Source of the DNA: a virus
IMG/VR virus record: IMGVR_UViG_3300045988_031867
Strand: one strand, 5' to 3'
Length of the DNA stretch: 58,475 nucleotides
Positions within the stretch are counted from its first letter, which is position 1. The number at the start of each line of letters is the position of its first letter. Below, piece after piece: positions 1 to 58,475 of this stretch. Below the pieces are notes generated by a model. The model worked only from the letters and a program-made list of their open reading frames with translations. It did not search any database and was not told where the DNA came from. The position numbers and the translations under genes are program-made.

Positions 1-119
1 ACCATGTGCTTTTAGTTGCTGTCTGTGCGCTTCTCTGGACCCCATTTAGGCTTCTTTGAATTGTCCGTGAAGCAGAACCCACCCTTGAACCTTGGCTTGC
101 TAAATTCGCCAATGCGTTA
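1..119. repeat. Terminal direct duplication: bases 1-119 are identical to 58357-58475 (circular-assembly overlap)
   Basis: The string accatgtgcttttagttgctg...ttcgccaatgcgtta occurs at both window ends in the same orientation. It lies inside one continuous minus-strand reading frame. Confidence 0.95.
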
Positions 120-610
120 GTCATCTGAATGACGTTATTGCTTACTGTCGGTGCGCTTGCAAGCGTTGTGAGTAAATTTGTAAGTGATGTTGCCAACTGC
201 GGCATATTCGTAATTGAGGTCTGTACACTCTTGTTGCCAAGCTTTGCTATGTTCTTAGCGACTTCACCAATCTGCGCCGCATTTTCAGACACCGCCGTAA
301 ACTGATTAAATGCACTCGCCGTGGAATTAAGTGAGCTTGCAACCGTATTAAGTGCCGAACTGTCAACGCCTGCTATCTGTCCGATGTTTTTTGCAAGTCT
401 AGTGAAGCTTGCTGTGCCAACATCATTTATCGACTTCATGGACGCACCTAAATTATTGACATTCATAGCCAGTGTACCAAGCTGTGAGCCGTTGACACTC
501 CCTAATGCCGATGCAAGTCTGCCAAGCTTAGTGATAAGGGTTTCGATGCTATCATTCGCTTTTTTAGCATTCGCCTGCAACCCAATCTCCAAACTGTCAA
601 CTTCTGCCAT
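1..610 (-). CDS. Tape measure protein, 5' portion (starts at ATG 610, runs off base 1, continues at 58475 on the circular genome)
   Basis: SD GGAGGTGGGAGA lies directly upstream of ATG 610-608. Translation MAEVDSLEIGLQANAKKANDSIETLITKLG... stays open to base 1. It is in frame with ORF 54542..58468 (610-112=498). The joined product is 1474 aa. Confidence 0.85.
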   Translation of the reverse strand, partial: MAEVDSLEIGLQANAKKANDSIETLITKLGRLASALGSVNGSQLGTLAMNVNNLGASMKSINDVGTASFTRLAKNIGQIAGVDSSALNTVASSLNSTASAFNQFTAVSENAAQIGEVAKNIAKLGNKSVQTSITNMPQLATSLTNLLTTLASAPTVSNNVIQMTNALANLASQGSRVGSASRTIQRSLNGVQRSAQTATKSTW

Positions 611-649
611 TCTCCCACCTCCTCGTCATAAAAATAAAAGCGGCACAGA

Positions 650-1479
650 TTACTCCGTACCGCCTCTTTCTCTCTTATTGCGTTCAAAGCTCTCTTGCAT
701 ACCCATAAGCTGTGCAAGTAACTCTTGTCTTTTTCGTTCTGCAAGCCGTTCTTGCTCCACTGGGTCTTGTGCAACATATATAGCCTGTTCAGGATATTCA
801 ACCTTATCCTTGCCCCATGCACCGCCTCTTGTACCGATGATGATAGCTGGCAAGCCATAATGCCTTGTCCATAGCCATACTTCCTTGTCTCGCTCTTTAC
901 GTCTAAGCTTTTCGCCCTCTAAGCAATAGCCTAAAGTTTTAGGCGTGAGCTTCTTGAACTCTTCAAGGCTTATGCCAATAGAAAACGCAAGCGGGAAGTA
1001 TTCTTCCCATATAAGTTTGTGGAAATTTACTTCTTTCCCTTTGCTTTCTGCATCATCTCCAGTTGCTCCGCCGCCGACTTGTTCATCTGCTCGATTGTCT
1101 CCTGAAGACCGCTCAAAACGAAAAAACCATCGTCCTCCATGCACTTCTTAATGTCGTCAAATAACTGATAATAACCGTACTTGCTGTCGGTCTTTCTCTT
1201 TTGTGTTATATATGCTCGTGTCAGAGCCTTAGCTTCTGCCTTAGTGACCTGATTGTGCTGTAAACAGCCGGCATAAAACGCCATGTGACATACTTCGCTA
1301 TAATCAGCAACCATCTTACCGGCACCGTTAGACATTGCGGTGATTGTGTTGCCGTTCTCCTTATAAATGTATGCTCCGGTCATATAATCGAACATCTTCT
1401 GTACGATATCCTTATTCTCAGCGGCATCAAAGCCAAACTCTAACTTATATTCCTTGTTATCAATATCAAATGTTATCAT
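650..1479 (-). CDS. Tail assembly chaperone G-T fusion produced by programmed -1 frameshift
   Basis: ORF 650..1144 overlaps the 3' end of ORF 1027..1479 in the -1 frame (codon phase 1 vs 0 mod 3). It has no convincing start of its own. GGGAAAG lies in the overlap, immediately upstream of the tape measure gene. Confidence 0.7.
1027..1479 (-). CDS. Tail assembly chaperone (gpG-like)
   Basis: 150-aa ORF with SD AAAGGAGAG. It sits between the major tail protein and the tape measure gene, the canonical position and size. Confidence 0.7.
   Translation of the reverse strand: MITFDIDNKEYKLEFGFDAAENKDIVQKMFDYMTGAYIYKENGNTITAMSNGAGKMVADYSEVCHMAFYAGCLQHNQVTKAEAKALTRAYITQKRKTDSKYGYYQLFDDIKKCMEDDGFFVLSGLQETIEQMNKSAAEQLEMMQKAKGKK
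1033..1039 (-). promoter_or_regulatory. -1 ribosomal slippery heptamer G GGA AAG
   Basis: Minus strand reads ...GCA AAG GGA AAG AAG TAA. G_GGA_AAG is in the zero frame, 2 codons before the stop. This is the same heptamer as lambda G/GT. Confidence 0.7.
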
Positions 1480-1631
1480 TATGCTCTCCTTTTCCTCCTA
1501 TGTTTTCCATAGGAAAAGGGGCAGTCCGTAGACCGCCCTTCTCTGTCAAATAATCACTTACTTGCCATACATCGACAAGTAATCATCGGCTGTATCGTCA
1601 TTCAGTACAGCCATATTAGCTGAATGACTTA

Positions 1632-2108
1632 CTATTCCCCCGGTGTAAGCTCCACCTTTGTGTCAAGTCCTTTGTATTCCTCGATTGTAAGGTTGATTTC
1701 AACTGTTGCAAGACCATTCTGGTCTGTTGATGGATGTGGAATCTCATCTGGTGGTTGAGCCACAACAAAAAAGCTCTTGGTCAAGCCCTTAAAAATCGTC
1801 TCGAACCACATCCTCTTGCCGCCGGTAAGAGCTTTATACGTTGTCATAAGAGCTTCCCATTCTGCTTCTGTCTCGTCTGTAAGATTGATTGTAACAGTCC
1901 ATGTACCGCCTGTATCTGCTCTACCCTTAATACTTCTTGTTACCATATCTTCAAGTGCTGATGCGTCGATGGTCTGTGGGTCAATAGTAATTCCCCCAAT
2001 AGTATTAATTCTGGTAAGCTGTGTGAATGTTGTCGGCTTAGTTCCGGCTGTTGTTTCTGCGCCGTAACCAAACGTAACACCTAATGTAGATATACCTGCT
2101 ACTGCCAT
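1632..2108 (-). CDS. Major tail (tube) protein
   Basis: 158-aa ORF upstream of the chaperone pair. N-terminus MAVAGISTLGVTFGYGAETTAGTKP is typical of siphovirus major tail proteins. Called from position and pattern. Confidence 0.65.
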   Translation of the reverse strand: MAVAGISTLGVTFGYGAETTAGTKPTTFTQLTRINTIGGITIDPQTIDASALEDMVTRSIKGRADTGGTWTVTINLTDETEAEWEALMTTYKALTGGKRMWFETIFKGLTKSFFVVAQPPDEIPHPSTDQNGLATVEINLTIEEYKGLDTKVELTPGE

Positions 2109-2159
2109 TTTGTCCTCCTTAAAAATGAAAATAAAAAAAGAGCCTTAAAAAGCTCTTAG

Positions 2160-2576
2160 TTATAACAATCTGTCATTTGCACCGATAACACGCCTAAAGC
2201 GCGCGGTGCTTCTGTAAATTTTGTCTGCGTATGAAGTTTCCGGCATTGGTTTAGCCTCGAACCGCATAGCCTTGAATACCTCAGCAATCTCGCTTGTTAC
2301 CCAACGCACGTCTGAACTGCGCGTATTCGTGCTAACGTCAACTTGAAATGTAACAAGTAAGCCGTTAATGGATTGTCCGTCAATCGTTCGTCCTTGCTCT
2401 GTCGGTGCCAACATGTGGATGTAGACTGTTGGGAATGTCGGTGAACTGTCACTCTGTCCTTTATCCGTAAACAGCAAGTTGGGGTATTTCTTCTTGATTG
2501 CTGAATATGTCTTAGCCTTGACAATCGAATATATTGTGCTTTCAATGTCATACGCCCATGCGTTTTCACTCGCCAT
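2160..2576 (-). CDS. Tail completion / tail terminator-like protein
   Basis: 138-aa ORF between the gp10-like gene and the major tail protein. Called by gene order only. Confidence 0.4.
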   Translation of the reverse strand: MASENAWAYDIESTIYSIVKAKTYSAIKKKYPNLLFTDKGQSDSSPTFPTVYIHMLAPTEQGRTIDGQSINGLLVTFQVDVSTNTRSSDVRWVTSEIAEVFKAMRFEAKPMPETSYADKIYRSTARFRRVIGANDRLL

Positions 2577-3112
2577 TAGTCCTTGAATGCCTCCTTTGCT
2601 GTGCTGATAACGATTGACCTAAGCTCATTCGCTGTGTTGTACATGAACGGTCTTGACGGCATACCCTCTGTGAAGTACCAGTTGCCATCCTTACCCTTAT
2701 AAAACCAACCATAACGCCCATCTGCAAGCTGTCTGATTGTCTTACCACTTGCATACTCCCAAGTAACGCCCTCAGGCAATGTGCCTTTATACGGTTGAGC
2801 TTTGCCGATAACGCCCGTACCAAACTCAACAAAAATAGCGTGTGAGCTATCTGCTATAACCGCCCATACGCCGCCGCTTTTTGTCGCCCCTCTGTATTCA
2901 GAATGAATACTCGAAAGCAATTCAGTTGTAAATATTGCGTCAAGTTCTGCAACTTGTACTCTTGCAATCTCAACGCCTCTTTGCGCCAGTTTTTCTGCAA
3001 GTAGCTGACATTTATACGTCAGATAATCTTGATAGCTCTGTAAGCCTTTTATTGCGTCCTCAATGGACTTCTGCGAAAATACATTAACAACAATCTTGTG
3101 CTTTGCCATCAC
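2576..3112 (-). CDS. HK97 gp10-like head-tail joining protein
   Basis: 178-aa ORF, start coupled to the upstream stop. The N-terminal pattern KHKIVVNVFSQKSIEDAIKGL resembles the gp10 family. Position is consistent. Confidence 0.45.
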   Translation of the reverse strand: MMAKHKIVVNVFSQKSIEDAIKGLQSYQDYLTYKCQLLAEKLAQRGVEIARVQVAELDAIFTTELLSSIHSEYRGATKSGGVWAVIADSSHAIFVEFGTGVIGKAQPYKGTLPEGVTWEYASGKTIRQLADGRYGWFYKGKDGNWYFTEGMPSRPFMYNTANELRSIVISTAKEAFKD

Positions 3113-3573
3113 TTCACCTGAGCTTTCAGCATGTACTTTGTGGAGGTTAAAGACGGCTTTACTCCGACAACGATGAAATCTGCTGTAATCTCGTCAACAT
3201 GAACCTTATCCTCGTCCTTGTAGCCAATTTCGCTATCAAGCCATATAACATCACCTTTGCTCAATGGTAGCTCGTTGCGCTCTGTCAGCATAACTGCATC
3301 AAAGTCTGCCACGTTAAAGCCATACTCTTCTGCCTGTGCTTCGCCGCCGCTAAAGGCGATATTTGCTTTGAAAGCAACCGGTAGTGAATAACCTATGTAT
3401 TCCTCCTTGATGCGCGGTATCTTATTACCATCGTCATCAAGATACGGAATAAAGTTACCCTCACTGTCAGTGTAGCCCTCATAGATTATGTTGCCCTCAC
3501 TGTCAGTCTCATAAACAACTGTACGTTGTCCTTGCCGAGAGTACTTCATGTTCTGCTTATTGATGTCAAGCAT
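3109..3573 (-). CDS. Putative head closure / head-tail adaptor protein
   Basis: 154-aa ORF in the connector block, overlapping both neighbours by a few nt. Called by position only. Confidence 0.35.
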   Translation of the reverse strand: MLDINKQNMKYSRQGQRTVVYETDSEGNIIYEGYTDSEGNFIPYLDDDGNKIPRIKEEYIGYSLPVAFKANIAFSGGEAQAEEYGFNVADFDAVMLTERNELPLSKGDVIWLDSEIGYKDEDKVHVDEITADFIVVGVKPSLTSTKYMLKAQVK

Positions 3574-3847
3574 TTGTATCAGAACCCTTTTTAGCCTGTT
3601 TGTATATCTGATTTACTCCTGTGCTTGACAGCCCCGACACTATGCCGACCGCAATAGCATTGAGAATGTCATTTGCCGGGAAATCAGGAATCACATACAT
3701 ACCGATAACACCTAAGATACCGCCTGCAATACCAACAATTATAGGAATGAAGTTATCCTTAATCTGCGGAATTGCCTTGGCTCCTAAGCCTATCAGATAT
3801 GTGATTACAACGATTGCAACTACTGTTGATACCTGTGTAAAATCCAT
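3566..3847 (-). CDS. Holin-like protein (three predicted TM helices, charged C-terminus)
   Basis: 93 aa with three hydrophobic segments: VSTVVAIVVITYLIGLGA, FIPIIVGIAGGILGVIGMYVI and ILNAIAVGIVSGLSS. It ends in the charged tail KQAKKGSDTNA. Confidence 0.6.
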   Translation of the reverse strand: MDFTQVSTVVAIVVITYLIGLGAKAIPQIKDNFIPIIVGIAGGILGVIGMYVIPDFPANDILNAIAVGIVSGLSSTGVNQIYKQAKKGSDTNA

Positions 3848-4155
3848 TATTCTTTACCTCCTGCCTTACCTAAATGTAATGCCTGTATTTCGTTATACAT
3901 CTTAGTTACCATGCCATTACCACCTAATGTGTGATATGCGTTATACATCTCAATGAAGTTGTCATACGCATAAGATGGAATTTCACCAAGTTTCATGTAC
4001 TTATCATGGTATTCGATAAGCTGTACTCGCAAAAGCAGCATTGTACCTTTGCTGTTGGCGTCCTTGTCTTTTTTCTGTTGTTTCAGAAGCCAAACTATGT
4101 AACCAAGCAATATTGGTAATGCTATGGTGTAAGTCTGTAATAAAATTTCTTTCAT
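3847..4155 (-). CDS. Single-pass membrane protein (holin partner / antiholin-like?)
   Basis: Start moved to ATG 4155 behind SD AGGAGA. It has an N-terminal TM segment (YTIALPILLGYIVWLL) followed by a helical soluble part. Its stop overlaps the holin start. Confidence 0.5.
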   Translation of the reverse strand: MKEILLQTYTIALPILLGYIVWLLKQQKKDKDANSKGTMLLLRVQLIEYHDKYMKLGEIPSYAYDNFIEMYNAYHTLGGNGMVTKMYNEIQALHLGKAGGKE

Positions 4156-4259
4156 TTTATATCTCCTGCGATTAAAATATGGCACACCGCCCACCACCCT
4201 TAATGTGTGCCGCCTGCTAACATATTGCCGACATCAGCAAAATGCTAACGCACAATCTT

Positions 4260-4637
4260 CTATAACACTTTAGCAAATGGAAATACCCCAACAAATAAGC
4301 TATCTCTGTCTCTCCAAGTTCTGTTTACGCCATTCTCATTGTAACTTGACATAAATGCTTCGCCTGCCTGTGAATGGTCATAGACCGCAAGATTAACGAT
4401 AACGCTCTCAAACTTCTTCAAGTCCTCGGTTATCATTTCATCTGTGTAGCTGTCGGGGTAGTTTCTTCTTGCCTTTACATCTTCTGTAGCTTGCTTAATG
4501 AGCTGTTCGATTATCGGGTTATCTTCTTTGTTATCGAACACTACCACATCAGATGTAGTTTCATCATCATTTGTGACTGTATCAATATGAAATTGTTTAA
4601 GTCTGATTTTGACCTGTTCTAATGTGGTGTATAGCAT
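4260..4637 (-). CDS. Head-tail connector protein (gp6-like)
   Basis: 125-aa ORF just downstream of the capsid genes. The N-terminal pattern MLYTTLEQVKIRLK resembles gp6-like adaptors. Confidence 0.5.
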   Translation of the reverse strand: MLYTTLEQVKIRLKQFHIDTVTNDDETTSDVVVFDNKEDNPIIEQLIKQATEDVKARRNYPDSYTDEMITEDLKKFESVIVNLAVYDHSQAGEAFMSSYNENGVNRTWRDRDSLFVGVFPFAKVL

Positions 4638-4649
4638 ACATAAGCCCTC

Positions 4650-4886
4650 CTACAATCCGAACTTCTCGATTAACAGCTTTTTAAGCTCCGCACCGCTTAA
4701 CAGCTCAGCACCGCCGATACCCTGTGTCTTAGCAAGTGCCTGTAAATCTGCCGTAGACATGCGGTTAATATCTGTCTTGGTATAATTAACAGAAGAGGAG
4801 ACAGTCTGTTCTGCCTCCTCTATCTTGTCGCCGGCTTTATACCATCTGCCGTTATATTTAACCGTATTCTGTGCTATCATAAGCAC
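4650..4886 (-). CDS. Small head-associated protein with C-terminal HeH/SAP-like motif
   Basis: 78 aa. The C-terminus MSTADLQALAKTQGIGGAELLSGAELKKLLIEKFGL looks like a Rho-N/SAP helix-extension-helix motif. Confidence 0.5.
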   Translation of the reverse strand: MLMIAQNTVKYNGRWYKAGDKIEEAEQTVSSSVNYTKTDINRMSTADLQALAKTQGIGGAELLSGAELKKLLIEKFGL

Positions 4887-4891
4887 ACCTC

Positions 4892-5995
4892 CTAGTCAAC
4901 CTTGATAACAACAACGCTATCCATTCCCTCAAATGTAGGAAGTCCTATCATAGATACAACGCAATGAGTATTGATAGGGTGGTTAGTAGCATATGTGTAA
5001 ACAGAAATACCAGTTTCAACGATAGATAAGTTTCCATCCGTAAGACTTCCGCTTCTCTCCTCAGGTGTCTTGCCGAATACATAATCGCCAAGATATACCC
5101 CTGCCGACTGCGCTGATACAATACCTGTTGGAATGAAGTACTTTGACTGACCATCCGCCGGGTCAATATACAGTTTGTCATATACCTCAATCTCGATGCC
5201 GTAGCCTCTAAGATATTCGACAACCTGTCCCTGCTGTAATCTAATACCACCGTTGTAAGCAGTAATTCCAAGCACCTGCTTCTTTGTATCTTCTGCCTCA
5301 AGAACCATTTCCCATGTTTCGCCATTCATCGAGTAACGCACAAGGGAATATCCACTCTTTTTGGCAAAATCGCGCTTTATCTTAATAAGGTCGTCAAGTG
5401 GTGTCGCCGTTGCTTTTGCAGACCACTTGTCGGTAGTAGCGGCTCCGCCATTCGTCACGTCAACAAAATGGTCTTTCTTGTGTGCTACTCCATTGTCAGA
5501 CGTATACTCAACGATATACTTGTCTTTGCCAATGTGTACCTCAATCTTAGGAACACCGTCTTCAGGTGCAAGTAAGCTCCATATCTGCCTCTCAGGAACA
5601 ACCCTTGCTCCTTCGATAAGGTTCATAGGCTTCTTGCTGATTTCTCTAAGTACCTGATTAGCAAGGTTAGAGTTCTCGGCACTTCTGTAATTGTCGTACT
5701 CCTGTTCCTCTTTCTCTGTAACCATGTATGATTCACGGTAAAATGGCATCTCGTTCTGAATGTCAGAGAATCCGCCAACATCCCTTAACTCTGCCTGAGC
5801 GTCAAAGTTAGATGCCTTTAATGATACTGGAAGCCCACTCTTGCCCTTGATGAATCTAAGGTCAAGCGAATCCTGCTTCCTTGTACCAAACTTCTGTCTG
5901 CCAAGATAAGGGGCAGAACCTAATGTCTTCTGATAATTATTCCACATTACACCGAGGCTTCTCGCTGTAAATGCTTCTGCTAATGGTAATGCCAT
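4892..5995 (-). CDS. Major capsid protein
   Basis: 367-aa ORF after the scaffold and decoration-like genes. Size, position and the N-terminal pattern MALPLAEAFTARSLGVMWNNYQ resemble gpE-type capsid proteins. Confidence 0.75.
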   Translation of the reverse strand: MALPLAEAFTARSLGVMWNNYQKTLGSAPYLGRQKFGTRKQDSLDLRFIKGKSGLPVSLKASNFDAQAELRDVGGFSDIQNEMPFYRESYMVTEKEEQEYDNYRSAENSNLANQVLREISKKPMNLIEGARVVPERQIWSLLAPEDGVPKIEVHIGKDKYIVEYTSDNGVAHKKDHFVDVTNGGAATTDKWSAKATATPLDDLIKIKRDFAKKSGYSLVRYSMNGETWEMVLEAEDTKKQVLGITAYNGGIRLQQGQVVEYLRGYGIEIEVYDKLYIDPADGQSKYFIPTGIVSAQSAGVYLGDYVFGKTPEERSGSLTDGNLSIVETGISVYTYATNHPINTHCVVSMIGLPTFEGMDSVVVIKVD

Positions 5996-6015
5996 AGTAT
6001 TTTAACCTCCTATAA

Positions 6016-6363
6016 TTACTCTGTTATTGGTTCTGCACCGTAGAATGTTACTCTAGGTGTTACTTTTCTAGCCGCATCTGCTATTGTTGGTGAAAGTGTC
6101 TTGACCTTTTCCCAGTCAATAGTTCCCTGATATACATAAGTTCCCGGTGCGTCTCCCTGCGTTACGTCCACATCTTCAAGCAGATAACCTAAGCACTTGT
6201 TATCATTGCTTGGGAATGGTGTTCCTGCCGGTACAATCTTTCTTCCGTTTCCGTCTGCCACCGACACCATAGACTGCGGAACTACACACGCTGCTCCCTC
6301 GTAAGGAAAAAACTTTAAAATGCCTTTACTCTGCGTAAAGTCTCTCTCAATAGGCTTACCCAT
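6016..6363 (-). CDS. Putative head decoration / capsid accessory protein
   Basis: 115-aa ORF between scaffold and major capsid gene. Gly-rich beta-type sequence. Called by position. Confidence 0.4.
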   Translation of the reverse strand: MGKPIERDFTQSKGILKFFPYEGAACVVPQSMVSVADGNGRKIVPAGTPFPSNDNKCLGYLLEDVDVTQGDAPGTYVYQGTIDWEKVKTLSPTIADAARKVTPRVTFYGAEPITE

Positions 6364-6376
6364 TGTCTTTTACCTC

Positions 6377-6910
6377 CTATAACTTGTAATAATCTCTTGC
6401 CTCAACGCTTGGGGCTGCCGAACCAAAACTAATTGTTTCAGCGTTTGCTACATCGTTAGGCTTTTCTTTATTCTGACTGCCAGCACCGCCGCCACCAGGA
6501 ACATCTGCATTTTTAGCAATTTCCTGAATCTTAGCCTGTACTGCTGCCGTCTCTCTTGCGGTGATAATCTCTGATACAGAATCAATAGCAGACCTAGCAA
6601 GCTCAAGGTTATCCTGAAATCCTGCTAATACCTTGTTTGCCTGTTCGCCTGTCAAGCCCTTTTCCGCCGCATAAGCCCTTATGTCCTTCTGAATGTTCTC
6701 ACGCTGCAAGTTGGCTATCTGCTCTCTTAACTGCGTAAGCTCCTCTGAATTGTCAGGCTTGACCTCTAATTCGGATGCTGAAATAGTTGGCTGTGCCGGT
6801 GCCTGTGGTGCGTTGCTGTGGAACTGATTAAGATAGTTTGTTATCTGTGCCGGTGTCGGCTCCTCAATTCCTAATGCAATTAAGTTCTGCTTTGCTTCTT
6901 CCCTTGTCAT
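6377..6910 (-). CDS. Scaffolding protein
   Basis: 177 aa, helical and Gln/Glu/Ala-rich (LREQIANLQRENIQKDIRAYAAEKGL). It lies directly upstream of the capsid genes. Confidence 0.55.
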   Translation of the reverse strand: MTREEAKQNLIALGIEEPTPAQITNYLNQFHSNAPQAPAQPTISASELEVKPDNSEELTQLREQIANLQRENIQKDIRAYAAEKGLTGEQANKVLAGFQDNLELARSAIDSVSEIITARETAAVQAKIQEIAKNADVPGGGGAGSQNKEKPNDVANAETISFGSAAPSVEARDYYKL

Positions 6911-7007
6911 AAATGATTACCTCCATAATCTACATTTTTTTGTCGCGGTTCTTTCCGCTTGGATTTTCGTTTTCTCATTTCACGCATGAGTGCAATTTTT
7001 ATAAAAT

Positions 7008-7041
7008 AAAAACAGTTACCGATTGTTCGGTAACTGTTTTA
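7008..7041. terminator. Bidirectional intrinsic terminator
   Basis: aaaacagttaccg-attgtt-cggtaactgtttt forms a 13-bp perfect stem flanked by an A-run and a T-run. Confidence 0.8.
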
Positions 7042-7053
7042 TTTCCAAGATTA

Positions 7054-7701
7054 TTATTTTGTTTTATGCCATCTATCAGCACCAACGGGAGTTTCTAATG
7101 CTTTTTCTATCGTCCACCCTCGTTTTAATCTTGCATATAATATTTTAGGGTCAATTTCTAAATATCTTGCCCATTCTGAAACTGTTTTCGTATCTCCTTT
7201 GTATGTTAAATACTTTTTACCATTGTTGGCTATTCTTCTAACATTAGTAGTTAGTGCTTTTTCTGTTGAATATCCATTATTTAATCTCCAACGAATAGTT
7301 GCCTCTGAAATTCCTAATTCATCAGCCCATTCTTGTAAGCTTTGACTTTTCCCTTGATATTCAAGAAAAATTGTATTTGTTTTATTATTCGCTTGAATCT
7401 TTGCATTTGTAAATCTACAATTATTAGGCTCGTAATTGCCGTTGACATCTATTCGGTCAATACTTTGTTCTTTTTGATGCTTATTTTCATCAAAGCCATT
7501 CGCGTATGCCCATTCTGCAAAATTCTTTGCTCCATTTACCCCTAACCATTCATCACATACCTTTATACCTCTACCGCCATACTTATTATATTTGTAGTCA
7601 TTTGGATTGTAACACCTCGCTTTCATACTTTCCCAAGTTTTGTACACCCGTGTTCCTGTTAATCCGTGAGTATAATGTTTTCCTTTTGTTTTATCTGACA
7701 T
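7054..7701 (-). CDS. Free-standing HNH-like (degenerate) DNA-binding protein with two C-terminal HTH-like repeats
   Basis: N-terminal TRVYKTWESMKARCYNPNDYKYNKYGGRGIKVCDEW and SIDRIDVNGNYEPNNCRF motifs. There are two repeats, QEWADELGISEATIRWRLNNGYSTEKAL and SEWARYLEIDPKILYARLKRGWTIEKAL. It is inserted between portal and scaffold. Confidence 0.5.
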   Translation of the reverse strand: MSDKTKGKHYTHGLTGTRVYKTWESMKARCYNPNDYKYNKYGGRGIKVCDEWLGVNGAKNFAEWAYANGFDENKHQKEQSIDRIDVNGNYEPNNCRFTNAKIQANNKTNTIFLEYQGKSQSLQEWADELGISEATIRWRLNNGYSTEKALTTNVRRIANNGKKYLTYKGDTKTVSEWARYLEIDPKILYARLKRGWTIEKALETPVGADRWHKTK

Positions 7702-7740
7702 ATTATCATCTCCTTTATTTACATTATACCATAGTTGCTA

Positions 7741-7785
7741 GTAACTTGCAAGTTACTTGACAATTATCTTATAGCAGTTTATAAT
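7741..7785 (+). promoter_or_regulatory. Consensus sigma-A promoter with adjacent 16-bp palindromic operator
   Basis: Palindrome GTAACTTGCAAGTTAC spans 7741-7756. TTGACA is at 7757-7762, followed by a 17-nt spacer and TATAAT at 7780-7785. Confidence 0.75.
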
Positions 7786-7807
7786 ATTTAAAAAGTGAGG
7801 TGTTAAT

Positions 7808-7975
7808 ATGCCACAAGGACAAATTTCTGAAAGCAAGGTTAAAACTACCATTGTTATGGAAAAAGAACTTAAATCTTCTCTTGAGCTTATAGCAAAAGAT
7901 GAACTGCGTTCCCTTAATAATCTTATGGTTAGTATTTTAACAGATTATGTAAAATCAAGAACCGATAGAAGTTAA
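7808..7975 (+). CDS. Ribbon-helix-helix (CopG/Arc-like) protein, 55 aa
   Basis: SD GTGAGGTG precedes the ATG. Sequence MPQGQISESKVKTTIVMEKELKSSLELIAKDELRSLNNLMVSILTDYV fits a beta-strand plus two helices. It is below the ORF-track size cutoff and overlaps the portal 3' end by 21 nt. Confidence 0.6.
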   Translation: MPQGQISESKVKTTIVMEKELKSSLELIAKDELRSLNNLMVSILTDYVKSRTDRS

Positions 7976-9379
7976 ACTGTCGGTTCTTGATTTTTTTGTA
8001 TTTTTATTTTCTTCCTTTACCATATCTATTGTCTTATATAACACATCAAAATATGGCTGTGACTGTAAAGATACTTTTTCCGCATCGCCCCATAATCCAC
8101 AAGTCGCAACCGCTATTCTTGGGTTTATTCCTGCTTGTAACATTTGCGTGAGTGCTTGTGCTTTTGTATAGAGATTATCTAATGGACTGTGGTTGATTTG
8201 CACATCAAAATCTCTTGGCGATAATTTCAAGTCATTTCCTGCTAGTCGCAATACATTCAAAGTTACTATTGCAAGTCTTTTTTCTGCTGATTTTACAATA
8301 GGGTCTTTTTGCTTTGCCCTAGTCTTTGAAAAATCCCAGCCAGCTCTTAAAGATACCGCTCCTTGTGTATCACCACCGGAATTTTGCGACTCTCTATTAG
8401 GTATTGCTAAAATAGCTTGAAGATTATCAAGCAAATCATCTTTAGCAACTTGGCATTGTGTCTGATTAAGTTCCTGTGACATAATTTCGACATCAGATTT
8501 ATTGTCTTTATTGATAGACTTAACAGTAAGTGCATGGCTTTCTTTCATCTTCTTAAAGGTATCTTCGTCAATCTCACAATTAACGAACTTAACCCAGTAC
8601 TCAACAAACTGTTGTATGCTATCCATTCTGTTAGACTGCATATTGTTGATAGCGTCAAGCATACCGATAACAAGCTCAATATCCGATAATCTTTCGTGAT
8701 TGTTTGGAAATTCAACAATCGGTATTTCTCCGTATGTGTGAAGCTTTACCGACTTAACAGTACTGTCAACAATGGTAAATGACATTGTGTCGCTAAATGC
8801 CAACTTGTACCAGTTTCCGTCCTCGTCTTTAAGCTCCTGCACCGCAAGCAAAGGTTCCTCGGTACTGCGATTATAAATAACAAACGTATTCATTGGTGTA
8901 GGTGCAACGATTCTGAACGGAATATCGCCATTTTTAGGTTGTACTGCTTTAAATGACGTTCCTGTTGCCGACTGCCGCTCACCAGCCTTTATATCCTTTT
9001 CATGTTTGTTTGCGTCTGACATGAAATCGTTAAGCATATCAACAGCCTCGTTAATGGCTTTGTCATCTTTTCGGCTGATAAATTGTATAGGTTCACCATA
9101 GGTTTGCCCTGTCTTAAACTGCACAATCTCGTAAGCATGGTTCTCACAAATGTAATTGGTTATATCCTGATTAGCTGTCTTTCGGCGGTATAATACCGGT
9201 TGGTCGCCCTTGTAATAGTCCCATAGATACTTAATAATCGGTTTATTCCAGTAAAACACACCGATACAATCTCCAATAACCTTGACAACATTGTTGACTG
9301 TTATGGTTTCAACATCTGTATATGCAATTTTTCTGCCATAGCAACCTCTAACAAGGTCTTGAAGAGTTCTGTTGTTCAT
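7955..9379 (-). CDS. Portal protein (SPP1 gp6-like)
   Basis: 474 aa downstream of terL. Size, position and motifs such as YYKGDQPVLYRRK are typical of gp6-type portals. Confidence 0.8.
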   Translation of the reverse strand: MNNRTLQDLVRGCYGRKIAYTDVETITVNNVVKVIGDCIGVFYWNKPIIKYLWDYYKGDQPVLYRRKTANQDITNYICENHAYEIVQFKTGQTYGEPIQFISRKDDKAINEAVDMLNDFMSDANKHEKDIKAGERQSATGTSFKAVQPKNGDIPFRIVAPTPMNTFVIYNRSTEEPLLAVQELKDEDGNWYKLAFSDTMSFTIVDSTVKSVKLHTYGEIPIVEFPNNHERLSDIELVIGMLDAINNMQSNRMDSIQQFVEYWVKFVNCEIDEDTFKKMKESHALTVKSINKDNKSDVEIMSQELNQTQCQVAKDDLLDNLQAILAIPNRESQNSGGDTQGAVSLRAGWDFSKTRAKQKDPIVKSAEKRLAIVTLNVLRLAGNDLKLSPRDFDVQINHSPLDNLYTKAQALTQMLQAGINPRIAVATCGLWGDAEKVSLQSQPYFDVLYKTIDMVKEENKNTKKSRTDSLTSIGS

Positions 9380-9393
9380 TGATTATCTGCTCC

Positions 9394-9591
9394 TTAAAGA
9401 TATGTCATGCCACTTGCCGTTCTCCTTGGCTCCCATGGCTTTATGTCCGTAATGCCTGTATTTGTGTAATACACAACCTTTTTGTGGCACTTACGGCAAC
9501 CGGCAATTATATTCCCTGAATATTTTCCGTCCCACTCCGCAACCCGGCGGTGGCATTGTGGACAGTATATTTTGCATTTATCTTTTTTCAT
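9394..9591 (-). CDS. Small zinc-ribbon protein (Com-like)
   Basis: 65 aa with two CxxC pairs (CPQC...CRKC) in a basic context. The layout recalls Mu Com-type zinc fingers. Confidence 0.4.
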   Translation of the reverse strand: MKKDKCKIYCPQCHRRVAEWDGKYSGNIIAGCRKCHKKVVYYTNTGITDIKPWEPRRTASGMTYL

Positions 9592-9605
9592 AAATTACCT
9601 TTCAC

Positions 9606-9634
9606 GCAAAAAGCACCGCCATTAAGACGGTGCT
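9606..9634 (-). terminator. Intrinsic terminator inside the late operon
   Basis: Minus strand reads agcaccg-tcttaatgg-cggtgct followed by TTTTT. It lies between the DUF1492-like gene and the zinc-ribbon/portal genes. Confidence 0.6.
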
Positions 9635-9721
9635 TTCCAAAGAGGAATGAATATTAAGCTCTTGAACGACTTTTTTCAAGTATAACTATATCATAAGCAC
9701 AATATGACATTCTATGACATT

Positions 9722-10144
9722 TTACAGATACTCATTGCCGTATCTTTCCTCAAATTTCCGTAATGCTTTTCCATGGAGCCTTACAATCTGTCTCCACGAA
9801 TAGTTAAGCTCTGTTGCGATGACCTCGAAAGTCTTTTTTTCAATGTACCTCGAAAAAAGAATGTTGTAACAGTCCTCGTCCTCTACGCTGTCTATTTGGG
9901 CTATTATGAGGTTTTTCTTATCGACATACTCGTCAATCATCTTATCAAGGTTTCGCTCCATCTCGTCAATCTTGGCGATGCTTGTACCGATTTTGTCAAA
10001 GTTTTGGCTTGTCTGAACCCTATCCCCACTTGTTATAGCCGATATAGAGCAAGCCATTTCTTTAAGTTGCTGTATTTCAACAAGCTTATTGTTAATCATG
10101 CGATTAAGCCGGCTGATTTGATTAAGATAGTCTTTGGTTGTCAT
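9722..10144 (-). CDS. DUF1492 / RinA-ArpU-like late transcriptional regulator (sigma region-4-like HTH)
   Basis: Start moved to ATG 10144 behind SD AGGAGGTGA. The C-terminal pattern ILFSRYIEKKTFEVIATELNYSWRQIVRLHGKALRKF matches a sigma-70 region 4-like HTH. Confidence 0.6.
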   Translation of the reverse strand: MTTKDYLNQISRLNRMINNKLVEIQQLKEMACSISAITSGDRVQTSQNFDKIGTSIAKIDEMERNLDKMIDEYVDKKNLIIAQIDSVEDEDCYNILFSRYIEKKTFEVIATELNYSWRQIVRLHGKALRKFEERYGNEYL

Positions 10145-10148
10145 CGTG

Positions 10149-11891
10149 TCACCTCCTGAATGGATTAACTGCTGCTTCACATTTAGCTACTAAGCTACCT
10201 CTTGTAACGAAAAGGCAAAAGTTAGCCAAGCCGTCCGGCACATCGTCATGGTCATTTTTGCCGACTACTGAATAGGTCAAAAGCCATGACATCATAACTC
10301 CGTAATCTTCTTTAGGCTTATATTTTTCTTTGTCCCTGAAAAGGACGTGTCTCTTGACCCAATCGGCATTAACAATAATTCTTGTTTCCTTGTTTGTCTC
10401 GGTCGGCTTATCTGTGATATTGCATCTTCCACCCATTTCCTCAACTCTTTGAGCAACTTCATAGGATACTCTGTCTCCTCCTGAATTGCTTTCGAACTCG
10501 CACTGTTGCATTTTGTGGTCTACAATGATGTTAGATAAGCGGCTATACTGTATGCCGTAATCTGTCGTATCATCGCAGATGCAATCAACCAAGTAAAAAT
10601 CGTTGTCGAACTGGTACATACAAGGCAAGAACATAAAGTCGGTTCCTTTGTTCTTAACATCGCAGATTCCGAGGATTGCATCCGGTTCCCTAAGCGGCAT
10701 TGATATAAAACGTCTAAGGTCGTCATCATGGTAAAGTAGTCCTTCGCGCTCAACTGGCTCATTTTTGTACAAACAACAATATGAAATATCGTCCATAGTA
10801 AGCTCTTGGTCGTGGAAAAACTCAACCGACATTCCATTATATTTGTAGTCAAAATTACTTTTTCCTGTAACCGGGTCAATATCAGGAACCGCGATAAAAC
10901 GAACCCTGTCGCTTTTGGCGTAAATTCTTTGTAATCTCCCTATAACATCGTGTACACTCCAACGTGTAGCAATATGAATTTCCTTAACTTGCTCATTCAG
11001 CTTTCTTTGCCTTGCATCAGTTCCATATATACGCCACAGCTTATCAAGTGCTTTCTTATTAAGTGCTTCTTCAATGCCACTAACAAGGTCATCACAATAC
11101 AAATATCTGTTACATCTAACCTTACCGGCATTCTTACTGCCGACAGATGTACATTGTATATTTGAGAACGCTTTTGGCTTGTCAAAATTGATACGCTGTC
11201 TTTTTGCATCTGTATTTTGCAGTTTTACGTCAGGAAAAATTTCGCTCCATGTGTATTCTTCGCTATTGGTAGTTATATCAAGAACTCCATCATAAAACAT
11301 TCTTGTAATGTCGTCAGAGTGTGAGAAAAACAAGCTATAATCTTTCGGGTGTCTACCTATTATCCATGAGCAAAAAAACTTCTCTAACGTGGTTTTCTGT
11401 GTGCCGGGTGGCATTGAGATAGATAAAAGGTCAAGCTTATCATCTTCGAGGTCTTGCAAAGCTTGAATCAGACCATGCCTGTTTAACTGTTCCATTTTCG
11501 GGGCATAAAATTTTTCTTCTTCTTGCCTATTTTTTTCAAGATACAGTAGATAACTGTGGAAAAGATATGGTGCCTCTAATTTCAACAAGTCATAGTACTT
11601 GTCAAGGATTTGGTAATTTTTCTTTGTTTGGTTAGCCAGTGAATCCAAATCCCATATAGACATCTTAGCCAAACTTAGCACATACTGTTCTATGAGCTCT
11701 TTAGAGCGCTTAGAAATCTTTAATCCATACTCTGTATCTTTTTCGTTCAGATACGCCGTTTTTGATGCGTCTATGTATGCTCCGATTACCTTATCATCTA
11801 TTCCGCTTTGCTTTATGTAGTTTTCGTATCCTTGGATTGTTTGCTTCAGATATTCAGATGCCAAAAGAAAAAGCACCTCGCTTTCCAGCAA
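10149..11891 (-). CDS. terL: Terminase large subunit
   Basis: 580-aa ORF. It has a P-loop-like MPPGTQKTT, a Walker-B-like YLYCDDLV, and a C-terminal acidic nuclease-type motif NDHDDVPDGL. The true start is uncertain; TTG 11864 behind GAGGTG is plausible. Confidence 0.8.
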   Translation of the reverse strand: MLESEVLFLLASEYLKQTIQGYENYIKQSGIDDKVIGAYIDASKTAYLNEKDTEYGLKISKRSKELIEQYVLSLAKMSIWDLDSLANQTKKNYQILDKYYDLLKLEAPYLFHSYLLYLEKNRQEEEKFYAPKMEQLNRHGLIQALQDLEDDKLDLLSISMPPGTQKTTLEKFFCSWIIGRHPKDYSLFFSHSDDITRMFYDGVLDITTNSEEYTWSEIFPDVKLQNTDAKRQRINFDKPKAFSNIQCTSVGSKNAGKVRCNRYLYCDDLVSGIEEALNKKALDKLWRIYGTDARQRKLNEQVKEIHIATRWSVHDVIGRLQRIYAKSDRVRFIAVPDIDPVTGKSNFDYKYNGMSVEFFHDQELTMDDISYCCLYKNEPVEREGLLYHDDDLRRFISMPLREPDAILGICDVKNKGTDFMFLPCMYQFDNDFYLVDCICDDTTDYGIQYSRLSNIIVDHKMQQCEFESNSGGDRVSYEVAQRVEEMGGRCNITDKPTETNKETRIIVNADWVKRHVLFRDKEKYKPKEDYGVMMSWLLTYSVVGKNDHDDVPDGLANFCLFVTRGSLVAKCEAAVNPFRR

Positions 11892-11963
11892 AGGTGCTTA
11901 TAGACCTCTGCCTATAATTGTTTTAGGTTAGCGACTACAATCAATCTGTAGCCGGTAATATTT

Positions 11964-13172
11964 TTATTCGTTTGCTTTGAAATTGTAAATCGGTTTTATA
12001 ATGTCAACTATTTCAACAGTATCTTTTATATTTTCAATTATTTCATCCATTGTTTTATATGCCATAGGGCTTTCATCAATCGTAGATGTATTTACGGATG
12101 TTGTAAATATTCCATCCATTGCTTTTTGATACTCTTCTAGCAAAATGCTTTCTTTTGCCTTTGATCTACTCATAGTTCGCCCCGCCCCATGCGGTGCTGA
12201 ATAATTCCAATCTTCATTTCCCTTGCCAATTCCCAAAATGCAACCGTCACGCATGTTTATCGGTATCAGTACCTTTTCGCCTGTTTTTGCAGAAATAGCA
12301 CCTTTACGAACAATATTTGTATCGTGTTCAATATAGTTGTGAATTGTTTGAAATCGTTCCGTTTCTTTTGTAACTTCCCAACCCATATAGTAACAAATAA
12401 TGCTCTGAATGGCTCTTCTGTTAATTTCCGCAAACTCTTGGCATAATTTCATATCGTGTAAATACATTTCTCTATGTTTCCCAACAAGATATGATAACTC
12501 TCTAGGGATTTTAGTTGTATTTGTTTCGTAGGACTGCTTTAATTCTTTGATAGCCTTGTTAATTTCTCTTTCTCTTTTACATTTTTTGTATTCAGCAATC
12601 AATTTCTCACTATCTTGTTTAAAGTTTGATTTTCCCAAAATATCGTCAATCGCCATTTGCTGATATATTTCTGCAACTTGCTTTCCAACATTTCTACTTC
12701 CCGAATGAATAACAAGATATTTATTATTCTTGCTATCGCTATCAACTTCGATAAAATGATTGCCGCCTCCCAGCGTGCCACAACTTCTTTTCAGCCAATC
12801 TATATTTTTCAACTGCTCCTTGCAATACAATTTTTCAATAATATCGCTTGCGACAGATGAGTTTTCTTCTTCATGAACTTTTCTACCACTTGGAACATAT
12901 TCTCTAATGACGTTATCTAATCTCTCAAAATCAATATCAATATTCCCCAAGTTTGTAGTAAGCATCCCACAGCCTATGTCAACTCCAACAATGTTCGGTA
13001 TTACTTTTTCTCCTAAATCAGCAGTAAACCCGATAACACACCCTGCTCCTGCGTGAACATCTGGCATAATTCTTATCTTACAATCCGAAAATGCTGGCTG
13101 TTTTACAAGCGTATATATCTGATTTAATGCTTCATGTTCTATATTTTCTGTAAATATTTTCAAATCAGCCAT
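11964..13172 (-). CDS. rtcB: RtcB-family RNA 3'-phosphate/5'-OH ligase
   Basis: Diagnostic motifs are MPDVHAGAGC, GGGNHFIEV, HSGSRNVG and APHGAGR. Length is 402 aa. Confidence 0.9.
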   Translation of the reverse strand: MADLKIFTENIEHEALNQIYTLVKQPAFSDCKIRIMPDVHAGAGCVIGFTADLGEKVIPNIVGVDIGCGMLTTNLGNIDIDFERLDNVIREYVPSGRKVHEEENSSVASDIIEKLYCKEQLKNIDWLKRSCGTLGGGNHFIEVDSDSKNNKYLVIHSGSRNVGKQVAEIYQQMAIDDILGKSNFKQDSEKLIAEYKKCKREREINKAIKELKQSYETNTTKIPRELSYLVGKHREMYLHDMKLCQEFAEINRRAIQSIICYYMGWEVTKETERFQTIHNYIEHDTNIVRKGAISAKTGEKVLIPINMRDGCILGIGKGNEDWNYSAPHGAGRTMSRSKAKESILLEEYQKAMDGIFTTSVNTSTIDESPMAYKTMDEIIENIKDTVEIVDIIKPIYNFKANE

Positions 13173-13197
13173 GATACGTCCCCCTTTCCGCTGACAA

Positions 13198-13425
13198 TCA
13201 GCAATTTATTTTAATGCCCTCTGTTAATATGGCGGTTTTGTCCTCATTCAGAATTGTATTTCCGTTTTCATCCGTTTTATGCCATCGTGCATTAACTTTA
13301 ATCATTGGACTTTGCTTTGCATGAGCGATAAAATGTAACTCCATGTCCGTGCATCTTACTTTTTTGCCGTCAATAAACACTTGTGCAGTTTTACCATCGG
13401 ATATTATCTTAATTTTCTCATTCAT
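13198..13425 (-). CDS. Hypothetical protein
   Basis: 75-aa ORF, translationally coupled to its neighbour (8-nt overlap). Confidence 0.55.
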   Translation of the reverse strand: MNEKIKIISDGKTAQVFIDGKKVRCTDMELHFIAHAKQSPMIKVNARWHKTDENGNTILNEDKTAILTEGIKINC

Positions 13426-13657
13426 TCCTCATAAACCTCTCAAAATCTTTTCTGCACTTAGGACATAATTCATATGTTTTTTCTAAAAATTTATATCTGC
13501 GAACATTCTTAATTTCAAGACACATATCATTATCTTCAAAAGTGGGAACTATATCTCCGCAACATCCAACTTGCTTAAATCTAACTTCTTTCCAGCTCTT
13601 AGGTATCATTTCTTTTCCGCACCTGTCGCAAGTGTGCCATTCTTTTTGATGTTTCAT
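13418..13657 (-). CDS. Small zinc-ribbon protein
   Basis: 79 aa with CDRCG...CPKC pairs. Its start overlaps the upstream stop. Confidence 0.6.
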   Translation of the reverse strand: MKHQKEWHTCDRCGKEMIPKSWKEVRFKQVGCCGDIVPTFEDNDMCLEIKNVRRYKFLEKTYELCPKCRKDFERFMRNE

Positions 13658-13848
13658 GATTCCCTCGCATTCTTCGACAGTCTCAAATCAATTGTCGCAC
13701 CACATTCGCATTTTATTTTTGTGCCGAATATAATTTCTTCATGATACTTTCCGCAGTTTGAACACGTAAAGTCAACACTGTAAAGTCTGTTTTTTGTAGA
13801 CATATATCCCATACAGCCAAGTGCTTCTGCCACTATCGTTTCTTTCAT
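13654..13848 (-). CDS. Small zinc-ribbon protein
   Basis: 64 aa with CSNCG...CECG. Confidence 0.55.
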   Translation of the reverse strand: MKETIVAEALGCMGYMSTKNRLYSVDFTCSNCGKYHEEIIFGTKIKCECGATIDLRLSKNARES

Positions 13849-13860
13849 TCTTCCACCGCC

Positions 13861-14115
13861 TTAATATCCGCCGTTAAATTCCGAAAGCCATTCTTTTAGC
13901 TCTACATGTGCCTTAGCAAAGCAAAGTTCCATGTCGCAATCACTTTCATTGACAATTATTACATCTTCGCCGTCATGCTTAGCCTCAGGGTAATCATCAG
14001 CACAGCCTTTTTTATAAATCAAAATATTCCAATCACATATTTTGCTATAAGTAATTACAAGATGCATTGGAAAGTCTTTTGCTTTATCGTCAAAAAATTT
14101 TAAAAATTCGTTCAT
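13861..14115 (-). CDS. Hypothetical protein
   Basis: 84-aa ORF coupled to its neighbours. Confidence 0.55.
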   Translation of the reverse strand: MNEFLKFFDDKAKDFPMHLVITYSKICDWNILIYKKGCADDYPEAKHDGEDVIIVNESDCDMELCFAKAHVELKEWLSEFNGGY

Positions 14116-14333
14116 TCTTTCACCAACTCTCTACCACACATAGGGCAATAAAATATTTTCTTTTTTAAAACCGAAAACCTAAGGTTTGAAGGCAAATTGT
14201 CAAAAACCATTTCCAACACCAATCCATTGTCCTGTATTTTAGCCTCACAGATTTTTATTTTTTCACCCATTACACCGCTTTGTTCCGTACTTGAGATTAT
14301 AGCCTCCGGCTTATTGCTGCAAAATTTGCACAT
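14112..14333 (-). CDS. MCKFC...YCPMCGR zinc-ribbon paralog 3
   Basis: 73 aa. N-terminal MCKFC and C-terminal YCPMCGRELV are shared with the two upstream ORFs. Confidence 0.65.
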   Translation of the reverse strand: MCKFCSNKPEAIISSTEQSGVMGEKIKICEAKIQDNGLVLEMVFDNLPSNLRFSVLKKKIFYCPMCGRELVKE

Positions 14334-14334
14334 A

Positions 14335-14547
14335 TTACACCAGCTTTCTACCGCACATAGGGCAATAATTGATATTTAATGCTCCTGCTCCGTACTCGTT
14401 TGCACTATTAGTAAAGACTAGTGCGTTATTATCTGTTATTTTTCGTATTTCTATTTTAATTCCACTAGGAACTATGTCAAAATCTTCTTCTGGTAAGAAA
14501 TTCCAATCTGGAAGTCCTATTCCTATGTTTTCGCAAAATTTACACAT
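14335..14547 (-). CDS. MCKFC...YCPMCGR zinc-ribbon paralog 2
   Basis: Start moved to ATG 14547 (MCKFCENIG), 2 nt after the upstream stop. C-terminal NYCPMCGRKLV. Confidence 0.65.
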   Translation of the reverse strand: MCKFCENIGIGLPDWNFLPEEDFDIVPSGIKIEIRKITDNNALVFTNSANEYGAGALNINYCPMCGRKLV

Positions 14548-14549
14548 AC

Positions 14550-14801
14550 TTAGTCCTCTCTCAGTTTTTCGCCACACATAGGACAGTAATTAATCTTTAC
14601 AACCTTAGTCATAACTAAAGGCTTTATATGTTCGTTATCAAGGCAAGCAACTATATTCAGTGTGCTATCCTCAGCACTAACAAATGCCTGTATTCCGGTA
14701 TAGTAGCCCTCGTTATATTTGCTTTCTTTTCTTTCAGACAGTTCCTTTACCTCAAACGCTAAATCATGTTCATTAAATTTCTGTTCGCAAAATTCACACA
14801 T
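14550..14801 (-). CDS. MCEFC...YCPMCGE zinc-ribbon paralog 1
   Basis: 83 aa with MCEFCEQ at the N-terminus and NYCPMCGEKL at the C-terminus. Confidence 0.65.
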   Translation of the reverse strand: MCEFCEQKFNEHDLAFEVKELSERKESKYNEGYYTGIQAFVSAEDSTLNIVACLDNEHIKPLVMTKVVKINYCPMCGEKLRED

Positions 14802-14806
14802 ATATC

Positions 14807-15046
14807 TTAAATCCTCGTAAAGATTTCTAAATCATAGTTATCTCTGATATAGTCAACAACTTCCTGTAATTTGCTCTTTACAAATTCGTCTTGTGCAATA
14901 TAAGGGTGTGCGTAAAGCATGCAGCTATATTTTTTACCCTCAGCTTTATATTTAGGATAATTGAATGTCATCGTAAACAATGGTATTCTTTTTAAATTTT
15001 TAGTCTTGTATCGGATGTACAGATTTGCTAATCTTCTCAAACTCAT
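14807..15046 (-). CDS. Hypothetical protein (start uncertain)
   Basis: 79-aa ORF. ATG 15046 has a short-spaced GAGGT and overlaps the upstream gene by 47 nt. The alternative ATG 14971 lacks an SD. Confidence 0.4.
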   Translation of the reverse strand: MSLRRLANLYIRYKTKNLKRIPLFTMTFNYPKYKAEGKKYSCMLYAHPYIAQDEFVKSKLQEVVDYIRDNYDLEIFTRI

Positions 15047-15218
15047 TTACCTCGTTCATTGTCAATGCCATAATAAAGCCGCAGTTATCATATTTTTTTC
15101 CAAGCTCACTGCTTTCTGTGACTATTTCAGCCCACATTTTATCATCGGCAAACTTTATCTTGTCGATGTACTTCTTGTGGAATGTCCATATATCTCTATA
15201 CATGCCAAAATAGTCCAT
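15000..15218 (-). CDS. Hypothetical protein
   Basis: Start moved to ATG 15218 (MDYFGMYRDIW...) behind SD ACGGAGGAC. 72 aa. Confidence 0.55.
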   Translation of the reverse strand: MDYFGMYRDIWTFHKKYIDKIKFADDKMWAEIVTESSELGKKYDNCGFIMALTMNEVNEFEKISKSVHPIQD

Positions 15219-15417
15219 TGTAGTCCTCCGTAATTCAGTGTCAATAATGAAAGATTGATGCGGTATGGATTTGCACCACACATGATTGATTTCTGAAAGC
15301 TGTTTGTTGCTAATTACGGACAATCCCCGCTTATTACTCGGCAAACATGCTATCAATCAGCTTCTTTGCTTGCGTTTACCTATTCCGCTACACACCAATA
15401 GACAATTTATGCCTAAA

Positions 15418-15489
15418 TGACGCATGGGAGAATCGAACTCACGTCTCCGCCGTGAAGGGGCGGTGTCTTAACCACTTGACTAATGCGCC
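15418..15489 (-). tRNA. tRNA-Glu(UUC)-like, with C at position 33 and a U:C mismatch in the T-stem
   Basis: Hand fold: GGCGCAT TA GTCAAGTGGTTAAGAC A CCGCC CCTTCAC GGCGG AGAC GTGAG TTCGATT CTCCC ATGCGTC A. The architecture is collinear with Bacillus-type tRNA-Glu. No encoded CCA. Confidence 0.75.
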
Positions 15490-15582
15490 ATGTCCGCTCT
15501 TTGTTTTACTTGCCGAGCGGTGGCAAGGCTACACGAAAATTGAATCAAAAAGGGGTATTGCTTTGCGCCTCATTCGAGGCAG

Positions 15583-15656
15583 TCGGAATAGCAGGATTTG
15601 AACCTACGACCTCTCCAGCCCAAGTGGAGCGTTCTGCCAAACTGAACTATATTCCG
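15583..15656 (-). tRNA. tRNA-Pro(UGG)
   Basis: Hand fold: CGGAATA TA GTTC AGTTTGGCA GAAC G CTCCA CTTGGGC TGGAG AGGTC GTAGG TTCAAAT CCTGC TATTCCG A. The cloverleaf is regular. Confidence 0.85.
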
Positions 15657-15884
15657 TAAGTGCAGACTGGGCGACAGCGAGAATCAGCAGCGTCGCAAGC
15701 TTCCCGGCTTATGTTGTCCGCACTGTTGCTATTCTTTTAGCGTGTTATGGAACGCTGGGGAACTACAGCAACAAAACCCGAAAACCTATCGAGCCTTGTG
15801 ACGGCTCTTAACAGCATTCCGCTAATAGGTGGAGTTTATGAAACAACATGACTTAAAAGTCCGATGGTCATTTGCATGACCAAA

Positions 15885-15956
15885 CTGGGCTAGTCGGATT
15901 CGAACCGACGAATACAGCAGTCAAAGTGCTGTGCCTTACCGCTTGACGATAGCCCA
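15885..15956 (-). tRNA. tRNA-Gln(UUG)
   Basis: Hand fold: TGGGCTA TC GTCAAGCGGTAAGGCA CAGCA CTTTGAC TGCTG TATTC GTCGG TTCGAAT CCGAC TAGCCCA G. The U1-A72 pair and D-arm are typical of bacterial tRNA-Gln. Confidence 0.85.
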
Positions 15957-16072
15957 AAAAATTACATGTCTTTAAACATCTGCATAAGTGCCCTTATGGC
16001 TATGGCAAAATCATTATGAGTACTATTATTATGCCGATTATAAATATCCCTAAAGCTGTCAGACCGAGAAAT

Positions 16073-16249
16073 CTAATTATCCCCATTGCTTTTATCATGC
16101 CTTTCCTTGTGTTCAAATTGGCATTTAATCATATCTGCCACATGCTCACGCTCTGTGCCTATGCCGTGACCTTTGACGAACAGCACGCACTCAAATATGT
16201 TGCCGCAACGTGAGCACTCATCATTTATTTCTCTGCCTAGATATTTCAT
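16073..16249 (-). CDS. Small Cys-containing protein, 58 aa
   Basis: SD AAAGAGGT lies 6 nt before ATG 16249. Sequence MKYLGREINDECSRCGNIFECVLFVKGHG... is below the ORF-track cutoff. Confidence 0.45.
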   Translation of the reverse strand: MKYLGREINDECSRCGNIFECVLFVKGHGIGTEREHVADMIKCQFEHKERHDKSNGDN

Positions 16250-16418
16250 TTAACGACCTCTTTATCGCCTCATCTAAGGCTTTTTCTGACTGTCTAGCAC
16301 CTAAGTTCATACCGAAACTGATTATCCTGATTAAAACCGATATACCGATTGCCACGAAACACCATGCAGGGGCTTCAAGCCTGCATAAAATTCCAAATAC
16401 TACCAAATCCGTTATCAT
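16221..16418 (-). CDS. Small membrane protein
   Basis: 65 aa with two hydrophobic segments. ATGA start/stop coupling with the MazG-like gene. Confidence 0.5.
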   Translation of the reverse strand: MITDLVVFGILCRLEAPAWCFVAIGISVLIRIISFGMNLGARQSEKALDEAIKRSLNEISRQRNK

Positions 16419-16795
16419 ATATCGCCCTCCGTCCTATTGTTAGCTCTGTATGTGTCAAAACCCTTAGGGTAACGTGCTTTGAGTTTGTCAATGTTTGTCT
16501 GCATGACATCATCAAGCGTAAATTCGCAAGCGTCACATATCATTGCCAAGTACCATGCGCAATCACCCAGCTCCTTTTTGAGGTGTTCTAAGTCTATGCC
16601 TTTTTCGTGGAATATGCCCTTCTTGATAAGGTCTGAGACTTCCCCGGCCTCGCCAGTAAGTCCTAATGCTCCATTAAGCAACTGTGATACTGATATGTCA
16701 CCCTGATTTGCTATTGCGTCCTCTAACCGCAGTCTATTAAGTCCATCGTTGGTTCTCATTGCCAACTGCTGATATTCTTTGCCTGTCATATTCAT
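16415..16795 (-). CDS. mazG: MazG-like nucleoside triphosphate pyrophosphohydrolase
   Basis: 126 aa with LGLTGEAGEVSDLIKK and ELGDCAWYLA motifs (EExxE/D-type MazG core). SD AAAGGAGA. Confidence 0.8.
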   Translation of the reverse strand: MNMTGKEYQQLAMRTNDGLNRLRLEDAIANQGDISVSQLLNGALGLTGEAGEVSDLIKKGIFHEKGIDLEHLKKELGDCAWYLAMICDACEFTLDDVMQTNIDKLKARYPKGFDTYRANNRTEGDI

Positions 16796-17089
16796 TCTCC
16801 TTTATGTGATAAGGGCTTTTTATTTTTGTCGGAGTTTTCGGGACTTAGAGAGGGCATATCCAGCAACCATATAACCCCCACCCGGGCTGGTCCCGTGTCA
16901 TCAGCCCATTTATACACAATTCTCAAACAATTCATGCAATAGCGTTATCATTCCATCCTGTTCTGCTCAACTATTCGTTAAACCTAACTTTTGCGAATAG
17001 TTTACAATAGGCTGTAAATCCGCAAACCCTTATAAATAGGGCATTTGTGAATTGTATAGAATTGTGTGAAAACTCCATGTGATAAAACA

Positions 17090-17719
17090 TCAATTATCAC
17101 TGTCAATCACGGAGCTATTATCGGACAACTCAAGCGGTCTCGGCTGCTGTCCGAGCTGTATCAACGCATCGGCTCCAAGGGCTTCTCTCTCCGTTCTCTC
17201 CGCTCTGGCTCCCGGCATATTCCAGCCGTGGTATCTGTTTAACTTAGGTAACACTTTCATAGGATTAAGCCTTCTATCTTTCATCAGGTTGAATAGGCTC
17301 TCTTCGTTATCTTCGGCTATTTTTTTAGCCAAATCGGAACGCTGAGAACCAAGTACACCGTTAGACCAGTCATACAACGTCTGTCTATTTATACCAGACA
17401 TATCAAGAAAGCCCTTAATAGTCACCTCTTGACAATGACTATTACACAGACGCTTATATATATAATTATAAACATATTCAACTTTGTCTATGTCATACTC
17501 ATTATGAATACCGTCTACTTTTTTAAGTACTTTATTACATGGACCAAACAGTAATATGTTTAACTCTGTAATTATGTCAGCCCATATAGTCGGAAATATA
17601 TCATTCTCGTCAATGTTATGTCTATTGCAGTAATTAGTGACTATATCACTAGCTACAATTCTCATATCATCAACAGTCCTGATTGTCTGAATATCATAAC
17701 CGTTATTATCGTCACACAT
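17090..17719 (-). CDS. terS: Terminase small subunit (putative)
   Basis: 209 aa with strong SD GGAGGTGA, the first gene after a long AT-rich promoter region. HTH-like GINRQTLYDWSNG is followed by LFNLMKDRRLNPMKVLPKLNRYHGWN, a pattern typical of TerS proteins. Confidence 0.55.
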   Translation of the reverse strand: MCDDNNGYDIQTIRTVDDMRIVASDIVTNYCNRHNIDENDIFPTIWADIITELNILLFGPCNKVLKKVDGIHNEYDIDKVEYVYNYIYKRLCNSHCQEVTIKGFLDMSGINRQTLYDWSNGVLGSQRSDLAKKIAEDNEESLFNLMKDRRLNPMKVLPKLNRYHGWNMPGARAERTEREALGADALIQLGQQPRPLELSDNSSVIDSDN

Positions 17720-17954
17720 AATATAATCACCTCCAAATCATAATCTTAATCTCTCTCACACATGAGATTATCATATCACATGATTGGTGACATGACTATA
17801 TACATAAAGTATATAAAATATAACTTTGGGGTATTTAAGCATAGTACTTTGGTACTAATCGCATATACAGTATATAATTATATACGTTTTTTAAAAAAAC
17901 TGATTATTTATTTACAAATTCTCATTAATCTCATCTTCTCTAATCTTATCTTTT

Positions 17955-17993
17955 CTAGGCTACATTCTGTTGACAGTTTGTATACAGATTTTA
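17955..17993. repeat. Conserved 39-bp element, copy 1 (TTGACAG + TGTATACA palindrome)
   Basis: ctaggctacattctgttgacagtttgtatacagatttta matches 50876-50914 at 33/39 positions by hand count. The flanking taatcttatct is also shared. Confidence 0.8.
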
Positions 17994-18250
17994 TCACGTT
18001 AATGCAATGATGTGGTAACTGCAGGCTTCCGGCAGTTCTGAAAGTTATAATATAATATACATTTGCGAATCATTTTTGGGGATTAAATAAGATACATTGT
18101 TAAGATATTAACAGAACGACAAAAAGACTATATAACCAGTTGTTAATAGTCTAAAAATATAAATGTGTGAGATTATTTAATTATTATTATAATAACATTA
18201 AGTTAATTTTTTGTCAATGATTAAAATACATCAATATAAAATATGATACA

Positions 18251-18279
18251 TTGACAATCAGCCGTAAATCATGTATGCT
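18251..18279 (+). promoter_or_regulatory. Sigma-A-type promoter (plus strand)
   Basis: TTGACA at 18251-18256, a 17-nt spacer, and TATGCT at 18274-18279 preceded by TG. Confidence 0.55.
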
Positions 18280-18285
18280 GTGAGA

Positions 18286-18431
18286 GCTGGAAGTGCCGAC
18301 CGTTAATGTCGCTTGGTATCATTGTTTAATCGGTCGTGACTTGGCAGGAGCCATTATTATTTAATTTAATAGGCACTTTACAGCAGAAAACGAACCGGGA
18401 AAGTTCTTAACCTCGCCCGGTTCGCTTTTTT
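18286..18431 (+). ncRNA. Candidate ~145-nt small RNA (promoter-to-terminator unit without ORF)
   Basis: Bounded by the promoter above and a 9-bp-stem terminator at 18391-18431. An internal long-range stem pairs aagtgcc (18291-97) with ggcactt (18372-78), enclosing hairpin cgaccg/cggtcg. No SD-led ORF is present. Confidence 0.4.
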
Positions 18432-18846
18432 AATACAGATTTTCAAACGCTTCTGAAATTGAAGCTGTCAATTTTGAACTGGACAACTTGGAATTGCCGG
18501 CTTTTTCGACAGCTTTCGGCAAATTGTTTTTAAAATCGGATGCCGCTCTTAACGCATCTGATTTTATCTCTCGCCATGTGCGGTCAACTATATTAATATA
18601 ATAGTCACACTGTGAGCCGCTTCCGGTCGGCTTGTGGTCGGATATTCTGATTTTATAACAATTTCCGTCATTGTCGGAAATTGTCAGATAATTGCTCATG
18701 CCATAACATGAGCTTTCATCATGCAGACAAGATAAACCTGTCTGTGATTCTACCTTGCTTGCAAGGCACTCACACCTTGCCGCAAGGTAGTTCTTGCATG
18801 TGTAGTACCTTGTTCTATTTTTATCATCGAATTTAAAATCTGACAT
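18430..18846 (-). CDS. Hypothetical Cys-rich protein (KIRISDH motif)
   Basis: 138-aa ORF with SD GAAGGAGGA. Function unknown. Confidence 0.65.
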   Translation of the reverse strand: MSDFKFDDKNRTRYYTCKNYLAARCECLASKVESQTGLSCLHDESSCYGMSNYLTISDNDGNCYKIRISDHKPTGSGSQCDYYINIVDRTWREIKSDALRAASDFKNNLPKAVEKAGNSKLSSSKLTASISEAFENLY

Positions 18847-18878
18847 TTTAAATCCTCCTTCATTTTTTATTTTTAAAA

Positions 18879-18928
18879 AGCAACCCGGGGAGTTGAACCC
18901 CGGCAGTGCGCCGCCTCCGGCGGTTGCC
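18879..18928 (-). other. tRNA-like minihelix element A (7-bp acceptor-like stem, 4-bp hairpin, canonical T-arm)
   Basis: Minus strand: ggcaacc gccggaggcggc gcactgc cgggg ttcaact ccccg ggttgct, then TTTT. It starts 7 nt after the stop of ORF 18936..19208. Confidence 0.6.
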
Positions 18929-18935
18929 TAACTGT

Positions 18936-19208
18936 TTACCGCAAACCGAGTGCCTCCAACTCGCTGCGTTCCCAGTCGCTGACAACACAGCGTATCGCCA
19001 GCTCTGGGTCATATCCGTACTTCAATGTACGGAGTTTTGAGCAATACTCATCTGCGCATCGCTCGATGAAATCACAATCACTAGGGTTAATTGTGATTGT
19101 GTCGTTCTCAAGGAGTTCTGGCAGCTCCCTGAGAACTTTTTTAATTTTTATAACTGCTGCTGGGTCGGCAGCTCTGTTTTCTCTTCTCCACTGAATTTTA
19201 AAATCCAT
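18936..19208 (-). CDS. Hypothetical protein
   Basis: 90-aa ORF with SD AGGAGGTG. Confidence 0.65.
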   Translation of the reverse strand: MDFKIQWRRENRAADPAAVIKIKKVLRELPELLENDTITINPSDCDFIERCADEYCSKLRTLKYGYDPELAIRCVVSDWERSELEALGLR

Positions 19209-19283
19209 GTTGGCACCTCCTGAATTTTAATTTTTCGTGTAGCAAACACACGTTCGGAAATTCTTCTCCCTTCCGACATCATT

Positions 19284-19317
19284 ATAATAGCATATCTTTA
19301 TCACTTTTGCAAGTGAT
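19284..19317 (-). promoter_or_regulatory. Promoter (TTGCAA-17-TATTAT) with overlapping operator ATCACT-N6-AGTGAT
   Basis: Inverted repeat at 19300-19317. The -35 is at 19307-19312 and the -10 at 19284-19289 on the minus strand. The same operator recurs at 19664-19681. Confidence 0.6.
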
Positions 19318-19321
19318 ATTT

Positions 19322-19570
19322 TTAATTTTTTGAAAAAATTCTTAATTTCTTCTCGCGCTCCTCTGCTGTCTCTTCATATATAAAAATGTCCTTCGGCTGC
19401 AAATCCAGTATCAGGCACAGGTTGTTGAGCGTTGTTAAGTTAATTCCTGTATCTTCATTCTTAATCTTCCTTAATGCGTCTTGGCTTATCAGCCTGGTTG
19501 TTTTGGCTTTATAAGTATTGAAGCCGGCGCGCTCCAAGGCATCGCCCACGTTAAATTTATACTTAAGCAT
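19322..19570 (-). CDS. XRE-like helix-turn-helix regulator
   Basis: Start moved to ATG 19570 behind SD GGAGGTGA. MLKYKFNVGDALERAGFNTYKAKTTRLISQDALRKIKN...LTTLNNLCLILDLQPKDIF looks like an HTH pattern. 82 aa. Confidence 0.6.
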   Translation of the reverse strand: MLKYKFNVGDALERAGFNTYKAKTTRLISQDALRKIKNEDTGINLTTLNNLCLILDLQPKDIFIYEETAEEREKKLRIFSKN

Positions 19571-19657
19571 CTTATCACCTCCTCGTTGTGTTTTTAATAT
19601 ATGGCAGTTTTTAAAAAAAGTCAATAAAAATATTTCTAAAAAAAGTGATAAAACCTA

Positions 19658-19686
19658 TTGACTATCACTGATAAAAGTGATATTAT
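19658..19686 (+). promoter_or_regulatory. Promoter TTGACT-17-TATTAT whose spacer is filled by operator ATCACTgataaaAGTGAT
   Basis: The -35 is at 19658-63, the operator at 19664-81 and the -10 at 19681-86. An extra AGTGAT half-site lies at 19644-49. Confidence 0.65.
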
Positions 19687-19761
19687 AATATCAACGAAAG
19701 GGAAATAGAACAGATGCAGAACATGTGTTTGTTGTACCCAAAAACAAGGAGGTGACTATAT

Positions 19762-19941
19762 ATGATGTTAATGGCAAGCGTGAGATATGAGGGAGAGATA
19801 CAAGTTGTAAAAAATGATACTTTTACAACAAAGAGAGCTTATGCAGATGCTCTCCGAGGCAACGGTTATCGCGTTCGCTTTATCGCCAAGCCGGAGGAGT
19901 TCGACGAGGTTTGCGAGAATTTTTACAGCCGTAAAAAATAG
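19762..19941 (+). CDS. Hypothetical protein, 59 aa
   Basis: SD AAGGAGGTGA lies 7 nt before ATG 19762. MMLMASVRYEGEIQVVKNDTFTTKRAYADALRGNGYRVRFIAKPEEFDEVCENFYSRKK. It is below the ORF-track cutoff. Confidence 0.6.
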   Translation: MMLMASVRYEGEIQVVKNDTFTTKRAYADALRGNGYRVRFIAKPEEFDEVCENFYSRKK

Positions 19942-19983
19942 CCGCCGTAGAGGATGCCAGCCGGACCGATACCGGCGGCGGTT
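19940..19983 (+). other. tRNA-like minihelix element D (degenerate T-loop)
   Basis: agccgcc gtagaggatgcca gccgg accgata ccggc ggcggtt. The 5' strand overlaps the TAG stop. It is followed by hairpin cccct-ctttat-agggg at 19986-20001. Confidence 0.4.
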
Positions 19984-20034
19984 CTCCCCTCTTTATAGGG
20001 GTATTAAAATTTTAACATTATAAGGAGGACGAAT

Positions 20035-20547
20035 ATGGGAGAAATAATACAGTTTCCCGTTAAGAAGAGCAACGGATATTACAATCTTACTGCACTGTTT
20101 GAAATCTGCGACAGTGTCGCAAGCTGCAACGCCTATCTGGACATTTCGGAGACGCTTTTCGGAAATGGTGACATTTCCGAAAACGAACTTCACACCCTAC
20201 GCCGTATCGGCAGGGGCAAGCGTCTTGAACTTGCTACCCCGCCGCAAAAGGAGGCGCTGAAGGCTGAGAAGCCCGGGACTTATGTATATACCCCGGAAAT
20301 GGGGCAACAGAAACCGGAGGGCTGTCAGATAGAAGCCCACCGCGCATATTACGGAGGGCATATATTTATCGACACTCCGTTAGAGCTTAAGGGGCGTGGC
20401 ATCCAGTTTTTAAAAACGTACAGGCCCGGCGACTTGACAAGCTCCGGGCAGTATAAGAGCGGCTGGAACGCTTATAAAGTCACGAATAGAGCTTACGCCC
20501 TACTGAAAACGCGGTATGCGATTTCATGGGAAAGCTGTTTGGATTAA
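20035..20547 (+). CDS. Hypothetical protein
   Basis: 170-aa ORF with SD AAGGAGGA. Confidence 0.7.
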   Translation: MGEIIQFPVKKSNGYYNLTALFEICDSVASCNAYLDISETLFGNGDISENELHTLRRIGRGKRLELATPPQKEALKAEKPGTYVYTPEMGQQKPEGCQIEAHRAYYGGHIFIDTPLELKGRGIQFLKTYRPGDLTSSGQYKSGWNAYKVTNRAYALLKTRYAISWESCLD

Positions 20548-20597
20548 GGCAATCACCGGAGGCGGTGCACTGCCGGGGTTCGATTCCCCGGGTTGCT
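20548..20597 (+). other. tRNA-like minihelix element B
   Basis: ggcaatc accggaggcggt gcactgc cgggg ttcgatt ccccg ggttgct starts on the base after the TAA stop. It matches element A at 45/50 positions with compensatory changes. It is followed by hairpin tctccc-ttag-gggaga. Confidence 0.6.
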
Positions 20598-20650
20598 TTT
20601 CTCCCTTAGGGGAGACATTAAAAATACATCATTTTTTTAGGAGGCGTTTT

Positions 20651-20923
20651 ATGATTAAAAAAATAATTGAAGAATTAACGCGGCTAGAGCGATTGGAGGA
20701 AATCGCAAATCAAGCTGATGCGGACTATGACCGCGAGCCTGAAAATGCGGCTTATGAGAAAGCATTTGATGAAGCGTATAAAAATGAATACGCCGCGTTT
20801 ATAGGCGTTGCTACAATGCTAGCTACATGGCTTGGCATTGATATATCCACAGCGCGTGCGATGGTAAACGGGAAGCGCGCGGAATTGTGGGACGTGTTAA
20901 AACGTGCAGCAATTCAAGCCTAA
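20651..20923 (+). CDS. Hypothetical protein
   Basis: Start moved to ATG 20651 behind SD TAGGAGGC. 90 aa, helical. Confidence 0.65.
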   Translation: MIKKIIEELTRLERLEEIANQADADYDREPENAAYEKAFDEAYKNEYAAFIGVATMLATWLGIDISTARAMVNGKRAELWDVLKRAAIQA

Positions 20924-20968
20924 GTGACGGCAGGTGCCAACGTGGGCGGTTCGATTCCGCCCGTCACT
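20923..20968 (+). other. tRNA-like minihelix element C
   Basis: agtgacg gcaggtgccaacgtg ggcgg ttcgatt ccgcc cgtcact, then TTTTT. The first base is the last base of the TAA stop. The acceptor-like stem is a perfect 7 bp. Confidence 0.55.
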
Positions 20969-21019
20969 TTTTTCAGTCGATAAAGTCGGCTAGATAATTA
21001 AATATATGGAGGTATTAAA

Positions 21020-21322
21020 ATGAAAAAACTAGATATTTATAGTTGTAATGACGCATTTGCGTCTAGCAATGAAATCATGGAGCTTGTAGCCAAAAAAACG
21101 GCTACAAGTGAGGCACTTATGTTGACGTGTCTGTCAAAGAGCACAGTTGAGATGTTGGCTTATGCAGTGGCTGGCAGCGTCGACCACGCGTTAATGGGAG
21201 GGCTAGCGGTTTCAGTAATCGCCGGCGACACTTGGTTATTTTGCGATTTTGGTGTTCGCAAAACTGAGGTCGTGTTTGATAATAGTCGCAAGGCTGAACT
21301 TCTCAGCTTTTATGGCTTGTAA
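21020..21322 (+). CDS. Hypothetical protein
   Basis: 100-aa ORF with SD TGGAGGT. Confidence 0.65.
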   Translation: MKKLDIYSCNDAFASSNEIMELVAKKTATSEALMLTCLSKSTVEMLAYAVAGSVDHALMGGLAVSVIAGDTWLFCDFGVRKTEVVFDNSRKAELLSFYGL

Positions 21323-21338
21323 AGAAGAATAAGCAGTT

Positions 21339-21368
21339 AAAAAGAGAACTTTCAGAAGTTCTCTTTTT
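21339..21368. terminator. Bidirectional intrinsic terminator
   Basis: aaaaagagaactt-tcag-aagttctcttttt. Confidence 0.8.
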
Positions 21369-21576
21369 GTCGTTCCTTGACAAATTGAAATCGAAGTGCT
21401 ATTTTATCATCAAGCGGACAACTGCACCCTTAATGAGCGGCGGCTTGTAACGTAATGCTGTTTGGCGGTCTGTTTGTTGTGCCTAACTTTATTGTCATAG
21501 GCAGAGCCGTGGTGACTTTGGGTGTGACATTCTACTGGTCCCACTGTCATACAGAGCTGTTTTTGGCTCAAAAACA

Positions 21577-21808
21577 ACACCAAATCAGAGCTAAATTTTG
21601 CGAAAATCTGAAATTAATTTTTAAAATTTACGTTTCGGGTATAGGGGCGTACCAAAAATGTTGACCCGAAAATTTTAGGGAAAATTTTTGAAAAAAATAT
21701 CGAGAAAATCAGAAAAAATGACACCAAATCGGAGCCAAATTTCACAAGAATTTGACTTCGATTTTTTATTTTTCATTTCCATAGGTGGGGGCGATTAAAA
21801 ATTTTTGC
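21577..21808. repeat. Diverged tandem duplication (two ~88-bp units, 144-bp period) in an AT-rich non-coding region
   Basis: Unit A begins acaccaaatcagagctaaatttt and ends ataggggcgtaccaaaaatgttg. Unit B (from 21721) begins acaccaaatcggagccaaatttc and ends ataggtgggggcgattaaaaatttttg. Many phased A/T tracts. Confidence 0.6.
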
Positions 21809-21809
21809 A

Positions 21810-21950
21810 TTATTTTTTGACTTGATTCTGTGCAGTAAAAACCACAGACTTAGCCGTATATATGCTTTGGCTAAGTTCGTATAGCATACGTTCCATGGTC
21901 ATTTCCGGGTTAGTTCTCCGAATGTACTCTAATAACTGTTCTGCTGTCAT
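21810..21950 (-). CDS. Hypothetical protein, 46 aa
   Basis: SD GGAGGG lies 5 nt before ATG 21950, with ATGA coupling to the upstream stop. MTAEQLLEYIRRTNPEMTMERMLYELSQSIYTAKSVVFTAQNQVKK. Confidence 0.45.
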   Translation of the reverse strand: MTAEQLLEYIRRTNPEMTMERMLYELSQSIYTAKSVVFTAQNQVKK

Positions 21951-22267
21951 ACTGCCCTCCGAGATAAGCTTGACATAATATTGTCAAGCAAATAAATCAA
22001 ATCAGTGCCGTACAAGCTTATCCAGTTAGCGAGGTATTCCTCCTGCTCAATCGGCATTGATATGGCATAGCTAAAACAAAACGCATGGCATAGCTCATGA
22101 GCGATTATACGCCTCAGATAAGCCCCTTTAGGTGCTAGCGATACAAATATACTCTTGCGGTTCCAATCGGTCACAGCAAGGCTTGTAGTGCCGTCTGAGC
22201 GCAATAAGTCAGGACTTGAATTATTGACAAATATTAAGTTCCAGTTAATGCCGTTGATTGTAAACAT
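21947..22267 (-). CDS. Small HExxH metallopeptidase-like protein
   Basis: Start moved to ATG 22267 behind GAGGT. The IIAHELCHAF motif lies in a 106-aa protein. Confidence 0.55.
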   Translation of the reverse strand: MFTINGINWNLIFVNNSSPDLLRSDGTTSLAVTDWNRKSIFVSLAPKGAYLRRIIAHELCHAFCFSYAISMPIEQEEYLANWISLYGTDLIYLLDNIMSSLSRRAV

Positions 22268-22313
22268 TTTATACCTCACAATGGTAGGAGCATTTCTGCC
22301 CCTACCTCATAAA

Positions 22314-23045
22314 TCACATCTTAGTCAACAAGATTGACATTTTGCTCTTCATAAGTGAACGCTCTTCTGGTGTCATGTCGCTTATCATGTCGGTTAAGTC
22401 TGTTGACAGCTCCTTCATATACTCATCAAGTGACTGCATTTTTGCGTCCTTGTCCTGCTGGGTGTTTGCCTTGTGCTGTTCCTTAGCTTCCATGTAATGC
22501 TTGCGGCTTATACCGCTTCTGCCCTCACGCATATCACGTTCCGTAGAACTGCCGCCTCTCGGCTGGTCAATCATTCCCATGCGGTCTGACGTGTCGGTGT
22601 AATACATTCTGCCCCGGCTTAATCTGTCCATGTCTCTCATGCGCTCCATGCTGTCATAATCCATATCTGCCATATCGCCCGGGTATCTGTGCCAGTATGG
22701 TGGCTCCTCGTAGCCACGTCTGCCTACATAACTGCCCTTGCCCTTTGGTGCATACCTGCCAGTACGCATATAGCGGTATTCATCATAGTATCTTCTGCCG
22801 CCCTCTTCGCCATACTCATCCTTTAAGGTTCTGAGAAGTTCCTTGTTATACTCTTCCTCTTCCTCATCAGCTTTCTTCATAGACTTAACGATAACAGCCT
22901 TGTACTCTGCTTCGCACAAGTCCTTAATCATATCGACCGCTTCGCCCATTTCCTCTGTGTTGACATTCTCAACACCCTTATCAAGCTCACATAAGGCTTT
23001 CTCTGTAAGACATTCAATCATTTTGTGGATTCTTTCAATGTGCAT
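22314..23045 (-). CDS. Low-complexity Arg/Tyr/Asp/Met-rich protein
   Basis: 243 aa with helical ends flanking GRRYYDEYRYMRTGRYAPKGKGSYVGRRGYEEPPYWHRYPGDMADMDYDSMERMRDMDRLSRGRMYY. Confidence 0.65.
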   Translation of the reverse strand: MHIERIHKMIECLTEKALCELDKGVENVNTEEMGEAVDMIKDLCEAEYKAVIVKSMKKADEEEEEYNKELLRTLKDEYGEEGGRRYYDEYRYMRTGRYAPKGKGSYVGRRGYEEPPYWHRYPGDMADMDYDSMERMRDMDRLSRGRMYYTDTSDRMGMIDQPRGGSSTERDMREGRSGISRKHYMEAKEQHKANTQQDKDAKMQSLDEYMKELSTDLTDMISDMTPEERSLMKSKMSILLTKM

Positions 23046-23056
23046 CTTCTCACCCC

Positions 23057-23476
23057 CTACGCTTCACGAACAGCAATTAAGTTACTATTCTGTACTTCAA
23101 TAGCCTGTGTAGATGTATTCTGCACTGCTACTGTACTGCAACAGCCGCAAGGTACATCAACATAGGCTTGTGCCGATACGTTAAATAAATTTTGAACTGC
23201 TGCTGGAGTGACTATCATCTTTGTAGACTGTAAAGGCTCTCCGTCTACTGCTATGGCAAGTGAAATCTCTTCAACTGTGCCGCCTGTAGGTATCTGAATG
23301 TTTCCACTATAAGATACTAAAAATCTAGCCTTGCACTGATTTGTAATACCTCTTAACTTGATAATTCCGCTTCCCTGTCTGTGTACGATACACTTTGTTC
23401 CGTTTACGGCTGTCTCTGTAAATGCCACATCTTCTCCGGCGGCAACTGTTTGTAATACAATTCCTGTAATTTCCAT
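23057..23476 (-). CDS. All-beta protein resembling BclA-C-terminal/C1q-TNF-like jelly-roll domains (pattern only)
   Basis: Start moved to ATG 23476 behind SD AGAGAGGTAAAG. Sequence GSGIIKLRG...RFLVSYSGNIQIP...ISLAIAVDGEPL...VSAQAYVDVPCGCCSTVAVQNTSTQAIEVQNSNLIAV. Confidence 0.35.
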   Translation of the reverse strand: MEITGIVLQTVAAGEDVAFTETAVNGTKCIVHRQGSGIIKLRGITNQCKARFLVSYSGNIQIPTGGTVEEISLAIAVDGEPLQSTKMIVTPAAVQNLFNVSAQAYVDVPCGCCSTVAVQNTSTQAIEVQNSNLIAVREA

Positions 23477-23651
23477 TATCTTTACCTCTCTTTCTAAAAA
23501 ATAAGGGCAAACCATACAAGTCTGCCCCATGCTCCCGACATCAATGTCGGTACCAACGTAATACTGCTTAGCAGACATAATCTTTCGAGTTTTCTTTCGA
23601 GTGGAACTCAAAAGCACCCAATCCGATTAAGATACTTGATTATTTAGTTGT

Positions 23652-24431
23652 TTAGCAGCCACAACCTGTATTGCAACCACATCCATAAGCATATCCGTAA
23701 AGGTTGCTTGCTGGGAATGATGGTACTGGTGTAGGTCTTACTGCATCAATAATCTGATTTGTCTGTGCTGTCATTGCAGTAGTCAGAAGTGCGTTCTGTC
23801 TATCCTGTGAAGCAGCTCTGCGTAAATCATTGTTCTCTGCCTGTAATGTTGCAATCTTGTCATTTGTCAGGAAATCAAGGATAGCTCTCGTTCCTGCGTT
23901 CTGGCTGTCAATGATGTCTCTGGTGTTGTTATTCATTGTATTCTGTAAAGCGCAGGTGTTAGTTGCCATATTGTAGTTCACACCCTGTATGGCTTCTCTT
24001 GTCTCACAGCAACAGTTAGCGAGCTGTGACTGTAAAGCGTTTGTATTCTGCATATTAGCGACTGTATCAGTGTTAATAGCCTGCTGGATGCCGTAGCCGG
24101 TCTGCATGATATTTGTGTTAATACCATTGAAGCCGGTAAGCATACTGTTATTCATAGCATAAAAACCATCGCAAAGTCCGTTGGAAATGCCATCTAACTT
24201 GCTGATAACTGCCGAATTGTCGAAGCCTCTCTGAATATCAGCCTGTGTCGCATATCCCTGTAATGCTCCACCATTACCGCCAAAGCCGCCAAAGCCACCG
24301 CCCCAGCCGCCGAATATTGCGAAAATTACGACAATAAACCAAAGCCATCCGCCGTCAGCTCCCCAGCCGTTGTTATTTCCGTTTCCATCAATGTTTGCCA
24401 CTAATGGAACCGATGCACAATTACTGAACAT
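23652..24431 (-). CDS. Membrane-anchored Gly-rich / Gln-Asn-Thr-rich protein with Cys-rich C-terminus
   Basis: 259 aa with SD AGGAGGAA. TM segment plus glycine zipper WLWFIVVIFAIFGGWGGGFGGFGGNGG. Internal ANCCCE and C-terminal YGCGCNTGCGC. Confidence 0.7.
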   Translation of the reverse strand: MFSNCASVPLVANIDGNGNNNGWGADGGWLWFIVVIFAIFGGWGGGFGGFGGNGGALQGYATQADIQRGFDNSAVISKLDGISNGLCDGFYAMNNSMLTGFNGINTNIMQTGYGIQQAINTDTVANMQNTNALQSQLANCCCETREAIQGVNYNMATNTCALQNTMNNNTRDIIDSQNAGTRAILDFLTNDKIATLQAENNDLRRAASQDRQNALLTTAMTAQTNQIIDAVRPTPVPSFPASNLYGYAYGCGCNTGCGC

Positions 24432-24491
24432 ATTTGTATTCCTCCTAATATTTATTCATAAAGAGGTTCCCGGGATTTCCTCTAATATGCT

Positions 24492-24728
24492 TTACATGCC
24501 TATATTTCTTTTAAATTGATTAAATACATCATCAGCATTTAAACCTTTTTCCTTACATAAGTTTCTTGCAAGCTGTTCAATACCCTTAGTGTTTCCCTGT
24601 TGTGCCATGCCGATAGCGTTTTTAGCCATAGGGTTTGACATAATCTGATTATTCCCCATTATTTGCTGTATGAACTGTTGTGGATTGCCGCCACGCATCA
24701 TTTGAATTAACTGCATTGGGTTTATCAT
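24492..24728 (-). CDS. Small Gln/Met/Asn-rich protein
   Basis: 78 aa, MINPMQLIQMMRGGNPQQFIQQIMGNNQIMSNPMAKN... ATGA coupling to the upstream gene. Confidence 0.6.
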   Translation of the reverse strand: MINPMQLIQMMRGGNPQQFIQQIMGNNQIMSNPMAKNAIGMAQQGNTKGIEQLARNLCKEKGLNADDVFNQFKRNIGM

Positions 24729-25261
24729 GCCTCGTCACTCTCCTTTTTGCTTTGCGATTGCGAAGTTTTTCTCTGTGTCCCTAAAGCTACCTTGTTTTCC
24801 AACTGCTCAATCTTAGCTGATAAGTCATCAAAGCGTTGCATAATGCCTGCTGTGACTTGTTCTGATAGGTCAATTTTGAGTTTTTCTGTATCAAGCGAAG
24901 TATTTACCGCTTGCACTGATTTATTGTCTATTTGGGGCTTATACACAATCGTTTTGATTAGTCCGTTAGCGTCCCAAGCCTTGACGTATATCTCCGACAT
25001 ATCCTGCTTAGGGAAGAATGCCATTGAGCCGTCCATAGGCACTTCATTAGCGTTGATGTTCTCAACGGACTGCACCATTCGCCCATTGATGCCTACTGGC
25101 TGTTGCTGGTATGCTCCCTGCATCTGTACCGGCGCCTGTTCCTGAGGCTGATACCTTGCCGCCTGCATTTGCTGTAAGTATTGTGGATAACCCGTGTACT
25201 GCTGTGGATAATAGCTCGGAATGTTATAAGGATTGTTGTATTGAGGATTGTTTATTTGCAT
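24725..25261 (-). CDS. Protein with Gln/Tyr/Pro-rich (prion-like) N-terminus and compact C-terminal domain
   Basis: 178 aa with SD GAGGAGGTAG. MQINNPQYNNPYNIPSYYPQQYTGYPQYLQQMQAARYQPQEQAPVQMQGAYQQQP, then a globular-looking segment. Confidence 0.65.
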   Translation of the reverse strand: MQINNPQYNNPYNIPSYYPQQYTGYPQYLQQMQAARYQPQEQAPVQMQGAYQQQPVGINGRMVQSVENINANEVPMDGSMAFFPKQDMSEIYVKAWDANGLIKTIVYKPQIDNKSVQAVNTSLDTEKLKIDLSEQVTAGIMQRFDDLSAKIEQLENKVALGTQRKTSQSQSKKESDEA

Positions 25262-25385
25262 TTTCTTCTTCTACCTCCTCGATAGCTTCGCCAACTGCGT
25301 GAATAATAAGAGATACCGTCATCAGGTCTGCTTTTTGAATTTCCTCTTTCGCGAAAATCTTCTCAATTACTTTGTCTGACAACAT
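25224..25385 (-). CDS. Hypothetical acidic protein, 53 aa
   Basis: SD AAGGAGGGG lies 6 nt before ATG 25385. MLSDKVIEKIFAKEEIQKADLMTVSLIIHAVGEAIEEVEEEN... It overlaps the next gene by 38 nt. Confidence 0.5.
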   Translation of the reverse strand: MLSDKVIEKIFAKEEIQKADLMTVSLIIHAVGEAIEEVEEENANKQSSIQQSL

Positions 25386-25435
25386 CGGTTACCCCTCCTT
25401 TTGCTTATATTTTGGCATAAAAAAAGCCGCCTAAA

Positions 25436-25463
25436 GCGACAGCTTGGCGACATAAAAGCGACA
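25436..25463. repeat. Three GCGACA direct repeats at 11-bp spacing
   Basis: GCGACAgcttgGCGACAtaaaaGCGACA at 25436-41, 25447-52 and 25458-63, between the recombinase gene and the downstream operon. Confidence 0.7.
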
Positions 25464-25507
25464 AATATTCAATTTCCACTTTGAAAAAACGCGATAAATA
25501 CGGCATT

Positions 25508-25549
25508 AGCACTAGCATACCGCCGTAGGCACAGCATACAGTAAGTGCT
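25508..25549. other. Imperfect inverted repeat abutting the recombinase stop codon (candidate attP core)
   Basis: AGCACT AGCATAC cgccgtaggcac AGCATAC agta AGTGCT. The outer hexamers are inverted and the inner heptamers are direct. Confidence 0.25.
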
Positions 25550-26909
25550 AAAAATTCTTTAACTGTATCTCAATATTGCCATTGACAATGATTATCTTGT
25601 CAATTATAGTTTTTAATATCATATTTTTTTGTTTCTTGTCGATGCTGTCCCAAACATCGGCAAGTTTTTTTATTTCGTCATATACAATAGTATTCTTCTG
25701 CTTGACGGAAAAGTTTTTTTGTTCTTCCAATATATTCTCCTTAATCGCAGATATGTTTGCTTCAAGCTCCTTAATCATGCTCAACACTGTGTCGTTGCCA
25801 TCTGCATACAAGCCGTAAAGCCTTTTCAATTTTGCCTGTTCCTTGTCGAGTTGCGACTGCATAATATTAAGCTTTGTTTCCTTCTCCTTAGGCTTGTACA
25901 ACGATAAGTCAAGCGATATTTTGAGCATTTCTTTCTCGACTTGCTCCTCTATATCGTCCGCCCATTCGAGTGAATTATTGCAGTCCGGGTTGTGGTTTGG
26001 CAAATAAGACATAGCCTTATTCCTTGACATGCAATATATCTTGTGCTTTCCATGCGTCCACTTCTGGTATCTCATGGCGCATCCGCACACACCGCAATAA
26101 CACAGCCCGGTCAATAAGTTCGGTTCGGTTATACAGCTTGCCTTATTAAGGCTTCGGGATTTCCTCAGTTGCTGTGCAAGTTCAAACAACTCCTTATCAA
26201 AAATAGGCTCATGTAAGCCTTGATAAATTTTACCCTTGTATGGTATCATTCCGATATTTACTTCGCTTGTTAGAACCTTTCTCACTACAGATTCCAATTT
26301 AAAACCGCAAATTTCTTTAATTCTTGCATCTGAATAGCCGGATATGAACAATTCAAGACCTTTTCTTGCTTGTTCCGCTCGTTCCGGGATAGGTATTAAT
26401 ATACCTTGGTCTTTGCTATAAGAATAGCAATAAGGAGTATTGCCGCCACCTGGCCAGTAGCCTTGTTTTATTCTTTCCAGCATACCACCGCGCATACGCA
26501 ACATCATAGTATTTTTATCAAGCTGCGCAAAAACCGCCATCATTTGTGTATACGCCTGTTCCATTGGGCTATCATAGCTTACACTATCGTGTACGCACTT
26601 AAATTGTACGCCGTTTGGCTGAAATATCTTTTCAATCATATATAAACCATCAATCATATTCCTTGATAATCTGTCAAGCTTAAAAGCCACCACGCAAGAT
26701 AACCTCTTGTGCTTGCAGTCAGCAACAAGCCTTTGAAGCTCAGGGCGGTTCATATTCGCCCCGGTGTAGCCATCGTCAACATACCAATCTGTCACAATCA
26801 GCTCATTCTTGGAGCAGTAGTCGAGAATATCTCTCTTTTGGCTTTCCAATCCGTTACCTTCTTCGGCTTGCTTCTCCGTTGATACTCTCATGTACGCAAC
26901 ACATTCCAT
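25548..26909 (-). CDS. Large serine recombinase (integrase)
   Basis: 453 aa. N-terminal resolvase motif AYMRVSTEKQ, central recombinase domain, zinc ribbon CYCGVCGCAMRY and a C-terminal coiled coil. SD AGAGGAGGT. Confidence 0.9.
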   Translation of the reverse strand: MECVAYMRVSTEKQAEEGNGLESQKRDILDYCSKNELIVTDWYVDDGYTGANMNRPELQRLVADCKHKRLSCVVAFKLDRLSRNMIDGLYMIEKIFQPNGVQFKCVHDSVSYDSPMEQAYTQMMAVFAQLDKNTMMLRMRGGMLERIKQGYWPGGGNTPYCYSYSKDQGILIPIPERAEQARKGLELFISGYSDARIKEICGFKLESVVRKVLTSEVNIGMIPYKGKIYQGLHEPIFDKELFELAQQLRKSRSLNKASCITEPNLLTGLCYCGVCGCAMRYQKWTHGKHKIYCMSRNKAMSYLPNHNPDCNNSLEWADDIEEQVEKEMLKISLDLSLYKPKEKETKLNIMQSQLDKEQAKLKRLYGLYADGNDTVLSMIKELEANISAIKENILEEQKNFSVKQKNTIVYDEIKKLADVWDSIDKKQKNMILKTIIDKIIIVNGNIEIQLKNF

Positions 26910-26925
26910 TGTTTAACCTCCTCTT

Positions 26926-26963
26926 AAAAAGAATGTGCCGTACTTATCGCGTTACGGCACATT
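26926..26963 (-). terminator. Intrinsic terminator upstream of the recombinase gene
   Basis: Minus strand: aatgtgccgta-acgcgataag-tacggcacatt followed by cTTTTT. The stem is 11 bp. Confidence 0.75.
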
Positions 26964-26975
26964 TTACGCTCATAT

Positions 26976-27077
26976 TTACTGATTGTCAATTATTGATGCA
27001 ATCAGTTCTTTGGTCTTGTCCGGCAATTTGATTTCGCCTGTCTTAATCTCCCTGCCATTCTGTGTCACAATCACCAT
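26976..27077 (-). CDS. Hypothetical peptide, 33 aa
   Basis: SD GGAGGGG with tight coupling to the upstream stop. MVIVTQNGREIKTGEIKLPDKTKELIASIIDNQ. Confidence 0.3.
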   Translation of the reverse strand: MVIVTQNGREIKTGEIKLPDKTKELIASIIDNQ

Positions 27078-27079
27078 GA

Positions 27080-27283
27080 TTACCCCTCCAATCTGCTGAT
27101 TTTAGACTTAATTTTTTTAATCCGCCTGTTCACCGTCCGATTGCATACCGATACCCGTTCTGCAATCTCCGTTATGGTTTTGCCTCTTGATAGCAACTTA
27201 AATATATTTTCTTCTTCCTCGGTAAAATTGGCGTTGTTAATAATTGCATCAAGCTCCGGCTTAGTCAGCTTCGACAGCTTCAT
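27080..27283 (-). CDS. Sigma-70 region-4 / LuxR-type HTH protein
   Basis: 67 aa. EEEENIFKLLSRGKTITEIAERVSVCNRTVNRRIKKIK. Confidence 0.5.
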   Translation of the reverse strand: MKLSKLTKPELDAIINNANFTEEEENIFKLLSRGKTITEIAERVSVCNRTVNRRIKKIKSKISRLEG

Positions 27284-27298
27284 AAGCCGTTATTCCTC

Positions 27299-27691
27299 CT
27301 ATTCTCTCTCTTTTCTTCGCCAGTTAAAGTCCAAGCCGCACTCTTCACGCATGGTCTGTCTCATGTCCGCCCAACTCACATCGTCATCGGCAAGGCATTC
27401 TGCCTTGCTATTAAACCTATCCATAAATCGGTTTAATCTTGAACGCCCAAAGTCAAACTCATCTCGGAGCGTGACTGCTGATAACAGGCATATAGAATCA
27501 ACAACATTGTTCTTTATCCGCTTGGTACACGCTTCTAATTCTTCGTGCGATACTTCAAACGGAATAAACTCGGCGTTCCTCTGCTTCAACTCCTTAACTG
27601 CTTCATCAATGCCGTATCGCTGCGCGATATCTAATATCCACGCCGCACCCGACATTCTATATTCGTGTATCTTCTTGTCACTCTTAGCCAT
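27299..27691 (-). CDS. Hypothetical protein
   Basis: Start moved to ATG 27691 behind GAGGAG. 130 aa. Confidence 0.55.
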   Translation of the reverse strand: MAKSDKKIHEYRMSGAAWILDIAQRYGIDEAVKELKQRNAEFIPFEVSHEELEACTKRIKNNVVDSICLLSAVTLRDEFDFGRSRLNRFMDRFNSKAECLADDDVSWADMRQTMREECGLDFNWRRKERE

Positions 27692-27704
27692 TGTCCGTCG
27701 CTCC

Positions 27705-27908
27705 TCACATTCTTTCGCATTCCAGTTCATCAGTACTCACATTAAAGTACGTTGCTATCTTATCTAACGTATGCGGTCTAGGGTATGCCTTGCGACATAA
27801 GTACTTGCTCACCTGTGCCTGAGACAAGCCCAAATCGCTGGCAAGTTTAAACTGCGATACCTTTTGCCGTGCCATAAGCGCCCGAAGATTATCAGCGAAC
27901 CTCGTCAT
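27705..27908 (-). CDS. XRE-family HTH protein
   Basis: 67 aa. FADNLRALMARQKVSQFKLASDLGLSQAQVSKYL. Confidence 0.65.
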   Translation of the reverse strand: MTRFADNLRALMARQKVSQFKLASDLGLSQAQVSKYLCRKAYPRPHTLDKIATYFNVSTDELECERM

Positions 27909-28059
27909 ATTTTACTCCGTTTCCGGCTGCATTTAATCCATCTCTGTAGCCCTCTTCGTATGCTTCAATGATTACATTGTTTTTGCTCGCTCCTACTATC
28001 AAGAATGTTGCCATAGCTGATAATATCGTGCCAGCCAAAAAAGCTATTGTCGTTGCCAT
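27892..28059 (-). CDS. Small membrane protein, 55 aa
   Basis: TGATG start/stop overlap with the upstream gene. MATTIAFLAGTILSAMATFLIVGASKNN... has one TM segment. Confidence 0.4.
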   Translation of the reverse strand: MATTIAFLAGTILSAMATFLIVGASKNNVIIEAYEEGYRDGLNAAGNGVKYDEVR

Positions 28060-28427
28060 CAATAGTTATACCCCCTCCATTTGATTTTGCACTCCTCGCA
28101 TAGGCAGGAACTTTCTGTGCGCGGCACTTTCCCGCACATAGTACACAACCCTTGTGCCTTAAGCCGCTTTCGTCGTGCCATAACCTCGTCTGATTTCTTT
28201 CGTCCGCATATTTCGCAAGTTACTCTGCCCGGGCGTGCTTTCCTTGTCTTGCATATTGTACATAATCCTGCTTTCAGTGCTATTTTCCTTGCGTATTTAG
28301 TCATTTCGCTATCAGTTTTCAAGCAATTCTCGCACTTTGAAAACTTGTAATTGTCTGGCAGTTTAGCTCCACAATATGTACATTCATGGTTCGCCTTGCG
28401 TTTATAATATATTTCGTTAGCCGCCAT
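28059..28427 (-). CDS. Multi-CxxC zinc-finger protein
   Basis: 122 aa with at least six CxxC pairs (CTYCG, CENC, CTIC, CEIC, CTMC, CEEC). Confidence 0.6.
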   Translation of the reverse strand: MAANEIYYKRKANHECTYCGAKLPDNYKFSKCENCLKTDSEMTKYARKIALKAGLCTICKTRKARPGRVTCEICGRKKSDEVMARRKRLKAQGLCTMCGKVPRTESSCLCEECKIKWRGYNY

Positions 28428-28914
28428 CTTTATCTCCTTTCTGTATTATTTTTCGCTCCATCTCTTTGAATTGTTCGTCCGTATATCCTCTTTGTGAAAA
28501 CTTGTTAAACGTGTTCTTTGTCCTTGGTGTTGAGCTTTGGGTTGTGCTCATACTCACCATCTTAGCCGGGTCATCTGTGTAGGCTCCGTTAGGCTTAACA
28601 CCTATCTGCGATTTTTCCTCCGTGTACAGCGTTGGCTTATATCTGTCCTTAGGTATGGTGTTATGTAGCCGCCAATGCTTAATTACAATGACGTTAGAGT
28701 TAGGGAACGTCAAAACATACCGCTTGTCAATCAATATTTGCAAGTCCTCGCTTGACGCCTGACATTCCCTCGCAATCCTCTTAGGTGCATCCACAAAGCC
28801 GTCATCATCCGCTCTCATGCACAAGTGAAAAAATAAACCCTGCGCCGATATTGGCATATCAAGGAACGCATCCGAATCTATTAACTTTTTGCTGAACATT
28901 CTCTTGTCTGCCAT
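28417..28914 (-). CDS. Replication initiator / replisome-organizer-like protein
   Basis: N-terminal RMFSKKLIDSDAFLDMPISAQGLFFHLCMRADDDGFVDAPKRI...IKHWRLHN is a pattern I associate with Gram-positive phage and plasmid replication proteins. Confidence 0.5.
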   Translation of the reverse strand: MADKRMFSKKLIDSDAFLDMPISAQGLFFHLCMRADDDGFVDAPKRIARECQASSEDLQILIDKRYVLTFPNSNVIVIKHWRLHNTIPKDRYKPTLYTEEKSQIGVKPNGAYTDDPAKMVSMSTTQSSTPRTKNTFNKFSQRGYTDEQFKEMERKIIQKGDKDGG

Positions 28915-28934
28915 ATTCCGCTCCTCTTTGTTTT

Positions 28935-29126
28935 CTATCTCACTAAATCTTCTAACTTAACTCCAAATCCGTCCATTTTCTTACTTTCTAAGAACGTATT
29001 CGTGTCAAAGAATACCAATGTATGATTCTCTTTATCGAATCCCATTGACACGCCATTCCTTGTAAGGCTACCTTTTAGCAAATCTAGGACTATTTGTATT
29101 TCCTGTTTTGTATTGTCTGTCATCAT
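28935..29126 (-). CDS. Hypothetical protein
   Basis: 63-aa ORF with SD AAGGAGAA. Confidence 0.55.
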   Translation of the reverse strand: MMTDNTKQEIQIVLDLLKGSLTRNGVSMGFDKENHTLVFFDTNTFLESKKMDGFGVKLEDLVR

Positions 29127-29860
29127 TATTCTCCTTGCTTAATATTCAAATTCTTAAACATAGCACACATAATATCTACCACAATGCTGTTCCCGAATTG
29201 TTTATATAGTTGAGAATCACTGTTTACTGCTGTCATTTTGTCAATATCTTCATCAGATACACCCATCAGCCGCCCACATTCTCTTGGCGTTAATTTTCGT
29301 ATGCGGTATTTAGGATAAATATATTTGCCTGTTGTGTTCTGCTTAATTGCAACTCTGTTATTGTGCTTTGGACTACTTCCGTCAGTTGTGAGTGTTCCGA
29401 AAACGTCTGATTTTGCACTCATGTTTTGTTCGTCTATTGCAATCACATTTTCCATTACAAGATTATCCTTTTGAACACTTGTTAGGCAATTACTTGTGCC
29501 TTGCGTATTTACCTCTAACCTTTGTTCTGTTGGACTACCAGCGGATCTGTCGGACGGATTATCGGGATTTCTGCCACGCATTGCAACTATCTGACTTTCA
29601 AGGATTTTCGGCTCTTGACCGCCACCTTGCATTGTACTCAATGTTGGACTGCACCCTCCAACATCATAAATTCTGTTGGTGCTCTCAAATTTTGATTCAA
29701 GAGAGCCTATTACATTTACATCTGCCATTACTTCAATCACTCCGCTACTTGTTTTATTGGCTCTTAGGGTAGGGCAAATCCCCCCCCTAAGTACCTTTTC
29801 GCCACCGAATTTTTCACTTTCAAAAAGCACTATTCCGATAGCGTCTGTTAATTTTTCCAT
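29126..29860 (-). CDS. C5-cytosine methyltransferase, C-terminal part (extra target-recognition modules plus motifs IX-X)
   Basis: Repeated TL-type TRD signatures CPTLRANKTSSG, CSPTLSTMQGGG and FGTLTTDGSS. These are followed by RKLTPRECGRLMG (IX) and QFGNSIVV (X). Confidence 0.7.
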   Translation of the reverse strand: MEKLTDAIGIVLFESEKFGGEKVLRGGICPTLRANKTSSGVIEVMADVNVIGSLESKFESTNRIYDVGGCSPTLSTMQGGGQEPKILESQIVAMRGRNPDNPSDRSAGSPTEQRLEVNTQGTSNCLTSVQKDNLVMENVIAIDEQNMSAKSDVFGTLTTDGSSPKHNNRVAIKQNTTGKYIYPKYRIRKLTPRECGRLMGVSDEDIDKMTAVNSDSQLYKQFGNSIVVDIMCAMFKNLNIKQGE

Positions 29861-31026
29861 TCAATTACTCCATTACTTCCATAATTATCAAGGCCTTTAT
29901 AATCTCTTGCCCTAAGAGTTACGGCCACATCAATCGGTTTGTCTGCCATCTCTCCCATATCCTTTAACAACCAAGTTTCCATCTGACCGCAAGTTTGATA
30001 TTCCGCAGTCATATCTTGCCTTGATACAGTTTGCAACTTCTCTCTGTTGTGGCTTATTGATTGTTCCGTCAACGCAAGTCTGCTCTGCTCTGCTCTGCTC
30101 TCAGGATTGTGCTGTGGTAGTGTACCGTTGCCAATAAGTGTCTGAATAAGTTTTTGCGCCTTTTCATTGTTAATGTAGTATTTCTCGTTCACATCTTCCT
30201 CTAAGTAGTCCTTTAACCGCTTTGTGAGTGGTATAGGGTTAGGGAACTTGTAATTATATTCTCCTAAGAACGAGAACATAAAACATCTTTCTCTGTTCTG
30301 TGCAACCCCATAATTCTTAGCGTTCAAGTCTTGCCAATAATTCACATATCCCAAACTTTCAAGGAAATCTAGCCACTTTCTAAAATCCGGCATATTGTCT
30401 TGGCTATGGACTTGTGGTACATTTTCCATAAACAGTATCTGTGGCAGTTCTCCGTTGCTATCCCTGATTTCGGTTAAAATCCTCTCAACTTCCCATAGCA
30501 AACCACTTCTTGTACCACTACCTTTAGTCATTCCCATTTGCTTTCCTGCAACTGATAAATCGGTGCAAGGAAATGAATAAGTAAGTAAGTAAGTAAAGTG
30601 TTCCGTATCAACTATTTTTAAATCATTTCCGTGAGTTGCACATATATTGACCAAATTATGCGTAGCTTTTATGTCATTGTAACACTTCCTTCTCCACATC
30701 TCTCCGTAGGAATGGCTGCGTATCTGATTTTCGCCAAGAGCTGTCTTTCCGTCAACAGATATTCCGAGTTTTGTCAACTCCTCGATTATTTTCTCCGAGT
30801 CAACTCCATCGCTATAATCAGTGTTATCGTCCGGCATGTGAATTGCCTTATAAGATGCAACCGAATGCATTTCCCATTCACATATAAGATAATGCTCAAA
30901 TTTTGCACCTATTCGCTTTAATGCCATAGCCTGACTTCCGTAACCTGCGAACAACTCTATCAATCGGATAGGGTTTGTTATGCTGATTGGTTCTCGCAAG
31001 TAGTCAAATAGGTTCATCTGTGTCAT
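29848..31026 (-). CDS. C5-cytosine methyltransferase, N-terminal catalytic part (motifs I-VIII plus first TRD)
   Basis: LFAGYGS (I), FPCTDLS (IV), ENV (VI), QNRERCF (VIII) and VTLRARDYKG (TRD). It ends in GAA TGG AAA AAT TAA, overlapping the next ORF's ATG. Confidence 0.8.
   Translation of the reverse strand: MTQMNLFDYLREPISITNPIRLIELFAGYGSQAMALKRIGAKFEHYLICEWEMHSVASYKAIHMPDDNTDYSDGVDSEKIIEELTKLGISVDGKTALGENQIRSHSYGEMWRRKCYNDIKATHNLVNICATHGNDLKIVDTEHFTYLLTYSFPCTDLSVAGKQMGMTKGSGTRSGLLWEVERILTEIRDSNGELPQILFMENVPQVHSQDNMPDFRKWLDFLESLGYVNYWQDLNAKNYGVAQNRERCFMFSFLGEYNYKFPNPIPLTKRLKDYLEEDVNEKYYINNEKAQKLIQTLIGNGTLPQHNPESRAEQSRLALTEQSISHNREKLQTVSRQDMTAEYQTCGQMETWLLKDMGEMADKPIDVAVTLRARDYKGLDNYGSNGVIEWKN
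30079..30102. repeat. Pentanucleotide tandem repeat (CTGCT/AGCAG) x4 inside the methyltransferase gene
   Basis: tctgctctgctctgctctgctctc encodes ESRAEQSR. Confidence 0.85.
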
Positions 31027-31679
31027 TCCACACCTCCGATAAAATCACTTAATCTCATTTGAGCCATTTCACAATCAAGTCTTTGTTTTGATGCCTTATA
31101 ATAGCATTCGTCAAGTTCGAAGCCTATAAATTTATGGTTAGTGTTATAGCAAGCTATCAGACTGCTAGCACTTCCTACATGAGTATCAAGAATAATATCA
31201 TTAGGCTTTGCATATCTGCTTAATAACCATTCATATAGTGCTACTGGTTTCTGCGTTGGGTGTATGCGGTTTTTGTTGAATGGAGCATACTTAAAAATCC
31301 TTGCGCCATCGTCAAATGAAGTCCACGCAAACTCGCATTCACTAAAACTTCTGCCATACATTCCCTCTGCTTTATCCCATATCAGAAAACATCTTGTAGG
31401 CGGAAGATTGAAATAATTACCGCCCCAAATAATCTGCTCTTTCGACACTCTGACCAATTCGTCAAAATATGCAGTTGTCGGTTTCTTCTTATCCCAATCG
31501 TTCTTTACCCATTTTCTATTTTCCTTCTTAGAACATTTAATAGATGTACCCAATCCCATATTCATGTTTGCAATATCCAAGCCGTATGGTGGATCTACAA
31601 TCGCAAAGTCAAAATATTTGTCTGGAAATTCTTTCATTCCTTGCATACAATCCATGTTGTAATATCCAAAATCTAACAT
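31023..31679 (-). CDS. DNA N6-adenine/N4-cytosine methyltransferase (DPPY type)
   Basis: FAIVDPPYG plus HPTQKPVALYEWLL and a C-terminal SAM-binding ILDTHVGSASS. This is a beta-class motif order. 218 aa. Confidence 0.85.
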   Translation of the reverse strand: MLDFGYYNMDCMQGMKEFPDKYFDFAIVDPPYGLDIANMNMGLGTSIKCSKKENRKWVKNDWDKKKPTTAYFDELVRVSKEQIIWGGNYFNLPPTRCFLIWDKAEGMYGRSFSECEFAWTSFDDGARIFKYAPFNKNRIHPTQKPVALYEWLLSRYAKPNDIILDTHVGSASSLIACYNTNHKFIGFELDECYYKASKQRLDCEMAQMRLSDFIGGVE

Positions 31680-31745
31680 TTTCTCTTACCAAAAGGAAAC
31701 CTCGGTTTTATGTCGCGACAACCTATTCCTTTCTTTGATTTTTAG

Positions 31746-32021
31746 TTAGTTATCTTCTTTTTTCTTAAAATCCTCGCAAGCAACATCAAGTAAGCAACCG
31801 CATCGCTCAACTTCTGTGCAATTCCAATATGTCTTGTACCTGTAAGAGTTTGCACAATTAAAGCAGAAGTCCTTTCCACTATTCATTTTGCAACTTGTCT
31901 TTTTATCCTCTAACTTCTTTCCAAGACTTTCATTTATCCTTTTGAGTTCCTCCACCTTTTTCTCCGATTTCTCAAAATCTTCAATGAGTTTGTTGTATTT
32001 CTTCTTACTTAAAATCTTCAC
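31746..32021 (-). CDS. Hypothetical protein (coiled-coil N-terminus, Cys-rich C-terminus)
   Basis: 91-aa ORF. Confidence 0.55.
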   Translation of the reverse strand: MKILSKKKYNKLIEDFEKSEKKVEELKRINESLGKKLEDKKTSCKMNSGKDFCFNCANSYRYKTYWNCTEVERCGCLLDVACEDFKKKEDN

Positions 32022-32027
32022 TCTGAA

Positions 32028-32321
32028 TCACCTCGCTTTCAAGCAATCGCTTCTAAGCATATCTGCCTTGATTAACTCATAGATAATATCAAGGTAAGTT
32101 CTGTTGTCTCTGTATCTGCAATTAGCGTCCTTGTGTATTCTTGGGTCGTTATCATCCCAATCATTAATACCAAAATACACATCACTCACAAAAAGCATTT
32201 TTACGCCTCTTGATACGCACAAGTAATAACATCCCTGTTTACCATATTCGCCCTTGCATTTCTTGAAGCCGAACTTCTCAAACTCTTTAGCTTTAACTGC
32301 CGGAATCAGCATTGCTTTCAC
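32028..32321 (-). CDS. Hypothetical protein
   Basis: 97-aa ORF. Confidence 0.55.
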   Translation of the reverse strand: MKAMLIPAVKAKEFEKFGFKKCKGEYGKQGCYYLCVSRGVKMLFVSDVYFGINDWDDNDPRIHKDANCRYRDNRTYLDIIYELIKADMLRSDCLKAR

Positions 32322-32661
32322 CCACTTTCTTAAAAGGAACGCCTCTTAAATGCTCATCAAGGTCCAATTCTGTTCCGTCAATATTTCCATTCAGCTTGTT
32401 TTGGCAATGGCATAATAATGTTTCAAGGTCGCAAATTCTACCTGCCTTATATTCACTTCTTATGAAGTCAAGAACTCTGTCTACGCTTTCTATCCTGTAG
32501 CTTGCTATTTTTGAATTGTAATCAAGTCTTATATCTGCGATTTCTTTTTCATGCCGCCTGATTTTAGCTAAATTGCCCTTGCAAAATTCATAATCGCTAA
32601 TAAGCTTTTTCTTTGCAATTCGTGCGATTTCTTCCGCTGTATAGCCTTTAATTTCGCTCAT
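32293..32661 (-). CDS. Hypothetical protein
   Basis: 122-aa ORF, start coupled to the upstream stop. Confidence 0.55.
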   Translation of the reverse strand: MSEIKGYTAEEIARIAKKKLISDYEFCKGNLAKIRRHEKEIADIRLDYNSKIASYRIESVDRVLDFIRSEYKAGRICDLETLLCHCQNKLNGNIDGTELDLDEHLRGVPFKKVGESNADSGS

Positions 32662-32849
32662 TCACTTTCACCCACTTTCTTATCATCAACAATCTTGATT
32701 TTTCTGCCGCAGGCATTGCAGTAAATATCATATCCTTTTGAGCAATTAAGCCTCATTTTCCCGCACTCTGTGGTATAAATTGGAAATCCGTAAGGTGTAT
32801 GAGTAGCATACCATTTGCACTGCTCATTTTCTTTATTGTCATTACTCAT
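32658..32849 (-). CDS. Small zinc-finger protein
   Basis: 63 aa. CKW...C...CNACGRK. Confidence 0.5.
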   Translation of the reverse strand: MSNDNKENEQCKWYATHTPYGFPIYTTECGKMRLNCSKGYDIYCNACGRKIKIVDDKKVGESE

Positions 32850-33436
32850 TCATTCTCACCCACTTTCAATAATTCCTTAAACTTCTCATACTGCTTCTGC
32901 GACACCTTGTTATGCTTCTTATCGTCTCTAATTTCGATTTTAAGGTGCTTTTCGGCTATATTGGATAATTCCCTTGCAAGGTTCTTTCTACCTTGCTGTA
33001 TGCCGTCTCTGTAGCCTTTAGAGGGCTTAAATTCATTTATCTTTTCCTTGCCCTCTCCTTGACCGCCAGCTGTCTTGTTGTATCTACATTGATAGCCTTT
33101 TTTGGTGTACTCTAATATCCAGTACTGCTCCCATTTATCAAGTTCAGATTCGGGATAATTGATAAAATTCAGTTTCCACCCATAAGGGTTATCATCACTA
33201 TAAAAGCCCCTTTTTTTAAGGGATAGGTCTATGTGCTGATACCCCACAAGGTGTCCGCACATTCTTTGGCATATATGCACTGCCTGCCCTATGTAAAAGT
33301 ATGAAATATTGTTTTCGTCAGTTCTTGTCAAAAAATATATTCCACTTTTGTCATTCAGATTTTGGTTCAGCTTCAACAGTCGTTTTTTGTTTTCCTGTTC
33401 AATTTCCTTGGCTCTTGCTATGTTTTGGCAATTCAA
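32846..33436 (-). CDS. GIY-YIG nuclease (free-standing homing-endonuclease-like)
   Basis: GIYFLTRTDENNISYFYIGQAVHICQRMCGHL is followed by YWILEYTKKGYQCRYN. 196 aa. Confidence 0.65.
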   Translation of the reverse strand: MNCQNIARAKEIEQENKKRLLKLNQNLNDKSGIYFLTRTDENNISYFYIGQAVHICQRMCGHLVGYQHIDLSLKKRGFYSDDNPYGWKLNFINYPESELDKWEQYWILEYTKKGYQCRYNKTAGGQGEGKEKINEFKPSKGYRDGIQQGRKNLARELSNIAEKHLKIEIRDDKKHNKVSQKQYEKFKELLKVGENE

Positions 33437-33512
33437 GAATTATCACACCCCTTTTCATACCTGCGATCCAAATATCCACATTCATCTGCCATGCACCAAC
33501 CTCCGTCAAATC

Positions 33513-34169
33513 TTAATTTAATTTCGGTTTCTCGCACCGTTCAAATTCAATCACCCACACCCACGGTGATGCATCCCAGCCGTAGCGGTCAAGGTCGGAT
33601 TTCTTGATGGTGGAATCCCATAATGCTTGCATAGCTCCTATTGGAGTTGTGTAGCAATTATGCACATCTGTTTCTTGTTTCCAAGTAAATCCTGTTGGAC
33701 ATTCATCACACTGTATGCCTTCACGTTTTGCTTGCTCATCGGTTATCTCCTGCAACCGCTCCACCCGTACATCTGTAACCTTCAGCCAGATACGAGCGGC
33801 TTCTTTTGGCATGTGGATGGATGGGTGCCATATGTGGGAATCATTCTTAAAACCATTTTCTGCAACCTCATCCGCCCGGTAAACATACTGCCTGTCCGAG
33901 TTTAAGCTAATCGGATAACCAAATGTTTCCCGGACATAAAGAATATCGCCCGGCTGATATGGTAAATTCATGCCAAAACTAAAAAACGGTTCCTCTAAAA
34001 AATTCGCCTTGTCACATCGTAGTTCTTGTAACACTACCTTGTCGGCAAGTGGTACATTGTTTGTGTATCTATTTACTGGAAACTTAACTACTCGCCTTGT
34101 ACAGCACTTTCTCCCGTCCAGAATTGCCCGTACCATCTCGGTATTGAATAAAATCGGTTTAATTGCCAT
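33513..34169 (-). CDS. ASCH/PUA-like domain protein
   Basis: N-terminal KPILFNTEMVRAILDGRKCCTRR signature. 218 aa. Confidence 0.55.
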   Translation of the reverse strand: MAIKPILFNTEMVRAILDGRKCCTRRVVKFPVNRYTNNVPLADKVVLQELRCDKANFLEEPFFSFGMNLPYQPGDILYVRETFGYPISLNSDRQYVYRADEVAENGFKNDSHIWHPSIHMPKEAARIWLKVTDVRVERLQEITDEQAKREGIQCDECPTGFTWKQETDVHNCYTTPIGAMQALWDSTIKKSDLDRYGWDASPWVWVIEFERCEKPKLN

Positions 34170-34392
34170 CTATTCCACCCACCTTTACTATTTCGATTGC
34201 TAAATTCATTGCTTTTTCTTTTGCTATGAACCGCTTAACAAGTTCAGCATCAGCAGTTGTCATAAGCTGTGCAGTTGAATAGCCATCCCTTGCCGTTTCC
34301 AACTGTTCCACAACCTTATCCACATCGTAGGCGGTTGGCTGTGCGTCAATCAATTCACACATCTTATTGACTTTTTTGAGCTGAATAACCAT
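34159..34392 (-). CDS. Hypothetical protein
   Basis: 77-aa ORF. The start is uncertain. Confidence 0.5.
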   Translation of the reverse strand: MVIQLKKVNKMCELIDAQPTAYDVDKVVEQLETARDGYSTAQLMTTADAELVKRFIAKEKAMNLAIEIVKVGGIDGN

Positions 34393-34464
34393 TCACAATA
34401 GCCATTCCAGCAATTTGTTGTTTAAACTTATCTGCATCAATTGCCTGTATTAAACTTACCTCGT

Positions 34465-34779
34465 TCATTCGCTATCATCCCAATCAAATTTTTGACCACA
34501 GTTCATGCAATGAAAATAGAAAGTCTTATTATCAGCCGGTATTCTGTCTGTCAAAATTTCTCCGCATGTCGGACAGCGCAAGTACTTCTCTTCCGAATCT
34601 TCAAAATACTGCTTCGTGATAGGTTTCTTGGGTATCTGCTTTTCGAGAGCCTGCATTGCCATACCCATTGCTTCTGCAAGTTCCTCTTTAGTTGTATTTA
34701 GTGCTGTCCCTTGGGGATTACTCAAGGACGATGCGAAAATAATGGTATTACATATCTTAATTGCTTCACTCTCTGTCAC
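34465..34779 (-). CDS. Zinc-ribbon protein
   Basis: 104 aa with CPTCG...CMNCG. GTGA coupling to the upstream small ORF. Confidence 0.55.
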   Translation of the reverse strand: MTESEAIKICNTIIFASSLSNPQGTALNTTKEELAEAMGMAMQALEKQIPKKPITKQYFEDSEEKYLRCPTCGEILTDRIPADNKTFYFHCMNCGQKFDWDDSE

Positions 34780-34904
34780 GAAACCACCTTCTTACTCTTG
34801 TTAATCCTTGTAGTCTTACGCTTCTTCTTGCTCCCCACATATCTGCTACCGCCTGTTGGCTTGCCATAAATAAATGCACTCATGCTACCATTCTTAGACT
34901 TCAT
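34776..34904 (-). CDS. Highly basic peptide, 42 aa
   Basis: SD GGGAGGTAG lies 6 nt before ATG 34904. MKSKNGSMSAFIYGKPTGGSRYVGSKKKRKTTRINKSKKVVS. Confidence 0.35.
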   Translation of the reverse strand: MKSKNGSMSAFIYGKPTGGSRYVGSKKKRKTTRINKSKKVVS

Positions 34905-35115
34905 CTTCTCTACCTCCCAGTGCTTCAATTGCCATGTTAATAGCTTCAATTCTTTTTTTGTTTATCATTGTAAGCTCTCTTTTCTTTGCTTCACTCAATC
35001 CCAAGTAATTGCTGTTGTATACTGCTATTGTATTGATTAGTAGTTTTTGTTCATCACGAAGAATTTCAATTGCTTCCTGAAAACCCAAATTATCCCCTCC
35101 TAGTTCAATCGCCAA
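34894..35115 (-). CDS. Hypothetical protein (TTG start)
   Basis: 73-aa ORF, helical. Confidence 0.5.
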   Translation of the reverse strand: MAIELGGDNLGFQEAIEILRDEQKLLINTIAVYNSNYLGLSEAKKRELTMINKKRIEAINMAIEALGGREDEV

Positions 35116-35284
35116 AATTATATTCCTTTAGCCGCTTGCTTTTCTCGTACACTGTACATTCATCACCTCCCGGACACGGTCTTTTGTGCCCGGTTATCAA
35201 TATGTACTGGCAGAACCTGTCGCCACCCTCAAAGCTTATACGGCAACTGTATTTACATGTGCTACATTTCTTTTGTTTCGCCAT
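35105..35284 (-). CDS. Cys-rich small protein, 59 aa
   Basis: SD AAGGAGGTG lies 7 nt before ATG 35284. MAKQKKCSTCKYSCRISFEGGDRFCQYILITGHKRPCPGGDECTVYE... Confidence 0.55.
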   Translation of the reverse strand: MAKQKKCSTCKYSCRISFEGGDRFCQYILITGHKRPCPGGDECTVYEKSKRLKEYNFGD

Positions 35285-35298
35285 GCTGCCGCACCTCC

Positions 35299-35736
35299 TT
35301 AGTTGAACGGTAAACCTTCATCTTCTACACCCAATGGCAAATTCATGAAGCCGTCACTTGCCATTGCCGGGGCAGACATATTTGAAGCCGGCTGGCTTGG
35401 ACTGCTGCCGTTAGTGTTCTTACTCTCCGCAAACTCGTATTCCTCAACAACAACATCTGTAGTGTACACTTTATTGCCGTCCTTGTTAGTGTAACTGCCA
35501 GTCTGAATACGTCCGACAACCGCTATCTTAGTACCCTGATGCAAATATCGTTCAATGAACTCCGCTGTCTTGCCAAACGCTATGCAGTTGATAAAATCTG
35601 CTGTCTGCTGTTCGCCCTCCTTCTTGAATCTCCTGTCAACCGCAAGTGTAAGCCTTGCTGTTGTAGTGTTGGTTGCAACACTTGTTCTGATTTCCGGGTC
35701 TCTCGTCAATCGCCCCATTAAGATAACCTTATTCAT
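35299..35736 (-). CDS. ssb: Single-stranded DNA-binding protein
   Basis: MNKVILMGRLTRDPEIR OB-fold N-terminus, a Gly/Ser/Pro-rich linker and an acidic tip EDEGLPF. Confidence 0.95.
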   Translation of the reverse strand: MNKVILMGRLTRDPEIRTSVATNTTTARLTLAVDRRFKKEGEQQTADFINCIAFGKTAEFIERYLHQGTKIAVVGRIQTGSYTNKDGNKVYTTDVVVEEYEFAESKNTNGSSPSQPASNMSAPAMASDGFMNLPLGVEDEGLPFN

Positions 35737-35820
35737 TGTCTTATCTCCTTTGCTTATCCCATTTTCTCATGAGTTTCTTGTTTTCCCGATACAAAAAGCT
35801 CATGCTTGCAAATATTACAG

Positions 35821-36426
35821 TCAATCATTGTTACCTCTCAATTCTTCCAGTTTTGCTTCAGCTTCGGATTTTGTGAGAAATACTGTTTTGCCTATATCAG
35901 AGCTTCTAAATCTCCTATCAATTTTGTTGTATTCCGTAATTGACGAATACATTACATCATTATCACAATCAACTCCGCAGATGCTTGTTACCGTTGCCTC
36001 TATAGGGAAATGCGCCATCGAAAAAGCAGATTTAATAAAGTAAATCTTATCTCCTCTATTGCAAAGCAACTTAATAAGTTTGCCCTGTTCCTCTAACTGC
36101 TTGTATTCCTCCCATTTGTCGACATCTTCATCAGTAAGAAGCCGTGACTTCAATGTGTTGTTTGCCATATCAATGCATGGGTGTTTCTCAAGCATTTCCA
36201 CCACTCTCAACAGTAATCCGTCACAATCTCCATACACTTTGTTAAGCCGTTCTTCTAACTGCTGATATTCTTCGGCTTTTTTAAGCCACCCAGCTAACTG
36301 CTCACAATCTTCTGCACTTTTAATACAAGCTGTGTTCATAGGATTATCACTCTCAAAGAAATCCGCATGGTATCTATGCTCTCTTGCTTTTTCTTTCGCA
36401 TGTTCTATAAATTCATCAATATTCAT
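35821..36426 (-). CDS. Hypothetical protein
   Basis: 201-aa ORF. Confidence 0.6.
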   Translation of the reverse strand: MNIDEFIEHAKEKAREHRYHADFFESDNPMNTACIKSAEDCEQLAGWLKKAEEYQQLEERLNKVYGDCDGLLLRVVEMLEKHPCIDMANNTLKSRLLTDEDVDKWEEYKQLEEQGKLIKLLCNRGDKIYFIKSAFSMAHFPIEATVTSICGVDCDNDVMYSSITEYNKIDRRFRSSDIGKTVFLTKSEAEAKLEELRGNND

Positions 36427-36444
36427 TTCTGCTCCTTTCTGCCT

Positions 36445-36780
36445 TTAATCATTGTCAAAACTCCTATCTGTCATAATTTCAGCAAATCTCTTGGCGAGAA
36501 TTTCTTTGATATTCTTTTCTACAAAATCGCCGATAGTTTTTTCAGTCCTATCTTTCACGAACTGCTCAAAAGAAACACCCTGTATTTTCCTGTCACTACC
36601 CCAGCTTGAAGCAGATGTAAGTTTTTCGATTCTCTTGTCAACAATTTTTGTAATTTCTTCATCAAGATTTTTATAAATAGCTTTCTCTACATATTCGTCC
36701 ATAGCAATCTTGACCTTTTCTTCAATTTCCTCACTATTGAGAGATATATTTAAAATCATTTTTGGTTCAGATTTCTTCAT
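36445..36780 (-). CDS. Hypothetical protein
   Basis: Start moved to ATG 36780 behind AAAGGAGAA. 111 aa. Confidence 0.55.
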   Translation of the reverse strand: MKKSEPKMILNISLNSEEIEEKVKIAMDEYVEKAIYKNLDEEITKIVDKRIEKLTSASSWGSDRKIQGVSFEQFVKDRTEKTIGDFVEKNIKEILAKRFAEIMTDRSFDND

Positions 36781-36794
36781 ATCAATTCTCCTTT

Positions 36795-37520
36795 CTAAAA
36801 CGGACACTCACTAGGATTTTTCAAATCCCAACTTTTCCCTGCAACCGCAACATCTACATTCGCCCCATAAGCAACTTTTTTCATCTTTTCGATAAAACTA
36901 TCTTTATCAGAATTTTCACTTGATAAATGGCACATTATGACGTTCTGCAAGCTATCTGAATAATTCGCCTTAGCAAAATCACAAGCTGTGTCAATGGATA
37001 AGTGACCTCTGAATACGTGATTAGCTTTGCCTGTGTTATCCCTGTCGATTAAATCCTTGTCATAGTTCACGCCCAAGAGAATGTGGTTTATGTCTTTAAA
37101 TCTCCACTTGATTAGTTCACAATCGGTTATGTAAAGCATTCTTCCCATTTCCTTGTGAGTAATCAGAAAGCCATATATCGGGCAAGGTTCGCCATTTGCG
37201 TCTGTATGTGTCCAATTCCCGTCCAATGTCTGTAGTGGAAACGGATAAATTGTGAATCCGCCATAATTCTTCTTGTTATAGCTTCTTTGGTATGGTGCAA
37301 ATACTGGCATTGACATTTTTTTTAAATTGTCTAATGACTTGCTGTGGTCAAGGTGTTTATGGGTGCATAACACACCCACAACATCTTTAATGTTCCAATC
37401 TAAGCCTTTTTTAATCTCCTTGATGCCGATACCACAATCAAGGATAAGCGTTTCTCCGTTGTCTGCGTGCAACAGATAGCAGTTGCCGCTACTGCCAGTT
37501 GAAATACATTTAAGTTTCAT
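36795..37520 (-). CDS. Metallo-beta-lactamase-fold hydrolase
   Basis: THKHLDHS (HxHxDH) motif. Start moved to ATG 37520 behind GAGAGG. Confidence 0.8.
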   Translation of the reverse strand: MKLKCISTGSSGNCYLLHADNGETLILDCGIGIKEIKKGLDWNIKDVVGVLCTHKHLDHSKSLDNLKKMSMPVFAPYQRSYNKKNYGGFTIYPFPLQTLDGNWTHTDANGEPCPIYGFLITHKEMGRMLYITDCELIKWRFKDINHILLGVNYDKDLIDRDNTGKANHVFRGHLSIDTACDFAKANYSDSLQNVIMCHLSSENSDKDSFIEKMKKVAYGANVDVAVAGKSWDLKNPSECPF

Positions 37521-37728
37521 CCAAAAACCTCTCAACATATTCGTTCCATTTTTCTATTGCCTTTTCTTTTGTGGCTACATTATGAAAGAACATCTTCTTT
37601 GCGTGTACTCCATCGTTTAACCTGTATCTCGGACAGCCAGAACTATATCCCATAAAAAATCCGTCTGGCTCATTTCTAAGAACAACAGCTTCAGCACTAC
37701 ATATAGGGCAATTTCTTAGCCCTTTCAT
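37510..37728 (-). CDS. Lar-like restriction-alleviation-type zinc protein
   Basis: 72 aa. CPICSAEA...GCPRY... and the C-terminal KEKAIEKWNEY pattern. Confidence 0.4.
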   Translation of the reverse strand: MKGLRNCPICSAEAVVLRNEPDGFFMGYSSGCPRYRLNDGVHAKKMFFHNVATKEKAIEKWNEYVERFLDET

Positions 37729-38042
37729 ACTTCCACCTCATCATCTTTCGGGAACTGGAAATAATTCTGTGTCATCTTATCAAAAACAGTTTCCGACAAG
37801 CAGCTTACGAATGAAGTACCTTTTTCAGTATTTATTATCGTTTTTAAAAAAGCGACCTTTTCGTGCTGCTCTCTCAACATTTCCATAGCCTTAATAGCCT
37901 TTGCTTCGGCGGAGTACTCCGCAAGTGCCTGTGAATCGGTAATCAAGTTGCTGTTAAAGAAGTAAATCTTCTTGTTAAGTCTGATAACCGCCACATGCTC
38001 GTATGGCACATCTGTTGTTCCGTCCTGACTAATTATTCTCAT
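37725..38042 (-). CDS. Hypothetical protein
   Basis: 105-aa ORF coupled to its neighbours. Confidence 0.55.
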   Translation of the reverse strand: MRIISQDGTTDVPYEHVAVIRLNKKIYFFNSNLITDSQALAEYSAEAKAIKAMEMLREQHEKVAFLKTIINTEKGTSFVSCLSETVFDKMTQNYFQFPKDDEVEV

Positions 38043-38265
38043 GCTTGCCCTCCATAATTTCCTTTAAAACTGCACCAAAATTGCTATCGGTAACGGCAAA
38101 GCACTTATCAGGGCATCCAATAGCCTTATTCAGTATCATGTCGAAGAGCTGCTTATCACCATGGAACACTTTTTCATATATCGCTTTGGTTAGAACTCCC
38201 CAATCGGCTACAATGTCCGCACACTTACCGTCAATCGTTACTATTCCCTTGTTACTAGTAATCAT
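38029..38265 (-). CDS. Hypothetical protein
   Basis: 78-aa ORF. Confidence 0.55.
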   Translation of the reverse strand: MITSNKGIVTIDGKCADIVADWGVLTKAIYEKVFHGDKQLFDMILNKAIGCPDKCFAVTDSNFGAVLKEIMEGKHENN

Positions 38266-38273
38266 ATAACCTC

Positions 38274-39377
38274 CTATTCTGCCGTCATAAATGGCGGTAA
38301 CTCCGTCTGCTCTGTTGACTGCTCCTTGGTTGTTTCTATTGCCCTTGCACTGGAATTATCTTCTATGAACTCAACTGTATTAGAGTTCTCGTCAATCTCA
38401 GCCTGTGCAAGCTGATAAACTTCGTCCATTTCAACCTGTGCCTGTCTTGCCATTGGGTCATAATTCTTCGGAAATTTTTTTGTGGCATTGTTGCACATTT
38501 TCCTCTGAATCATGCTCTCTGGGGTATCAAGCCAAGCACCCGATATAAACGGTCTAGCGATTTCACACTTTATCATATCGTCTACGGTTTCGCACTGCCT
38601 CAACGCGTTGAGAACTTCTTCCTTTTTCTCTTTTATCTTCTTTTTCTCTTCCGGTGTAGCGTCATAACGAGTGCGTTCCACTTCCTTGTTGTACTGCTTT
38701 TTCGTGCCGGTTATTATTCCGAAAGTTTCATTCTGCATATTCTGCTTTACATGGGACAGTAAATTTATCTTTACGCTGTCTCTGTCCGCGGATAAATAAG
38801 TAACCGTTCCGTCCTTTAACTTCACAGGATATACAACTCTTACAGCTTTGTCGGACAATCCTTTCTCTTCCCACTCCGGGTCGGTGATTGAAAGCCCTTT
38901 GTGCTTAGGCGGAACGTACACGTCACCCTCCTTGATAACCCAATATGGATAAACTGTATCAACATTCTTCCCGTAGTTGGATAAGAGCGAATCGTAGCCA
39001 GCTCCCTCAATTCCCATTTCGACCTGCTTCTGCCATATTTCTTCTTTTGTTTGTGGGTCAGTGCCTACTTTCACACTCCTTAACTGGAAATAGCACTCCC
39101 TTGGGTATGCGCTAGCATTGAGCTTTAAGCTTGCACAACGCTTTACAATGCCCCTTATATTGCTTGTATCAAGATTACCCATATTAGTCTTAGGGTCATT
39201 CTTGACAAGATTGAATATGCTTGTCATAGCCTCCATAGCGCACTCTTTCGCATAATCATCCATATCCATTCCACAAGCCTTATAATCGTCAATAATAAGA
39301 CCTGTCATAGCATTACTCCACTCACTTAATGACGTGGTAAATGCTTTCTTTTCTGCTACTGCTGTTGTTTCTGCCAT
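38274..39377 (-). CDS. RecT-like single-strand annealing protein (putative)
   Basis: Start moved to ATG 39377 behind AGGAGGG. Its position between the SMC-like ATPase and the MBL/SSB genes fits a recombination module. The sequence pattern is only loosely RecT-like. Confidence 0.4.
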   Translation of the reverse strand: MAETTAVAEKKAFTTSLSEWSNAMTGLIIDDYKACGMDMDDYAKECAMEAMTSIFNLVKNDPKTNMGNLDTSNIRGIVKRCASLKLNASAYPRECYFQLRSVKVGTDPQTKEEIWQKQVEMGIEGAGYDSLLSNYGKNVDTVYPYWVIKEGDVYVPPKHKGLSITDPEWEEKGLSDKAVRVVYPVKLKDGTVTYLSADRDSVKINLLSHVKQNMQNETFGIITGTKKQYNKEVERTRYDATPEEKKKIKEKKEEVLNALRQCETVDDMIKCEIARPFISGAWLDTPESMIQRKMCNNATKKFPKNYDPMARQAQVEMDEVYQLAQAEIDENSNTVEFIEDNSSARAIETTKEQSTEQTELPPFMTAE

Positions 39378-39389
39378 TTCCAATCCCTC

Positions 39390-40034
39390 CTAATTTGCTT
39401 TCCCAATTCCATCTATACCGATTATAAACACCTGTGTTGTGTCTAAGTCCTGAATAAGTGCAAGTGTGCTGTCGAAAGTATCATGCTTAGCAATATTGCG
39501 GACAATATACTTCTTGTCCTTTAAGGGTCTTTTCACAAGGACGTAGTTGCCTATATATTCTTTCAAGCCTGTCCAATCGGCATAAGAGCTATACGTTTTA
39601 AGTAAGTTTACAACGATAACCGTATCCCCGACCTTAATTTCATTGTCCTCAACAGGCTTATCGCCTTTATCTTCCGTCAAACGCTTGAATGCGAGTTTCG
39701 CACCCACACGAAAGTCAAATTCATCTGCCGGATTGCAGTGTGCCTCAGCTCTCTTACCTGTGGACTTGTCAAGAGCTGTAACTATATTGCCATTGCGGTA
39801 AATCACAATGGTTTCTGTAGCCAAGCTGAGGCTATTCTCATCTACATACCAGCAATCATTTTCATTACCGTCTCTGTTCAGTACGAAGCCGTTGTGACCG
39901 TCGTGCCAGTTCTCGAACCGGATTAAAAAATCAATGTTTCGGCAACCAACTATCGTTCCAGTCATTCCGTAAACTTCTTCACTCTTATCTGTAACCGTTA
40001 CTCTGTCCCCTATTTTGAATTTTCTCTTTGCCAT
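39390..40034 (-). CDS. Hypothetical protein
   Basis: 214-aa ORF with two KxGDxVxV SH3/KOW-like segments. Confidence 0.55.
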   Translation of the reverse strand: MAKRKFKIGDRVTVTDKSEEVYGMTGTIVGCRNIDFLIRFENWHDGHNGFVLNRDGNENDCWYVDENSLSLATETIVIYRNGNIVTALDKSTGKRAEAHCNPADEFDFRVGAKLAFKRLTEDKGDKPVEDNEIKVGDTVIVVNLLKTYSSYADWTGLKEYIGNYVLVKRPLKDKKYIVRNIAKHDTFDSTLALIQDLDTTQVFIIGIDGIGKAN

Positions 40035-40036
40035 AA

Positions 40037-41962
40037 TTATCCCTCCACAATCTCTAATTTCTCGCTATCATTGACAATCAGCATAATCAACTGACTATCG
40101 ACCATTTCAGCAACTTTCTTCTGATTGATGCTGTCAAGGCTCTCACTATCATCTAAGATAATAGGTACTGACATACCACTAATCTTCTGAATAGAGTTAC
40201 ATATATCAACCCTACCAAGAATCCTGTTACCCTTATTACTCATAGTTGTAAGAATTGACTTTCCATCAACTGTCGGTATGCAAACTGACTTGTAACCACC
40301 CGACTTGTTCAATTCAAACAGCTTCCACTTAACTAATGAGAAATGACTGTTAATGCTGTCAGATAATGTTTCATTCTTCGCCTTATCCAGTTCATCAAGC
40401 AAGTCAAGGATTTTTTCAGCATTAGCCTTATTCTGCTCCTGCGTACGCTGTTCTGTCCTTAATTCTTCAAGCCGCTGTTCGTCTCTCTCTGTGTTACTTT
40501 CAGCTATCTTTCGCTCACATTCTGACAACTGCTGCCTTAAATTACTTTCTGTTGCCTTTAATTCAGCCTTAGCAGTGGTTATGATTTTAGCCTTAGACAT
40601 AGCCTGCTCTTTTTCAGCTATTTCACCAGAAAGTGCCTTGTATTCCTCTGAATCGGTAATATCAATCTCCTGTGGCAGTTCTGTCAACTGCTCTGTAAGG
40701 ACTTCAATAGCCGTATTCAGCATTCCAAGACTTTCCTCATGCTCCGGCAACTCTGCTTCGAGGTCTGCAAGTGTTTTCTTCTCTTTGCTAAGTCTGTCAG
40801 CATAAAGGTTTCCGTTATCCGTGATAGCTTTTAACGTGTCTGCCTTGTGTTTCTTGAAGTCGGCTCTCAACTGCTCTTTCTTATTCTCACTGTATTCACT
40901 ACCGCAGTAAGGGCAGATAAGGCTATTCTCATCAAACTGGCGGTTATTCTCCTCAGTCCACTTCTTGCGTTCTGCATCGAGATATCCGGTTATACTCTCA
41001 ATAGTTTTCTTCGACAGTTCAATACAGCTCTCTGTCTCGCCGATAGTCTTTTCTGTCTGCCTAACAAGAAACTGCTTATCAGAAATCTTATCCTCAATCT
41101 CTCTTCTAGCCTTAATATTGTCCTCGTTAGCCTTGCGAACCATATCACTCTGCTTGAACTTCAAATCAAGGATATCGGCACTAGCCTTATCATATTCAGC
41201 CAACATCTTGCCAGTGTCCGTCTGATTAGCTATGCAATTACTTATCTGCTCCTTAAGGCTATTTCTGTGTAATTCAAGGTCAGATATTTCAATAGCCTGT
41301 TTAAGCTGAATATCTCTTTCCTTTTCCTTAATCTGTCCGTCAAGAATAGGCAAATCCTTTGTAATCTTGGTCTTGGTAGCCTTATTCATAGCAGATAATT
41401 CTTCTGCTGTGTATTTCTCCAGCAGCGGCACTAACTCGGCTAATTCAGCCTTAGAACGTGCTATATCAAGGTCTGTCACATTCTCAACAAGACTAAATAA
41501 GTTTTCTCTCATTTCAGCCGGCTTCTGATTAAGAAATGCGTTGATGTTACTGCACATCTTAAACACGCTCATATCAATGTCAAGATATGTGTTGAAGTCC
41601 TTTAATGTCTTAGGCACATCATTGACAAAATACTTGTTATCATCCTTGTAACCGCTGCCATCCTTGCTGTAAGTACGTTTCTGCACTTTCTTCATAGTGA
41701 CTTCTTTTCCGTCTGCATCCAGTACAAGCTCGACTGACACGTCCATATCATCAACCGATACTCCGTCAGCCTCACGCCTGACAACCGGATTATCCTTTAA
41801 CTCGTAATCACAGTTGAACAAGCACCACAAATACGCGGTTGCTATTGTTGACTTGCCGACACCGTTCTTAGCCATAAGCTTAGTAATGGCGTAAAAATCA
41901 AAATCCTTGCTTGCGTAACACATGAAGTTCTCAACCCTCATGTTCAAAAGCTTAATATTCAT
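40037..41962 (-). CDS. SMC/Rad50/SbcC-like AAA ATPase with zinc hook
   Basis: Walker A AKNGVGKST, a long Lys/Glu coiled coil with central CPYCG, and C-terminal PIILDDSESLD. Confidence 0.75.
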   Translation of the reverse strand: MNIKLLNMRVENFMCYASKDFDFYAITKLMAKNGVGKSTIATAYLWCLFNCDYELKDNPVVRREADGVSVDDMDVSVELVLDADGKEVTMKKVQKRTYSKDGSGYKDDNKYFVNDVPKTLKDFNTYLDIDMSVFKMCSNINAFLNQKPAEMRENLFSLVENVTDLDIARSKAELAELVPLLEKYTAEELSAMNKATKTKITKDLPILDGQIKEKERDIQLKQAIEISDLELHRNSLKEQISNCIANQTDTGKMLAEYDKASADILDLKFKQSDMVRKANEDNIKARREIEDKISDKQFLVRQTEKTIGETESCIELSKKTIESITGYLDAERKKWTEENNRQFDENSLICPYCGSEYSENKKEQLRADFKKHKADTLKAITDNGNLYADRLSKEKKTLADLEAELPEHEESLGMLNTAIEVLTEQLTELPQEIDITDSEEYKALSGEIAEKEQAMSKAKIITTAKAELKATESNLRQQLSECERKIAESNTERDEQRLEELRTEQRTQEQNKANAEKILDLLDELDKAKNETLSDSINSHFSLVKWKLFELNKSGGYKSVCIPTVDGKSILTTMSNKGNRILGRVDICNSIQKISGMSVPIILDDSESLDSINQKKVAEMVDSQLIMLIVNDSEKLEIVEG

Positions 41963-41967
41963 TCCTC

Positions 41968-42090
41968 TTAGTCCTCCTTCTGAACGGCTCCTGTAATCTT
42001 GCCATCCTCAATAATCACTCCCATTTTCTCTGCTTCGCATACAATAGCCAGCTCTTTTACCGCTAATGCGTTTAAGTCTGTAATAACCAT
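41968..42090 (-). CDS. Hypothetical peptide, 40 aa
   Basis: SD AAAGGAGGT precedes ATG 42090. Its 3' end carries the SD of the ATPase gene. Confidence 0.45.
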   Translation of the reverse strand: MVITDLNALAVKELAIVCEAEKMGVIIEDGKITGAVQKED

Positions 42091-42096
42091 CACGTT

Positions 42097-42243
42097 TTAC
42101 CTCCTTTTAAATTTGTCTATAATTTTCTTCTTGGCTCCGTCTTTACTCATAAGGTACAAGTAAAAATCCGTCTCTTTCTCCAACATCCAGTCATTTGCAT
42201 TAAGCCTGTGCGACGATACAATAACTTTCTGCTTATACGTCAA
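42097..42243 (-). CDS. Hypothetical peptide, 48 aa (TTG start)
   Basis: An open frame fills the gap between neighbours. The SD is weak. Confidence 0.25.
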   Translation of the reverse strand: MTYKQKVIVSSHRLNANDWMLEKETDFYLYLMSKDGAKKKIIDKFKRR

Positions 42244-42256
42244 TTTTTTGGCTGTT

Positions 42257-42652
42257 TCACTCTCTTACCCTCACTCGCCATTCCTCCCACACGCCAAACT
42301 TCAATGCGCCAGCGTGTTCCTCGAAATATATGTCAATCCTGTTGCCCTTGATTGCACCACCGCAGTCCTCAGCGACAAATGTTCCGATTCCCTCAATGTC
42401 CACTAGTGAGTTGTAAGGAATAACCGTAGGGTCTACCGCTATGGTAACGCCCTCAATAGCATAAGTTCCTGTTGCAGTTATTCGGTCATTCTTTCCGCAA
42501 CACTTCTTGCAACCGCAATATGCTGTAAGCGTGAACGTCTGCCATTCGTCCGATGTTTCCTCAATAGGACCATATATCGGCTTCTCTATGTAGTTGGGTG
42601 CTGTCGGTGCAACGCATATACATACGGCACACAAAATGCTTAGAATTGACAT
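42257..42652 (-). CDS. Secreted 3D-domain (YuiC/MltA-like) cell-wall hydrolase
   Basis: Signal/anchor MSILSILCAVCICVAP, then TLTAYCGCKKCCGK...GVTIAVDPTVIPYNSLVDIEGIG..FVAEDCGGAIKGNRIDIYF. Confidence 0.65.
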   Translation of the reverse strand: MSILSILCAVCICVAPTAPNYIEKPIYGPIEETSDEWQTFTLTAYCGCKKCCGKNDRITATGTYAIEGVTIAVDPTVIPYNSLVDIEGIGTFVAEDCGGAIKGNRIDIYFEEHAGALKFGVWEEWRVRVRE

Positions 42653-42664
42653 CGTTCCTCCTAA

Positions 42665-43501
42665 CTACGCATAAGCCATTGCATACCGCTTAACAATATC
42701 CTCAAATATCGCCTTAAGCTGTGGCTTTTCGTATATAATTGCAATCTTGGTAGTACCCTCTCTGATTGCTGTTTTGGTGTTTCCGGCTTTTTCCATTCTC
42801 GCTGTCTTGTTGTCCTGTAATCTCTTTAGGCTACAATGGGCTATGGTTTCAAGCCGTCCGTACATCTCGTTGTAAAGCGTCTGATAGTCAATGCCGCTCT
42901 TAATTGAGATTTCACGGATTCTTGCGTTTATCTCCGCTTTCCAGTCACCAATCGGCTGTGTGAAAATCTCCTTAATGTTATTGACAGTGCTTTCAACCTT
43001 AGTTATCTGCTCTGCCTGTCGCTTGCTTTCAAGCTCCTGTCTGCTCATGTTCTCAACAAGCATATTCATTAGCTGTAACTGTGGTGACAACTGGGTTCGG
43101 TCAATAGCCGTCTGCTTGACACGCTCCTCAACCACTGTGAAGTACTCCCTTGCCTGTTCCGCCTTTTCTCCGTTGCCCTTAACGGATAACTTCTTTGCAA
43201 AGTGAGCTGTGAGCCTGTAATCTGTTGTCGGTCTGCCACCCAATGGGTTTTCTTCCTGTGGTACGAAAACCCAATAATCCTCGTTTTCTGTGGCAAACTC
43301 GTTGTCAATAATGTTTGCCTTGCACCATTTGGAATAGTTGCTAGGGTTAAGTCCTAAAAACTCATACAGCTTTCTTGCTGTTGTCATACCCTCGCTGTCA
43401 ATGTCAAGGGCTATCTCAATCGGTGTTCTTGTCTCTGCTTTCTCGACTTCGTTCAAGTTCTCTTTTCTCCTTTCTTGTGTTATAATCTCCATATTATTCA
43501 A
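42665..43501 (-). CDS. AntA/KilAC-type antirepressor
   Basis: ARKLYEFLGLNPSNYSKWCKANII...GGRPTTDYRLTAHFAKKLSV...AREYF. The start is either TTG 43501 or ATG 43492. Confidence 0.65.
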   Translation of the reverse strand: MNNMEIITQERRKENLNEVEKAETRTPIEIALDIDSEGMTTARKLYEFLGLNPSNYSKWCKANIIDNEFATENEDYWVFVPQEENPLGGRPTTDYRLTAHFAKKLSVKGNGEKAEQAREYFTVVEERVKQTAIDRTQLSPQLQLMNMLVENMSRQELESKRQAEQITKVESTVNNIKEIFTQPIGDWKAEINARIREISIKSGIDYQTLYNEMYGRLETIAHCSLKRLQDNKTARMEKAGNTKTAIREGTTKIAIIYEKPQLKAIFEDIVKRYAMAYA

Positions 43502-43518
43502 TAAGGAGGTGACTTGCT

Positions 43519-43698
43519 TTGCCAGTTGAACAAATTGTGTCTGCTTATGCTACCGCTAAGGTTTGCGGTTATAACGGCTCTTTAGATGATTTCAAGAAAC
43601 TGTACGTCCAATACTATTCGGAAATCATAAACTCCCTGCCGGCTGAAAAACCGCAATCAGCAAAAATTGAAGCGGCAATCAACCCTTTCCGTAGGTAG
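43519..43698 (+). CDS. Plus-strand small ORF, 59 aa (TTG start)
   Basis: SD AAGGAGGTGA (43503-12) lies 9 nt before TTG 43519. MPVEQIVSAYATAKVCGYNGSLDDFKKLYVQYYSEIINSLPAEKPQSAKIEAAINPFRR. It fills an otherwise empty 177-nt gap. Confidence 0.45.
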   Translation: MPVEQIVSAYATAKVCGYNGSLDDFKKLYVQYYSEIINSLPAEKPQSAKIEAAINPFRR

Positions 43699-43933
43699 AC
43701 TTGCTTCTAAAAGCTTCAATCACTGGCGTAATGGCGGTGAGAACTTTGAGAGACAGCTCAATGTTAGTTTCTTCAATCTTCTTACCGCCATTTATAATGT
43801 CCTGATAATCGTCAATGACATCCATTGCTATGTGCTGTGCCAGTTCATCAATACCGATGTAGCGGGCATCATCTTTCTTGACTATCACAGCTTTTCCAGT
43901 ACTGTCTACAATACTGTATCTCTGCTTATCCAT
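43679..43933 (-). CDS. Hypothetical protein
   Basis: 84-aa ORF downstream of the cro-like gene. Confidence 0.6.
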   Translation of the reverse strand: MDKQRYSIVDSTGKAVIVKKDDARYIGIDELAQHIAMDVIDDYQDIINGGKKIEETNIELSLKVLTAITPVIEAFRSKSTYGKG

Positions 43934-43955
43934 TCTTACTCCTTTCTACAAAAAG

Positions 43956-44180
43956 TTAAATCTTTTGAACTTCAAGCGTAAAAAAATAATCCTGTATGTC
44001 CTCTTCTGCTAACCCTAACAGCTTTATTGCAGACAGTATTTCTGTCTGTTTCCAAGGTCTTTTGCCTGTCATCTTAAAAGACAATGTTCTCTCCGAACAG
44101 CCCAAAGCCTTAGCGAAATCAGACTGGCTACCATATTTTTCCACAATGCGTCCTCTTAGCTTGCTGTAATTAAAAGCCAT
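43956..44180 (-). CDS. Cro-like HTH regulator
   Basis: 74 aa. SQSDFAKALGCSERTLSFKMTGKRPW. Divergent from the cI-like gene. Confidence 0.7.
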   Translation of the reverse strand: MAFNYSKLRGRIVEKYGSQSDFAKALGCSERTLSFKMTGKRPWKQTEILSAIKLLGLAEEDIQDYFFTLEVQKI

Positions 44181-44354
44181 TCTCTTTGCCTCTCCTTTCT
44201 CGTTTTTAAGTTCAATGTTTTGAACTGATTGTATAATACCACCACTTTACACACATGTCAACAGAAAGTTCAACATTTTTTACTTTTTAAGTTTTATGTA
44301 TTGAACTTTCGTTCAAATAGTGTTATATTGTTATACGAAAGGAGGAAAACCAAA
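44181..44354. promoter_or_regulatory. Immunity switch: face-to-face promoters and GTTCAA/TTGAAC operators
   Basis: Minus-strand TTGACA (44256-61), 17-nt spacer, TATTAT (44233-38). Plus-strand TATAAT at 44232-37. Palindromes GTTCAAtgttTTGAAC (44210-25) and TTGAACtttcGTTCAA, plus extra half-sites. Confidence 0.7.
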
Positions 44355-44732
44355 GTGAAAGAGACAACCGCAGATAGGCTCAAAAAACTAATGAGCGAAA
44401 GAAGATTGAAGCAAGTCGATATTCTTACTCTTTCTGCACCATACTGTAAGGAATACAATATCAAGATGAATAAATCTGATATTAGCCAGTATGTGTCAGG
44501 CAAAGTCGAACCAAGCCAAGAAAAGCTAGTTATTCTAGGAATGGCTTTGGATGTTTCAGAAGCATGGCTTATGGGTTTTGATGTTTCGCCAGAACGCAAA
44601 GACAAGTCGGTCAAAGCCGATAAGGATATTGATTTAATGTGGAAATTTTCTTTGTTAGACCAAAGAGATAAAGATACCATTTTAGGCATGATTGATGTTA
44701 TGTTATCTCGAAAAAAGAAAAGTGAGGATTAA
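44355..44732 (+). CDS. cI-like XRE-family repressor
   Basis: GTG 44355 lies behind AAAGGAGGAAAA. RLKKLMSERRLKQVDILTL...SDISQYVSGKVEPSQEKLVILGMALDVSEAWLMG. 125 aa. Confidence 0.7.
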   Translation: MKETTADRLKKLMSERRLKQVDILTLSAPYCKEYNIKMNKSDISQYVSGKVEPSQEKLVILGMALDVSEAWLMGFDVSPERKDKSVKADKDIDLMWKFSLLDQRDKDTILGMIDVMLSRKKKSED

Positions 44733-44887
44733 CCCCACTTCTCTAAAAAAAGTTTGATGAATGTATGCAGGTACTCTAGGGTGCCTGCATCTTCTATTTT
44801 AGTTATCATTTTAATGATTTGTTCTTTGTTGTCAATAGCTTCTTTGGTTAATTCGGCTCGTTCTTTTAACTTCACCTTACCCAACAT
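44729..44887 (-). CDS. Small protein of the GTLEYLxTFxxLFLEKWG family, 52 aa
   Basis: Start moved to ATG 44887 behind GGGAGGGG. The C-terminus AGTLEYLHTFIKLFLEKWG is paralogous to 52615..52728. Confidence 0.5.
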   Translation of the reverse strand: MLGKVKLKERAELTKEAIDNKEQIIKMITKIEDAGTLEYLHTFIKLFLEKWG

Positions 44888-45024
44888 TACCCCTCCCAAA
44901 ATCCACACGTTTCCCAGTAGCGATGTGCTTATTATAGAACATAAGTTCGATATTGTCAAGCACAAGGAACGGTGCAACGCCAATCACACCGCTCCTCGCC
45001 GAAGCTTGATGTTGTTCCAGTTAG

Positions 45025-45468
45025 GAACATGTTGAGCATAACACAGAATCAACGGTAACTCACTCTCAATCGTGCCAAAAAAATCGACAAAATACGCAGA
45101 ATTACAGGACGGTTTACTTTGATGATGTCGCCATGAAGTACCTGAAAGACTATATTGCGTCAAGGAATAGCTCTAACAGCCCCAATAAGCCGCTTTTCAC
45201 CCAAAGCCGAACAACCAAGCCTATGAGTGATGAAGCCGTCAGAGCAAGCCTTAAACGCATTAAAAACAATGCCAAGATTGACCGCCGTATTTATCCTCAC
45301 CTATTCCGCAAGACCACCGCAACGAACATTGTCAAGCGTGGCGGTTCAGTGCATGATGCCGGAGAATACCTCGGACATAAAGACCAAAGTGTTACCGGCA
45401 AGCATTACAGCTATATAGGCGAGGAACATACACGAACTATCTTTGAGAAGTATGTGGCTACAGTGTGA
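45025..45468 (+). pseudogene. Truncated tyrosine recombinase (C-terminal catalytic half only)
   Basis: The open frame after TAG 45022 has no start until M at 45133. It retains HLFRKTTATNIV (HxxR), LGHKD and the terminal GKHY Tyr. It lacks the N-terminal domain and the first catalytic Arg. Confidence 0.7.
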
Positions 45469-45531
45469 TGCCGTAGCCATGTAAATAATAATTTATCAGG
45501 ATTAATTGTATCGGATATTCACGAAGTTCCG

Positions 45532-45822
45532 GTGTCCAAGGCTTTAACGTCGCAATACACTTGTTATATCAATAGTTATGAACGTATATCTATTAACACT
45601 ATACACGTTACACTCGCCCTATATTATGATATAGAATGTCCCATCGGAACAGATATTGCTTACTTGCCACAACATATAACCAAAAAAATTCCATGTATGA
45701 TTAGACTTAATGATAATTGGATGCCAGCTTACTGTCTGGTGAATCAAGGAATAATCACACAAGATTGGTCTGATCATTGTACTGGAATATATATTGATAC
45801 ATTAATTGTGGATACCCCCTGA
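45532..45822 (+). CDS. Doubtful ORF (GTG start, no SD); possible gene remnant
   Basis: 96 codons open on the plus strand between the integrase remnant and the tail genes. No ribosome-binding site is visible. Confidence 0.2.
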   Translation: MSKALTSQYTCYINSYERISINTIHVTLALYYDIECPIGTDIAYLPQHITKKIPCMIRLNDNWMPAYCLVNQGIITQDWSDHCTGIYIDTLIVDTP

Positions 45823-45847
45823 TTGTCAACATTATCCTACTACATTG

Positions 45848-46198
45848 CTAATATTCTGCAACAATAACCAAGCCAATATTACCTTTATCCTCACTCCAGT
45901 CGAATGCAAAACTTGAATCGCTAAGTATTTTCTTGGGGAGCAATATATCCCCCGTATTAGTTAGCACAAAAGCTATGTATTGTGTAGTATCAATACTGTT
46001 AAATTCAGCTACCTCGTTACCATCTGTACGCCTTTTGGTTTGAAAACGCATTTGAGCAAGTCTGGAACGGGCTAAATTATTATTTACCTCATTAATTGCA
46101 TCCGCATTTGCCTTAACACCGCCCTCAATATTATTAAATTTATCTGGCGTAAGCTCCTCGCCGTACCCCCATGTATGCTGATTATATTCTACTGCCAT
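45848..46198 (-). CDS. Small tail-fibre-associated protein
   Basis: 116 aa. The N-terminal HTWGYGEELTPDKFNNIEGGV pattern is common at the N-termini of Gram-positive phage fibre/receptor-binding proteins. Confidence 0.4.
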   Translation of the reverse strand: MAVEYNQHTWGYGEELTPDKFNNIEGGVKANADAINEVNNNLARSRLAQMRFQTKRRTDGNEVAEFNSIDTTQYIAFVLTNTGDILLPKKILSDSSFAFDWSEDKGNIGLVIVAEY

Positions 46199-46201
46199 AG
46201 T

Positions 46202-46432
46202 TTATACCTCGCTTTCTCTCTGCTCTGCTGCCTTATCAACGGCATTTTTCTTAAGTTGTTCTGCTTTTTCCAGTTCTGCTGCTTCGCGGACAACCATTGC
46301 ATCCGCGTCCTCCTCTATCTGTGCTGTTAAACCCCTCAGAACCAGAAGCTTAACCTCTGGTTCTATAGGTGACTGCTTAATGTAGGACGTTAGCGAATTG
46401 CGGAACATCCTAATGTTGTAATTACTACTCAT
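46202..46432 (-). CDS. Hypothetical protein
   Basis: Start moved to ATG 46432 behind TAGGAGGAA. 76 aa. Confidence 0.55.
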   Translation of the reverse strand: MSSNYNIRMFRNSLTSYIKQSPIEPEVKLLVLRGLTAQIEEDADAMVVREAAELEKAEQLKKNAVDKAAEQRESEV

Positions 46433-49400
46433 ATTTTTTCCTCCTATCTTTTTCAAGTTCGTTTATACGAGCTTTCAATTTTTGGATTTGCCATACACAA
46501 AGAGCGATGAGTTCTTGCTTATTAACTCCAAGTTTATCCTCGTTGATATGGTCAAATAATGCCATGTCTGCCTCGATTCCTGCTTCTGTAATCGCTTTCT
46601 CAATGTCTTGTGCGATGAAGCCCAGGTGTCTTTGGGTTTCCACGTATTCTGTGCCTTTGTTATAATAAAATGCTGATGGCTTTAGACTATTAAAAAGTTC
46701 TTCCATGTGTTCTTCATCGTCCAGACTTTTGATTGTGTTCTTGTATCGTGCATCTGATGTATTATTAGCGGCAATGCATATCTTGTACCAATCCGATGAT
46801 GCAGTGTATTCATCAAAATGTGTTACCCATGTTCCGCTCACGCCTAAACCGTTAGAGTAGAATCGGCGTATACCATCTGTCCAGTATTGCATTATCTCAC
46901 CTCTGTTATTAACTTGGTAAGCCGGCTTGTCTGCTGAACATTCACCTATTACCCACAGTCCCGCTTCATTCATTACAATGTTGTTTGCCCCTATTGCAAT
47001 GGCTCCGCCGTCCATTGCACACGCTTCAAGTCGCCGCCCTTTAATTGTTCCGGTTGTTATATTATCAGCATTGATTACAGTCTGTCCGCTTTCTTGTAAT
47101 GCCGATATTGTGACAAGCCCTTTTAAATCAAGCTTGCTCGATGAAATCAATACTTTTTCGGCACTGGCGTTGATTTCGGTTACAAGCTTGTCTTTCGACA
47201 CTTTGGTTTCTAGCCCTTCTGCCGTAGCTTTGATAGACGTTTCCAGTCTGCTGACAACCCCTTTTGTTGCGTAAGTCTTGCTTACATTCGTCATAATGCC
47301 CTCTGCGCTTTCGCTTATCGCTAAGTTCATCTGCGTAGTGGTTGAATAATTGCTTATCGTCTTGCTAAAGTCCTCTTTCAGTTCATCCGCTGAGAGTTTA
47401 ATGCTCGCCTGAGCATCAATCTTGGTTATGTAATCTGAGTTAACCTTAGTCTCGAACTTTGATAAATCAGCAGATAGTCCGTCTGCCGTAGCTTTATACT
47501 CAGCTAACTTCTTATTGACCCACGAAAATTCGGTATCGCCAACATCGGAAAACCCCCATGTGTCACCGCTCTTGATGAACCTGTACGTCTTGCCGGCAAC
47601 CTCATCATAAACAAGTGCTCTGTTGTGTTTCTTATAGCTTGTGTCTGAATAAGTAAACCTCAATCCCTGCGTAAGCTTATCACCCACCACTGGTCCCGAT
47701 GTCCAGTTGTACGCCGGATAATTTTGTAAGGTTGGGGTTCCTTGTATGGTGTAGACCTCATTGGCACCATCAAGAGCTTCATTAACCTCACTTATCTGCG
47801 CAGTAAGTCCCTCTGCTGTCCTGTTGAACTCTGCACTCAATGTGTTGACATAATCCCTAGTTGTGTACATCTTAGATATATCTTCCTTGATTCCGTCTGC
47901 TGTGGTCGCTACAAGTGTCTTGGCATCAATCTGTGTGATATACTCATTCGTCACCTTGGTTGACAGCTGCTCAACGCTCTGAGTAATTCCTTGTGCAGTT
48001 ACATTAAGGTCTGCTATCTGCTTCTGAATCACCGAATATTCAGTGTCGGCTATCGGCTCCCATATCCACATATCATCCTTTTTTATAAAACGGTATGTAG
48101 TCGCCGTATCCTCATCGAAAAACAATGTCCTCTGGTGTTTACGATACACCTCATCCGAATAAGTGAACTTTGTGCCCTCAACAAGTATATCGCCAACCTT
48201 GGGACCGGCTACCCAGTTGTATGCCGGGTAATTATAAAGTGTTGGTACTCCGTGACCGTTGATGACGGTTATCTCGCCATCTATCTGCGATTGCAAACTC
48301 TGTATCTTTACATCCAGTTCCGATGCGGTCTGTGTTATCTCATTCTTTAATCCGGCTTCAACATTCGATATTTCAGCTTTGTTCTGGTCTACATCACGGA
48401 TTAGTCGGTTTACCCTGCCTTTAAGTTGCGTAATTGACTTATTAGAGCTGTTTATCTGTGTGGTGCGTAATTGTTCCCCTTGTGCCGTATAACTGTCTGT
48501 AAGGGCTTGTATGCCCTTTAGGATGCGTTCTAAGACATAAGTGTTTATCTCTGCATACTTGCTTGATAGCTTAATTGCATCACCGACTTCAATACATGGG
48601 TTTCCGGAACTTGATATCTCCGCCGGACGGTACGTTATGCCTTTAACCTTGTCGAATATATTAGTTGCAATAGTCTTTAGTGTCGCCGCATCCTTGCCGT
48701 ACACAAGAAAGTTATTCTCGATAACGTAAGTGTTGCTGCCTGTGCCGACAATAGCTCCTATATCGTTCTCGTCCTGTCTAATTTGCAACTTGTCAATCTG
48801 TGACACAATGTAGTCTTGATAATCAGCACTTGTGTAGTAGCTCTTGTTGATTATTATAGGTGCCGTGTTGCTAAGGTATACAAACTCGAATTGCCCACTT
48901 CTGCCGATATGCCCCAAGCAACCGTTAATCTCGCAGATAGCATTGAGGACTTGACCGCCGCTAAATTCATCAGTGTCAACAGTTCTGCTTACAGTCATAG
49001 TATCGTTAGCAAGAGTAATCTCTTTTTGCGTGATGCCAAAATGAGCAAAAAAACTGTCTCTGAAAGTCTTGAATGTGATGTAAGTGTCCGTTGTTGGCAA
49101 GATATTGTTGTACCAATCAACAACATCGGTGTTAATCACATCGTACAACGCATCGTAAGCCTCAATCTCGCGTTTAATTCGGTCTGCCGTAGGTTTATCA
49201 GACACAACTTTATAACGCCCTAAAATGAACGAATTATCGCTGTTGCCATCAAGGATTATCTTGACAGTTATCCACTTGTCTTTCAGTGAAGTGAAAATAT
49301 TTGAAATTGTGAACTTAACCGTCGCCGCTTCACACGCTCCGAAAGTGAGTTCACTCTCGGAGCACAAGCTTTCAGTCAGTTCAAAGCTCTCTTGATGCAG

Positions 49401-49502
49401 TTCTGTGTTGGTTATGGTTACGGTTCCGTCATCAGTTGTGATGACAAACTGCTTATCCACATTCTGTCGATAAAACAAGTCTTGCAAGGTGTAATCAACC
49501 AT
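46425..49502 (-). CDS. Tail-associated fibre/tip protein with C-terminal S74-type intramolecular chaperone domain
   Basis: 1025 aa. The N-terminus (FELTESLCSESELTFGACEAATVKF) is typical of siphovirus Tal N-domains. The C-terminus HLGFIAQDIEKAITEAGI...LGVNKQELIALCVWQIQKLKARINELE matches self-cleaving chaperone domains. Confidence 0.7.
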   Translation of the reverse strand: MVDYTLQDLFYRQNVDKQFVITTDDGTVTITNTELHQESFELTESLCSESELTFGACEAATVKFTISNIFTSLKDKWITVKIILDGNSDNSFILGRYKVVSDKPTADRIKREIEAYDALYDVINTDVVDWYNNILPTTDTYITFKTFRDSFFAHFGITQKEITLANDTMTVSRTVDTDEFSGGQVLNAICEINGCLGHIGRSGQFEFVYLSNTAPIIINKSYYTSADYQDYIVSQIDKLQIRQDENDIGAIVGTGSNTYVIENNFLVYGKDAATLKTIATNIFDKVKGITYRPAEISSSGNPCIEVGDAIKLSSKYAEINTYVLERILKGIQALTDSYTAQGEQLRTTQINSSNKSITQLKGRVNRLIRDVDQNKAEISNVEAGLKNEITQTASELDVKIQSLQSQIDGEITVINGHGVPTLYNYPAYNWVAGPKVGDILVEGTKFTYSDEVYRKHQRTLFFDEDTATTYRFIKKDDMWIWEPIADTEYSVIQKQIADLNVTAQGITQSVEQLSTKVTNEYITQIDAKTLVATTADGIKEDISKMYTTRDYVNTLSAEFNRTAEGLTAQISEVNEALDGANEVYTIQGTPTLQNYPAYNWTSGPVVGDKLTQGLRFTYSDTSYKKHNRALVYDEVAGKTYRFIKSGDTWGFSDVGDTEFSWVNKKLAEYKATADGLSADLSKFETKVNSDYITKIDAQASIKLSADELKEDFSKTISNYSTTTQMNLAISESAEGIMTNVSKTYATKGVVSRLETSIKATAEGLETKVSKDKLVTEINASAEKVLISSSKLDLKGLVTISALQESGQTVINADNITTGTIKGRRLEACAMDGGAIAIGANNIVMNEAGLWVIGECSADKPAYQVNNRGEIMQYWTDGIRRFYSNGLGVSGTWVTHFDEYTASSDWYKICIAANNTSDARYKNTIKSLDDEEHMEELFNSLKPSAFYYNKGTEYVETQRHLGFIAQDIEKAITEAGIEADMALFDHINEDKLGVNKQELIALCVWQIQKLKARINELEKDRRKKYE
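47235..48254. repeat. Internal tandem duplication of a ~170-aa module in the tail fibre gene
   Basis: GVPTLYNYPAYNWVAGPKVGD...TYRFIKKDDMW... (aa ~417-586) is repeated as GTPTLQNYPAYNWTSGPVVGD...TYRFIKSGDTW... (aa ~587-756). Confidence 0.8.
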
Positions 49503-49917
49503 TGTATACGCCTCCTATAAACGACATGTGGAATGAGCTGTAATGAAGCTCACCGCCGTATGTGCCGTATATTTGCGGTTGAAAGTCGGCAAGGTAGCCT
49601 TTTTGCGTTACATAATCGTTGTACTCAGGAATAAAAGCTGTGATTATACACTCTCTACCCCTTGAATTAGTGTAACTGTTGCGAATGTTTGACATAAGCT
49701 CCTCTAATCCGTTCTCGCTTCCTGTCAGCATGGCGCGCACATCAAACTCAACCTTTAGTGCTTTCAATTCCACGGCGTTACGGTGCAAATAGCCGTTAGC
49801 ATCCGTGTAATCGTCTATGTCTTGCATGTTTACATAAGCCTTGTAGCTGTCAGCCTTGATGAATTTTTGCGGGATGATATATTCTCCCACCTTAACTAAA
49901 AAACCGCCGTATGCCAC
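49495..49917 (-). CDS. Putative distal tail protein (start uncertain)
   Basis: The ORF lies directly upstream of, and overlaps, the Tal-like gene. GTG 49917 behind AAAGGCGG is the best start. Called by position. Confidence 0.35.
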   Translation of the reverse strand: MAYGGFLVKVGEYIIPQKFIKADSYKAYVNMQDIDDYTDANGYLHRNAVELKALKVEFDVRAMLTGSENGLEELMSNIRNSYTNSRGRECIITAFIPEYNDYVTQKGYLADFQPQIYGTYGGELHYSSFHMSFIGGVYNG

Positions 49918-49966
49918 CTTTACCGCCTTTCTAGGGCATAATAAAAGCACCTATCAATGATAGATG

Positions 49967-50716
49967 CTAAAATGCTATGTCCTGTCCTGTCTTATTAGTA
50001 ATGAACGCTCCCTTGTAGCCGGACGCTAACAGCCTGAGCCTTGTTGCCGTAGCACGCCAGTAAGCTTCGTATGCTCCGACCTGTACATGGTAGTTGCCCT
50101 CATAGTACTTAATTATCGCACTGTAACCCTTGCTCCTAACGTCTCTTGCCATGTTTATTGCATAAGCCTTGTTCTCAAAAGCTCCAACCTGTACACGATA
50201 GTACTTATCTGTGGTTGCCTGTACCGTCTGCCCTGGTAAATCAGCGTTGATGTACGGTGTCGGGTCTATCCAACTGAACTTAGAGGTATTCATAAACGAA
50301 TTAGCACCCCAAAAGTCGCTTGCATCAACCTTGTAAGCCTTGGTGTACTTCCTCAGCTCGAAATGTAAATGTATTCCTGTTGAATGACCGGTGTTGCCAA
50401 CAACGCCAATCAAATCACCACGCTTAATCACATCACCTGTCTTAACCCTAAGCTCTCTCATGTGTCCGTAGCCAGTGACATAGTTGTCATTATGCAGAAT
50501 CCACACGGCATTGCCATAGCCGTCACCGTTGCCAGCGTAAAGCACTGTGCCGTCCGAATGAGCCACAATATCGCTCTGAACGTATCTGTTGTCCTTTTGC
50601 GGCACAAGGTCAATTCCCTGTGCATAACCGCCATTCTTGACAGCTTCAACGTGCTGTGCATAATTCTGCGTCACAGCATAGCCCTGAACTGCAAATACTC
50701 TGTTACCAATGTTCAT
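49967..50716 (-). CDS. M23 peptidase with C-terminal SPOR domain (endolysin / tail lysin)
   Basis: GYGHM...GDLIGVVGNTGHSTGIHLHFE is the M23 signature. YYRVQVGAFENKAYAINMARDVRSKGYSAII..YHVQVGAY is a SPOR repeat. Confidence 0.85.
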   Translation of the reverse strand: MNIGNRVFAVQGYAVTQNYAQHVEAVKNGGYAQGIDLVPQKDNRYVQSDIVAHSDGTVLYAGNGDGYGNAVWILHNDNYVTGYGHMRELRVKTGDVIKRGDLIGVVGNTGHSTGIHLHFELRKYTKAYKVDASDFWGANSFMNTSKFSWIDPTPYINADLPGQTVQATTDKYYRVQVGAFENKAYAINMARDVRSKGYSAIIKYYEGNYHVQVGAYEAYWRATATRLRLLASGYKGAFITNKTGQDIAF

Positions 50717-50875
50717 AGTCTTATTCCTCCATGTGTCTAATTTTATCTAATAAAAAAGACAGCCCACACGGACTGCCCTTTATATTATCTATATAATTTA
50801 CTGTTTTTTATTAATATATATATTTATATATAATATATATACATATTAATCTTATCTATACTATTCTTATCTAAT

Positions 50876-50914
50876 CTAGGTTACGCTTTGTTGACAGACT
50901 GTATACAGATTTTA
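50876..50914. repeat. Conserved 39-bp element, copy 2
   Basis: ctaggttacgctttgttgacagactgtatacagatttta contains the 10-bp palindrome CTGTATACAG. It lies ~160-200 bp upstream of the M23 gene. Confidence 0.8.
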
Positions 50915-50944
50915 GTATAGTAAATCGTAAAAGCAATTTTAATT

Positions 50945-50976
50945 AAAAAACAGCACCCTAAAATAGAGTGCTGTTT
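50945..50976 (-). terminator. Intrinsic terminator
   Basis: Minus strand: aaacagcac-tctattttagg-gtgctgttt followed by TTT. Confidence 0.7.
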
Positions 50977-50984
50977 CATGTATA

Positions 50985-51188
50985 TCAGAAATCATCATCT
51001 TTATAATTCAGTTCTATTCCTATCTCATTCAGAACTTTTTGAACAAAAGGCTTTGGAAAGTAGAACCATCTCAGCTGCAAATAGCCCTCCAGAAACTCTT
51101 TAAGAGTAGCCTTTGAAGCGCCCTTCTCAATATATGCAACTACATGATGTACGCCGCCGAAATCGGGGCGATTGCACAGAGTGACAAC
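50985..51188 (-). other. 67-codon open extension in frame behind the TAG stop of ORF 51189..51548
   Basis: ...SGDG TAG VVTLCNRPDFGGVHHVVAYIEKGASKATLKEFLEGYLQLRWFYFPKPFVQKVLNEIGIELNYKDDDF TGA. There is no ATG/GTG/TTG start with an SD. The terminator follows this extension, not the TAG. Confidence 0.5.
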
Positions 51189-51548
51189 CTAGCCATCGCC
51201 ACTTCGTGTGTACTCCCTATAGTTCCACCAGTTTCTTGCCACGCGATTCTTCGCAAGAATCTCTTCGTACTTTTCGTGTGATAAAGCACGACAGTACTTG
51301 TTGAAGCCGCAAAGCCACATTACTTTTTCTTCATTACCATGAGGTAATGCAAGCGGCATTATTTTTGGAATATCTCCGTTGCATTCAACTAAGTAGGCAT
51401 CTCCAACCTTAGCTGGCTGAACAAGCACTGTCTTACCTTTCCAAAACAATGTCAAGGTACCATTGTCAAAGGAATATGTAGTGCTCATGGAGCTGCCTAC
51501 ATTTCCTCCCTGAGAATCCTCTGTTATAAATAATCTCTGATTTGCCAT
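51189..51548 (-). CDS. Hypothetical protein
   Basis: 119-aa ORF ending in TAG. Confidence 0.6.
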   Translation of the reverse strand: MANQRLFITEDSQGGNVGSSMSTTYSFDNGTLTLFWKGKTVLVQPAKVGDAYLVECNGDIPKIMPLALPHGNEEKVMWLCGFNKYCRALSHEKYEEILAKNRVARNWWNYREYTRSGDG

Positions 51549-51579
51549 AACGTGCCTCCTATACTTATTTGTTATTCTT

Positions 51580-51918
51580 TTATTCCGGAACGTAGTCTTC
51601 CTTGACTACCTCTATTTTTAGCAGTCTTTCCCATTTGACGAACTTAAAAACTGCCTTGCTCTCTGTACCGTCATCGCTCTTGATAAGCGTGCGCTCATTA
51701 ACTGCTACTATTACCGGTTTATCGCCTGCAAGCTTCAAGAACTCTGCCTGTAAGCCTATCGGAGCAACTATAGCGATAATGTCTGCCTGTGCTATCTCAT
51801 CCTGTAATTCCGTTGCGTGCTGGATTGTTTTGTCAACCTGTACAATGTCAACATCCCCCAACGCTGTTCTCTGTTCATCTGTCATTTCATGTCTGCTGAA
51901 CCATAACACTTTTTTCAT
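51580..51918 (-). CDS. Hypothetical protein
   Basis: 112-aa ORF with SD AAGGAGGT. Confidence 0.6.
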   Translation of the reverse strand: MKKVLWFSRHEMTDEQRTALGDVDIVQVDKTIQHATELQDEIAQADIIAIVAPIGLQAEFLKLAGDKPVIVAVNERTLIKSDDGTESKAVFKFVKWERLLKIEVVKEDYVPE

Positions 51919-51932
51919 CTTACTAACCTCCT

Positions 51933-52613
51933 TTATTTTTCTTCCTCAATCACTTTAATCAAGTCATTCAACCACCATGTAGCCATTGCCGATAATTGAG
52001 GAAAATAGTCCACAATATCAAGTGGGTACTGCGGTGCGTGTCCAGTCTCCGCTTCGTATATCTTCTTTGCCGCATCTAGGTCATACTCTTCGCCTATGCG
52101 TTTTAGAAGCCTATGGCAAACGTATGAAAGCTTACAATTAGTCTTATATGCTACCCATTCAAGGTTACTTCTGTTGCGCATATACCAACTCTTGACCTTA
52201 GGCACCAGTGTATTGCTTGTGTTGTACTTGGTGTCCTCAACCTGCACCGGTGCAACCGCTGTCTGTGGCTGTGCCTTAGCCTTGAAATATGCGTTTACAA
52301 GCTGTCTTTGTACCTGCCATGATAAGTCATCGGTGAATGTCTTAACTATCATCAAGTAGCCGCTTTCTGTCAAAAGAGTAATGCCTTTTGGCGGTATATT
52401 TTCAATGGTACTTTGAGTACCATTGAAATCTCTTGATAAAACAACATAATCCGTTCCTTCTTGAAAATACTTCTTATTCCTTCTAAAACTTGCTTTTGCG
52501 GTTCCGGACTTTCTCTGATGTACTGTGTCAATATCCTTGAATGTCACAACTCTCTGACCGTTGTACTCACGGATTGCCAGCTCTGTTCCCTCAATCTTTA
52601 CAAGCTCTGCCAT
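51933..52613 (-). CDS. ORF6N-domain antirepressor-like protein
   Basis: ELAIREYNGQRVVTFKDIDTVHQRKSGTAKASFRRNKKYFQEGTDYVVL. ATG 52613 is preferred over GTG 52622. Confidence 0.65.
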   Translation of the reverse strand: MAELVKIEGTELAIREYNGQRVVTFKDIDTVHQRKSGTAKASFRRNKKYFQEGTDYVVLSRDFNGTQSTIENIPPKGITLLTESGYLMIVKTFTDDLSWQVQRQLVNAYFKAKAQPQTAVAPVQVEDTKYNTSNTLVPKVKSWYMRNRSNLEWVAYKTNCKLSYVCHRLLKRIGEEYDLDAAKKIYEAETGHAPQYPLDIVDYFPQLSAMATWWLNDLIKVIEEEK

Positions 52614-52614
52614 A

Positions 52615-52728
52615 TCAGTCACCCCACTTTTCTAAGAATAATCTTACAAATGTAGCAAGATATTCCAGTGTGCCGCCACTTGTTATGCTGTCAATCAGCT
52701 TGTGAAGTATTGCTCTGTTTTCTTCCAT
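52615..52728 (-). CDS. Small protein of the GTLEYLxTFxxLFLEKWG family, 37 aa
   Basis: SD GGGAGG precedes ATG 52728. MEENRAILHKLIDSITSGGTLEYLATFVRLFLEKWGD. Confidence 0.5.
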   Translation of the reverse strand: MEENRAILHKLIDSITSGGTLEYLATFVRLFLEKWGD

Positions 52729-52850
52729 TACTGATTGCCTCCCTTCTCATTCCCGGCTAACACATTTGTGTATGCCAGTACGCACTTAAGGAAGTGCAAG
52801 TTGATGTGTTCTAAATTACTGATAATTGACTTGATAATCTGCTCTTTCAT
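52728..52850 (-). CDS. Small helical protein, 40 aa
   Basis: MKEQIIKSIISNLEHINLHFLKCVLAYTNVLAGNEKGGNQ. TAATG coupling to the next ORF. Confidence 0.35.
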   Translation of the reverse strand: MKEQIIKSIISNLEHINLHFLKCVLAYTNVLAGNEKGGNQ

Positions 52851-52981
52851 TATATCATACCATTCCTTTCCAAAAAACCTCTTGATTTTCCGCAAAAGGA
52901 ATGATAGTATAGATTTATCAATTCCTTTGCGGATTGGTGTACTAGAGTGGTTGCTTGACCGTCAAATCATTAGCAACCGCT

Positions 52982-53161
52982 CTATTTTTTTATTGACCTT
53001 TGGTACTCGCTTTCTATACCATTTCTGACAACATCTGATTTTGTGATATTCAGATTCCTTGATGCAATTTCCAGTTTCTCAACCATATCATCATCAAGTC
53101 TAACTCTAAGCATCGTGTCTTTGTTGTTATCAGTCTTAGGTCTGCCTGTTCTTGGCGACAT
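52982..53161 (-). CDS. Ribbon-helix-helix (CopG-like) protein, 59 aa
   Basis: SD AGAGGTGA precedes ATG 53161. MSPRTGRPKTDNNKDTMLRVRLDDDMVEKLEIASRNLNITKSDVVRNGIESEY. It replaces track ORF 53050..53253, which is in the wrong frame. Confidence 0.65.
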   Translation of the reverse strand: MSPRTGRPKTDNNKDTMLRVRLDDDMVEKLEIASRNLNITKSDVVRNGIESEYQRSIKK

Positions 53162-53181
53162 TTAATCACCTCTCTTCTTTT

Positions 53182-53223
53182 TGTCGCTACAATAAATATA
53201 ATACTGTCGCTACAAAAAGTCAA
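53182..53223 (-). promoter_or_regulatory. Promoter TTGACT-17-TATATT flanked by two TGTAGCGACA direct repeats
   Basis: The -35 is at 53218-23 and the -10 at 53195-200 (minus strand). The repeats are at 53205-14 (inside the spacer) and 53182-91 (just downstream of the -10). Confidence 0.6.
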
Positions 53224-53250
53224 GCACTTTTTTAAAATATTTTTCGCAAA

Positions 53251-53275
53251 CAAAAAGGAGCTTCTCAGCTCCCCC
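53251..53275 (-). terminator. Intrinsic terminator after the lipoprotein gene
   Basis: Minus strand: ggagct-gaga-agctcc followed by TTTTT. Confidence 0.7.
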
Positions 53276-53279
53276 TTGC

Positions 53280-54230
53280 TTATTTCTGATATAACACAAT
53301 AGGCTCTGTCTTTTCTAGTGAATTAAATCCAGAACCATAACAAATAAATCTTGTCTCAATATTTTCAATATCAGATATTGGACAATCCTTTGCGTTGTCG
53401 GAACTTATCCTCATTCCTTCCTTAGATTTCTTTCCAGCCGCAATGTCACAAGAATAAATTGGGTCAACCATGTAACCATTTATAGACATTTCTCTTGCTT
53501 GCACTGTCATACTTTGGTCTGTCAAGTTCTCTACTGTGACGATTATATCATAGCTGCCATCGTTATATCTCGTTTTTTCAACGCCGTTATATTCCACCCT
53601 TATGTAACTATCTTCATAAACTATATTGTCGGCTTCATTTGCATTATCAGGTGTTATAGGCTTGTATTCTACCCCGAAAGCATCAGATAAAAATTGAGAA
53701 AAACTGTTAAATGTATCGTAAAAACACATTTTATTTTCTTCAATTTCAACATCAATTCCCAAATCACACCATTCAGGAAGTGTTGTCAATATATTACCAT
53801 ATCTATCAGTGCTGCCTACAACTGTTTTACCGCCTATTTTTGAGTAAACAATACTGCCATCTGAACATTTTATTGTTAAAGTAAAATCAATATATTCACT
53901 ATCAACATCATTGATTATTCCAGCAAATACAAAATACATTATAGTTGCCATGTCAGAATTATCAGCCGTAGCATTTATAATATATTGTGATTTCATGCCA
54001 CTAGTTAAGGCAGTATATTCCACATTTCCACCAGTAACATCATATTGTCCTTTACGGCTATCAGACAGCTCAACTTCGGTTGCTGTTTCTGCAATAGTAG
54101 TTGTTTCTGGAATTTTCTCGATTGTGGTTTTTGCCGGTGTAGTTGTCTCTGCATTGCCCTGTGGACTATTGCAACCACAAACCATCAATGCGGCAGATAA
54201 AATAATTACTCCGATTTTTAATCTTCTCAT
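53280..54230 (-). CDS. Putative lipoprotein / secreted protein
   Basis: Start moved to ATG 54230 (MRRLKIGVIILSAALMVCGCNSPQG), a signal peptide with a lipobox-like VCGC. 316 aa. Confidence 0.55.
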   Translation of the reverse strand: MRRLKIGVIILSAALMVCGCNSPQGNAETTTPAKTTIEKIPETTTIAETATEVELSDSRKGQYDVTGGNVEYTALTSGMKSQYIINATADNSDMATIMYFVFAGIINDVDSEYIDFTLTIKCSDGSIVYSKIGGKTVVGSTDRYGNILTTLPEWCDLGIDVEIEENKMCFYDTFNSFSQFLSDAFGVEYKPITPDNANEADNIVYEDSYIRVEYNGVEKTRYNDGSYDIIVTVENLTDQSMTVQAREMSINGYMVDPIYSCDIAAGKKSKEGMRISSDNAKDCPISDIENIETRFICYGSGFNSLEKTEPIVLYQK

Positions 54231-54231
54231 A

Positions 54232-54474
54232 TTATCTGCTCTCCTTGCTGTCAAGGTGTTTTCTGATTGCGTGGACATCAACGCATAACCTTATGGTTAA
54301 AAACAACCATATCGCCGCCAAAAAAGTAGCAATAACATATACTGCAACATCCATTTTGTCTTGTGAAATTAAAATAAACGAAGCAATAATTACTCCTGCA
54401 ATCAATATAGCCAATATTGCACCACCTACGCCACTTCCCTGATTTTGAGTTGCATTTGTTTCATTCTGTTCCAT
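54232..54474 (-). CDS. Two-TM membrane protein
   Basis: 80 aa with hydrophobic segments GGAILAILIAGVIIASFILI and VAVYVIATFLAAIWLFLTI. Confidence 0.55.
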   Translation of the reverse strand: MEQNETNATQNQGSGVGGAILAILIAGVIIASFILISQDKMDVAVYVIATFLAAIWLFLTIRLCVDVHAIRKHLDSKESR

Positions 54475-54541
54475 AACATATTACCTCCCATATAATGTAG
54501 TGACTTCATTATTACACGATATGAGAGGTATGTCAACTTAA

Positions 54542-57500
54542 TCAATGCTCGAATAATCCTCGCCCTGTCCTCTGAAAGTAGCTTCTGTCTTCCTTGCGGA
54601 CAACATTACCGATTGCCTTACCGTCAATCTCAATCTTACTGCCTTGCTTGACTGCCGATATAAGCTCTCTTAGCAGTGCGTTTGTCTCGGCATTGTCCAC
54701 ACTCGAACTTGTGTTGTAATAGTTCTGCGTTGTGGTACTTGTCGATGTGCTTACGCTCGGCGTGTAATCGGCATAACCACTGTACAACTGCTGTGGGTGT
54801 ACCGCTTCAACCATGCCAAAACCAAAATCCTTGATAGACAATTCTGTCGGCTTGTAAAGGCTCTCCATGCCCTCCTTAAATCCCTCTGTAGTGTAGGCAC
54901 CAAGTTCAAACATAACCCTTGATGGTGAGTGAATGTCAAGGGCGGATTGGATAGTCTTTGCTACGTTCTTGGCTATCTCGTCTGCCTTGCTGTAAACTGA
55001 CTGCTCCATTGAGGTCAAGCCATTAAGGAACCCGGTCATTACTTGAACGCCAATACTTGGCATATTGACAGTTGTTTTGTCTGCAAAAGTAGTGCTCAAC
55101 TTAGCTGCCATGCTGGACACTTTATCTGTTGAAACTTTTTCGAGGCTATCAATACCTTGCATATAGCCTAAAATAGAATTTTTACCAATTCCACTAAAAC
55201 CCGATGATGGCTTATTGCCTTGTGAGCCTTGAGCTTCCATAAAAGTGCTAAGCGATAAGTTGGCAAGCCCAGCTACAGGTTTAATGAGCTGTTGAGAATT
55301 GCTATTTACACCGCCAATATAACCTGTAACAACCGATTTGCCTACATTTTGCATTTTAGTATTTGCTTCATTCGACAAACCCATTATCGCATTATTATTC
55401 ATGTTTATCAGAGACGTTTTTACATTAGGCTGATATTTTTTGATTGCGTCCGTATAACCGCTTACATCATATCCTGCCATGTCCGCAAATGCCTTAGTTG
55501 TGATATCTGCATTTGCTAATATAGCGTTACCGATAGCATTTGCATTTTGCATAGCCCAACCACTTACGTCATTCTCGGATACAGTAGCATTATCAAGCCA
55601 TCTTTGATACAAATGGTTGTCTTTCGATATCTCAATGCCTATTTGCTCTTTGCCTTGATTAATTGCAGTAATGGTCGGTTGTACCATATTCTTATTAACA
55701 CTCTTGGCAACATCCTGTATTGGATTTCTGAACAAGTCGGCAAATCCCCAGTCTTTTGTCTGCGCCTCTTGGAAAGCTTCAACCCCTGCTTTTTCAACCT
55801 GTGACTGTATGTAGTCAAATGTTGTGTTTATCTGATTGGTAATGTCGTCTTTTTCCTCAGTCCAGTTAGCATTATATATTTCCGCAAGATTGTCAATCCA
55901 ATCAAGGTATTGCCCTGCTTCTTCCGAGGTGATTTTACCACGTTCCAAAGCACGTTGAGTATATACTTTCCATTCATCGGCTTGCCCTATAAGGCTTTGA
56001 TAATATTCATCAACTTCATCAAACTTAGCTTTTCCTGCTTCGGTTATATCAGATATAGCTTTGGTGGTTTCTTCTAAGCTTTGAAAGTTAATATTGGTCA
56101 TGCTGTCAAAGCTGTTTTGCAAATCGACCTGTCGCTTAATTGCTTCACCGCTTAGATAGTTCATGTCGTCAAGTAAGCCATTAAGTGAGTCAACATCTGC
56201 TTGTGTAGCTTCGCCGCTAAGCATTTTGTCAAAAATCGTATTAGCTTGCGATTCCATATCGCTGTAAATGCCGTTAAATCTAGCATTGAAATCTGACAAT
56301 ATGGTTGTCATTTCACCCACGCTAATCCCTAACTTTGTCGCTGTATCTGCGGACATCTTAGCCAAAGCGTCCCATGCCATATCAGAACTAACATGCAAAT
56401 CATCACGCAATGCAGAAGCAAGGTCACCGACTGCTGTACGCATATCTTCTATATCCGTATTAGATATGTTCTTTAAATCCAAGTTGTCAAACTTAAATTT
56501 AAGATTTTCGACTTCTTCGCTTGCGCTCTGTAAGTTTGTGCTTACTCTGTCAAGCTCTGTCGCAAAGTTAGTCATATCTTCGCTTGATGTTCCAGTTGCA
56601 TTGATAAGGTCGATTACCTGTTGTGCTATATCGCCTATTGGTGTGCCTTGGCCATCAAATACACTCGTTTGTGTGAATGCGTCAATGCTGTTCTTATAGG
56701 CTTGCTCAATAGATATAATAGCTCCTGCCACTGCCGCTAATGCTCCAACAGCAAGCACTACATAACCGCCTGTGCTTAACGAAGCTATCGCTGTACCAAG
56801 TTTACCAACACCCTCACCAACGCTAACCGGCTTTGCACTTGAAATTTTCAAAATTGCATCTGCAAATTTACCTAAGCCGGTATTTATACCGCTTGCAATA
56901 GCAGAATAAGCTTTAAAGGCAAGAAGAGCTGTTGCAACGCCACCTAAAGCACCGCCCAATGTATGCCACACTGGAGCCGGAACTAAATTAAGTGCTTTAA
57001 ATAATATTTCTACGGCACCACCTAAAAGATTGATAGCAGGCGCACCGATATTGGATAAACCCTCGATAAAATCCAAAAAGCCTGTGCCTGTACCAACTGT
57101 AAACTTTTTAGCAAAGTCCAAAATGCCGTTAAAGCCGTTTTTAAGCTTCTTCCAGTCAACTTTACCGCCCCATGTTTTAAGCGGTTTAAACATGCGCTCA
57201 AAAAAACTTTGCACTTTGTCCGCCCATGCTTCAGCCTTATTCTCCATCTTGTCGAAAGCATCGTTCCATACCTTTTCATATTCTTCCGTAGCCTTGACAA
57301 TCTCGTCTGTGAGGTCGATTGTGTCACCTGCGCCAGTGGAAGCACCGCTTTTACTTGTTCCTGTGGTTCTATTTTCAAGTTCGTCAAATCCACGAACACC
57401 CTTTTGTGCGTTTTTAGCCGCATCTGCCACATCGTCATAGCCATTTGCTATATCCTCTAATCTGTCAGAGGTATCCTTATAACCGTTCTGCCCGAAAGCA

Positions 57501-58475
57501 TCAAAATCAATCTTAACACCCATAAGGCTTGCAACGCCCACAAGCATACGTTTGATTGCGATTGTTGTACCATTGACAACAGGCATAACTTTTTGAAGGA
57601 CAGGTATAAAAATCTGCCCTAATACCATGCCTGTCTCTTTGATGTTCGTGTTGAATTGCCTAATCATGTTACTTGGACTGTTTATTGTATTAGATAAATC
57701 ACCCCATGAAACCTTAGATTGGTCAAGTATAGCAAGTACTCTTAACTGCTGCTTTTCCATCTGCGTCATTTCACTTATGGATTTTTCAACGCCTAAGTTG
57801 TAAGCATATGTCTGCAATGTGGCATTGGTAATATCAATACCATACTTGTACAATGCCCTTGATTGACCGATTAAGCCACTTTGTATGTTGGTGGCTACGG
57901 ATGAGTAGTCAACATTAAAAAGAGAGCTTATATCGCCGGCAAGCATTGTCATTGACTTTGCTACCGCCGTGGTTGTCTCTCCTGTCTGTCCAAGTGAATT
58001 AGTCACCGAAGCAAGCTGTGACGCAAACTCCGTAACCTCTTGGATATTCAAGCCTAAGTTCTTAGTGCTGTCTGCAGTCAACAAGCCGTCATCAACATCA
58101 ACTTGCAGTCCCGAAAGCTTACCAAGCAACGCACTTACTCTGTCTGAAAAGCTGTTCGCATAATCCGTAGCGTTGTCATAGCCGTACTTTCCAAAGTCTT
58201 TGCCCCATTCGGAGCCGATTTTGCCAAATGCAACCGCATAGTAGTTGAACGCCTCAATGTAATCTGTGGTACTTTCAATGGACTTCCACAAGCCCTTAGC
58301 TCCTCGCACAACCATAAAGTATGATGCGTAAAACTTTCCGAACGCCTTAGCCAGTGACCATGTGCTTTTAGTTGCTGTCTGTGCGCTTCTCTGGACCCCA
58401 TTTAGGCTTCTTTGAATTGTCCGTGAAGCAGAACCCACCCTTGAACCTTGGCTTGCTAAATTCGCCAATGCGTTA
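54542..58475 (-). CDS. Tape measure protein, 3' portion (continues from 610..120 across the circular junction)
   Basis: A single open frame reaches the window end. The track's 'M' at 58468 is an internal TTG Leu codon. It is Ala/Gly/Ser-rich and helical with a central hydrophobic GxxxG-rich block, typical of tape measure proteins. Confidence 0.85.
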   Translation of the reverse strand, partial: NALANLASQGSRVGSASRTIQRSLNGVQRSAQTATKSTWSLAKAFGKFYASYFMVVRGAKGLWKSIESTTDYIEAFNYYAVAFGKIGSEWGKDFGKYGYDNATDYANSFSDRVSALLGKLSGLQVDVDDGLLTADSTKNLGLNIQEVTEFASQLASVTNSLGQTGETTTAVAKSMTMLAGDISSLFNVDYSSVATNIQSGLIGQSRALYKYGIDITNATLQTYAYNLGVEKSISEMTQMEKQQLRVLAILDQSKVSWGDLSNTINSPSNMIRQFNTNIKETGMVLGQIFIPVLQKVMPVVNGTTIAIKRMLVGVASLMGVKIDFDAFGQNGYKDTSDRLEDIANGYDDVADAAKNAQKGVRGFDELENRTTGTSKSGASTGAGDTIDLTDEIVKATEEYEKVWNDAFDKMENKAEAWADKVQSFFERMFKPLKTWGGKVDWKKLKNGFNGILDFAKKFTVGTGTGFLDFIEGLSNIGAPAINLLGGAVEILFKALNLVPAPVWHTLGGALGGVATALLAFKAYSAIASGINTGLGKFADAILKISSAKPVSVGEGVGKLGTAIASLSTGGYVVLAVGALAAVAGAIISIEQAYKNSIDAFTQTSVFDGQGTPIGDIAQQVIDLINATGTSSEDMTNFATELDRVSTNLQSASEEVENLKFKFDNLDLKNISNTDIEDMRTAVGDLASALRDDLHVSSDMAWDALAKMSADTATKLGISVGEMTTILSDFNARFNGIYSDMESQANTIFDKMLSGEATQADVDSLNGLLDDMNYLSGEAIKRQVDLQNSFDSMTNINFQSLEETTKAISDITEAGKAKFDEVDEYYQSLIGQADEWKVYTQRALERGKITSEEAGQYLDWIDNLAEIYNANWTEEKDDITNQINTTFDYIQSQVEKAGVEAFQEAQTKDWGFADLFRNPIQDVAKSVNKNMVQPTITAINQGKEQIGIEISKDNHLYQRWLDNATVSENDVSGWAMQNANAIGNAILANADITTKAFADMAGYDVSGYTDAIKKYQPNVKTSLINMNNNAIMGLSNEANTKMQNVGKSVVTGYIGGVNSNSQQLIKPVAGLANLSLSTFMEAQGSQGNKPSSGFSGIGKNSILGYMQGIDSLEKVSTDKVSSMAAKLSTTFADKTTVNMPSIGVQVMTGFLNGLTSMEQSVYSKADEIAKNVAKTIQSALDIHSPSRVMFELGAYTTEGFKEGMESLYKPTELSIKDFGFGMVEAVHPQQLYSGYADYTPSVSTSTSTTTQNYYNTSSSVDNAETNALLRELISAVKQGSKIEIDGKAIGNVVRKEDRSYFQRTGRGLFEH
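58357..58475. repeat. Second copy of the 119-bp terminal duplication
   Basis: Identical to 1-119. Confidence 0.95.

Follow-up and report, generated by a model that had tools for sequence, protein, structure and literature searches.

A close known parallel among phage answers to tRNA cleavage is that of T4, in which Pnkp and Rnl1 reseal the tRNA-Lys cut by PrrC (PMC10264068). The logic proposed for the locus described here is similar, in that a phage enzyme would reseal anticodon-loop cuts made by a host abortive-infection nuclease, with 2′,3′-cyclic phosphate and 5′-OH ends. However, T4 uses a healing enzyme together with an ATP-dependent 5′-P/3′-OH ligase, whereas the unrelated RtcB, a GTP/Mn2+ ligase, seals 3′-phosphate or cyclic phosphate directly to 5′-OH, so that a single gene is enough. 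RtcB accompanied by tRNAs is known from jumbo phages, Bacillus SPO1-like phages, cluster C mycobacteriophages and Listeria phages, and has been read as an RNA-repair adaptation against RNase effectors (PMC7824862); 684 GenBank phage records carry an RtcB homolog. The RtcB proteins of the large virulent phages are at most about 52% identical to the present one, and their genomes measure 150–165 kb among the records listed in full. In contrast, the present phage is a 58-kb temperate siphovirus with three tRNAs, in which RtcB forms an ORF-bounded cassette in a fixed slot before terL. Phage tRNAs themselves defeat tRNA-cleaving defences (PMC10264068, PMC11555353, PMC11464382). As in the T5-type spare tRNAs directed against retron/PtuAB and PARIS, the arrays vary and the anticodon loops can be non-canonical, here as a tRNA-Glu with C33; position 33 goes unmentioned in the paper examined. 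Different from the T5 type, the present phage also shows a codon-compensation signal. The cellular RtcB genes and RtcBA-RtcR operons of Clostridia encode the same enzyme family, with homologs 51–61% identical, but neither RtcA, RtcR, archease nor PrfH was found as a partner of the phage gene, and its product scores below the NCBIfam equivalog cutoffs of PRK09588 and TIGR03073.

The locus lies in a window of 58,475 nucleotides (IMG/VR record IMGVR_UViG_3300045988_031867). Its features are collected in Table 1. The phage is one of a large family of temperate siphoviruses that infect gut Clostridia, the hosts being probably Lachnospiraceae. Its genome encodes a serine integrase (phrog_95, E=1.7e-97), a CI-like repressor and an anti-repressor, and prophage relatives are present in large contigs of Blautia and Lachnospiraceae.

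Table 1. Features of the interval between the terminase genes and of the genes that flank it.
Feature	Position	Strand	Evidence or remark
terL, terminase large subunit	10149–11891	−	phrog_38 E=2.7e-49; sub-threshold matches to TIGR01630 and to a T7-type terminase nuclease domain
RtcB–terL intergenic spacer	11892–11963	−	DNA homology with RtcB-less close relatives restarts here
RtcB 3′-phosphate/5′-hydroxyl RNA ligase, 402 aa, last slot before terL	11964–13172	−	PF01139 E=1.3e-58; phrog_1075 E=1.5e-128
75-aa ORF directly upstream of RtcB	13198–13425	−	Without RtcB in loci L005 and L011–L014; missing from most RtcB-plus loci
Two CxxC...CxxC small proteins (64, 79 aa)	13418–13848	−	Zinc-ribbon Pfam matches only sub-threshold
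84-aa ORF	13861–14115	−	86–99% in some relatives, missing in others; no family match
Three tandem zinc-ribbon paralogs (83, 80/70, 73 aa; MCxFC...YCPMCG)	14112–14801	−	phrog_1494 E=6e-10 to 1.5e-6
79-aa ORF	14807–15046	−	66–97% in relatives; no family match
Small ORF, 118 aa from TTG	15000–15356	−	72 aa in public calls (~15000–15218); no significant family match
tRNA-Glu(UUC), C33 in place of near-universal U	15417–15490	−	ARAGORN cloverleaf; Rfam 59.9 bits
tRNA-Pro(UGG)	15582–15656	−	ARAGORN; Rfam 66.1 bits
227-nt tRNA-Gln/tRNA-Pro spacer, moderately structured	15657–15883	−	MFE z-score −2.73; 1/200 shuffles folds equally well
tRNA-Gln(UUG)	15884–15957	−	ARAGORN; Rfam 59.5 bits
58-aa Cys-containing small protein	16073–16249	−	47–95% in relatives; no family match
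65-aa hydrophobic small protein	16221–16418	−	Adjoins MazG in relatives too; no family match
MazG-type all-alpha NTP pyrophosphohydrolase, 126 aa	16415–16795	−	PF03819 E=1.2e-12, 48.3 bits (cutoff 22); phrog_229 E=5.6e-45
47-aa ORF, uncertain gene	16792–16935	−	tblastn 50–86% at same position in relatives
Probable terS, 209 aa, first gene of packaging/late cluster	17090–17719	−	Weak matches only

The probable terS and terL are separated by a gap of 5.2 kb, which holds MazG, the three tRNAs, about ten small ORFs (three of them the tandem zinc-ribbon paralogs) and an intact RtcB, all in the direction of the packaging genes. The initial annotation had described this separation and the three tRNAs rightly, but its count of about 16 ORFs is too high: on identical contigs, the public gene calls comprise 12 CDS in addition to RtcB, and ORFs of 47 and 38 residues are absent from them. 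It had also taken the stretch for an inserted island, which the comparison contradicts. In all relatives with both genes visible, the terS-like gene lies 1.9–9.1 kb from terL, and a mosaic, usually tRNA-bearing region stands at this position in every relative examined. Relatives keep variable cargo between the same two genes, and their homology with the window comes in patches that break off sharply. The split is thus no indel into the present phage but ancestral to the phage group as a whole; the 5.2 kb represent the local form of a hypervariable region of accessory genes, a set of cassettes exchanged independently of each other. The cultured Clostridium phage Maintenon (ON453900, host [Clostridium] innocuum), whose TerL is 41.5% identical to that of the window, shows the same order of an annotated terS, about 11 small ORFs with tRNA-Trp and tRNA-Gln, terL and portal; its interval is only 2.65 kb and lacks RtcB and MazG. 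The nearest GenBank record, Dulem virus 39 (PP511791), resembles the window in RtcB (74% identical) and TerL (53%), and its RtcB and terminase gene are adjacent, since the one ends and the other starts the circular record. Unlike the window, this metagenomic lemur-gut virus has no terS annotation, and the other interval genes differ.

The identity of terS bears on whether a terminase pair is split at all. Five weak lines agree: homologs in NR bear the name 'DNA-packaging protein'; PF16677 (GP3_package) is matched weakly by 8 of 15 members of the candidate family (best E 1.2e-4); phrog_606 terS gives E=0.026; hhalign relates the family to that of Maintenon terS (prob 66.6%, E 5.4e-5); and Foldseek against BFVD returns terS/gp3 (prob 0.8–1.0, E 0.01–0.3). 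The earlier assignment as small terminase is probable, not proven, since nothing in Pfam, PHROG or NCBIfam reaches a curated threshold. If the ORF were not terS, the region would simply be the tail of an early/middle accessory stretch before the packaging genes. The profile and Foldseek searches against the PDB, both negative, and a structure model with a pLDDT of only 70 would agree with that. We regard it as unlikely, given the concordance of five independent, if weak, signals and the HHpred-annotated terS of Maintenon, which likewise stands apart from terL; moreover, no alternative candidate adjoins terL, because RtcB lies directly upstream of it.

RtcB is intact: it retains PDVH37–40, D65/C68, N138/H139, H156, H278 and H328, so that the signature motifs noted before are all in place. 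Its dN/dS of 0.03–0.10 marks purifying selection. The identical protein was found in 23 assemblies. Nine loci with TerL 98–99% identical to that of the window are without RtcB and have in its slot a 128-residue nucleoside-deoxyribosyltransferase-like gene or other ORFs; in 11 close relatives the blastn breakpoints fall at 11961–11968. Among 198 IMG/VR loci with RtcB, the best 80, ranked by RtcB identity, were compared in detail, a ranking that shows the existence of near-identical copies in divergent backbones and not their frequency. The median RtcB identity of these 80 is 97.3% in amino acids and 96.3% in nucleotides (92% at third codon positions), while the adjoining TerL is 28–56% and the portal 24–88% identical. 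The high identity is confined to the ORF: in RtcB-plus loci it falls to 74% over the 43 nt upstream, to a median of 79% in the spacer and to 61% at the 5′ end of terL. In nearly all of the best 80, RtcB is followed immediately by terL, and in genome contigs of Blautia, Acetatifactor and Lachnospiraceae terL follows an RtcB 64–78% identical, directly or within ~2 kb. The gene immediately 5′ of RtcB differs between loci, and the 75-residue ORF found there in the window is not linked to it. Judged by these alignments, RtcB is a sharply bounded, ORF-limited cassette exchanged laterally before terL. Because copies ~96% identical in nucleotides adjoin such divergent TerL proteins, the pattern indicates that RtcB has recently spread laterally to the corresponding slot in phages whose packaging genes are very different.

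All three tRNAs of the initial annotation are confirmed by ARAGORN and score far above the Rfam gathering score of 29 bits. The anticodon loop of tRNA-Glu reads C-C-U-U-C-A-C. Of the group's 14 tRNA-Glu genes, 9 have C33, which may reflect one inherited event; C33 occurs also in tRNA-Pro and tRNA-Cys of relatives, some of which carry A34 Asn/Ile tRNAs and suppressor-like tRNAs as well. The arrays are hypervariable from phage to phage, also among RtcB-plus phages; tRNA-Gln(UUG) is a near-universal member (70/83 RtcB-plus and 13/23 RtcB-minus relatives). The tRNA-Gln/tRNA-Pro spacing is kept in relatives, and the spacer matches no Rfam family. The MazG-like protein, also recognized before, retains the metal-binding motifs GEAGE48–52 and ELGD75–78. 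As for the five zinc-ribbon proteins proposed as partners of RtcB, three form one family, phrog_1494, whose paralogy is evident from alignment and from direct repeats spaced 214–254 nt and whose copy number differs among relatives; the two CxxC proteins are unrelated to it. Nothing connects either kind with RtcB: the families are found with and without it, and so are genes like the 79-residue CxxC protein.

A dedicated module, in which replacement tRNAs, RtcB and zinc-ribbon proteins cooperate and are inherited as one island, is not supported by these comparisons and we hold it to be very improbable. The components are indeed adjacent and co-oriented, and at least one tRNA lies upstream of terL in 80/83 RtcB-plus against 17/23 RtcB-minus loci, a contrast that is no valid test because the loci are phylogenetically related. 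On the other side, RtcB is missing from the closest backbones, although these retain tRNAs, MazG and zinc-ribbon genes. Where it is present, the tRNA sets are quite different, its upstream neighbour varies, and the high DNA identity ends at its ORF boundaries. A function in translation without any defence has a somewhat better, still low, chance of being right. Here, the tRNAs would fit late codons, MazG would clean or re-balance nucleotide pools, and RtcB would serve housekeeping or stress repair, for example when shut-off sets toxin-antitoxin RNases of the host free. The share of CAA among Gln codons is 30% in early and 45% in late genes, so codon compensation could explain at least tRNA-Gln and is a live alternative for the tRNAs; ATA accounts for 35% of Ile codons, with a tRNA-Ile(UAU) in relatives, and in cells, RtcB operons mend tRNA and rRNA after stress damage (PMC7790460, PMC9304027). 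However, codon compensation would not lead one to expect recurrent C33 and A34 variants, and the presence or absence of RtcB on identical backbones, with the fast lateral spread of one allele, suggests host-strain-dependent selection rather than a constant need. The temperate gene set and the prophage relatives would also suit lysogenic-conversion cargo, whereby RtcB, perhaps with the tRNAs, is expressed from the prophage and shields the lysogen from tRNase/rRNase bacteriocins, contact-dependent toxins or antibiotics. This, too, seems very improbable to us: only 25 nt separate RtcB from the ORF before it and 72 nt from terL, no convincing promoter or terminator of its own was found at the locus, and its fixed place in the packaging cluster argues for lytic-cycle expression.

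We favour, with some confidence, the joint reading of a hypervariable cassette region in which RtcB would provide RNA repair and the tRNAs an independent top-up. RtcB would be made along with the packaging genes and, with GTP and Mn2+, would re-join halves of tRNA (or other RNA), 2′,3′-cyclic or 3′-phosphate to 5′-OH. Such ends would come from metal-independent ribonucleases (HEPN-type anticodon nucleases, toxins, Cas13, Csm6), and their repair would keep translation going once a defence or toxin of the host has been set off. Independently of RtcB, the tRNA array would top up tRNAs or provide less nuclease-sensitive ones, the C33 tRNA-Glu being one candidate. The components would be additive rather than an obligate module. 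As far as the sequences go, this counter-defence idea fits the gain and loss of RtcB on near-identical backbones, the 96%-identical copies in very different phages, and the hypervariable tRNA arrays with their anticodon-loop oddities. Since the phage is temperate, a benefit to the lysogen is possible as well. That RNA repair and a supply of spare tRNAs would counter defences which cut RNA is a plausible role, and one that has been proposed in the literature before; the region looks like an ordinary, nicely documented example of such a phage answer and no new kind of system.

The whole of the window from about 19.6 kb down to position 1 carries its genes on the minus strand, and the interval between the probable small terminase gene (terS) and the large one (terL) contains MazG, three tRNAs, a series of small ORFs and RtcB, so that the layout described in the initial annotation is borne out (table). 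Its count of about 16 ORFs was slightly too high, with public gene calls on contigs encoding an identical RtcB giving 12 CDS plus RtcB. A megablast search with positions 9300-18900 gave no match among GenBank phages, and an Rfam scan of positions 9000-20000 returned the three tRNAs and one sub-threshold tRNA-like match, with nothing else.

Features of the interval between the terminase genes, in the direction of transcription
Feature	Coordinates	Strand	Support
terS candidate, 209-aa ORF	17090-17719	minus	
Doubtful 47-aa ORF	16792-16935	minus	
MazG	16415-16795	minus	PF03819 48.3 bits; phrog_229 E=5.6e-45; GEAGE and ELGD metal motifs
Small ORFs of 65, 58 and 38 aa	16000-16418	minus	
tRNA-Gln(UUG)	15884-15957	minus	ARAGORN; Rfam 59.5 bits
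tRNA-Pro(UGG)	15582-15656	minus	ARAGORN; Rfam 66.1 bits
tRNA-Glu(UUC)	15417-15490	minus	ARAGORN; Rfam 59.9 bits
Nine small ORFs	13198-15356	minus	
RtcB	11964-13172	minus	PF01139 199.7 bits; phrog_1075 E=1.5e-128
RtcB-terL spacer, 72 nt	11892-11963	minus	
TerL	10149-11891	minus	phrog_38 E=2.7e-49

The phage is temperate. It encodes a large serine integrase (25548-26909, minus strand; phrog_95, E=1.7e-97), a CI-like repressor (44229-44732, plus strand), an anti-repressor, RecT, an SbcC-like protein and three DNA methyltransferases, and at 58.5 kb the window has the appearance of an entire temperate phage genome, close in size to the related contigs of 55-61 kb. The three methyltransferase genes are consecutive (29126-31679, minus strand; phrog_26324/116, phrog_116 and phrog_67) and presumably act against restriction. 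RtcB homologs with 64-78% identity, followed by terL directly or within ~2 kb, occur in bacterial genome contigs of up to 280 kb from Blautia, Acetatifactor and Lachnospiraceae; the host is therefore probably a member of the Lachnospiraceae.

The ORF at 17090-17719 gave no match above any curated threshold when searched alone. It is nevertheless probably the terminase small subunit, because five weak signals from sequence and structure prediction agree. Its relatives bear the NR name 'DNA-packaging protein', and 8 of 15 diverse members of its family match PF16677 (GP3_package), the best at E 1.2e-4 and under the 29.4-bit cutoff. The window protein itself matches the terS family phrog_606 weakly (E=0.026), and the HHpred-annotated terS of Maintenon, a cultured Clostridium phage (ON453900), matches the same family at 2e-7 and has relatives with PF16677 or PF10668. 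An hhalign comparison of the two families, with a five-sequence profile on the Maintenon side, gives a probability of 66.6% and an E of 5.4e-5 over 66 columns around the helix-turn-helix core; alignment to the single Maintenon sequence was uninformative (probability 2.8%). The AlphaFold model is all-helical (pLDDT 70), and its matches in BFVD are models named 'terminase small subunit' or 'gp3' (probability 0.8-1.0, but E 0.01-0.3). Against the PDB, the profile search yielded chance matches only (E about 0.7-0.9) and Foldseek nothing below E=1. As for position, a terS-like gene lies upstream of terL in all relatives, 2-9 kb off instead of adjacent, and the Maintenon gene is likewise separated.

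The initial annotation regarded the interval as a single island inserted between terS and terL. This does not hold, since the relatives all show separated genes with a mosaic interval. Among 30 IMG/VR loci found by TerL and compared by tblastn and blastn, the terS-like gene is located 1.9-9.1 kb upstream of terL wherever it is detectable, and the sequence in between is mosaic, built from the same families of small genes combined differently, with sharp homology breakpoints and blastn matches that are patchy even among relatives with 98-99% identical TerL. Maintenon, whose TerL is 41.5% identical, resembles the window in that its terS is followed by 2.65 kb with ~11 small ORFs, tRNA-Trp and tRNA-Gln before terL. 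Because the relatives and Maintenon share the separation, the split is ancestral to the phage group and not an insertion in the window phage.

The interval is thus a lineage-wide hypervariable region of independently exchanged cassettes, with conserved flanks, differing sets of small co-oriented ORFs and alternative cargo in the last gene place before terL. In the relative L020, whose flanks are 97-98% identical to the window, RtcB and the 75-aa ORF directly upstream of it (1.46 kb together) are replaced by a 65-aa ORF and a 128-aa ORF, the latter matching phrog_355 (nucleoside 2-deoxyribosyltransferase, E=6e-5). Further relatives have yet different ORFs in the RtcB slot, and the 75-aa ORF is present without RtcB in five loci (L005 and L011-L014). 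The alternative slot cargo has no Pfam match. No cassette-flanking repeats were found, the sole repeats in the interval being the zinc-ribbon paralogs.

Exchange is also seen elsewhere in and around the interval. Most close relatives (L001 5106-5905, L003 4687-5485 and others) have ~800 bp extra between the 47-aa ORF and MazG, absent from the window at 16801-16814. Between terL and the portal gene, a sigma-70-like/DUF1492 regulator gene (9722-10180, minus strand; 32-nt overlap with the end of terL) is swapped for a 26-27% identical allele in relatives with 98-99% identical TerL, and a second mosaic hot spot therefore lies inside the packaging cluster. In Dulem virus 39 (PP511791), the nearest GenBank record, the best family for a 213-aa interval protein (6381-7022) is phrog_1491, 'tail fiber protein' (E=3.6e-53); the family name may be wrong, because a tail gene in an accessory interval is unexpected.

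RtcB of the window is full-length by PF01139 (cutoff 27, E=1.3e-58) and matches phrog_1075 over residues 3-402. The alignment to the Thermus and Pyrococcus RtcB structures in the PDB spans three of the catalytic motif regions (PDxH/DIxCG, GxGNHF/HxGSR and HGAGR). The metal-binding Asp/Cys/His residues and the His that becomes guanylylated are present, the motif residues being D38/H40, D65/C68, N138/H139, H156, H328 and H278, the last of which we take, from knowledge of the family and not from the alignment, to be the HNY-motif residue. Relative to near-identical copies the synonymous divergence is 0.15-0.22 and dN/dS 0.03-0.10, which means a recent common origin and purifying selection, and no dead gene. 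The initial annotation had the enzyme carrying all signature motifs, and intact motifs together with the low dN/dS agree with it. Purifying selection argues that the predicted ligase activity (GTP/Mn2+-dependent joining of 3'-P or 2',3'-cyclic-P ends to 5'-OH) is retained. The protein falls under the NCBIfam equivalog cutoffs for the E. coli-type and PrfH-linked subfamilies, and cellular Clostridia homologs are 51-61% identical to it. Archease, RtcA and PrfH, as conserved RtcB partners, are not found among the annotated ORFs.

None of the 30 TerL-selected loci has RtcB, and DNA homology with the window restarts at 11961-11968, the RtcB stop codon, in 11 close relatives (blastn). The window-type phage with an identical RtcB recurs in 23 contigs assembled independently. 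With identical-RtcB contigs on the one side and RtcB-less close backbones on the other, RtcB is a presence/absence polymorphism on one backbone.

RtcB is also a cassette that has spread laterally and recently, in a fixed slot before terL. In IMG/VR, a close relative of RtcB is present at 198 loci, and identities were tabulated for the best 80 of them. In these, RtcB is 95-99% identical in amino acids (median 97.3%), with medians of 96.3% in nucleotides and 91.8% at third codon positions, and the adjacent TerL is 28-56%, the portal 24-88% and the terS-like protein 27-57% identical. With flanks of up to 7 kb per locus included (blastn), each window segment outside the RtcB-centred alignments (about 11690-13215) finds a counterpart of at least 85% identity in a few of the best 80 loci at most. 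The median identity per segment in the same loci is 96% for the RtcB ORF, 74% for the 43 nt upstream, 79% for the RtcB-terL spacer and 61% for the first 200 nt of terL. RtcB is located 72-104 nt upstream of terL in most of the best 80 loci; in some, the gap is filled by 0.5-1.6 kb of other cargo or by an intein-bearing terL N-terminus. More distant copies of RtcB, 89% and 79% identical, adjoin TerL of 48% and 33% identity, respectively, and in Dulem virus 39, as in the window, RtcB is adjacent to terL.

Blastn HSPs reaching about 11689 raised the idea that the 5' end of terL travels with RtcB; it was rejected, as identity there is ~61% and the N-terminal stretches of TerL agree at 24-40 of 75 residues. 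Co-conversion through intein homing was considered as a driver of RtcB spread because the TerL of some relatives contains LAGLIDADG inteins; high identity ends at the RtcB stop codon, which leaves this driver unsupported. Flanking repeats able to explain the targeting of RtcB were not found. As to the inteins themselves, many relatives have a TerL of 913-938 aa (L031-L036, terL 9313-12117; L067, L084, L116, L019, L022 and L027-L030) that looks like an intein-containing protein with a homing endonuclease: the L031-L036 proteins match LAGLIDADG_3 and Hom_end, and the L019 sequence is interrupted after the Walker A motif (GTQK|C). The 580-aa TerL of the window has no intein.

MazG exceeds its family threshold (cutoff 22) and has the EXXE...EXXD motifs (GEAGE, ELGD), and may hydrolyse nucleotide pools or an alarmone. 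Of the five zinc-ribbon proteins in the initial annotation, three (14112-14801) stand as tandem paralogs of the phage family phrog_1494, and the other two (13418-13848) are separate CxxC proteins without a family. In Pfam the trio has only sub-threshold zinc-ribbon matches, its AlphaFold model has a pLDDT of 43, and PADLOC found nothing in ten interval proteins. Nothing in the present data links the zinc-ribbon proteins to RNA repair and the parts are inherited independently, so the proposal of one functional module with zinc-ribbon partners is not sustained.

The three tRNA genes reported in the initial annotation are intact (all found by ARAGORN; Rfam 59.5-66.1 bits). The U at tRNA position 33 is almost universal. 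tRNA-Gln and tRNA-Pro of the window have canonical anticodon loops, and tRNA-Glu has the loop C-C-U-U-C-A-C, with C at position 33 and otherwise normal stems. In the phage group, C33 is found in 9 of 14 tRNA-Glu, 2 of 12 tRNA-Pro and 6 of 8 tRNA-Cys genes, and therefore arose in at least three different tRNA genes. This recurrence fits the escape of phage tRNAs from anticodon nucleases through loop changes, an idea of PMC10264068, which makes no mention of position 33.

In relatives the tRNA array keeps its place and differs greatly in content. tRNA-Gln(UUG) is near-universal (70 of 83 RtcB-plus and 13 of 23 RtcB-minus loci); the variable members are Pro, Glu, Asn, Ser, Met, Ile(UAU), Tyr, Cys, Leu, Gly, Asn(AUU), Ile(AAU) and suppressor-like tRNAs with UUA or UCA anticodons, and array content does not track RtcB. 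tRNA-Asn(AUU) (19 loci) and tRNA-Ile(AAU) (9 loci) of RtcB-plus relatives have a nearly identical anticodon stem and look like alleles of one gene with A34; A at this position is very unusual for bacterial-type tRNAs. The suppressor-like tRNAs occur in RtcB-plus loci (L037 1445-1529, L038 1698-1782 and others; UUA in 6 loci, UCA in 2), and tRNAs with 6-nt anticodon loops are also present in relatives' arrays; both could serve stop-codon read-through, recoding or as further nuclease decoys.

Two non-coding segments were noted as well. The 227-nt spacer between tRNA-Gln and tRNA-Pro (15657-15883, minus strand) keeps its length in relatives, matches no Rfam family and folds better than its shuffles (z -2.73, 1/200); it may be a processing element or a small RNA. 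Just upstream of the gene at 18430-18846, a tRNA-like minihelix (18879-18928, minus strand) combines an acceptor-like stem of 7 bp with a small hairpin and with a T-arm whose loop is GGTTCAACTCC; a T-run comes next. The minihelix has a sub-threshold Rfam match to mascRNA (E=0.009), a terminator-like call and an unremarkable folding energy (z -0.74), and L004 and L016 share it at 95% conservation, unlike its flanks.

We propose that RtcB would be co-transcribed with the packaging genes, because its gaps are short (25 nt upstream, 72 nt downstream) and it has no convincing promoter or terminator of its own, and that it would re-ligate RNA cut by metal-independent RNases, with the tRNA array topping up or replacing tRNAs. 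Codon compensation is also possible as a role of the tRNAs, given that CAA makes up 45% of Gln codons in late genes versus 30% in early genes. Several known defence sensors recognise capsid, portal or terminase proteins, and late co-expression of RtcB would be sensible if it is late proteins that set off the relevant defences. As in the T4 Pnkp/Rnl1-PrrC system, the phage encodes an enzyme predicted to be able to reseal nuclease-cut tRNA, here an intact RtcB, although the enzyme family differs from that of T4. Going further, the sweep of one RtcB allele through many distinct gut Lachnospiraceae phages in the same slot, and the recurrence of U33C (Glu, Pro, Cys) and A34 (Asn, Ile) in hypervariable tRNA arrays, could be the mark left by a continuing arms race with at least one tRNA anticodon nuclease in the human gut, a tentative reading that we consider rather unlikely. 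If it were true, RtcB would act for phages as a one-gene RNA ligase against defence, and C33 would be a way of tRNA escape not described before; phages that share a backbone and naturally differ in having RtcB would make this arms-race reading directly testable.

Phage RtcB, its pairing with tRNAs and tRNA-based counter-defence are already known. RtcB homologs occur in 684 GenBank phage records, mostly of Mycobacterium, Bacillus and Listeria phages; phage RtcB with tRNAs has been proposed from comparative genomics as an RNA-repair adaptation (PMC7824862), and experiments have established spare phage tRNAs as counter-defences (PMC11555353, PMC11464382). For phage RtcB, the searchable literature yielded this comparative-genomics hypothesis only and no experimental test. 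New are the population-level evidence of cassette spread, the natural plus/minus variants, the recurrent C33 tRNAs and the fixed slot adjoining terL in small temperate gut phages. The observation behind the initial annotation is thus confirmed and its interpretation supported in part.

The results correct an annotation habit, as terS and terL are non-neighbours in this lineage and terS is therefore unannotated in the nearest GenBank relative. They also offer a natural experiment, with the same backbone with and without RtcB, the same RtcB in very different backbones, and varying tRNA arrays. In abundant phages of human-gut Firmicutes it becomes practical to ask whether RtcB counters RNA-cutting immunity, which host nucleases are involved, and whether departures from the usual anticodon loop, C33 among them, shield phage tRNAs.

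Follow-up and report, generated by a model that had tools for sequence, protein, structure and literature searches.

Anticodon-less tRNA-like minihelices beside stop codons in gut phages, candidate signals for mRNA processing

Three minihelices among small phage genes

The window analysed here is the whole 58,475-nt stretch of viral DNA in IMG/VR record IMGVR_UViG_3300045988_031867. It carries three short tRNA-like minihelices among small ORFs, one on the minus strand and two on the plus strand. Element A (18879..18928, minus strand, 50 nt) follows a 90-aa ORF (18936-19208, minus strand), whose stop codon lies 7 nt before it, and is itself followed, after a Shine-Dalgarno (SD) sequence, by a 138-aa ORF (18430-18846, minus strand). 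On the plus strand, a 170-aa ORF (20035-20547) ends in a TAA that directly adjoins element B (20548..20597, 50 nt). Another 90-aa ORF (20651-20923, plus strand) lies between B and element C (20923..20968, plus strand, 46 nt), and its stop overlaps C by 1 nt, the first base of C being the last A of the TAA. The plus-strand ORF 21020-21322 lies downstream of C, and the operon with B and C ends at a canonical intrinsic terminator (21338..21369, plus strand), recognised from its sequence and fold as a 14-bp stem followed by U5. Comparison of the flanking ORFs with Pfam and PHROG gave no informative family except for one HTH_26 repressor-like protein. The preliminary description of this DNA had placed A, B, C and a fourth candidate, D, at 7, 0, -1 and -2 nt from stop codons; the ORF ends agree with these distances, and the sequences given there for all four agree with the DNA letters.

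All three elements were identified by RNAfold and by two covariance models. A and B belong to one subtype and C to a second. Element A is laid out as an outer stem (GGCAAC/GUUGCU), a small hairpin (CGCCG-GAGG-CGGCG), a linker (CACUG) and a T-arm (CCGGGG-UUCAACU-CCCCGG), and the loop of B is UUCGAUU. The stems of C are unlike those of A and B: the outer stem is AGUGAC/GUCACU, the hairpin GGC-AGGU-GCC and the T-arm GGGCGG-UUCGAUU-CCGCCC. Pair 3-70 is C-G in A and B and U-A in C. The layout common to the three consists of an outer stem of 6-7 bp, a short connector bearing GG, and a stem of 5-6 bp that adjoins the outer 3' strand and closes a UUCRAYU loop. RNAfold gave an identical three-way junction for A, B and C: outer stem and small hairpin, then 5 linker nucleotides, then a 6-bp stem closing the 7-nt loop. 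It also showed that base -1, mostly an A from the stop codon, is able to pair with a U past the stem; this A(-1):U pairing makes the stem 1-2 bp longer than the tRNA standard.

The reported identity of A and B at 45 of 50 positions was reproduced in a recount, which gave five differences. Two of these make up a single G-C to A-U swap in the small hairpin. A third, in the outer stem, converts C-G to U.G, and the remaining two affect positions 57 and 59 of the T-loop. Together, A and B form the arms of a 54-nt inverted repeat (91%). The folding-energy z-scores of A, B and C were -1.4, -1.4 and -3.0. Folding energy by itself is weak evidence; support for the structure comes from other sequences, by comparison.

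The preliminary description had proposed a search with a covariance model. A model built from A/B-type sequences only (R1, alignment A4) scored A at 81 bits and recovered C in the window at E = 1.4e-6, with no other non-A/B match. A family-level model (R2), built from an alignment that was itself aligned by covariance model (A7), found exactly A, B and C, with E values from 7e-10 to 2e-7 (1.5e-8 for A), and its next-best match in the window had an E value of about 1.8. A structural scanner returned four matches in the window, compared with a mean of 0.26 in 200 shuffles; besides A, B and C it picked up the 3' half of tRNA-Pro. MAFFT alignments A1-A3 misplaced the gaps between subtypes and were not used.

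Of the four minihelices originally claimed, A, B and C were confirmed by fold and models, and D was not a member. D (19940..19983, plus strand) is a GC-rich hairpin with a different fold, was matched by neither R1 nor R2, and has a loop, ACCGAUA, that is no T-loop, so we rejected it as a degenerate copy. The D site in relatives holds the same T-loop-less hairpin or an unrelated one.

A family with covarying stems and a conserved T-loop

The three elements are members of a large family, with hundreds of copies in gut phage contigs of about 55-60 kb, in Lachnospiraceae prophages and in human-gut metagenomes. A prophage of the cultured isolate Lachnospira intestinalis CLA-AA-H89B (contig NZ_JBBMFS010000001.1) contains two copies. 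Running R2 on the metagenome loci returned chiefly the same copies that had brought those loci in, and little was gained.

To the extent that counts from a model-fitted alignment with many sequences from related phages can be read, 99.6% of the stem cells form standard pairs across 12 stem pairs in 43 distinct sequences of several subtypes, and in 9 of the 12 pairs both partners have changed. Covariation scored 0.453 compared with 0.166 in shuffles, with none of 500 shuffles reaching 0.453, and shifting the partner by one column lowered pairing to 52-58%. The comparison of these sequences indicates that the stem structure is under selection. Changes that keep pairing through G.U on the sense strand speak for selection on RNA rather than on DNA.

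Conservation of the loop was assessed with a search pattern that left the loop free: UUCRANY was retained in 104 of 117 distinct copies. The connectors, by comparison, vary freely (61 different sequences) while the T-loop is kept. The preliminary description had named SD-like purine tracts in the internal segment as a shared feature. This was abandoned in favour of GG, since an SD-like 4-mer occurs in the connectors of only 7 of 43 distinct members and GG in 42 of 43. The connector GG probably docks on the T-loop, as G18-G19 of the D-loop does in tRNA.

The family showed zero overlap with real tRNA genes. No Rfam family was matched above threshold by the elements, and blastn against GenBank phages and PLSDB plasmids gave no match. 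As far as Rfam, blastn and the literature allow this to be checked, the earlier statement that no such phage element has been described holds; no phage equivalent was found in the literature, with the reservation that a catalogue of 10,006 candidate viral structured RNAs (PMC10690425) may list the family.

Gene context, trailers and a candidate role in mRNA processing

The position of the elements relative to genes is strongly constrained. A co-oriented ORF ends at -2 to +13 nt in 137 of 149 distinct contexts (about 92%). Placement at a stop codon was seen for 146/215 elements on the sense strand, compared with 41/215 on the mirrored strand and 9% of random positions. Downstream of the element come an SD sequence and a start codon (median 45 nt). 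Element and stop codon overlap by 1-2 nt in 43 of 114 main-type contexts, and likewise in C. Because of this overlap, a canonical RNase P cut would destroy the stop codon, and productive cleavage on the 5' side is doubtful unless inactivation of the upstream mRNA is its purpose.

The region just past the element is shared with the phages' own tRNAs. The B trailer holds a hairpin (20600..20615, plus strand; UCUCCC-UUAG-GGGAGA) 2 nt past B, then an A-rich stretch, an SD sequence and the ATG at 20651. The C trailer hairpin (20973..20994, plus strand) is conserved jointly with C in relatives as cagccgataaagtcggctag. As comparators we used the three tRNA genes of the window, Gln, Pro and Glu (15417..15957, minus strand), called by ARAGORN and Rfam. 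They lie within an mRNA operon, with tRNA-Gln starting 5 nt past a TAA; none encodes CCA, and past the 3' end of each there is UU or CU, then a hairpin. Among the phages, CCA is encoded by only 2 of 205 tRNAs and by no copy of the family. At the two nucleotides past the annotated 3' end, UU is seen for 68% of elements and for 50% of the tRNAs, compared with a background of 11%, and a hairpin begins within 5 nt downstream in 160/225 members (71%), 103/205 phage tRNAs (50%) and 25% of random sites. Elements and CCA-less phage tRNAs thus have in common a trailer made of discriminator, UU and small hairpin. Further ties to tRNA genes were found in type-G elements, which occupy the last slot of tRNA arrays, in a 56-nt relative that has kept the D-arm and lost the anticodon arm, and in a real tRNA of these phages that carries the T-arm of type E.

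The elements are not canonical tRNAs. They have the 12-bp acceptor/T-stem stack and the UUCRANY T-loop, as seen in folds, pair counts and the loop census; they lack the cloverleaf and its anticodon arm, and with the Rfam tRNA model they stayed below threshold. ARAGORN with default settings called only the three real tRNAs in the window, and neither the elements nor a tmRNA. In the relaxed mode suggested as a check, ARAGORN pushed coding sequence into the arms.

Based on these comparisons, A, B and C appear to be anticodon-less tRNA mimics in polycistronic phage mRNA and would most likely be processing signals, a reading to which we give slightly less than an even chance. Among the roles raised in the preliminary description, that of substrate for tRNA-processing enzymes seems to fit the comparative evidence best (covarying geometry, T-loop, lack of CCA, trailer, arrays). 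Plant-mitochondrial t-elements with the motif GGTTCRANYCC mark mRNA ends made by RNase P and RNase Z (PMC1920247), and by the motif definition of that study the phage elements combine a tRNA-like fold and a conserved T-arm motif in an mRNA precursor beside a coding region. In Firmicutes, RNase Z cleaves after the discriminator of CCA-less precursors (PMC8549757).

From the observed structure, covariation, T-loop, position and strand, and trailer, we infer the following enzymatic steps and stabilising roles. RNase Z is an enzyme that prefers U after the discriminator, and the host RNase Z would cleave just past the unpaired base after the outer stem, as on phage CCA-less tRNA precursors; the 5' edge may be cleaved by RNase P too. 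Cleavage would part the upstream and downstream cistrons. The hairpin 2-5 nt downstream would end up at the new mRNA 5' end and could protect the next mRNA, while the minihelix would either stay on the upstream mRNA and stably cap its 3' end or be freed as an RNA of roughly 45 nt. An MBL-fold ORF (36795-37538) was considered as a phage RNase Z and rejected; its sole PDB match, to a generic metal-dependent hydrolase, was weak.

A broader version of the processing reading seems improbable to us. It holds that a widespread group of Lachnospiraceae phages of the human gut runs a tRNA punctuation in which host RNase Z and RNase P excise the tRNA mimics at stop codons from early polycistronic mRNAs, and in which the mini-tRNAs (40-50 nt, possibly CCA-tailed) also act in trans, for example by tying up host factors that recognise the elbow or the acceptor end of tRNA. 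About a third of the cuts would then clip the stop codon.

Other explanations were weighed against the same evidence. The elements could be branched intrinsic terminators or attenuators, in which the outer stem beside a U-run stops or pauses RNA polymerase and the T-loop is inherited from a tRNA ancestor; as a ribosome on the adjacent stop would melt the 5' strand, termination could depend on translation of the upstream ORF. A consensus scan did flag A, B and C as terminator-like, the 8 nt after each copy in the window include 4-6 U, which makes partial termination plausible at A and C, the elements sit very tightly beside stop codons, and the first U is available for pairing with A(-1), an arrangement known from A-tract/U-tract terminators. 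Family-wide, however, copies most often have 3 U among these 8 nt, with at least 5 in only 19 of 227 copies, and the same UU trailer occurs on real tRNAs inside arrays. Types E and F are placed directly after a canonical terminator, the B/C operon closes at a terminator of its own, and a conserved T-loop and GG are not needed by terminators. The downstream genes are preceded only by an SD sequence, and in the consensus scan the stretches from B and from C to the following start codon contained nothing promoter-like. We consider this explanation unlikely, and the short U-tracts of the family together with the two subtypes that come after a canonical terminator support the earlier remark that these are not plain terminators. 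Similarly low is our estimate for a sponge or decoy, in which 40-50-nt mini-tRNAs, cut out by RNase P and RNase Z and perhaps given a CCA tail, act in trans on a host factor that reads the acceptor, T-arm or elbow; the target could be a tRNA-directed toxin or a tRNA-modifying or processing enzyme. Several copies per phage lie in early or accessory operons, the T-loop and GG are stricter than cleavage alone seems to demand, and the phage encodes RtcB and three tRNAs. Lachnospiraceae gut phages also express small structured RNAs abundantly (PMC10690425). Strict placement after stops and before a hairpin and an SD sequence nevertheless points to a role in cis, and the neighbouring ORFs are diverse and unannotated, with no consistently adjacent partner protein. 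As they have no anticodon loop, the elements cannot mimic the substrates of anticodon nucleases.

Explanations at the level of DNA or of descent fare less well. The suggestion that the elements are attachment-site scars or 3' fragments of host tRNAs was refuted: both strands of the outer stem are present, no tRNA gene lies at matching sites in a 185,579-species bacterial genome collection, and the phage integrase is a large serine recombinase. The scan of this collection gave 14 loci, none overlapping a tRNA gene; Polyangiaceae matches in that scan had only the T-arm in common and were set aside. We attach a rather small probability to module junctions in the DNA, where homologous-recombination linkers shuffle small accessory genes and the RNA structure is incidental. 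A near-invariant element does follow at least five to six different upstream genes and precede several different downstream genes, one locus (L011) joins a B-type element to a C-type trailer, two others (L026 and L022) have recombination joints within the element, and the A/B inverted repeat surrounds a 1.6-kb module. But a linker requires identity and not compensatory changes, and subtypes with wholly different stems retain the fold and loop; G.U-preserving changes and a strict strand bias relative to genes again indicate selection on RNA. Recombination at the elements is more likely a consequence of their conservation. Very improbable, finally, are neutral relics, that is, phage tRNA genes in decay, whose anticodon arm is gone and which serve no function today. 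An intermediate with a D-arm is known (locus L152), some elements lie inside tRNA arrays and the T-arm of type E is found on a real phage tRNA as well, yet the copies number hundreds, their stems covary, the T-loop is held while the connector drifts, and placement relative to stop codons and trailers is consistent.

Significance and relation to known systems

Should tRNA-maturation enzymes cut the elements, phages of a dominant gut bacterial family would split and tune their polycistronic mRNAs in the manner of organelles. We found no description of tRNA-shaped punctuation for bacteria or their viruses; it is known from organelles and a few eukaryotic lncRNAs. The family would add to the known structured RNAs a compact type absent from Rfam, whose hundreds of copies occur in abundant human-gut phages of 55-60 kb. 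It would also supply RNase P, RNase Z and the CCA-adding enzyme with a minimal substrate of natural origin. The two-copy Lachnospira prophage is a ready experimental system, and the element could be tried as a building block for programming RNA processing in Firmicutes.

Several known RNAs resemble the elements in part. Rho-independent terminators also have GC-rich pairing followed by U residues, 3' of a stop codon, whereas the elements form a three-way junction with a conserved T-loop and a U-run of usually 3 nt. The tRNA-like domain of tmRNA and YrlA share an acceptor/T-arm and a reduced D-loop that still bears GG, and some bacteria show genetic linkage of YrlA to RtcB (PMC4201824). In contrast to both, the elements have no mRNA-like domain, G3:U70 or Ro-binding stem. 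ARAGORN called no tmRNA, and the only tmRNA-related hit in Rfam, below threshold, was a 17-nt, 12-bit match to beta-tmRNA; YrlA had no Rfam match, and no Ro60/TROVE protein was seen among roughly 30 window ORFs scanned against Pfam. The mascRNA/MEN-beta RNA (RF01684) likewise combines an acceptor stem and a T-arm with a reduced middle, and the mammalian RNA is cut by RNase P and RNase Z. The RF01684 model aligned end-to-end with A (29.9 bits) and B (26.2 bits), below its gathering score of 42.5, and left C unmatched. Unlike the elements, mascRNA, a nuclear RNA of mammals, has retained a short anticodon-like stem; the likeness of A and B to it is one of fold, not of homology.

In mitochondrial tRNA punctuation, too, tRNA-shaped units lie between cistrons, where they mark sites of cleavage, and stop codons overlap the unit. 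There, unlike in the phage family, the units are mostly functional tRNAs, and truncated stops are completed by polyadenylation; such completion is not known in Firmicutes. Canonical phage tRNAs share with the elements the 12-bp acceptor/T-arm stack, the T-loop, the lack of CCA, the trailer of UU plus hairpin, and the same operons and arrays, and differ in having the anticodon arm and the D-stem, the latter usually missing from the elements. Plant-mitochondrial t-elements are alike in their non-canonical tRNA-like fold, GGTTCRANYCC T-arm and location in mRNA precursors by coding regions, and in plant mitochondria their borders coincide with mRNA 5' and 3' ends (PMC1920247). They are organellar, few per genome and individually diverse, whereas in DNA phages of Firmicutes a compact form of 40-50 nt recurs as a family, placed against stop codons and followed by a trailer hairpin.

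Three tRNA-like elements in the phage genome

An exact 119-nt direct repeat occupies both ends of the window (1-119 and 58357-58475). The window is therefore a complete phage genome that either has terminal redundancy or was assembled as a circle. Its structural genes encode an E-family major capsid protein, an SPP1-type portal and a terminase. It also encodes an RtcB ligase, a large serine recombinase, DNA methylases, RecT and an antirepressor. Three genes, for tRNA-Gln, tRNA-Pro and tRNA-Glu, are located at 15417-15957 on the minus strand, which carries almost all genes of the window. The exception is a small plus-strand island (~19.7-21.3 kb), which, with the adjacent minus-strand genes, makes up a divergent module of early or regulatory type centred on an HTH_26 protein.

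The preliminary description had proposed four minihelices, each with an acceptor-like outer stem, a connector and a T-arm but no anticodon arm: A (18879-18928, minus strand), B (20548-20597, plus strand), C (20923-20968, plus strand) and D (19940-19983, plus strand). The check confirmed the four sequences and how far each lies from a stop codon. A and B differ at 5 of 50 positions: a compensated exchange of G-C for A-U accounts for two of them, a C-G pair turned into U.G for a third, and positions 57 and 59 of the T-loop for the other two. Using RNAfold, we found that A, B and C form an identical three-way junction, in which the outer stem is directly followed by a small hairpin, a 5-nt linker and a 6-bp stem capped by a UUCRAYU loop of 7 nt. 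The loop-bearing stem adjoins the 3' strand of the outer stem in all three, giving a 7+5 bp acceptor/T-arm stack. Taken alone, their folding energies are unremarkable (z of -1.4 to -3.0), and the main support comes from comparative tests. R1, a covariance model made from A/B-type sequences alone, matched C at E = 1.4e-6 when filters were switched off and found no element besides the A/B-type and C in the 58-kb window. A later family-level model (R2) likewise found A, B and C only, the next best match being at E ~1.8, and a structural scanner gave 4 matches in the window versus a mean of 0.26 in shuffles. D was rejected as a member, since it has a different fold, no T-loop and no match to R1 or R2; in relatives, its site holds either this T-loop-less hairpin or one unrelated to it. 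The window copies thus number three.

Several other features of the genome were observed. The A and B arms (18876-18929 and 20547-20600) form a 54-nt inverted repeat with 91% identity, bracketing a 1.6-kb module with divergent promoters, a repressor-like HTH_26 ORF (19322-19573, minus strand) and small ORFs. If recombination between the arms inverted the module, the promoters would exchange the flanks that they drive. Past a canonical terminator, a promoter-like site (TTGACA-17-TATTTT with TG, 21377-21405) is followed by ~400 nt (to 21800) with no convincing ORF and no Rfam match, and the stretch 21377-21800 could be a non-coding RNA gene. Three neighbouring paralogous small ORFs (14112-14801, minus strand; 73-83 aa, zinc-ribbon-like) each begin with MC(K/E)FC and terminate in YCPMCG(R/E)(K/E)L. 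An 81-nt direct repeat (17913-17993 versus 50834-50914, 78% identical) contains TTGACAG...TATACAGATTTTA and is a candidate for a promoter or operator present twice. The MBL-fold ORF at 36795-37538 (minus strand), near RecT (38274-39383), was considered as a phage RNase Z and rejected, because its one match, a weak one, was to a generic metal-dependent hydrolase.

Selection on RNA structure and distribution of the family

Pair statistics were obtained from 43 distinct sequences of several subtypes, many of them related, in an alignment fitted to the model. The 12 stem pairs showed standard pairing in 99.6% of cells, with both-sided changes in 9 of them. The covariation score was 0.453 compared to 0.166 in shuffles (0/500 as high), and sliding the pairing partner by one column lowered pairing to 52-58%. 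For instance, A/B have C-G at outer pair 6 where the main type has G-C, and type-G loci from different phages, otherwise near-identical, differ at the third T-stem pair (G-C, U-A or A-U). The small hairpin occurs as GCCG/CGGC, GCUG/CGGC, GCUG/CAGC and ACCG/CGGU. Several substitutions keep pairing solely as G.U on the sense strand, which points to selection on RNA, not DNA.

With a search pattern that left the loop free, UUCRANY was found in 104 of 117 distinct copies, among which the connector takes 61 different sequences. A GG is present in the connector of 42/43 sequences, while the SD-like tract previously suggested as a common feature did not hold up, with an SD-like 4-mer in only 7/43. 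In the tRNA elbow, G18-G19 of the D-loop dock onto the T-loop, and by analogy the conserved GG is best read as a putative elbow contact of this kind. That A, B and C belong to a real structured-RNA family is strongly supported.

Copies were collected by exact-pattern scans, each collection with its own pattern. Among IMG/VR viral contigs, the A/B core pattern was found in 19 stretches, the C core pattern in 10, and the sister main subtype (GGCAAG...CUUGCY) in more than 120; in this collection, A/B and C elements of almost constant sequence stand behind five or more different upstream genes. At least 120 contigs from human-gut metagenome assemblies carry the main subtype, many of them 55-62 kb long (coverage up to 1519x). 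A pattern for the T-arm and 3' strand, run over 185,579 bacterial and archaeal genomes, gave 14 loci, and 10 have the full minihelix layout. Nearly all of these belong to Lachnospiraceae or related Clostridia (for example Roseburia, Acetatifactor, Lachnospira and Clostridium sp. CAG:510), with one Treponema bin; Lachnospira intestinalis isolate CLA-AA-H89B has two copies in a prophage region, on the minus strand at L037:6397-6447 and 6754-6798. None of the matches overlaps a tRNA gene, which removes the earlier suggestion that the elements are att-site scars of host tRNA 3' ends.

A loose scanner, for which a T-loop on a 5-bp stem next to an outer stem was enough, gave 272 sites in 1.42 Mb of fetched loci (~150 of them guaranteed by the fetching procedure), 230 being outside real tRNAs, compared to 9-13 in shuffles. 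It also revealed further subtypes E, F, G and H with quite different stems. No Rfam family reached threshold for the elements, and blastn against GenBank phages and PLSDB plasmids gave no match. Four loci from Polyangiaceae MAGs (L027, L028, L032 and L036) lie in a GC-rich, non-phage-like context and match the T-arm and CTTGCG only; they were set aside as another T-arm-containing element. One of them (L036:4460-4533) scored 28 bits with R1 and had no ARAGORN call.

Gene context and likeness to tRNA genes

The elements are co-oriented with flanking genes. An ORF ends at -2 to +13 nt from the first base of the element in 137 of 149 distinct contexts, and the stop codon is overlapped by 1-2 nt in 43/114 main-type contexts, the most frequent case being a TAG whose G is base 1. 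An ORF ending at the 5' side was found for 146/215 elements on the sense strand, compared to 41/215 on the mirrored strand and 9% of random sites. On the 3' side, a short U-run and a small hairpin usually come first; an A-rich stretch then leads to an SD and the next start codon, which lies at a median of 45 nt. The small hairpin begins within 5 nt of the element in 160/225 cases versus 25% at random.

Real tRNAs of these phages share this context. The tRNA genes of the window lie inside an mRNA operon, tRNA-Gln beginning 5 nt past a TAA. Each has UU or CU behind it and then a hairpin. None of the three encodes CCA, and only 2/205 phage tRNAs across the loci do. UU directly follows the annotated 3' end in 50% of tRNAs and, taking the putative discriminator as the end, in 68% of elements (background 11%); trailer hairpins stand behind 50% of tRNAs and 71% of elements. 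Type-G elements (L046:9957-10004 and L078:11285-11332, plus strand; L079:7666-7713 and L084:1708-1755, minus strand) fill the last slot of tRNA arrays, immediately before the next ORF. The elements look like tRNA genes cut down to the enzyme-read part, with the same precursor context retained.

A 56-nt element (L152:807-862, minus strand) has an acceptor stem, a 3-bp D-arm with GG in its loop and a T-arm, without an anticodon arm, and looks like an intermediate between tRNA and minihelices. Among relatives (loci L001-L180), ARAGORN called suppressor or odd tRNAs (tRNA-Stop tta, SeC tca, undetermined gcgg), which have one T-arm in common, ACAGG-TTCAAGT-CCTGT.

Candidate processing signals and their analogues

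The best explanation, to which we give roughly an even chance, is that the elements are tRNA-mimic processing signals. In favour of terminators, a consensus scan flagged A, B and C as terminator-like, and the window copies have 4-6 U in the next 8 nt. However, family-wide the U count in these 8 nt has a mode of 3 and reaches five or more in only 19/227, and the UU trailer is common to elements and tRNAs inside arrays. Subtypes E and F (L046:3228-3270 and L043:84-122, both minus strand, and relatives) lie immediately behind a canonical terminator hairpin with U5, and the operon of B and C has a separate textbook terminator at 21338-21369. Therefore processing is favoured over termination. Downstream of the E and F elements, we observed A, CU and a hairpin, with promoter-like sequence next in type F.

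Recombination driven by DNA identity was also considered as the reason for the elements. It clearly occurs at these sites: a B-type element is fused to a C-type trailer in one locus (L011), joints lie inside the element after homologues of orf170 (20035-20547, upstream of B; locus L026) and of orf59 (L022), and the A/B inverted repeat surrounds the regulatory module. At these two joints, the ~20 first nt of a B-like or D-like element are followed by unrelated sequence (..CGGCGAC/TTTAAACA..), so breakpoints can fall within elements. Nevertheless, such recombination leaves the compensatory change and the strand bias unexplained. Neutral decay of tRNA genes is unlikely, since covariation and placement speak against it. 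A role as a trans-acting decoy is conceivable and could coexist with processing.

RNase P, RNase Z and the CCA-adding enzyme are known to act on minihelices composed of acceptor stem and T-arm. RNase Z of Firmicutes cuts after the discriminator of CCA-less precursors (PMC8549757). The overlap with the stop codon argues that, for about one element in three, a canonical RNase P cut would not be a productive route to the 3' end of the upstream mRNA. For processing, either RNase Z alone would act, the minihelix staying as a 3' cap, or cleavage would be a deliberate inactivation of the upstream message. After cleavage, the hairpin on the 3' side would come to lie 2-5 nt from the new 5' end, and it could protect the following mRNA against 5' exonuclease.

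Our literature searches turned up no description of elements like these in phages or bacteria. A 2023 catalogue of 10,006 candidate viral structured RNAs (PMC10690425) mentions candidates that resemble tRNA, as well as small RNAs of high expression from Lachnospiraceae and Blautia phages; the motif may already be in it, without a function. The closest functional analogues are mascRNA/MEN-beta, whose model A and B match end to end but below threshold, mitochondrial tRNA punctuation and the t-elements of plant mitochondria. Plant-mitochondrial t-elements, at which mRNA ends are made by RNase P and RNase Z, have the GGTTCRANYCC motif in common with the phage elements (PMC1920247).

Follow-up and report, generated by a model that had tools for sequence, protein, structure and literature searches.

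In the exosporium nap of the Bacillus cereus group, residues 20-38 of BclA form an N-terminal peptide to which a trimer of BxpB attaches; cleavage occurs at 19/20, and the system has Cys-rich neighbours (PMC10470788). Among elements that intervene in sporulation genes, the layout of SPbeta has been described (PMC8270828). Both offer points of comparison for a minus-strand operon (25385-21810) in the window, the whole stretch of DNA analysed here (58,475 nucleotides), which is a closed phage genome of 58.4 kb. An earlier note on this DNA had listed eight ORFs for the operon, all of which are present:

25224..25385, minus strand: p53, a 53-aa acidic protein, first ORF of the operon
24725..25261, minus strand: A (p178), assigned from phrog_21718, alignment A6 and composition
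24492..24728, minus strand: B (p78), a small Q/M/N-rich protein, assigned from homologues in phrog_22984 and synteny
23652..24431, minus strand: C (p259), phrog_16490 (E 3e-58)
23057..23476, minus strand: D (p139), with a PCGCC motif, phrog_20016, ATG start
22314..23045, minus strand: E (p243), homologues in phrog_28802
21947..22279, minus strand: p110, a minimal HExxH...EE (gluzincin-like) metallopeptidase, phrog_1233
21810..21950, minus strand: p46, a 46-aa lineage-specific ORF overlapping the p110 stop (ATGA)

The unusual compositions ascribed to these proteins proved correct, namely Q/Y/P/N in A, Q/M/N in B, the Cys motifs of C, the R/Y core of E and HELCH as the HExxH sequence of p110. 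Strong Shine-Dalgarno sequences, which the earlier note had claimed throughout, precede seven of the eight starts but not the remaining one. Its description of tight coupling also holds in part: the successive ORF gaps are -38, -4, +60, +175, +11, +34, and -4 nt, so that three junctions overlap but others are open, and the 175-nt gap between C and D contains a strong terminator-like hairpin.

Of the eight ORFs, six (A, B, C, D, E, and p110) represent a phage cassette that is widespread, strictly syntenic and shared by many gut phages, without a characterised member. The co-occurrence of these genes elsewhere had been suggested as a check, and the order A-B-C-D-E-HExxH peptidase is fixed and recurs in 34 non-redundant viral loci. 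All of these loci have full flanks; A occurs in 32 of them, B in 27, either D or D' (an unrelated small beta protein that replaces D in some phages) in 32, E in 21 and a peptidase in 21, and the order is invariant. At 90% identity the C family falls into at least 8000 clusters and the D family into 1381; at 50% identity D has 651 representatives. Judged by the sequences, the gene set is real and beyond chance, based on the large C and D families and the conservation of order across diverged loci.

The Clostridia carriers of the cassette include both temperate and lytic phages. It is found in the same order in lytic C. perfringens phages and in the Butyrivibrio fibrisolvens phage Ceridwen, and it also occurs in phages of 100-160 kb; in Dulem viruses 33, 35, and 39 it occupies three differing genome positions. 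The crAss-like phages carry C with an E-like R/Y/D-rich neighbour, and the C protein of one of them, cr52_1, has all the hallmark motifs. B. fibrisolvens is not known to sporulate, and neither are the hosts of the crAss-like phages. Homing endonucleases are found within the cassette, and a GIY-YIG-carrying insertion is located exactly at the CCC codons of C; selfish elements typically target phage genes that are conserved and functionally important. The cassette is thus not a spore-coat add-on peculiar to this prophage but a module of phages in general.

The profile searches proposed for the 259-aa and 243-aa proteins placed C in phrog_16490 and the homologues of E in phrog_28802. C has an N-terminal Gly-zipper hydrophobic helix followed by a long alpha-helical stretch (~150 residues of predicted helix), and 10 Cys residues, including CCC and a C-terminal GCGC motif; the CCC, an RPxPxP motif and the terminal Cys motifs are invariant in alignment A3. 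Its AF2 model has helices at 28-40, 72-111, and 123-231, at low confidence (pLDDT 50). A consists of a low-complexity N-terminus (median 50 aa and 56% Q/Y/P/N across relatives), a small beta-rich domain, an amphipathic helix and a charged tail, while B is ~41% Q/M/N/P. In E, a conserved R/Y/D/G-rich core (RRYYDxYRYxxGRxAPKGxG...GRMYY) is flanked by helical N- and C-terminal segments. The alignment of p110 (A5) has invariant H61, E62, H65, E80, and E81, which shows at the sequence level that p110 retains an intact HExxH...EE site; its PDB matches, MJ1213 and IrrE, are weak and non-significant. Gene callers on identical contigs start p110 four codons later, giving a 106-aa protein, and the ATG at 22267 is probably the true start.

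The earlier note had likened the pattern of D to the jelly rolls of the BclA C-terminal domain and C1q, a resemblance that structure prediction upheld. The AF2 model of D is a TNF/C1q jelly roll (pLDDT 96.1), and its closest Foldseek matches, in searches of PDB and BFVD, are F-BclA, ExsFA/BxpB, and BclA (TM-score 0.66-0.75), with further matches to a fibre domain of cyanophage A-1(L) and the spike knob of phi812. No homology to BclA/BxpB-type exosporium proteins was detected at the sequence level by Pfam, NCBIfam or PDB profile searches. D-family proteins are always stand-alone (100-196 aa); the mechanical ORF of D, which begins at a GTG, reaches to 23617.

Signals that bear on transcription of the operon are:

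25417..25445, minus strand: terminator 1, an intrinsic-terminator-like hairpin with a T7 run, ~30 nt 5' of p53
25404..25422, minus strand: conserved leader motif TTTTATGCCAAAATATAAG, followed by a ribosome-binding site; a single occurrence in the window
23504..23528, minus strand: internal terminator-like hairpin (10 bp) with a U-run in the C-D gap; fold z-score -2.9

The first of these separates the operon from the recombinase gene, in line with the earlier note, which had a terminator between the operon and the early genes. It is conserved: 24/24 non-redundant homologous upstream regions keep a T run directly preceded by a hairpin with a stem of 5 bp or more, with differing stem sequences. 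Equivalents of the C-D hairpin, again with different stems, are found in most relatives having a long C-D gap, the terminator stems being lineage-specific. In a consensus scan of the interval from terminator 1 to p53, no sigma-70-like promoter turned up that would be the operon's own. The two conserved intrinsic terminators, one before the first ORF and one before D, would stop transcripts arriving from host promoters; as terminators are never fully efficient, some such transcription may still enter when sporulation begins.

On the other side of terminator 1 lie the attachment site and the integration genes:

25515..25540, no strand assigned: attP core, from comparison of the window with attR (L094) and attL (L098 in sigF, L100 in sigG)
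25548..26909, minus strand: large serine recombinase (integrase), phrog_95 integrase (E 1.7e-97), with Resolvase and Zn_ribbon_recom domains
26961..26989, minus strand: sigma-70-like promoter 5' of the recombinase gene, TTGACA-17-TAAAAT, 11/12 matches in a consensus scan only
27080..27283, minus strand: sig67, a 67-aa sigma-region-4/GerE-like HTH protein, from PHROG and NCBIfam sigma/HTH matches

A weak Pfam GerE match was also obtained for sig67 on identical contigs, and a homologue lies immediately 5' of A in other phages, giving the order sig67-A-B-C in many loci. The attP core contains TATGCTGTGCCTA-CGGCGG (minus strand), a mimic of the sigF/sigG codons for Y-A-V-P, and the same phage was seen integrated in both genes. 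The recombinase-proximal position given in the earlier note is accurate, as attP lies between the recombinase stop and p53, from which it follows that in lysogens the operon is the first block inside the prophage end. The products of sigF and sigG act in the forespore in B. subtilis, and a prophage disrupting either gene should block sporulation unless it is excised.

Our best reading of the cassette, which we put forward tentatively, is that it encodes a membrane-tethered stalk-and-knob complex made in lytic growth. Assembly would take place in the infected cell's cytoplasm, with C anchored in the membrane via its N-terminus and extending what would be a coiled-coil stalk of ~20 nm. A trimer of D may dock onto the Pro-rich, Cys-rich tail of C, by analogy with the capture of the BclA N-terminal peptide by the stand-alone TNF-fold trimer of BxpB/ExsFA. 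The low-complexity proteins A and B (Tyr/Gln-rich) and E (Arg/Tyr-rich) could act as a multivalent glue or scaffold, and one component would be processed by a peptidase, either p110 or, in other phages, a Cys-peptidase-like protein. Transcription would enter from phage promoters, through terminator read-through or antitermination, after the genome circularises, while in a lysogen the operon would be severed from these promoters and insulated from those of sigF/sigG. Envelope remodelling, exclusion, lysis timing, and delivery to virions are candidate end uses.

In several phages the cassette is located within operons for head or tail genes, a setting equally compatible with a virion role. It is often embedded in head, tail or lysis operons: it separates the gene of the minor head protein from that of the scaffold in L106 and Dulem virus 35, follows tape-measure and minor tail genes in L102, lies between a giant ORF and the tail spike in L164, and is among structural genes in cr52_1. 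A virion-associated accessory module, which we consider possible but rather unlikely, would have C and D as a fibre with a knob (head/neck or side fibre), or as ejected internal proteins, with the hydrophobic Gly-rich segment of C entering the membrane of the host on infection; assembly chaperones or internal proteins would be the roles of A, B, and E, and p110 would be a maturation protease. Consistent with this are the TNF-like knobs at phage fibre and spike tips found by Foldseek, the occurrence in lytic phages, the absence of signal peptides from all of the proteins, and their Cys-richness, which makes cross-linking possible. However, a match to ordinary virion components, which the earlier note had asked about, was looked for and no cassette member has a PHROG structural annotation. 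Furthermore, in the window and the C. perfringens phages the cassette occupies early or replication-proximal regions at a distance from the structural genes, the 12-residue WLWFIVVIFAIF core is atypical of a soluble virion fibre, and D has no N-terminal attachment segment.

The earlier note had raised, as one hypothesis, a lysogenic-conversion module for a surface or spore layer. On this reading the prophage would express the operon, possibly via host sporulation promoters, and its products would form a cross-linked Cys/Tyr-rich spore or cell-surface layer or appendage. D does share its fold with BclA, ExsFA, and BxpB, and the Cys-/Tyr-rich composition without signal peptides is as in coat and exosporium proteins assembled by the mother cell. 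In lysogens the att-proximal operon is ~125 nt downstream of the truncated sigF or sigG and co-oriented with these genes and their operons; in a relative with a tyrosine integrase the operon is arranged likewise, there downstream of an HTS-family (metA-like) gene. Nevertheless, we regard this proposal as unsupported and improbable, given the lytic, Butyrivibrio and crAss-like phage occurrence, the structural-operon settings, the failure to find a promoter of the operon's own and the terminators, as well as the expected effect of sigF/sigG disruption. In addition, L009, a related prophage, lies the other way round in sigG, and no operon protein has a sequence match to coat, exosporium or Ena families.

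Least probable is superinfection exclusion or lysis-timing control, with C a single-TMD holin/antiholin-like or exclusion protein regulated by the others. In its favour, C resembles T4 holin T and the i-spanin Rz in having an N-terminal TMD and a large Cys-containing domain. L116, Dulem virus 33, Ceridwen, and the C. perfringens phages have the cassette directly 3' of an endolysin or holin gene, in cr52_1 it adjoins a LysB/FtsL-like gene, and exclusion genes of temperate phages are typically att-proximal. Against it, the six or seven conserved genes far exceed the needs of known exclusion or holin systems, holins are already encoded by these phages, a spanin is superfluous in monoderm hosts, and similarity to lysis families is absent at the sequence level.

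Compared with known systems, the proposed stalk-and-knob complex is most like the BclA-BxpB/ExsFA anchoring of the exosporium nap and the F-ENA tip/anchor in having a stand-alone TNF/C1q jelly roll of ~140 aa, a filamentous partner with a Pro-rich peptide, Cys-rich neighbours, an associated proteolytic step and no signal peptide on any protein (PMC10470788). It differs in being phage-encoded, in lacking collagen GXX repeats and an ExsY/CotY homologue, and in its stalk, which is predicted to be alpha-helical and membrane-anchored. Tail-needle knobs, the A-1(L) short fibre, the phi812 spike knob, and adenovirus/PRD1-type spikes similarly have a TNF-like domain at the distal end of a long shaft, helical or fibrous; in the cassette the proposed shaft and knob are instead separate polypeptides and the shaft begins with a membrane-type hydrophobic helix. 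With i-spanin Rz and T4 holin T, C further shares two helical segments and a frequent lysis-gene neighbourhood, but it has no sequence similarity to them, is longer, carries the CCC motif and GCGC tail, and has five or six conserved partner genes in mostly monoderm hosts. As in morons, terminators bracket the cassette, and three temperate lineages carry it in an att-proximal position; unlike them, it is strongly conserved rather than sporadic, extends to lytic phages and structural operons, and yielded no promoter of its own. The lineage-specific p53 occurs with serine- and tyrosine-integrase relatives alike and is no obvious counterpart of SprB because it is not integrase-specific. Finally, the large serine recombinase beside attP and insertion within a sporulation gene recall skin (in sigK) and SPbeta (in spsM), but here the targets are the forespore genes sigF and sigG rather than mother-cell genes, and the element is a complete 58-kb phage.

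The operon comprises eight successive ORFs on the minus strand, running from 25385 to 21810, as predicted by the earlier note and confirmed here by the ORF list and by a table of junctions and composition.

Features of the operon and its recombinase-side flank (ORF coordinates from the ORF list)
~25515-25540: attP, between the recombinase stop codon and p53 (junction comparison)
25445-25417, minus strand: terminator 1, a terminator-like hairpin followed by T7, ~30 nt upstream of p53
25385-25224, minus strand: p53, the first ORF of the operon
25261-24725, minus strand: A (p178), with a Q/Y/P/N-rich head
24728-24492, minus strand: B (p78)
24431-23652, minus strand: C (p259), the putative membrane-anchored stalk protein
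23528-23504, minus strand: second hairpin with U-run, between C and D (fold z-score -2.9)
23476-23057, minus strand: D (p139), an all-beta protein, ATG start
23045-22314, minus strand: E (p243), with an R/Y/D/M core
22279-21947, minus strand: p110, the HExxH protein (ATG 22267 is the start chosen by gene callers)
21950-21810, minus strand: p46, the last ORF of the operon

A clear Shine-Dalgarno sequence was present at seven of the eight ORFs. The description of these genes as tightly coupled is only partly right, since the inter-ORF gaps are, in order, -38, -4, +60, +175, +11, +34 and -4 nt. All of the compositional features claimed for the encoded proteins were found: A has a QYPN-rich head, C a Gly-zipper, a CCC and a terminal GCGC, D a PCGCC, E an R/Y/D/M core and p110 a HELCH.

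PHROG scans identified the window as a tailed-phage genome with nearly all genes on the minus strand. The operon is preceded by genes for the tape-measure, a tail protein, an SbcC-like protein, methyltransferases, DnaD, sig67 (a 67-aa sigma-region-4/GerE-like HTH protein) and a large serine recombinase, and is followed by a short plus-strand block, MazG, RtcB, the large terminase subunit, portal and major head protein. An exact 119-bp direct repeat at the window ends (1-119 and 58357-58475) indicates that the free genome is a closed circle of 58,356 bp. Among the phage genes are those for an RtcB-like RNA ligase, a MazG-like pyrophosphatase, three DNA methyltransferases and an SbcC-like nuclease (11964-13172, 16415-16795, 29126-31679 and 38274-41962). 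Identical contigs carry a metallo-beta-lactamase homologue with a weak match to the anti-Pycsar protein Apyc1 (L092:1-115), and relatives encode a 58-aa protein that matches the anti-CRISPR AcrIC5 in Pfam, its gene lying downstream of the cassette at a distance of a few kb (L172:13654-13830; L173:14424-14600). The three plus-strand ORFs convergent with the operon (20035-21322; 170, 135 and 100 aa) had no PHROG match at E up to 0.001. A weak homologue of the 135-aa ORF (tblastn, 32% identity) occurs in L009, a related prophage of Lachnospira intestinalis CLA-AA-H89B.

Six of the eight ORFs (A, B, C, D, E and p110), here termed the cassette, recur together in other phages. Four fall into PHROG families, all of unknown function (C, phrog_16490; D, phrog_20016; A, phrog_21718; p110, phrog_1233), and B and E could be placed in phrog_22984 and phrog_28802 through their diverged homologues. 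Searches of Pfam, NCBIfam and PADLOC with all eight proteins and with diverged homologues gave no match above threshold, including for the 259-aa and 243-aa proteins, for which the earlier note had proposed HMM searches, and literature searches with the cassette PHROG and DUF identifiers returned nothing relevant. By tblastn and locus retrieval, the same gene order was recovered in named phages: after a serine integrase in Dulem virus 39, between the endolysin and the integrase in Dulem virus 33, with the portal/minor capsid genes on one side and the major capsid gene on the other in Dulem virus 35, after the endolysin in Butyrivibrio phage Ceridwen, and in the early region of the lytic C. perfringens phages CPD1 and XP41-N3. 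Other phages carry the cassette between a minor head protein and the scaffold, after the endolysin, or after tape-measure and minor tail genes; it also adjoins a tail spike or, in 100-160-kb phages, follows a tail gene and a DGR reverse transcriptase. In the crAss-like phage cr52_1, gp23 is a homologue of C that has all the hallmark motifs; beside it are gp22 (DUF7841, with an R/Y/D-rich tail) and a small beta-rich protein.

Family HMMs were constructed and run against 172 sequences, namely the window plus 171 fetched loci, and components were counted in a subset of 34 non-redundant loci with complete flanks. A was present in 32 of these, B in 27, D or D' (an unrelated small beta protein that replaces D in some phages) in 32, E in 21, and a peptidase, either p110 or a Cys-peptidase-like protein, in 21; sig67 lay directly upstream in 12. 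Co-location across genomes was borne out, as the genes are co-linear and their order is invariant in all 34 loci. The sporadic, temperate-only distribution expected of a moron was not, since this synteny extends to lytic C. perfringens phages and to structural operons.

Several phages have homing endonucleases inserted inside the cassette. HNH-type endonuclease genes lie between cassette genes in CPD1 and Ceridwen, as does an annotated endonuclease gene in Dulem virus 33. In a close relative (Firmicutes bacterium CAG:882) a 1.26-kb insertion interrupts the C gene precisely at its invariant CCC codons (L006:1556-2817). This insertion is probably a group I intron and contains a 288-aa ORF that resembles GIY-YIG homing endonucleases. 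A reverse transcriptase is encoded immediately upstream of the cassette in 100-160-kb phages and in cr52_1 (L120:5863-6639; L002:2636-3661), probably as part of a diversity-generating retroelement (DGR) next to a tail/tropism gene. Several annotated cr52_1 genes (L002 3751-7640) have in-frame stops under table 11, a pattern consistent with stop-codon recoding; these stops were replaced by Q for the gp23 alignment. A further ~125-aa protein with conserved Cys and His ('NPNP..V.DC.VRA' and 'GTH.A..IDG'; L001:6722-7099, L004:5337-5717) looks papain- or transglutaminase-like. It was found as 22 ORFs in the fetched loci and in 10 of the 34 non-redundant ones, and is commoner in cassettes lacking p110 and in those with D'.

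The AlphaFold2 model of D, produced from an alignment of 70 diverse homologues, is all-beta with a pLDDT of 96.1. In Foldseek searches of the PDB the C-terminal domain of F-BclA ranked first (E 5e-8), followed by ExsFA/BxpB (TM-score 0.73-0.75), the BclA C-terminal domain and the TNF-family protein EDA-A1, while phage fibre and spike knobs ranked further down; matches to the exosporium-type structures spanned E 5e-8 to 3e-6 and TM-scores of 0.66-0.75. D is therefore predicted to have a TNF/C1q-type jelly-roll fold, in agreement with the resemblance to BclA and C1q suggested previously for the 139-aa protein. BFVD matches were stand-alone phage proteins of 130-145 aa, some labelled 'BclA protein', and the family is single-domain (64-196 aa) in all 150 representatives listed. 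At the sequence level, D had no Pfam or NCBIfam match at E up to 1, its profile of 68 homologues matched no PDB sequence at E up to 10, and single-sequence PDB searches with C and D gave no match. Homology of D' to D was rejected, as hhalign comparison of the D profile with the small beta proteins of CPD1 and cr52_1 detected none. A suspected Ena-like relationship was likewise rejected at the sequence level; D, CPD1 D' and cr52_1 gp24 had no Pfam match to the Ena family DUF3992.

C was modeled with low confidence (pLDDT 50), and from this AlphaFold2 model we used the secondary structure alone, in which a hydrophobic helix (28-40) is followed by two further helices, at 72-111 and at 123-231. 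Residues W43, G44, C140-C142, S208, Q209, P235, P237, C257 and C259 are invariant among members from Firmicutes phages and crAss-like phages. We favour a cytoplasmic stalk, based on the acidic N-terminal tail of C, which is almost without Lys and Arg, and on the lack of a signal peptide in any of its partner proteins. In the PADLOC defence models C showed a weak coiled-coil match to the tail of ZorA (E 0.002), and none of the eight proteins matched any other defence-system protein there. The low-complexity head of A is conserved in composition (median 50 aa, 56% Q/Y/P/N, 4% charged) and is followed by a small beta domain, an amphipathic helix and a charged tail; its profile had only non-significant PDB matches. 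E has a conserved core, RRYYDxYRYxNGRFAPKGxG...GRMYY, between helical ends. In p110, H61, E62, H65, E80 and E81 are invariant in 16 diverged homologues, and we predict that they include the HExxH and downstream Glu ligand of a minimal gluzincin-type Zn metallopeptidase (selecase/IrrE-like). Its profile had weak, non-significant PDB matches to MJ1213, a 110-residue M. jannaschii protein (E 0.056), and to IrrE (E 0.14), and its match to Pfam M78 (E 0.021) was below the cut-off.

The terminator claimed for the recombinase side of the operon is present as terminator 1. A hairpin of at least 5 bp abutting a T run was kept in 24 of 24 non-redundant homologous upstream regions, with wholly different stem sequences; RNAalifold found no consensus structure for these hairpins because the stems are not alignable, and they were assessed by per-sequence folding instead. 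The second hairpin has a counterpart, again with different stems, in most lineages whose C-D gap is long. This retention of structure while sequence changes points to flanking and punctuation of the operon by intrinsic (rho-independent) terminators. In the 24 upstream regions a conserved leader, TTTTATGCCAAAATWTAAG, and then a ribosome-binding site lie 3' of the terminator; the leader occurs once in the window. A consensus scan found no sigma-70-like site in the 39 nt between terminator 1 and p53, the sole good site nearby being at 26989-26961, upstream of the recombinase gene. Manual inspection revealed no convincing sporulation-type promoter before p53, and 21300-27400 had no Rfam family match. 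The proposed moron or lysogenic-conversion slot is upheld for its position next to attP and not, by this sigma-70 consensus scan, for a promoter of its own. Phage transcription from upstream would enter the operon on the circular genome by terminator read-through or antitermination.

Many IMG/VR contigs end ~2 kb upstream of D, and the integrated form is visible in contigs with an identical recombinase or an identical C protein. On a single 69-kb contig (L100/L094) the order is ftsZ, spoIIGA, sigE, a sigG 5' fragment, p53 and the rest of the prophage, the recombinase and a sigG 3' fragment, and in L098 it is spoIIAA, spoIIAB, a sigF 5' fragment and then p53; the identities of the host genes at these junctions were borne out by NCBIfam. 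A phage 100% identical to the window in recombinase and C occupies two different target genes, sigF and sigG. Comparison of the junctions (L098:8678-8920; L100:3764-4066; L094:11384-11875) with the window places the crossover within TATGC(T/G)GT(G/T)CCTA|CGGCGG, whose codons belong to the 'FSTYAVP|MIIGEI' stretch common to sigF and sigG, and it is this position that locates attP. These three integrated copies support the att-proximal position proposed for the operon, with attP falling between 25548 and 25385. In lysogens of the window phage the operon is co-directional with the truncated sigma-factor ORF and begins ~125 nt downstream of it. Integration would cut the operon off from upstream phage promoters, and terminator 1 would shield it from the spoIIA, spoIIG and sigG promoters.

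The L009 prophage occupies the same sigG codons in reversed orientation (L009:7421-8060), with its operon diverging from the sigG 3' fragment and ylmC/ymxH downstream. A sister lineage has a Tn916-type Xis and a tyrosine integrase instead of the serine recombinase (L173:4131-6338; L172/L174:5022-6338) and is integrated just downstream of an HTS-family (metA-like) gene, co-oriented with it; its layout is unchanged (int, attP, p53, A, B, C, D, E, p110, p46). We had considered p53 as an SprB-like recombination directionality factor because it and the serine recombinase flank attP. This was rejected as a leading idea, as p53 also heads the operon beside a tyrosine integrase and Xis and so is not tied to one integrase type. 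In many phages sig67 lies immediately upstream of A (L005:6049-6192 and many other loci), and in the window (sig67 at 27080-27283) the recombinase-attP unit lies between sig67 and the operon, as if an integration cassette had inserted there.

The established set consists of co-linear conserved genes, a TNF-fold protein, a membrane-type anchor with a long helical stalk, an intact metallopeptidase motif and terminator punctuation. From these we tentatively propose, at somewhat less than even odds, that the cassette specifies an envelope complex, in which C and D would form a membrane-tethered stalk and knob. By analogy with the capture of BclA by the BxpB trimer, the D trimer would dock on the conserved Pro-rich, Cys-rich tail of C; A, B and E would be multivalent low-complexity partners, and the peptidase would process one component. 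Some carrier phages have hosts that are not known to sporulate. Presence in lytic phages, presumed non-sporulating hosts and the frequent late-operon position favour a lytic-cycle function intrinsic to the phage over host conversion.

That the complex ends up on virions is, in our estimate, less likely. The cassette borders head or tail genes in some phages; its proteins matched no annotated head, tail or connector family, all significant PHROG matches (E of 2e-10 or lower) being to families of unknown function. Our literature search returned no usable virion proteomics of C. perfringens phages.

The earlier note had instead proposed a spore- or surface-layer module acting in lysogenic conversion, which we now consider improbable. 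Integration into sigF and sigG gives the idea its attraction, and the fold of D, the terminator and the att-proximal position are as that note stated. What counts against it is the distribution of the cassette (lytic phages, presumed non-sporulating hosts, structural operons), the two terminators, upstream of p53 and before D, the opposite orientation of the L009 prophage in sigG, and the lack of a sequence match to coat or exosporium families; moreover, disruption of sigF or sigG should stop sporulation unless the prophage leaves. In B. subtilis, sigF and sigG encode forespore sigma factors, while sigK and spsM, the best-studied interrupted genes, are mother-cell genes. The intervening elements in our literature searches interrupt sigK, spsM, gerE or yabG, and these searches gave no prophage interrupting sigF or sigG; residence in forespore genes suggests a different phage-sporulation relationship, either a sporulation block or curing on sporulation.

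A long shot is that the cassette builds a new phage-made, membrane-anchored intracellular lattice or condensate, an exosporium-like or factory-like compartment of C stalks capped by TNF-fold trimers and possibly cross-linked through Cys, in which A and B, through their Tyr/Gln-rich domains, and E, through its Arg/Tyr-rich core, may supply phase-separating stickers around the stalks, and which may organise or shield replication or assembly in phages of both Firmicutes and Bacteroidota hosts.

With at least 8000 clusters of C at 90% identity in public metagenomes and 651 clusters of D at 50% identity, the cassette is a common 'dark' module of the gut virome, shared by temperate and lytic Clostridia phages and in part by crAss-like phages. 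If its role as an envelope complex or otherwise were shown, thousands of phage genes would be annotated and a new envelope step of infection could be revealed. The cassette stands far from the known kinds of system: its architecture is without any characterised counterpart, and known families are touched only by D, through its fold, and p110, through its motif. In the exosporium, the BclA segment 20-38 is captured by a BxpB trimer, in a system with an associated cleavage and with neighbours rich in Cys (PMC10470788). Pfam and NCBIfam searches at family thresholds revealed no ExsY/CotY-type protein among the eight ORFs. The collagen-like GXX stalk of BclA is also absent from all eight. The fold that D shares with the BclA C-terminal domain is unexpected in phages, and the cassette brings this exosporium-type TNF-fold protein together with a Cys-rich, membrane-anchored coiled coil, with low-complexity proteins of prion-like character and with a minimal metallopeptidase.
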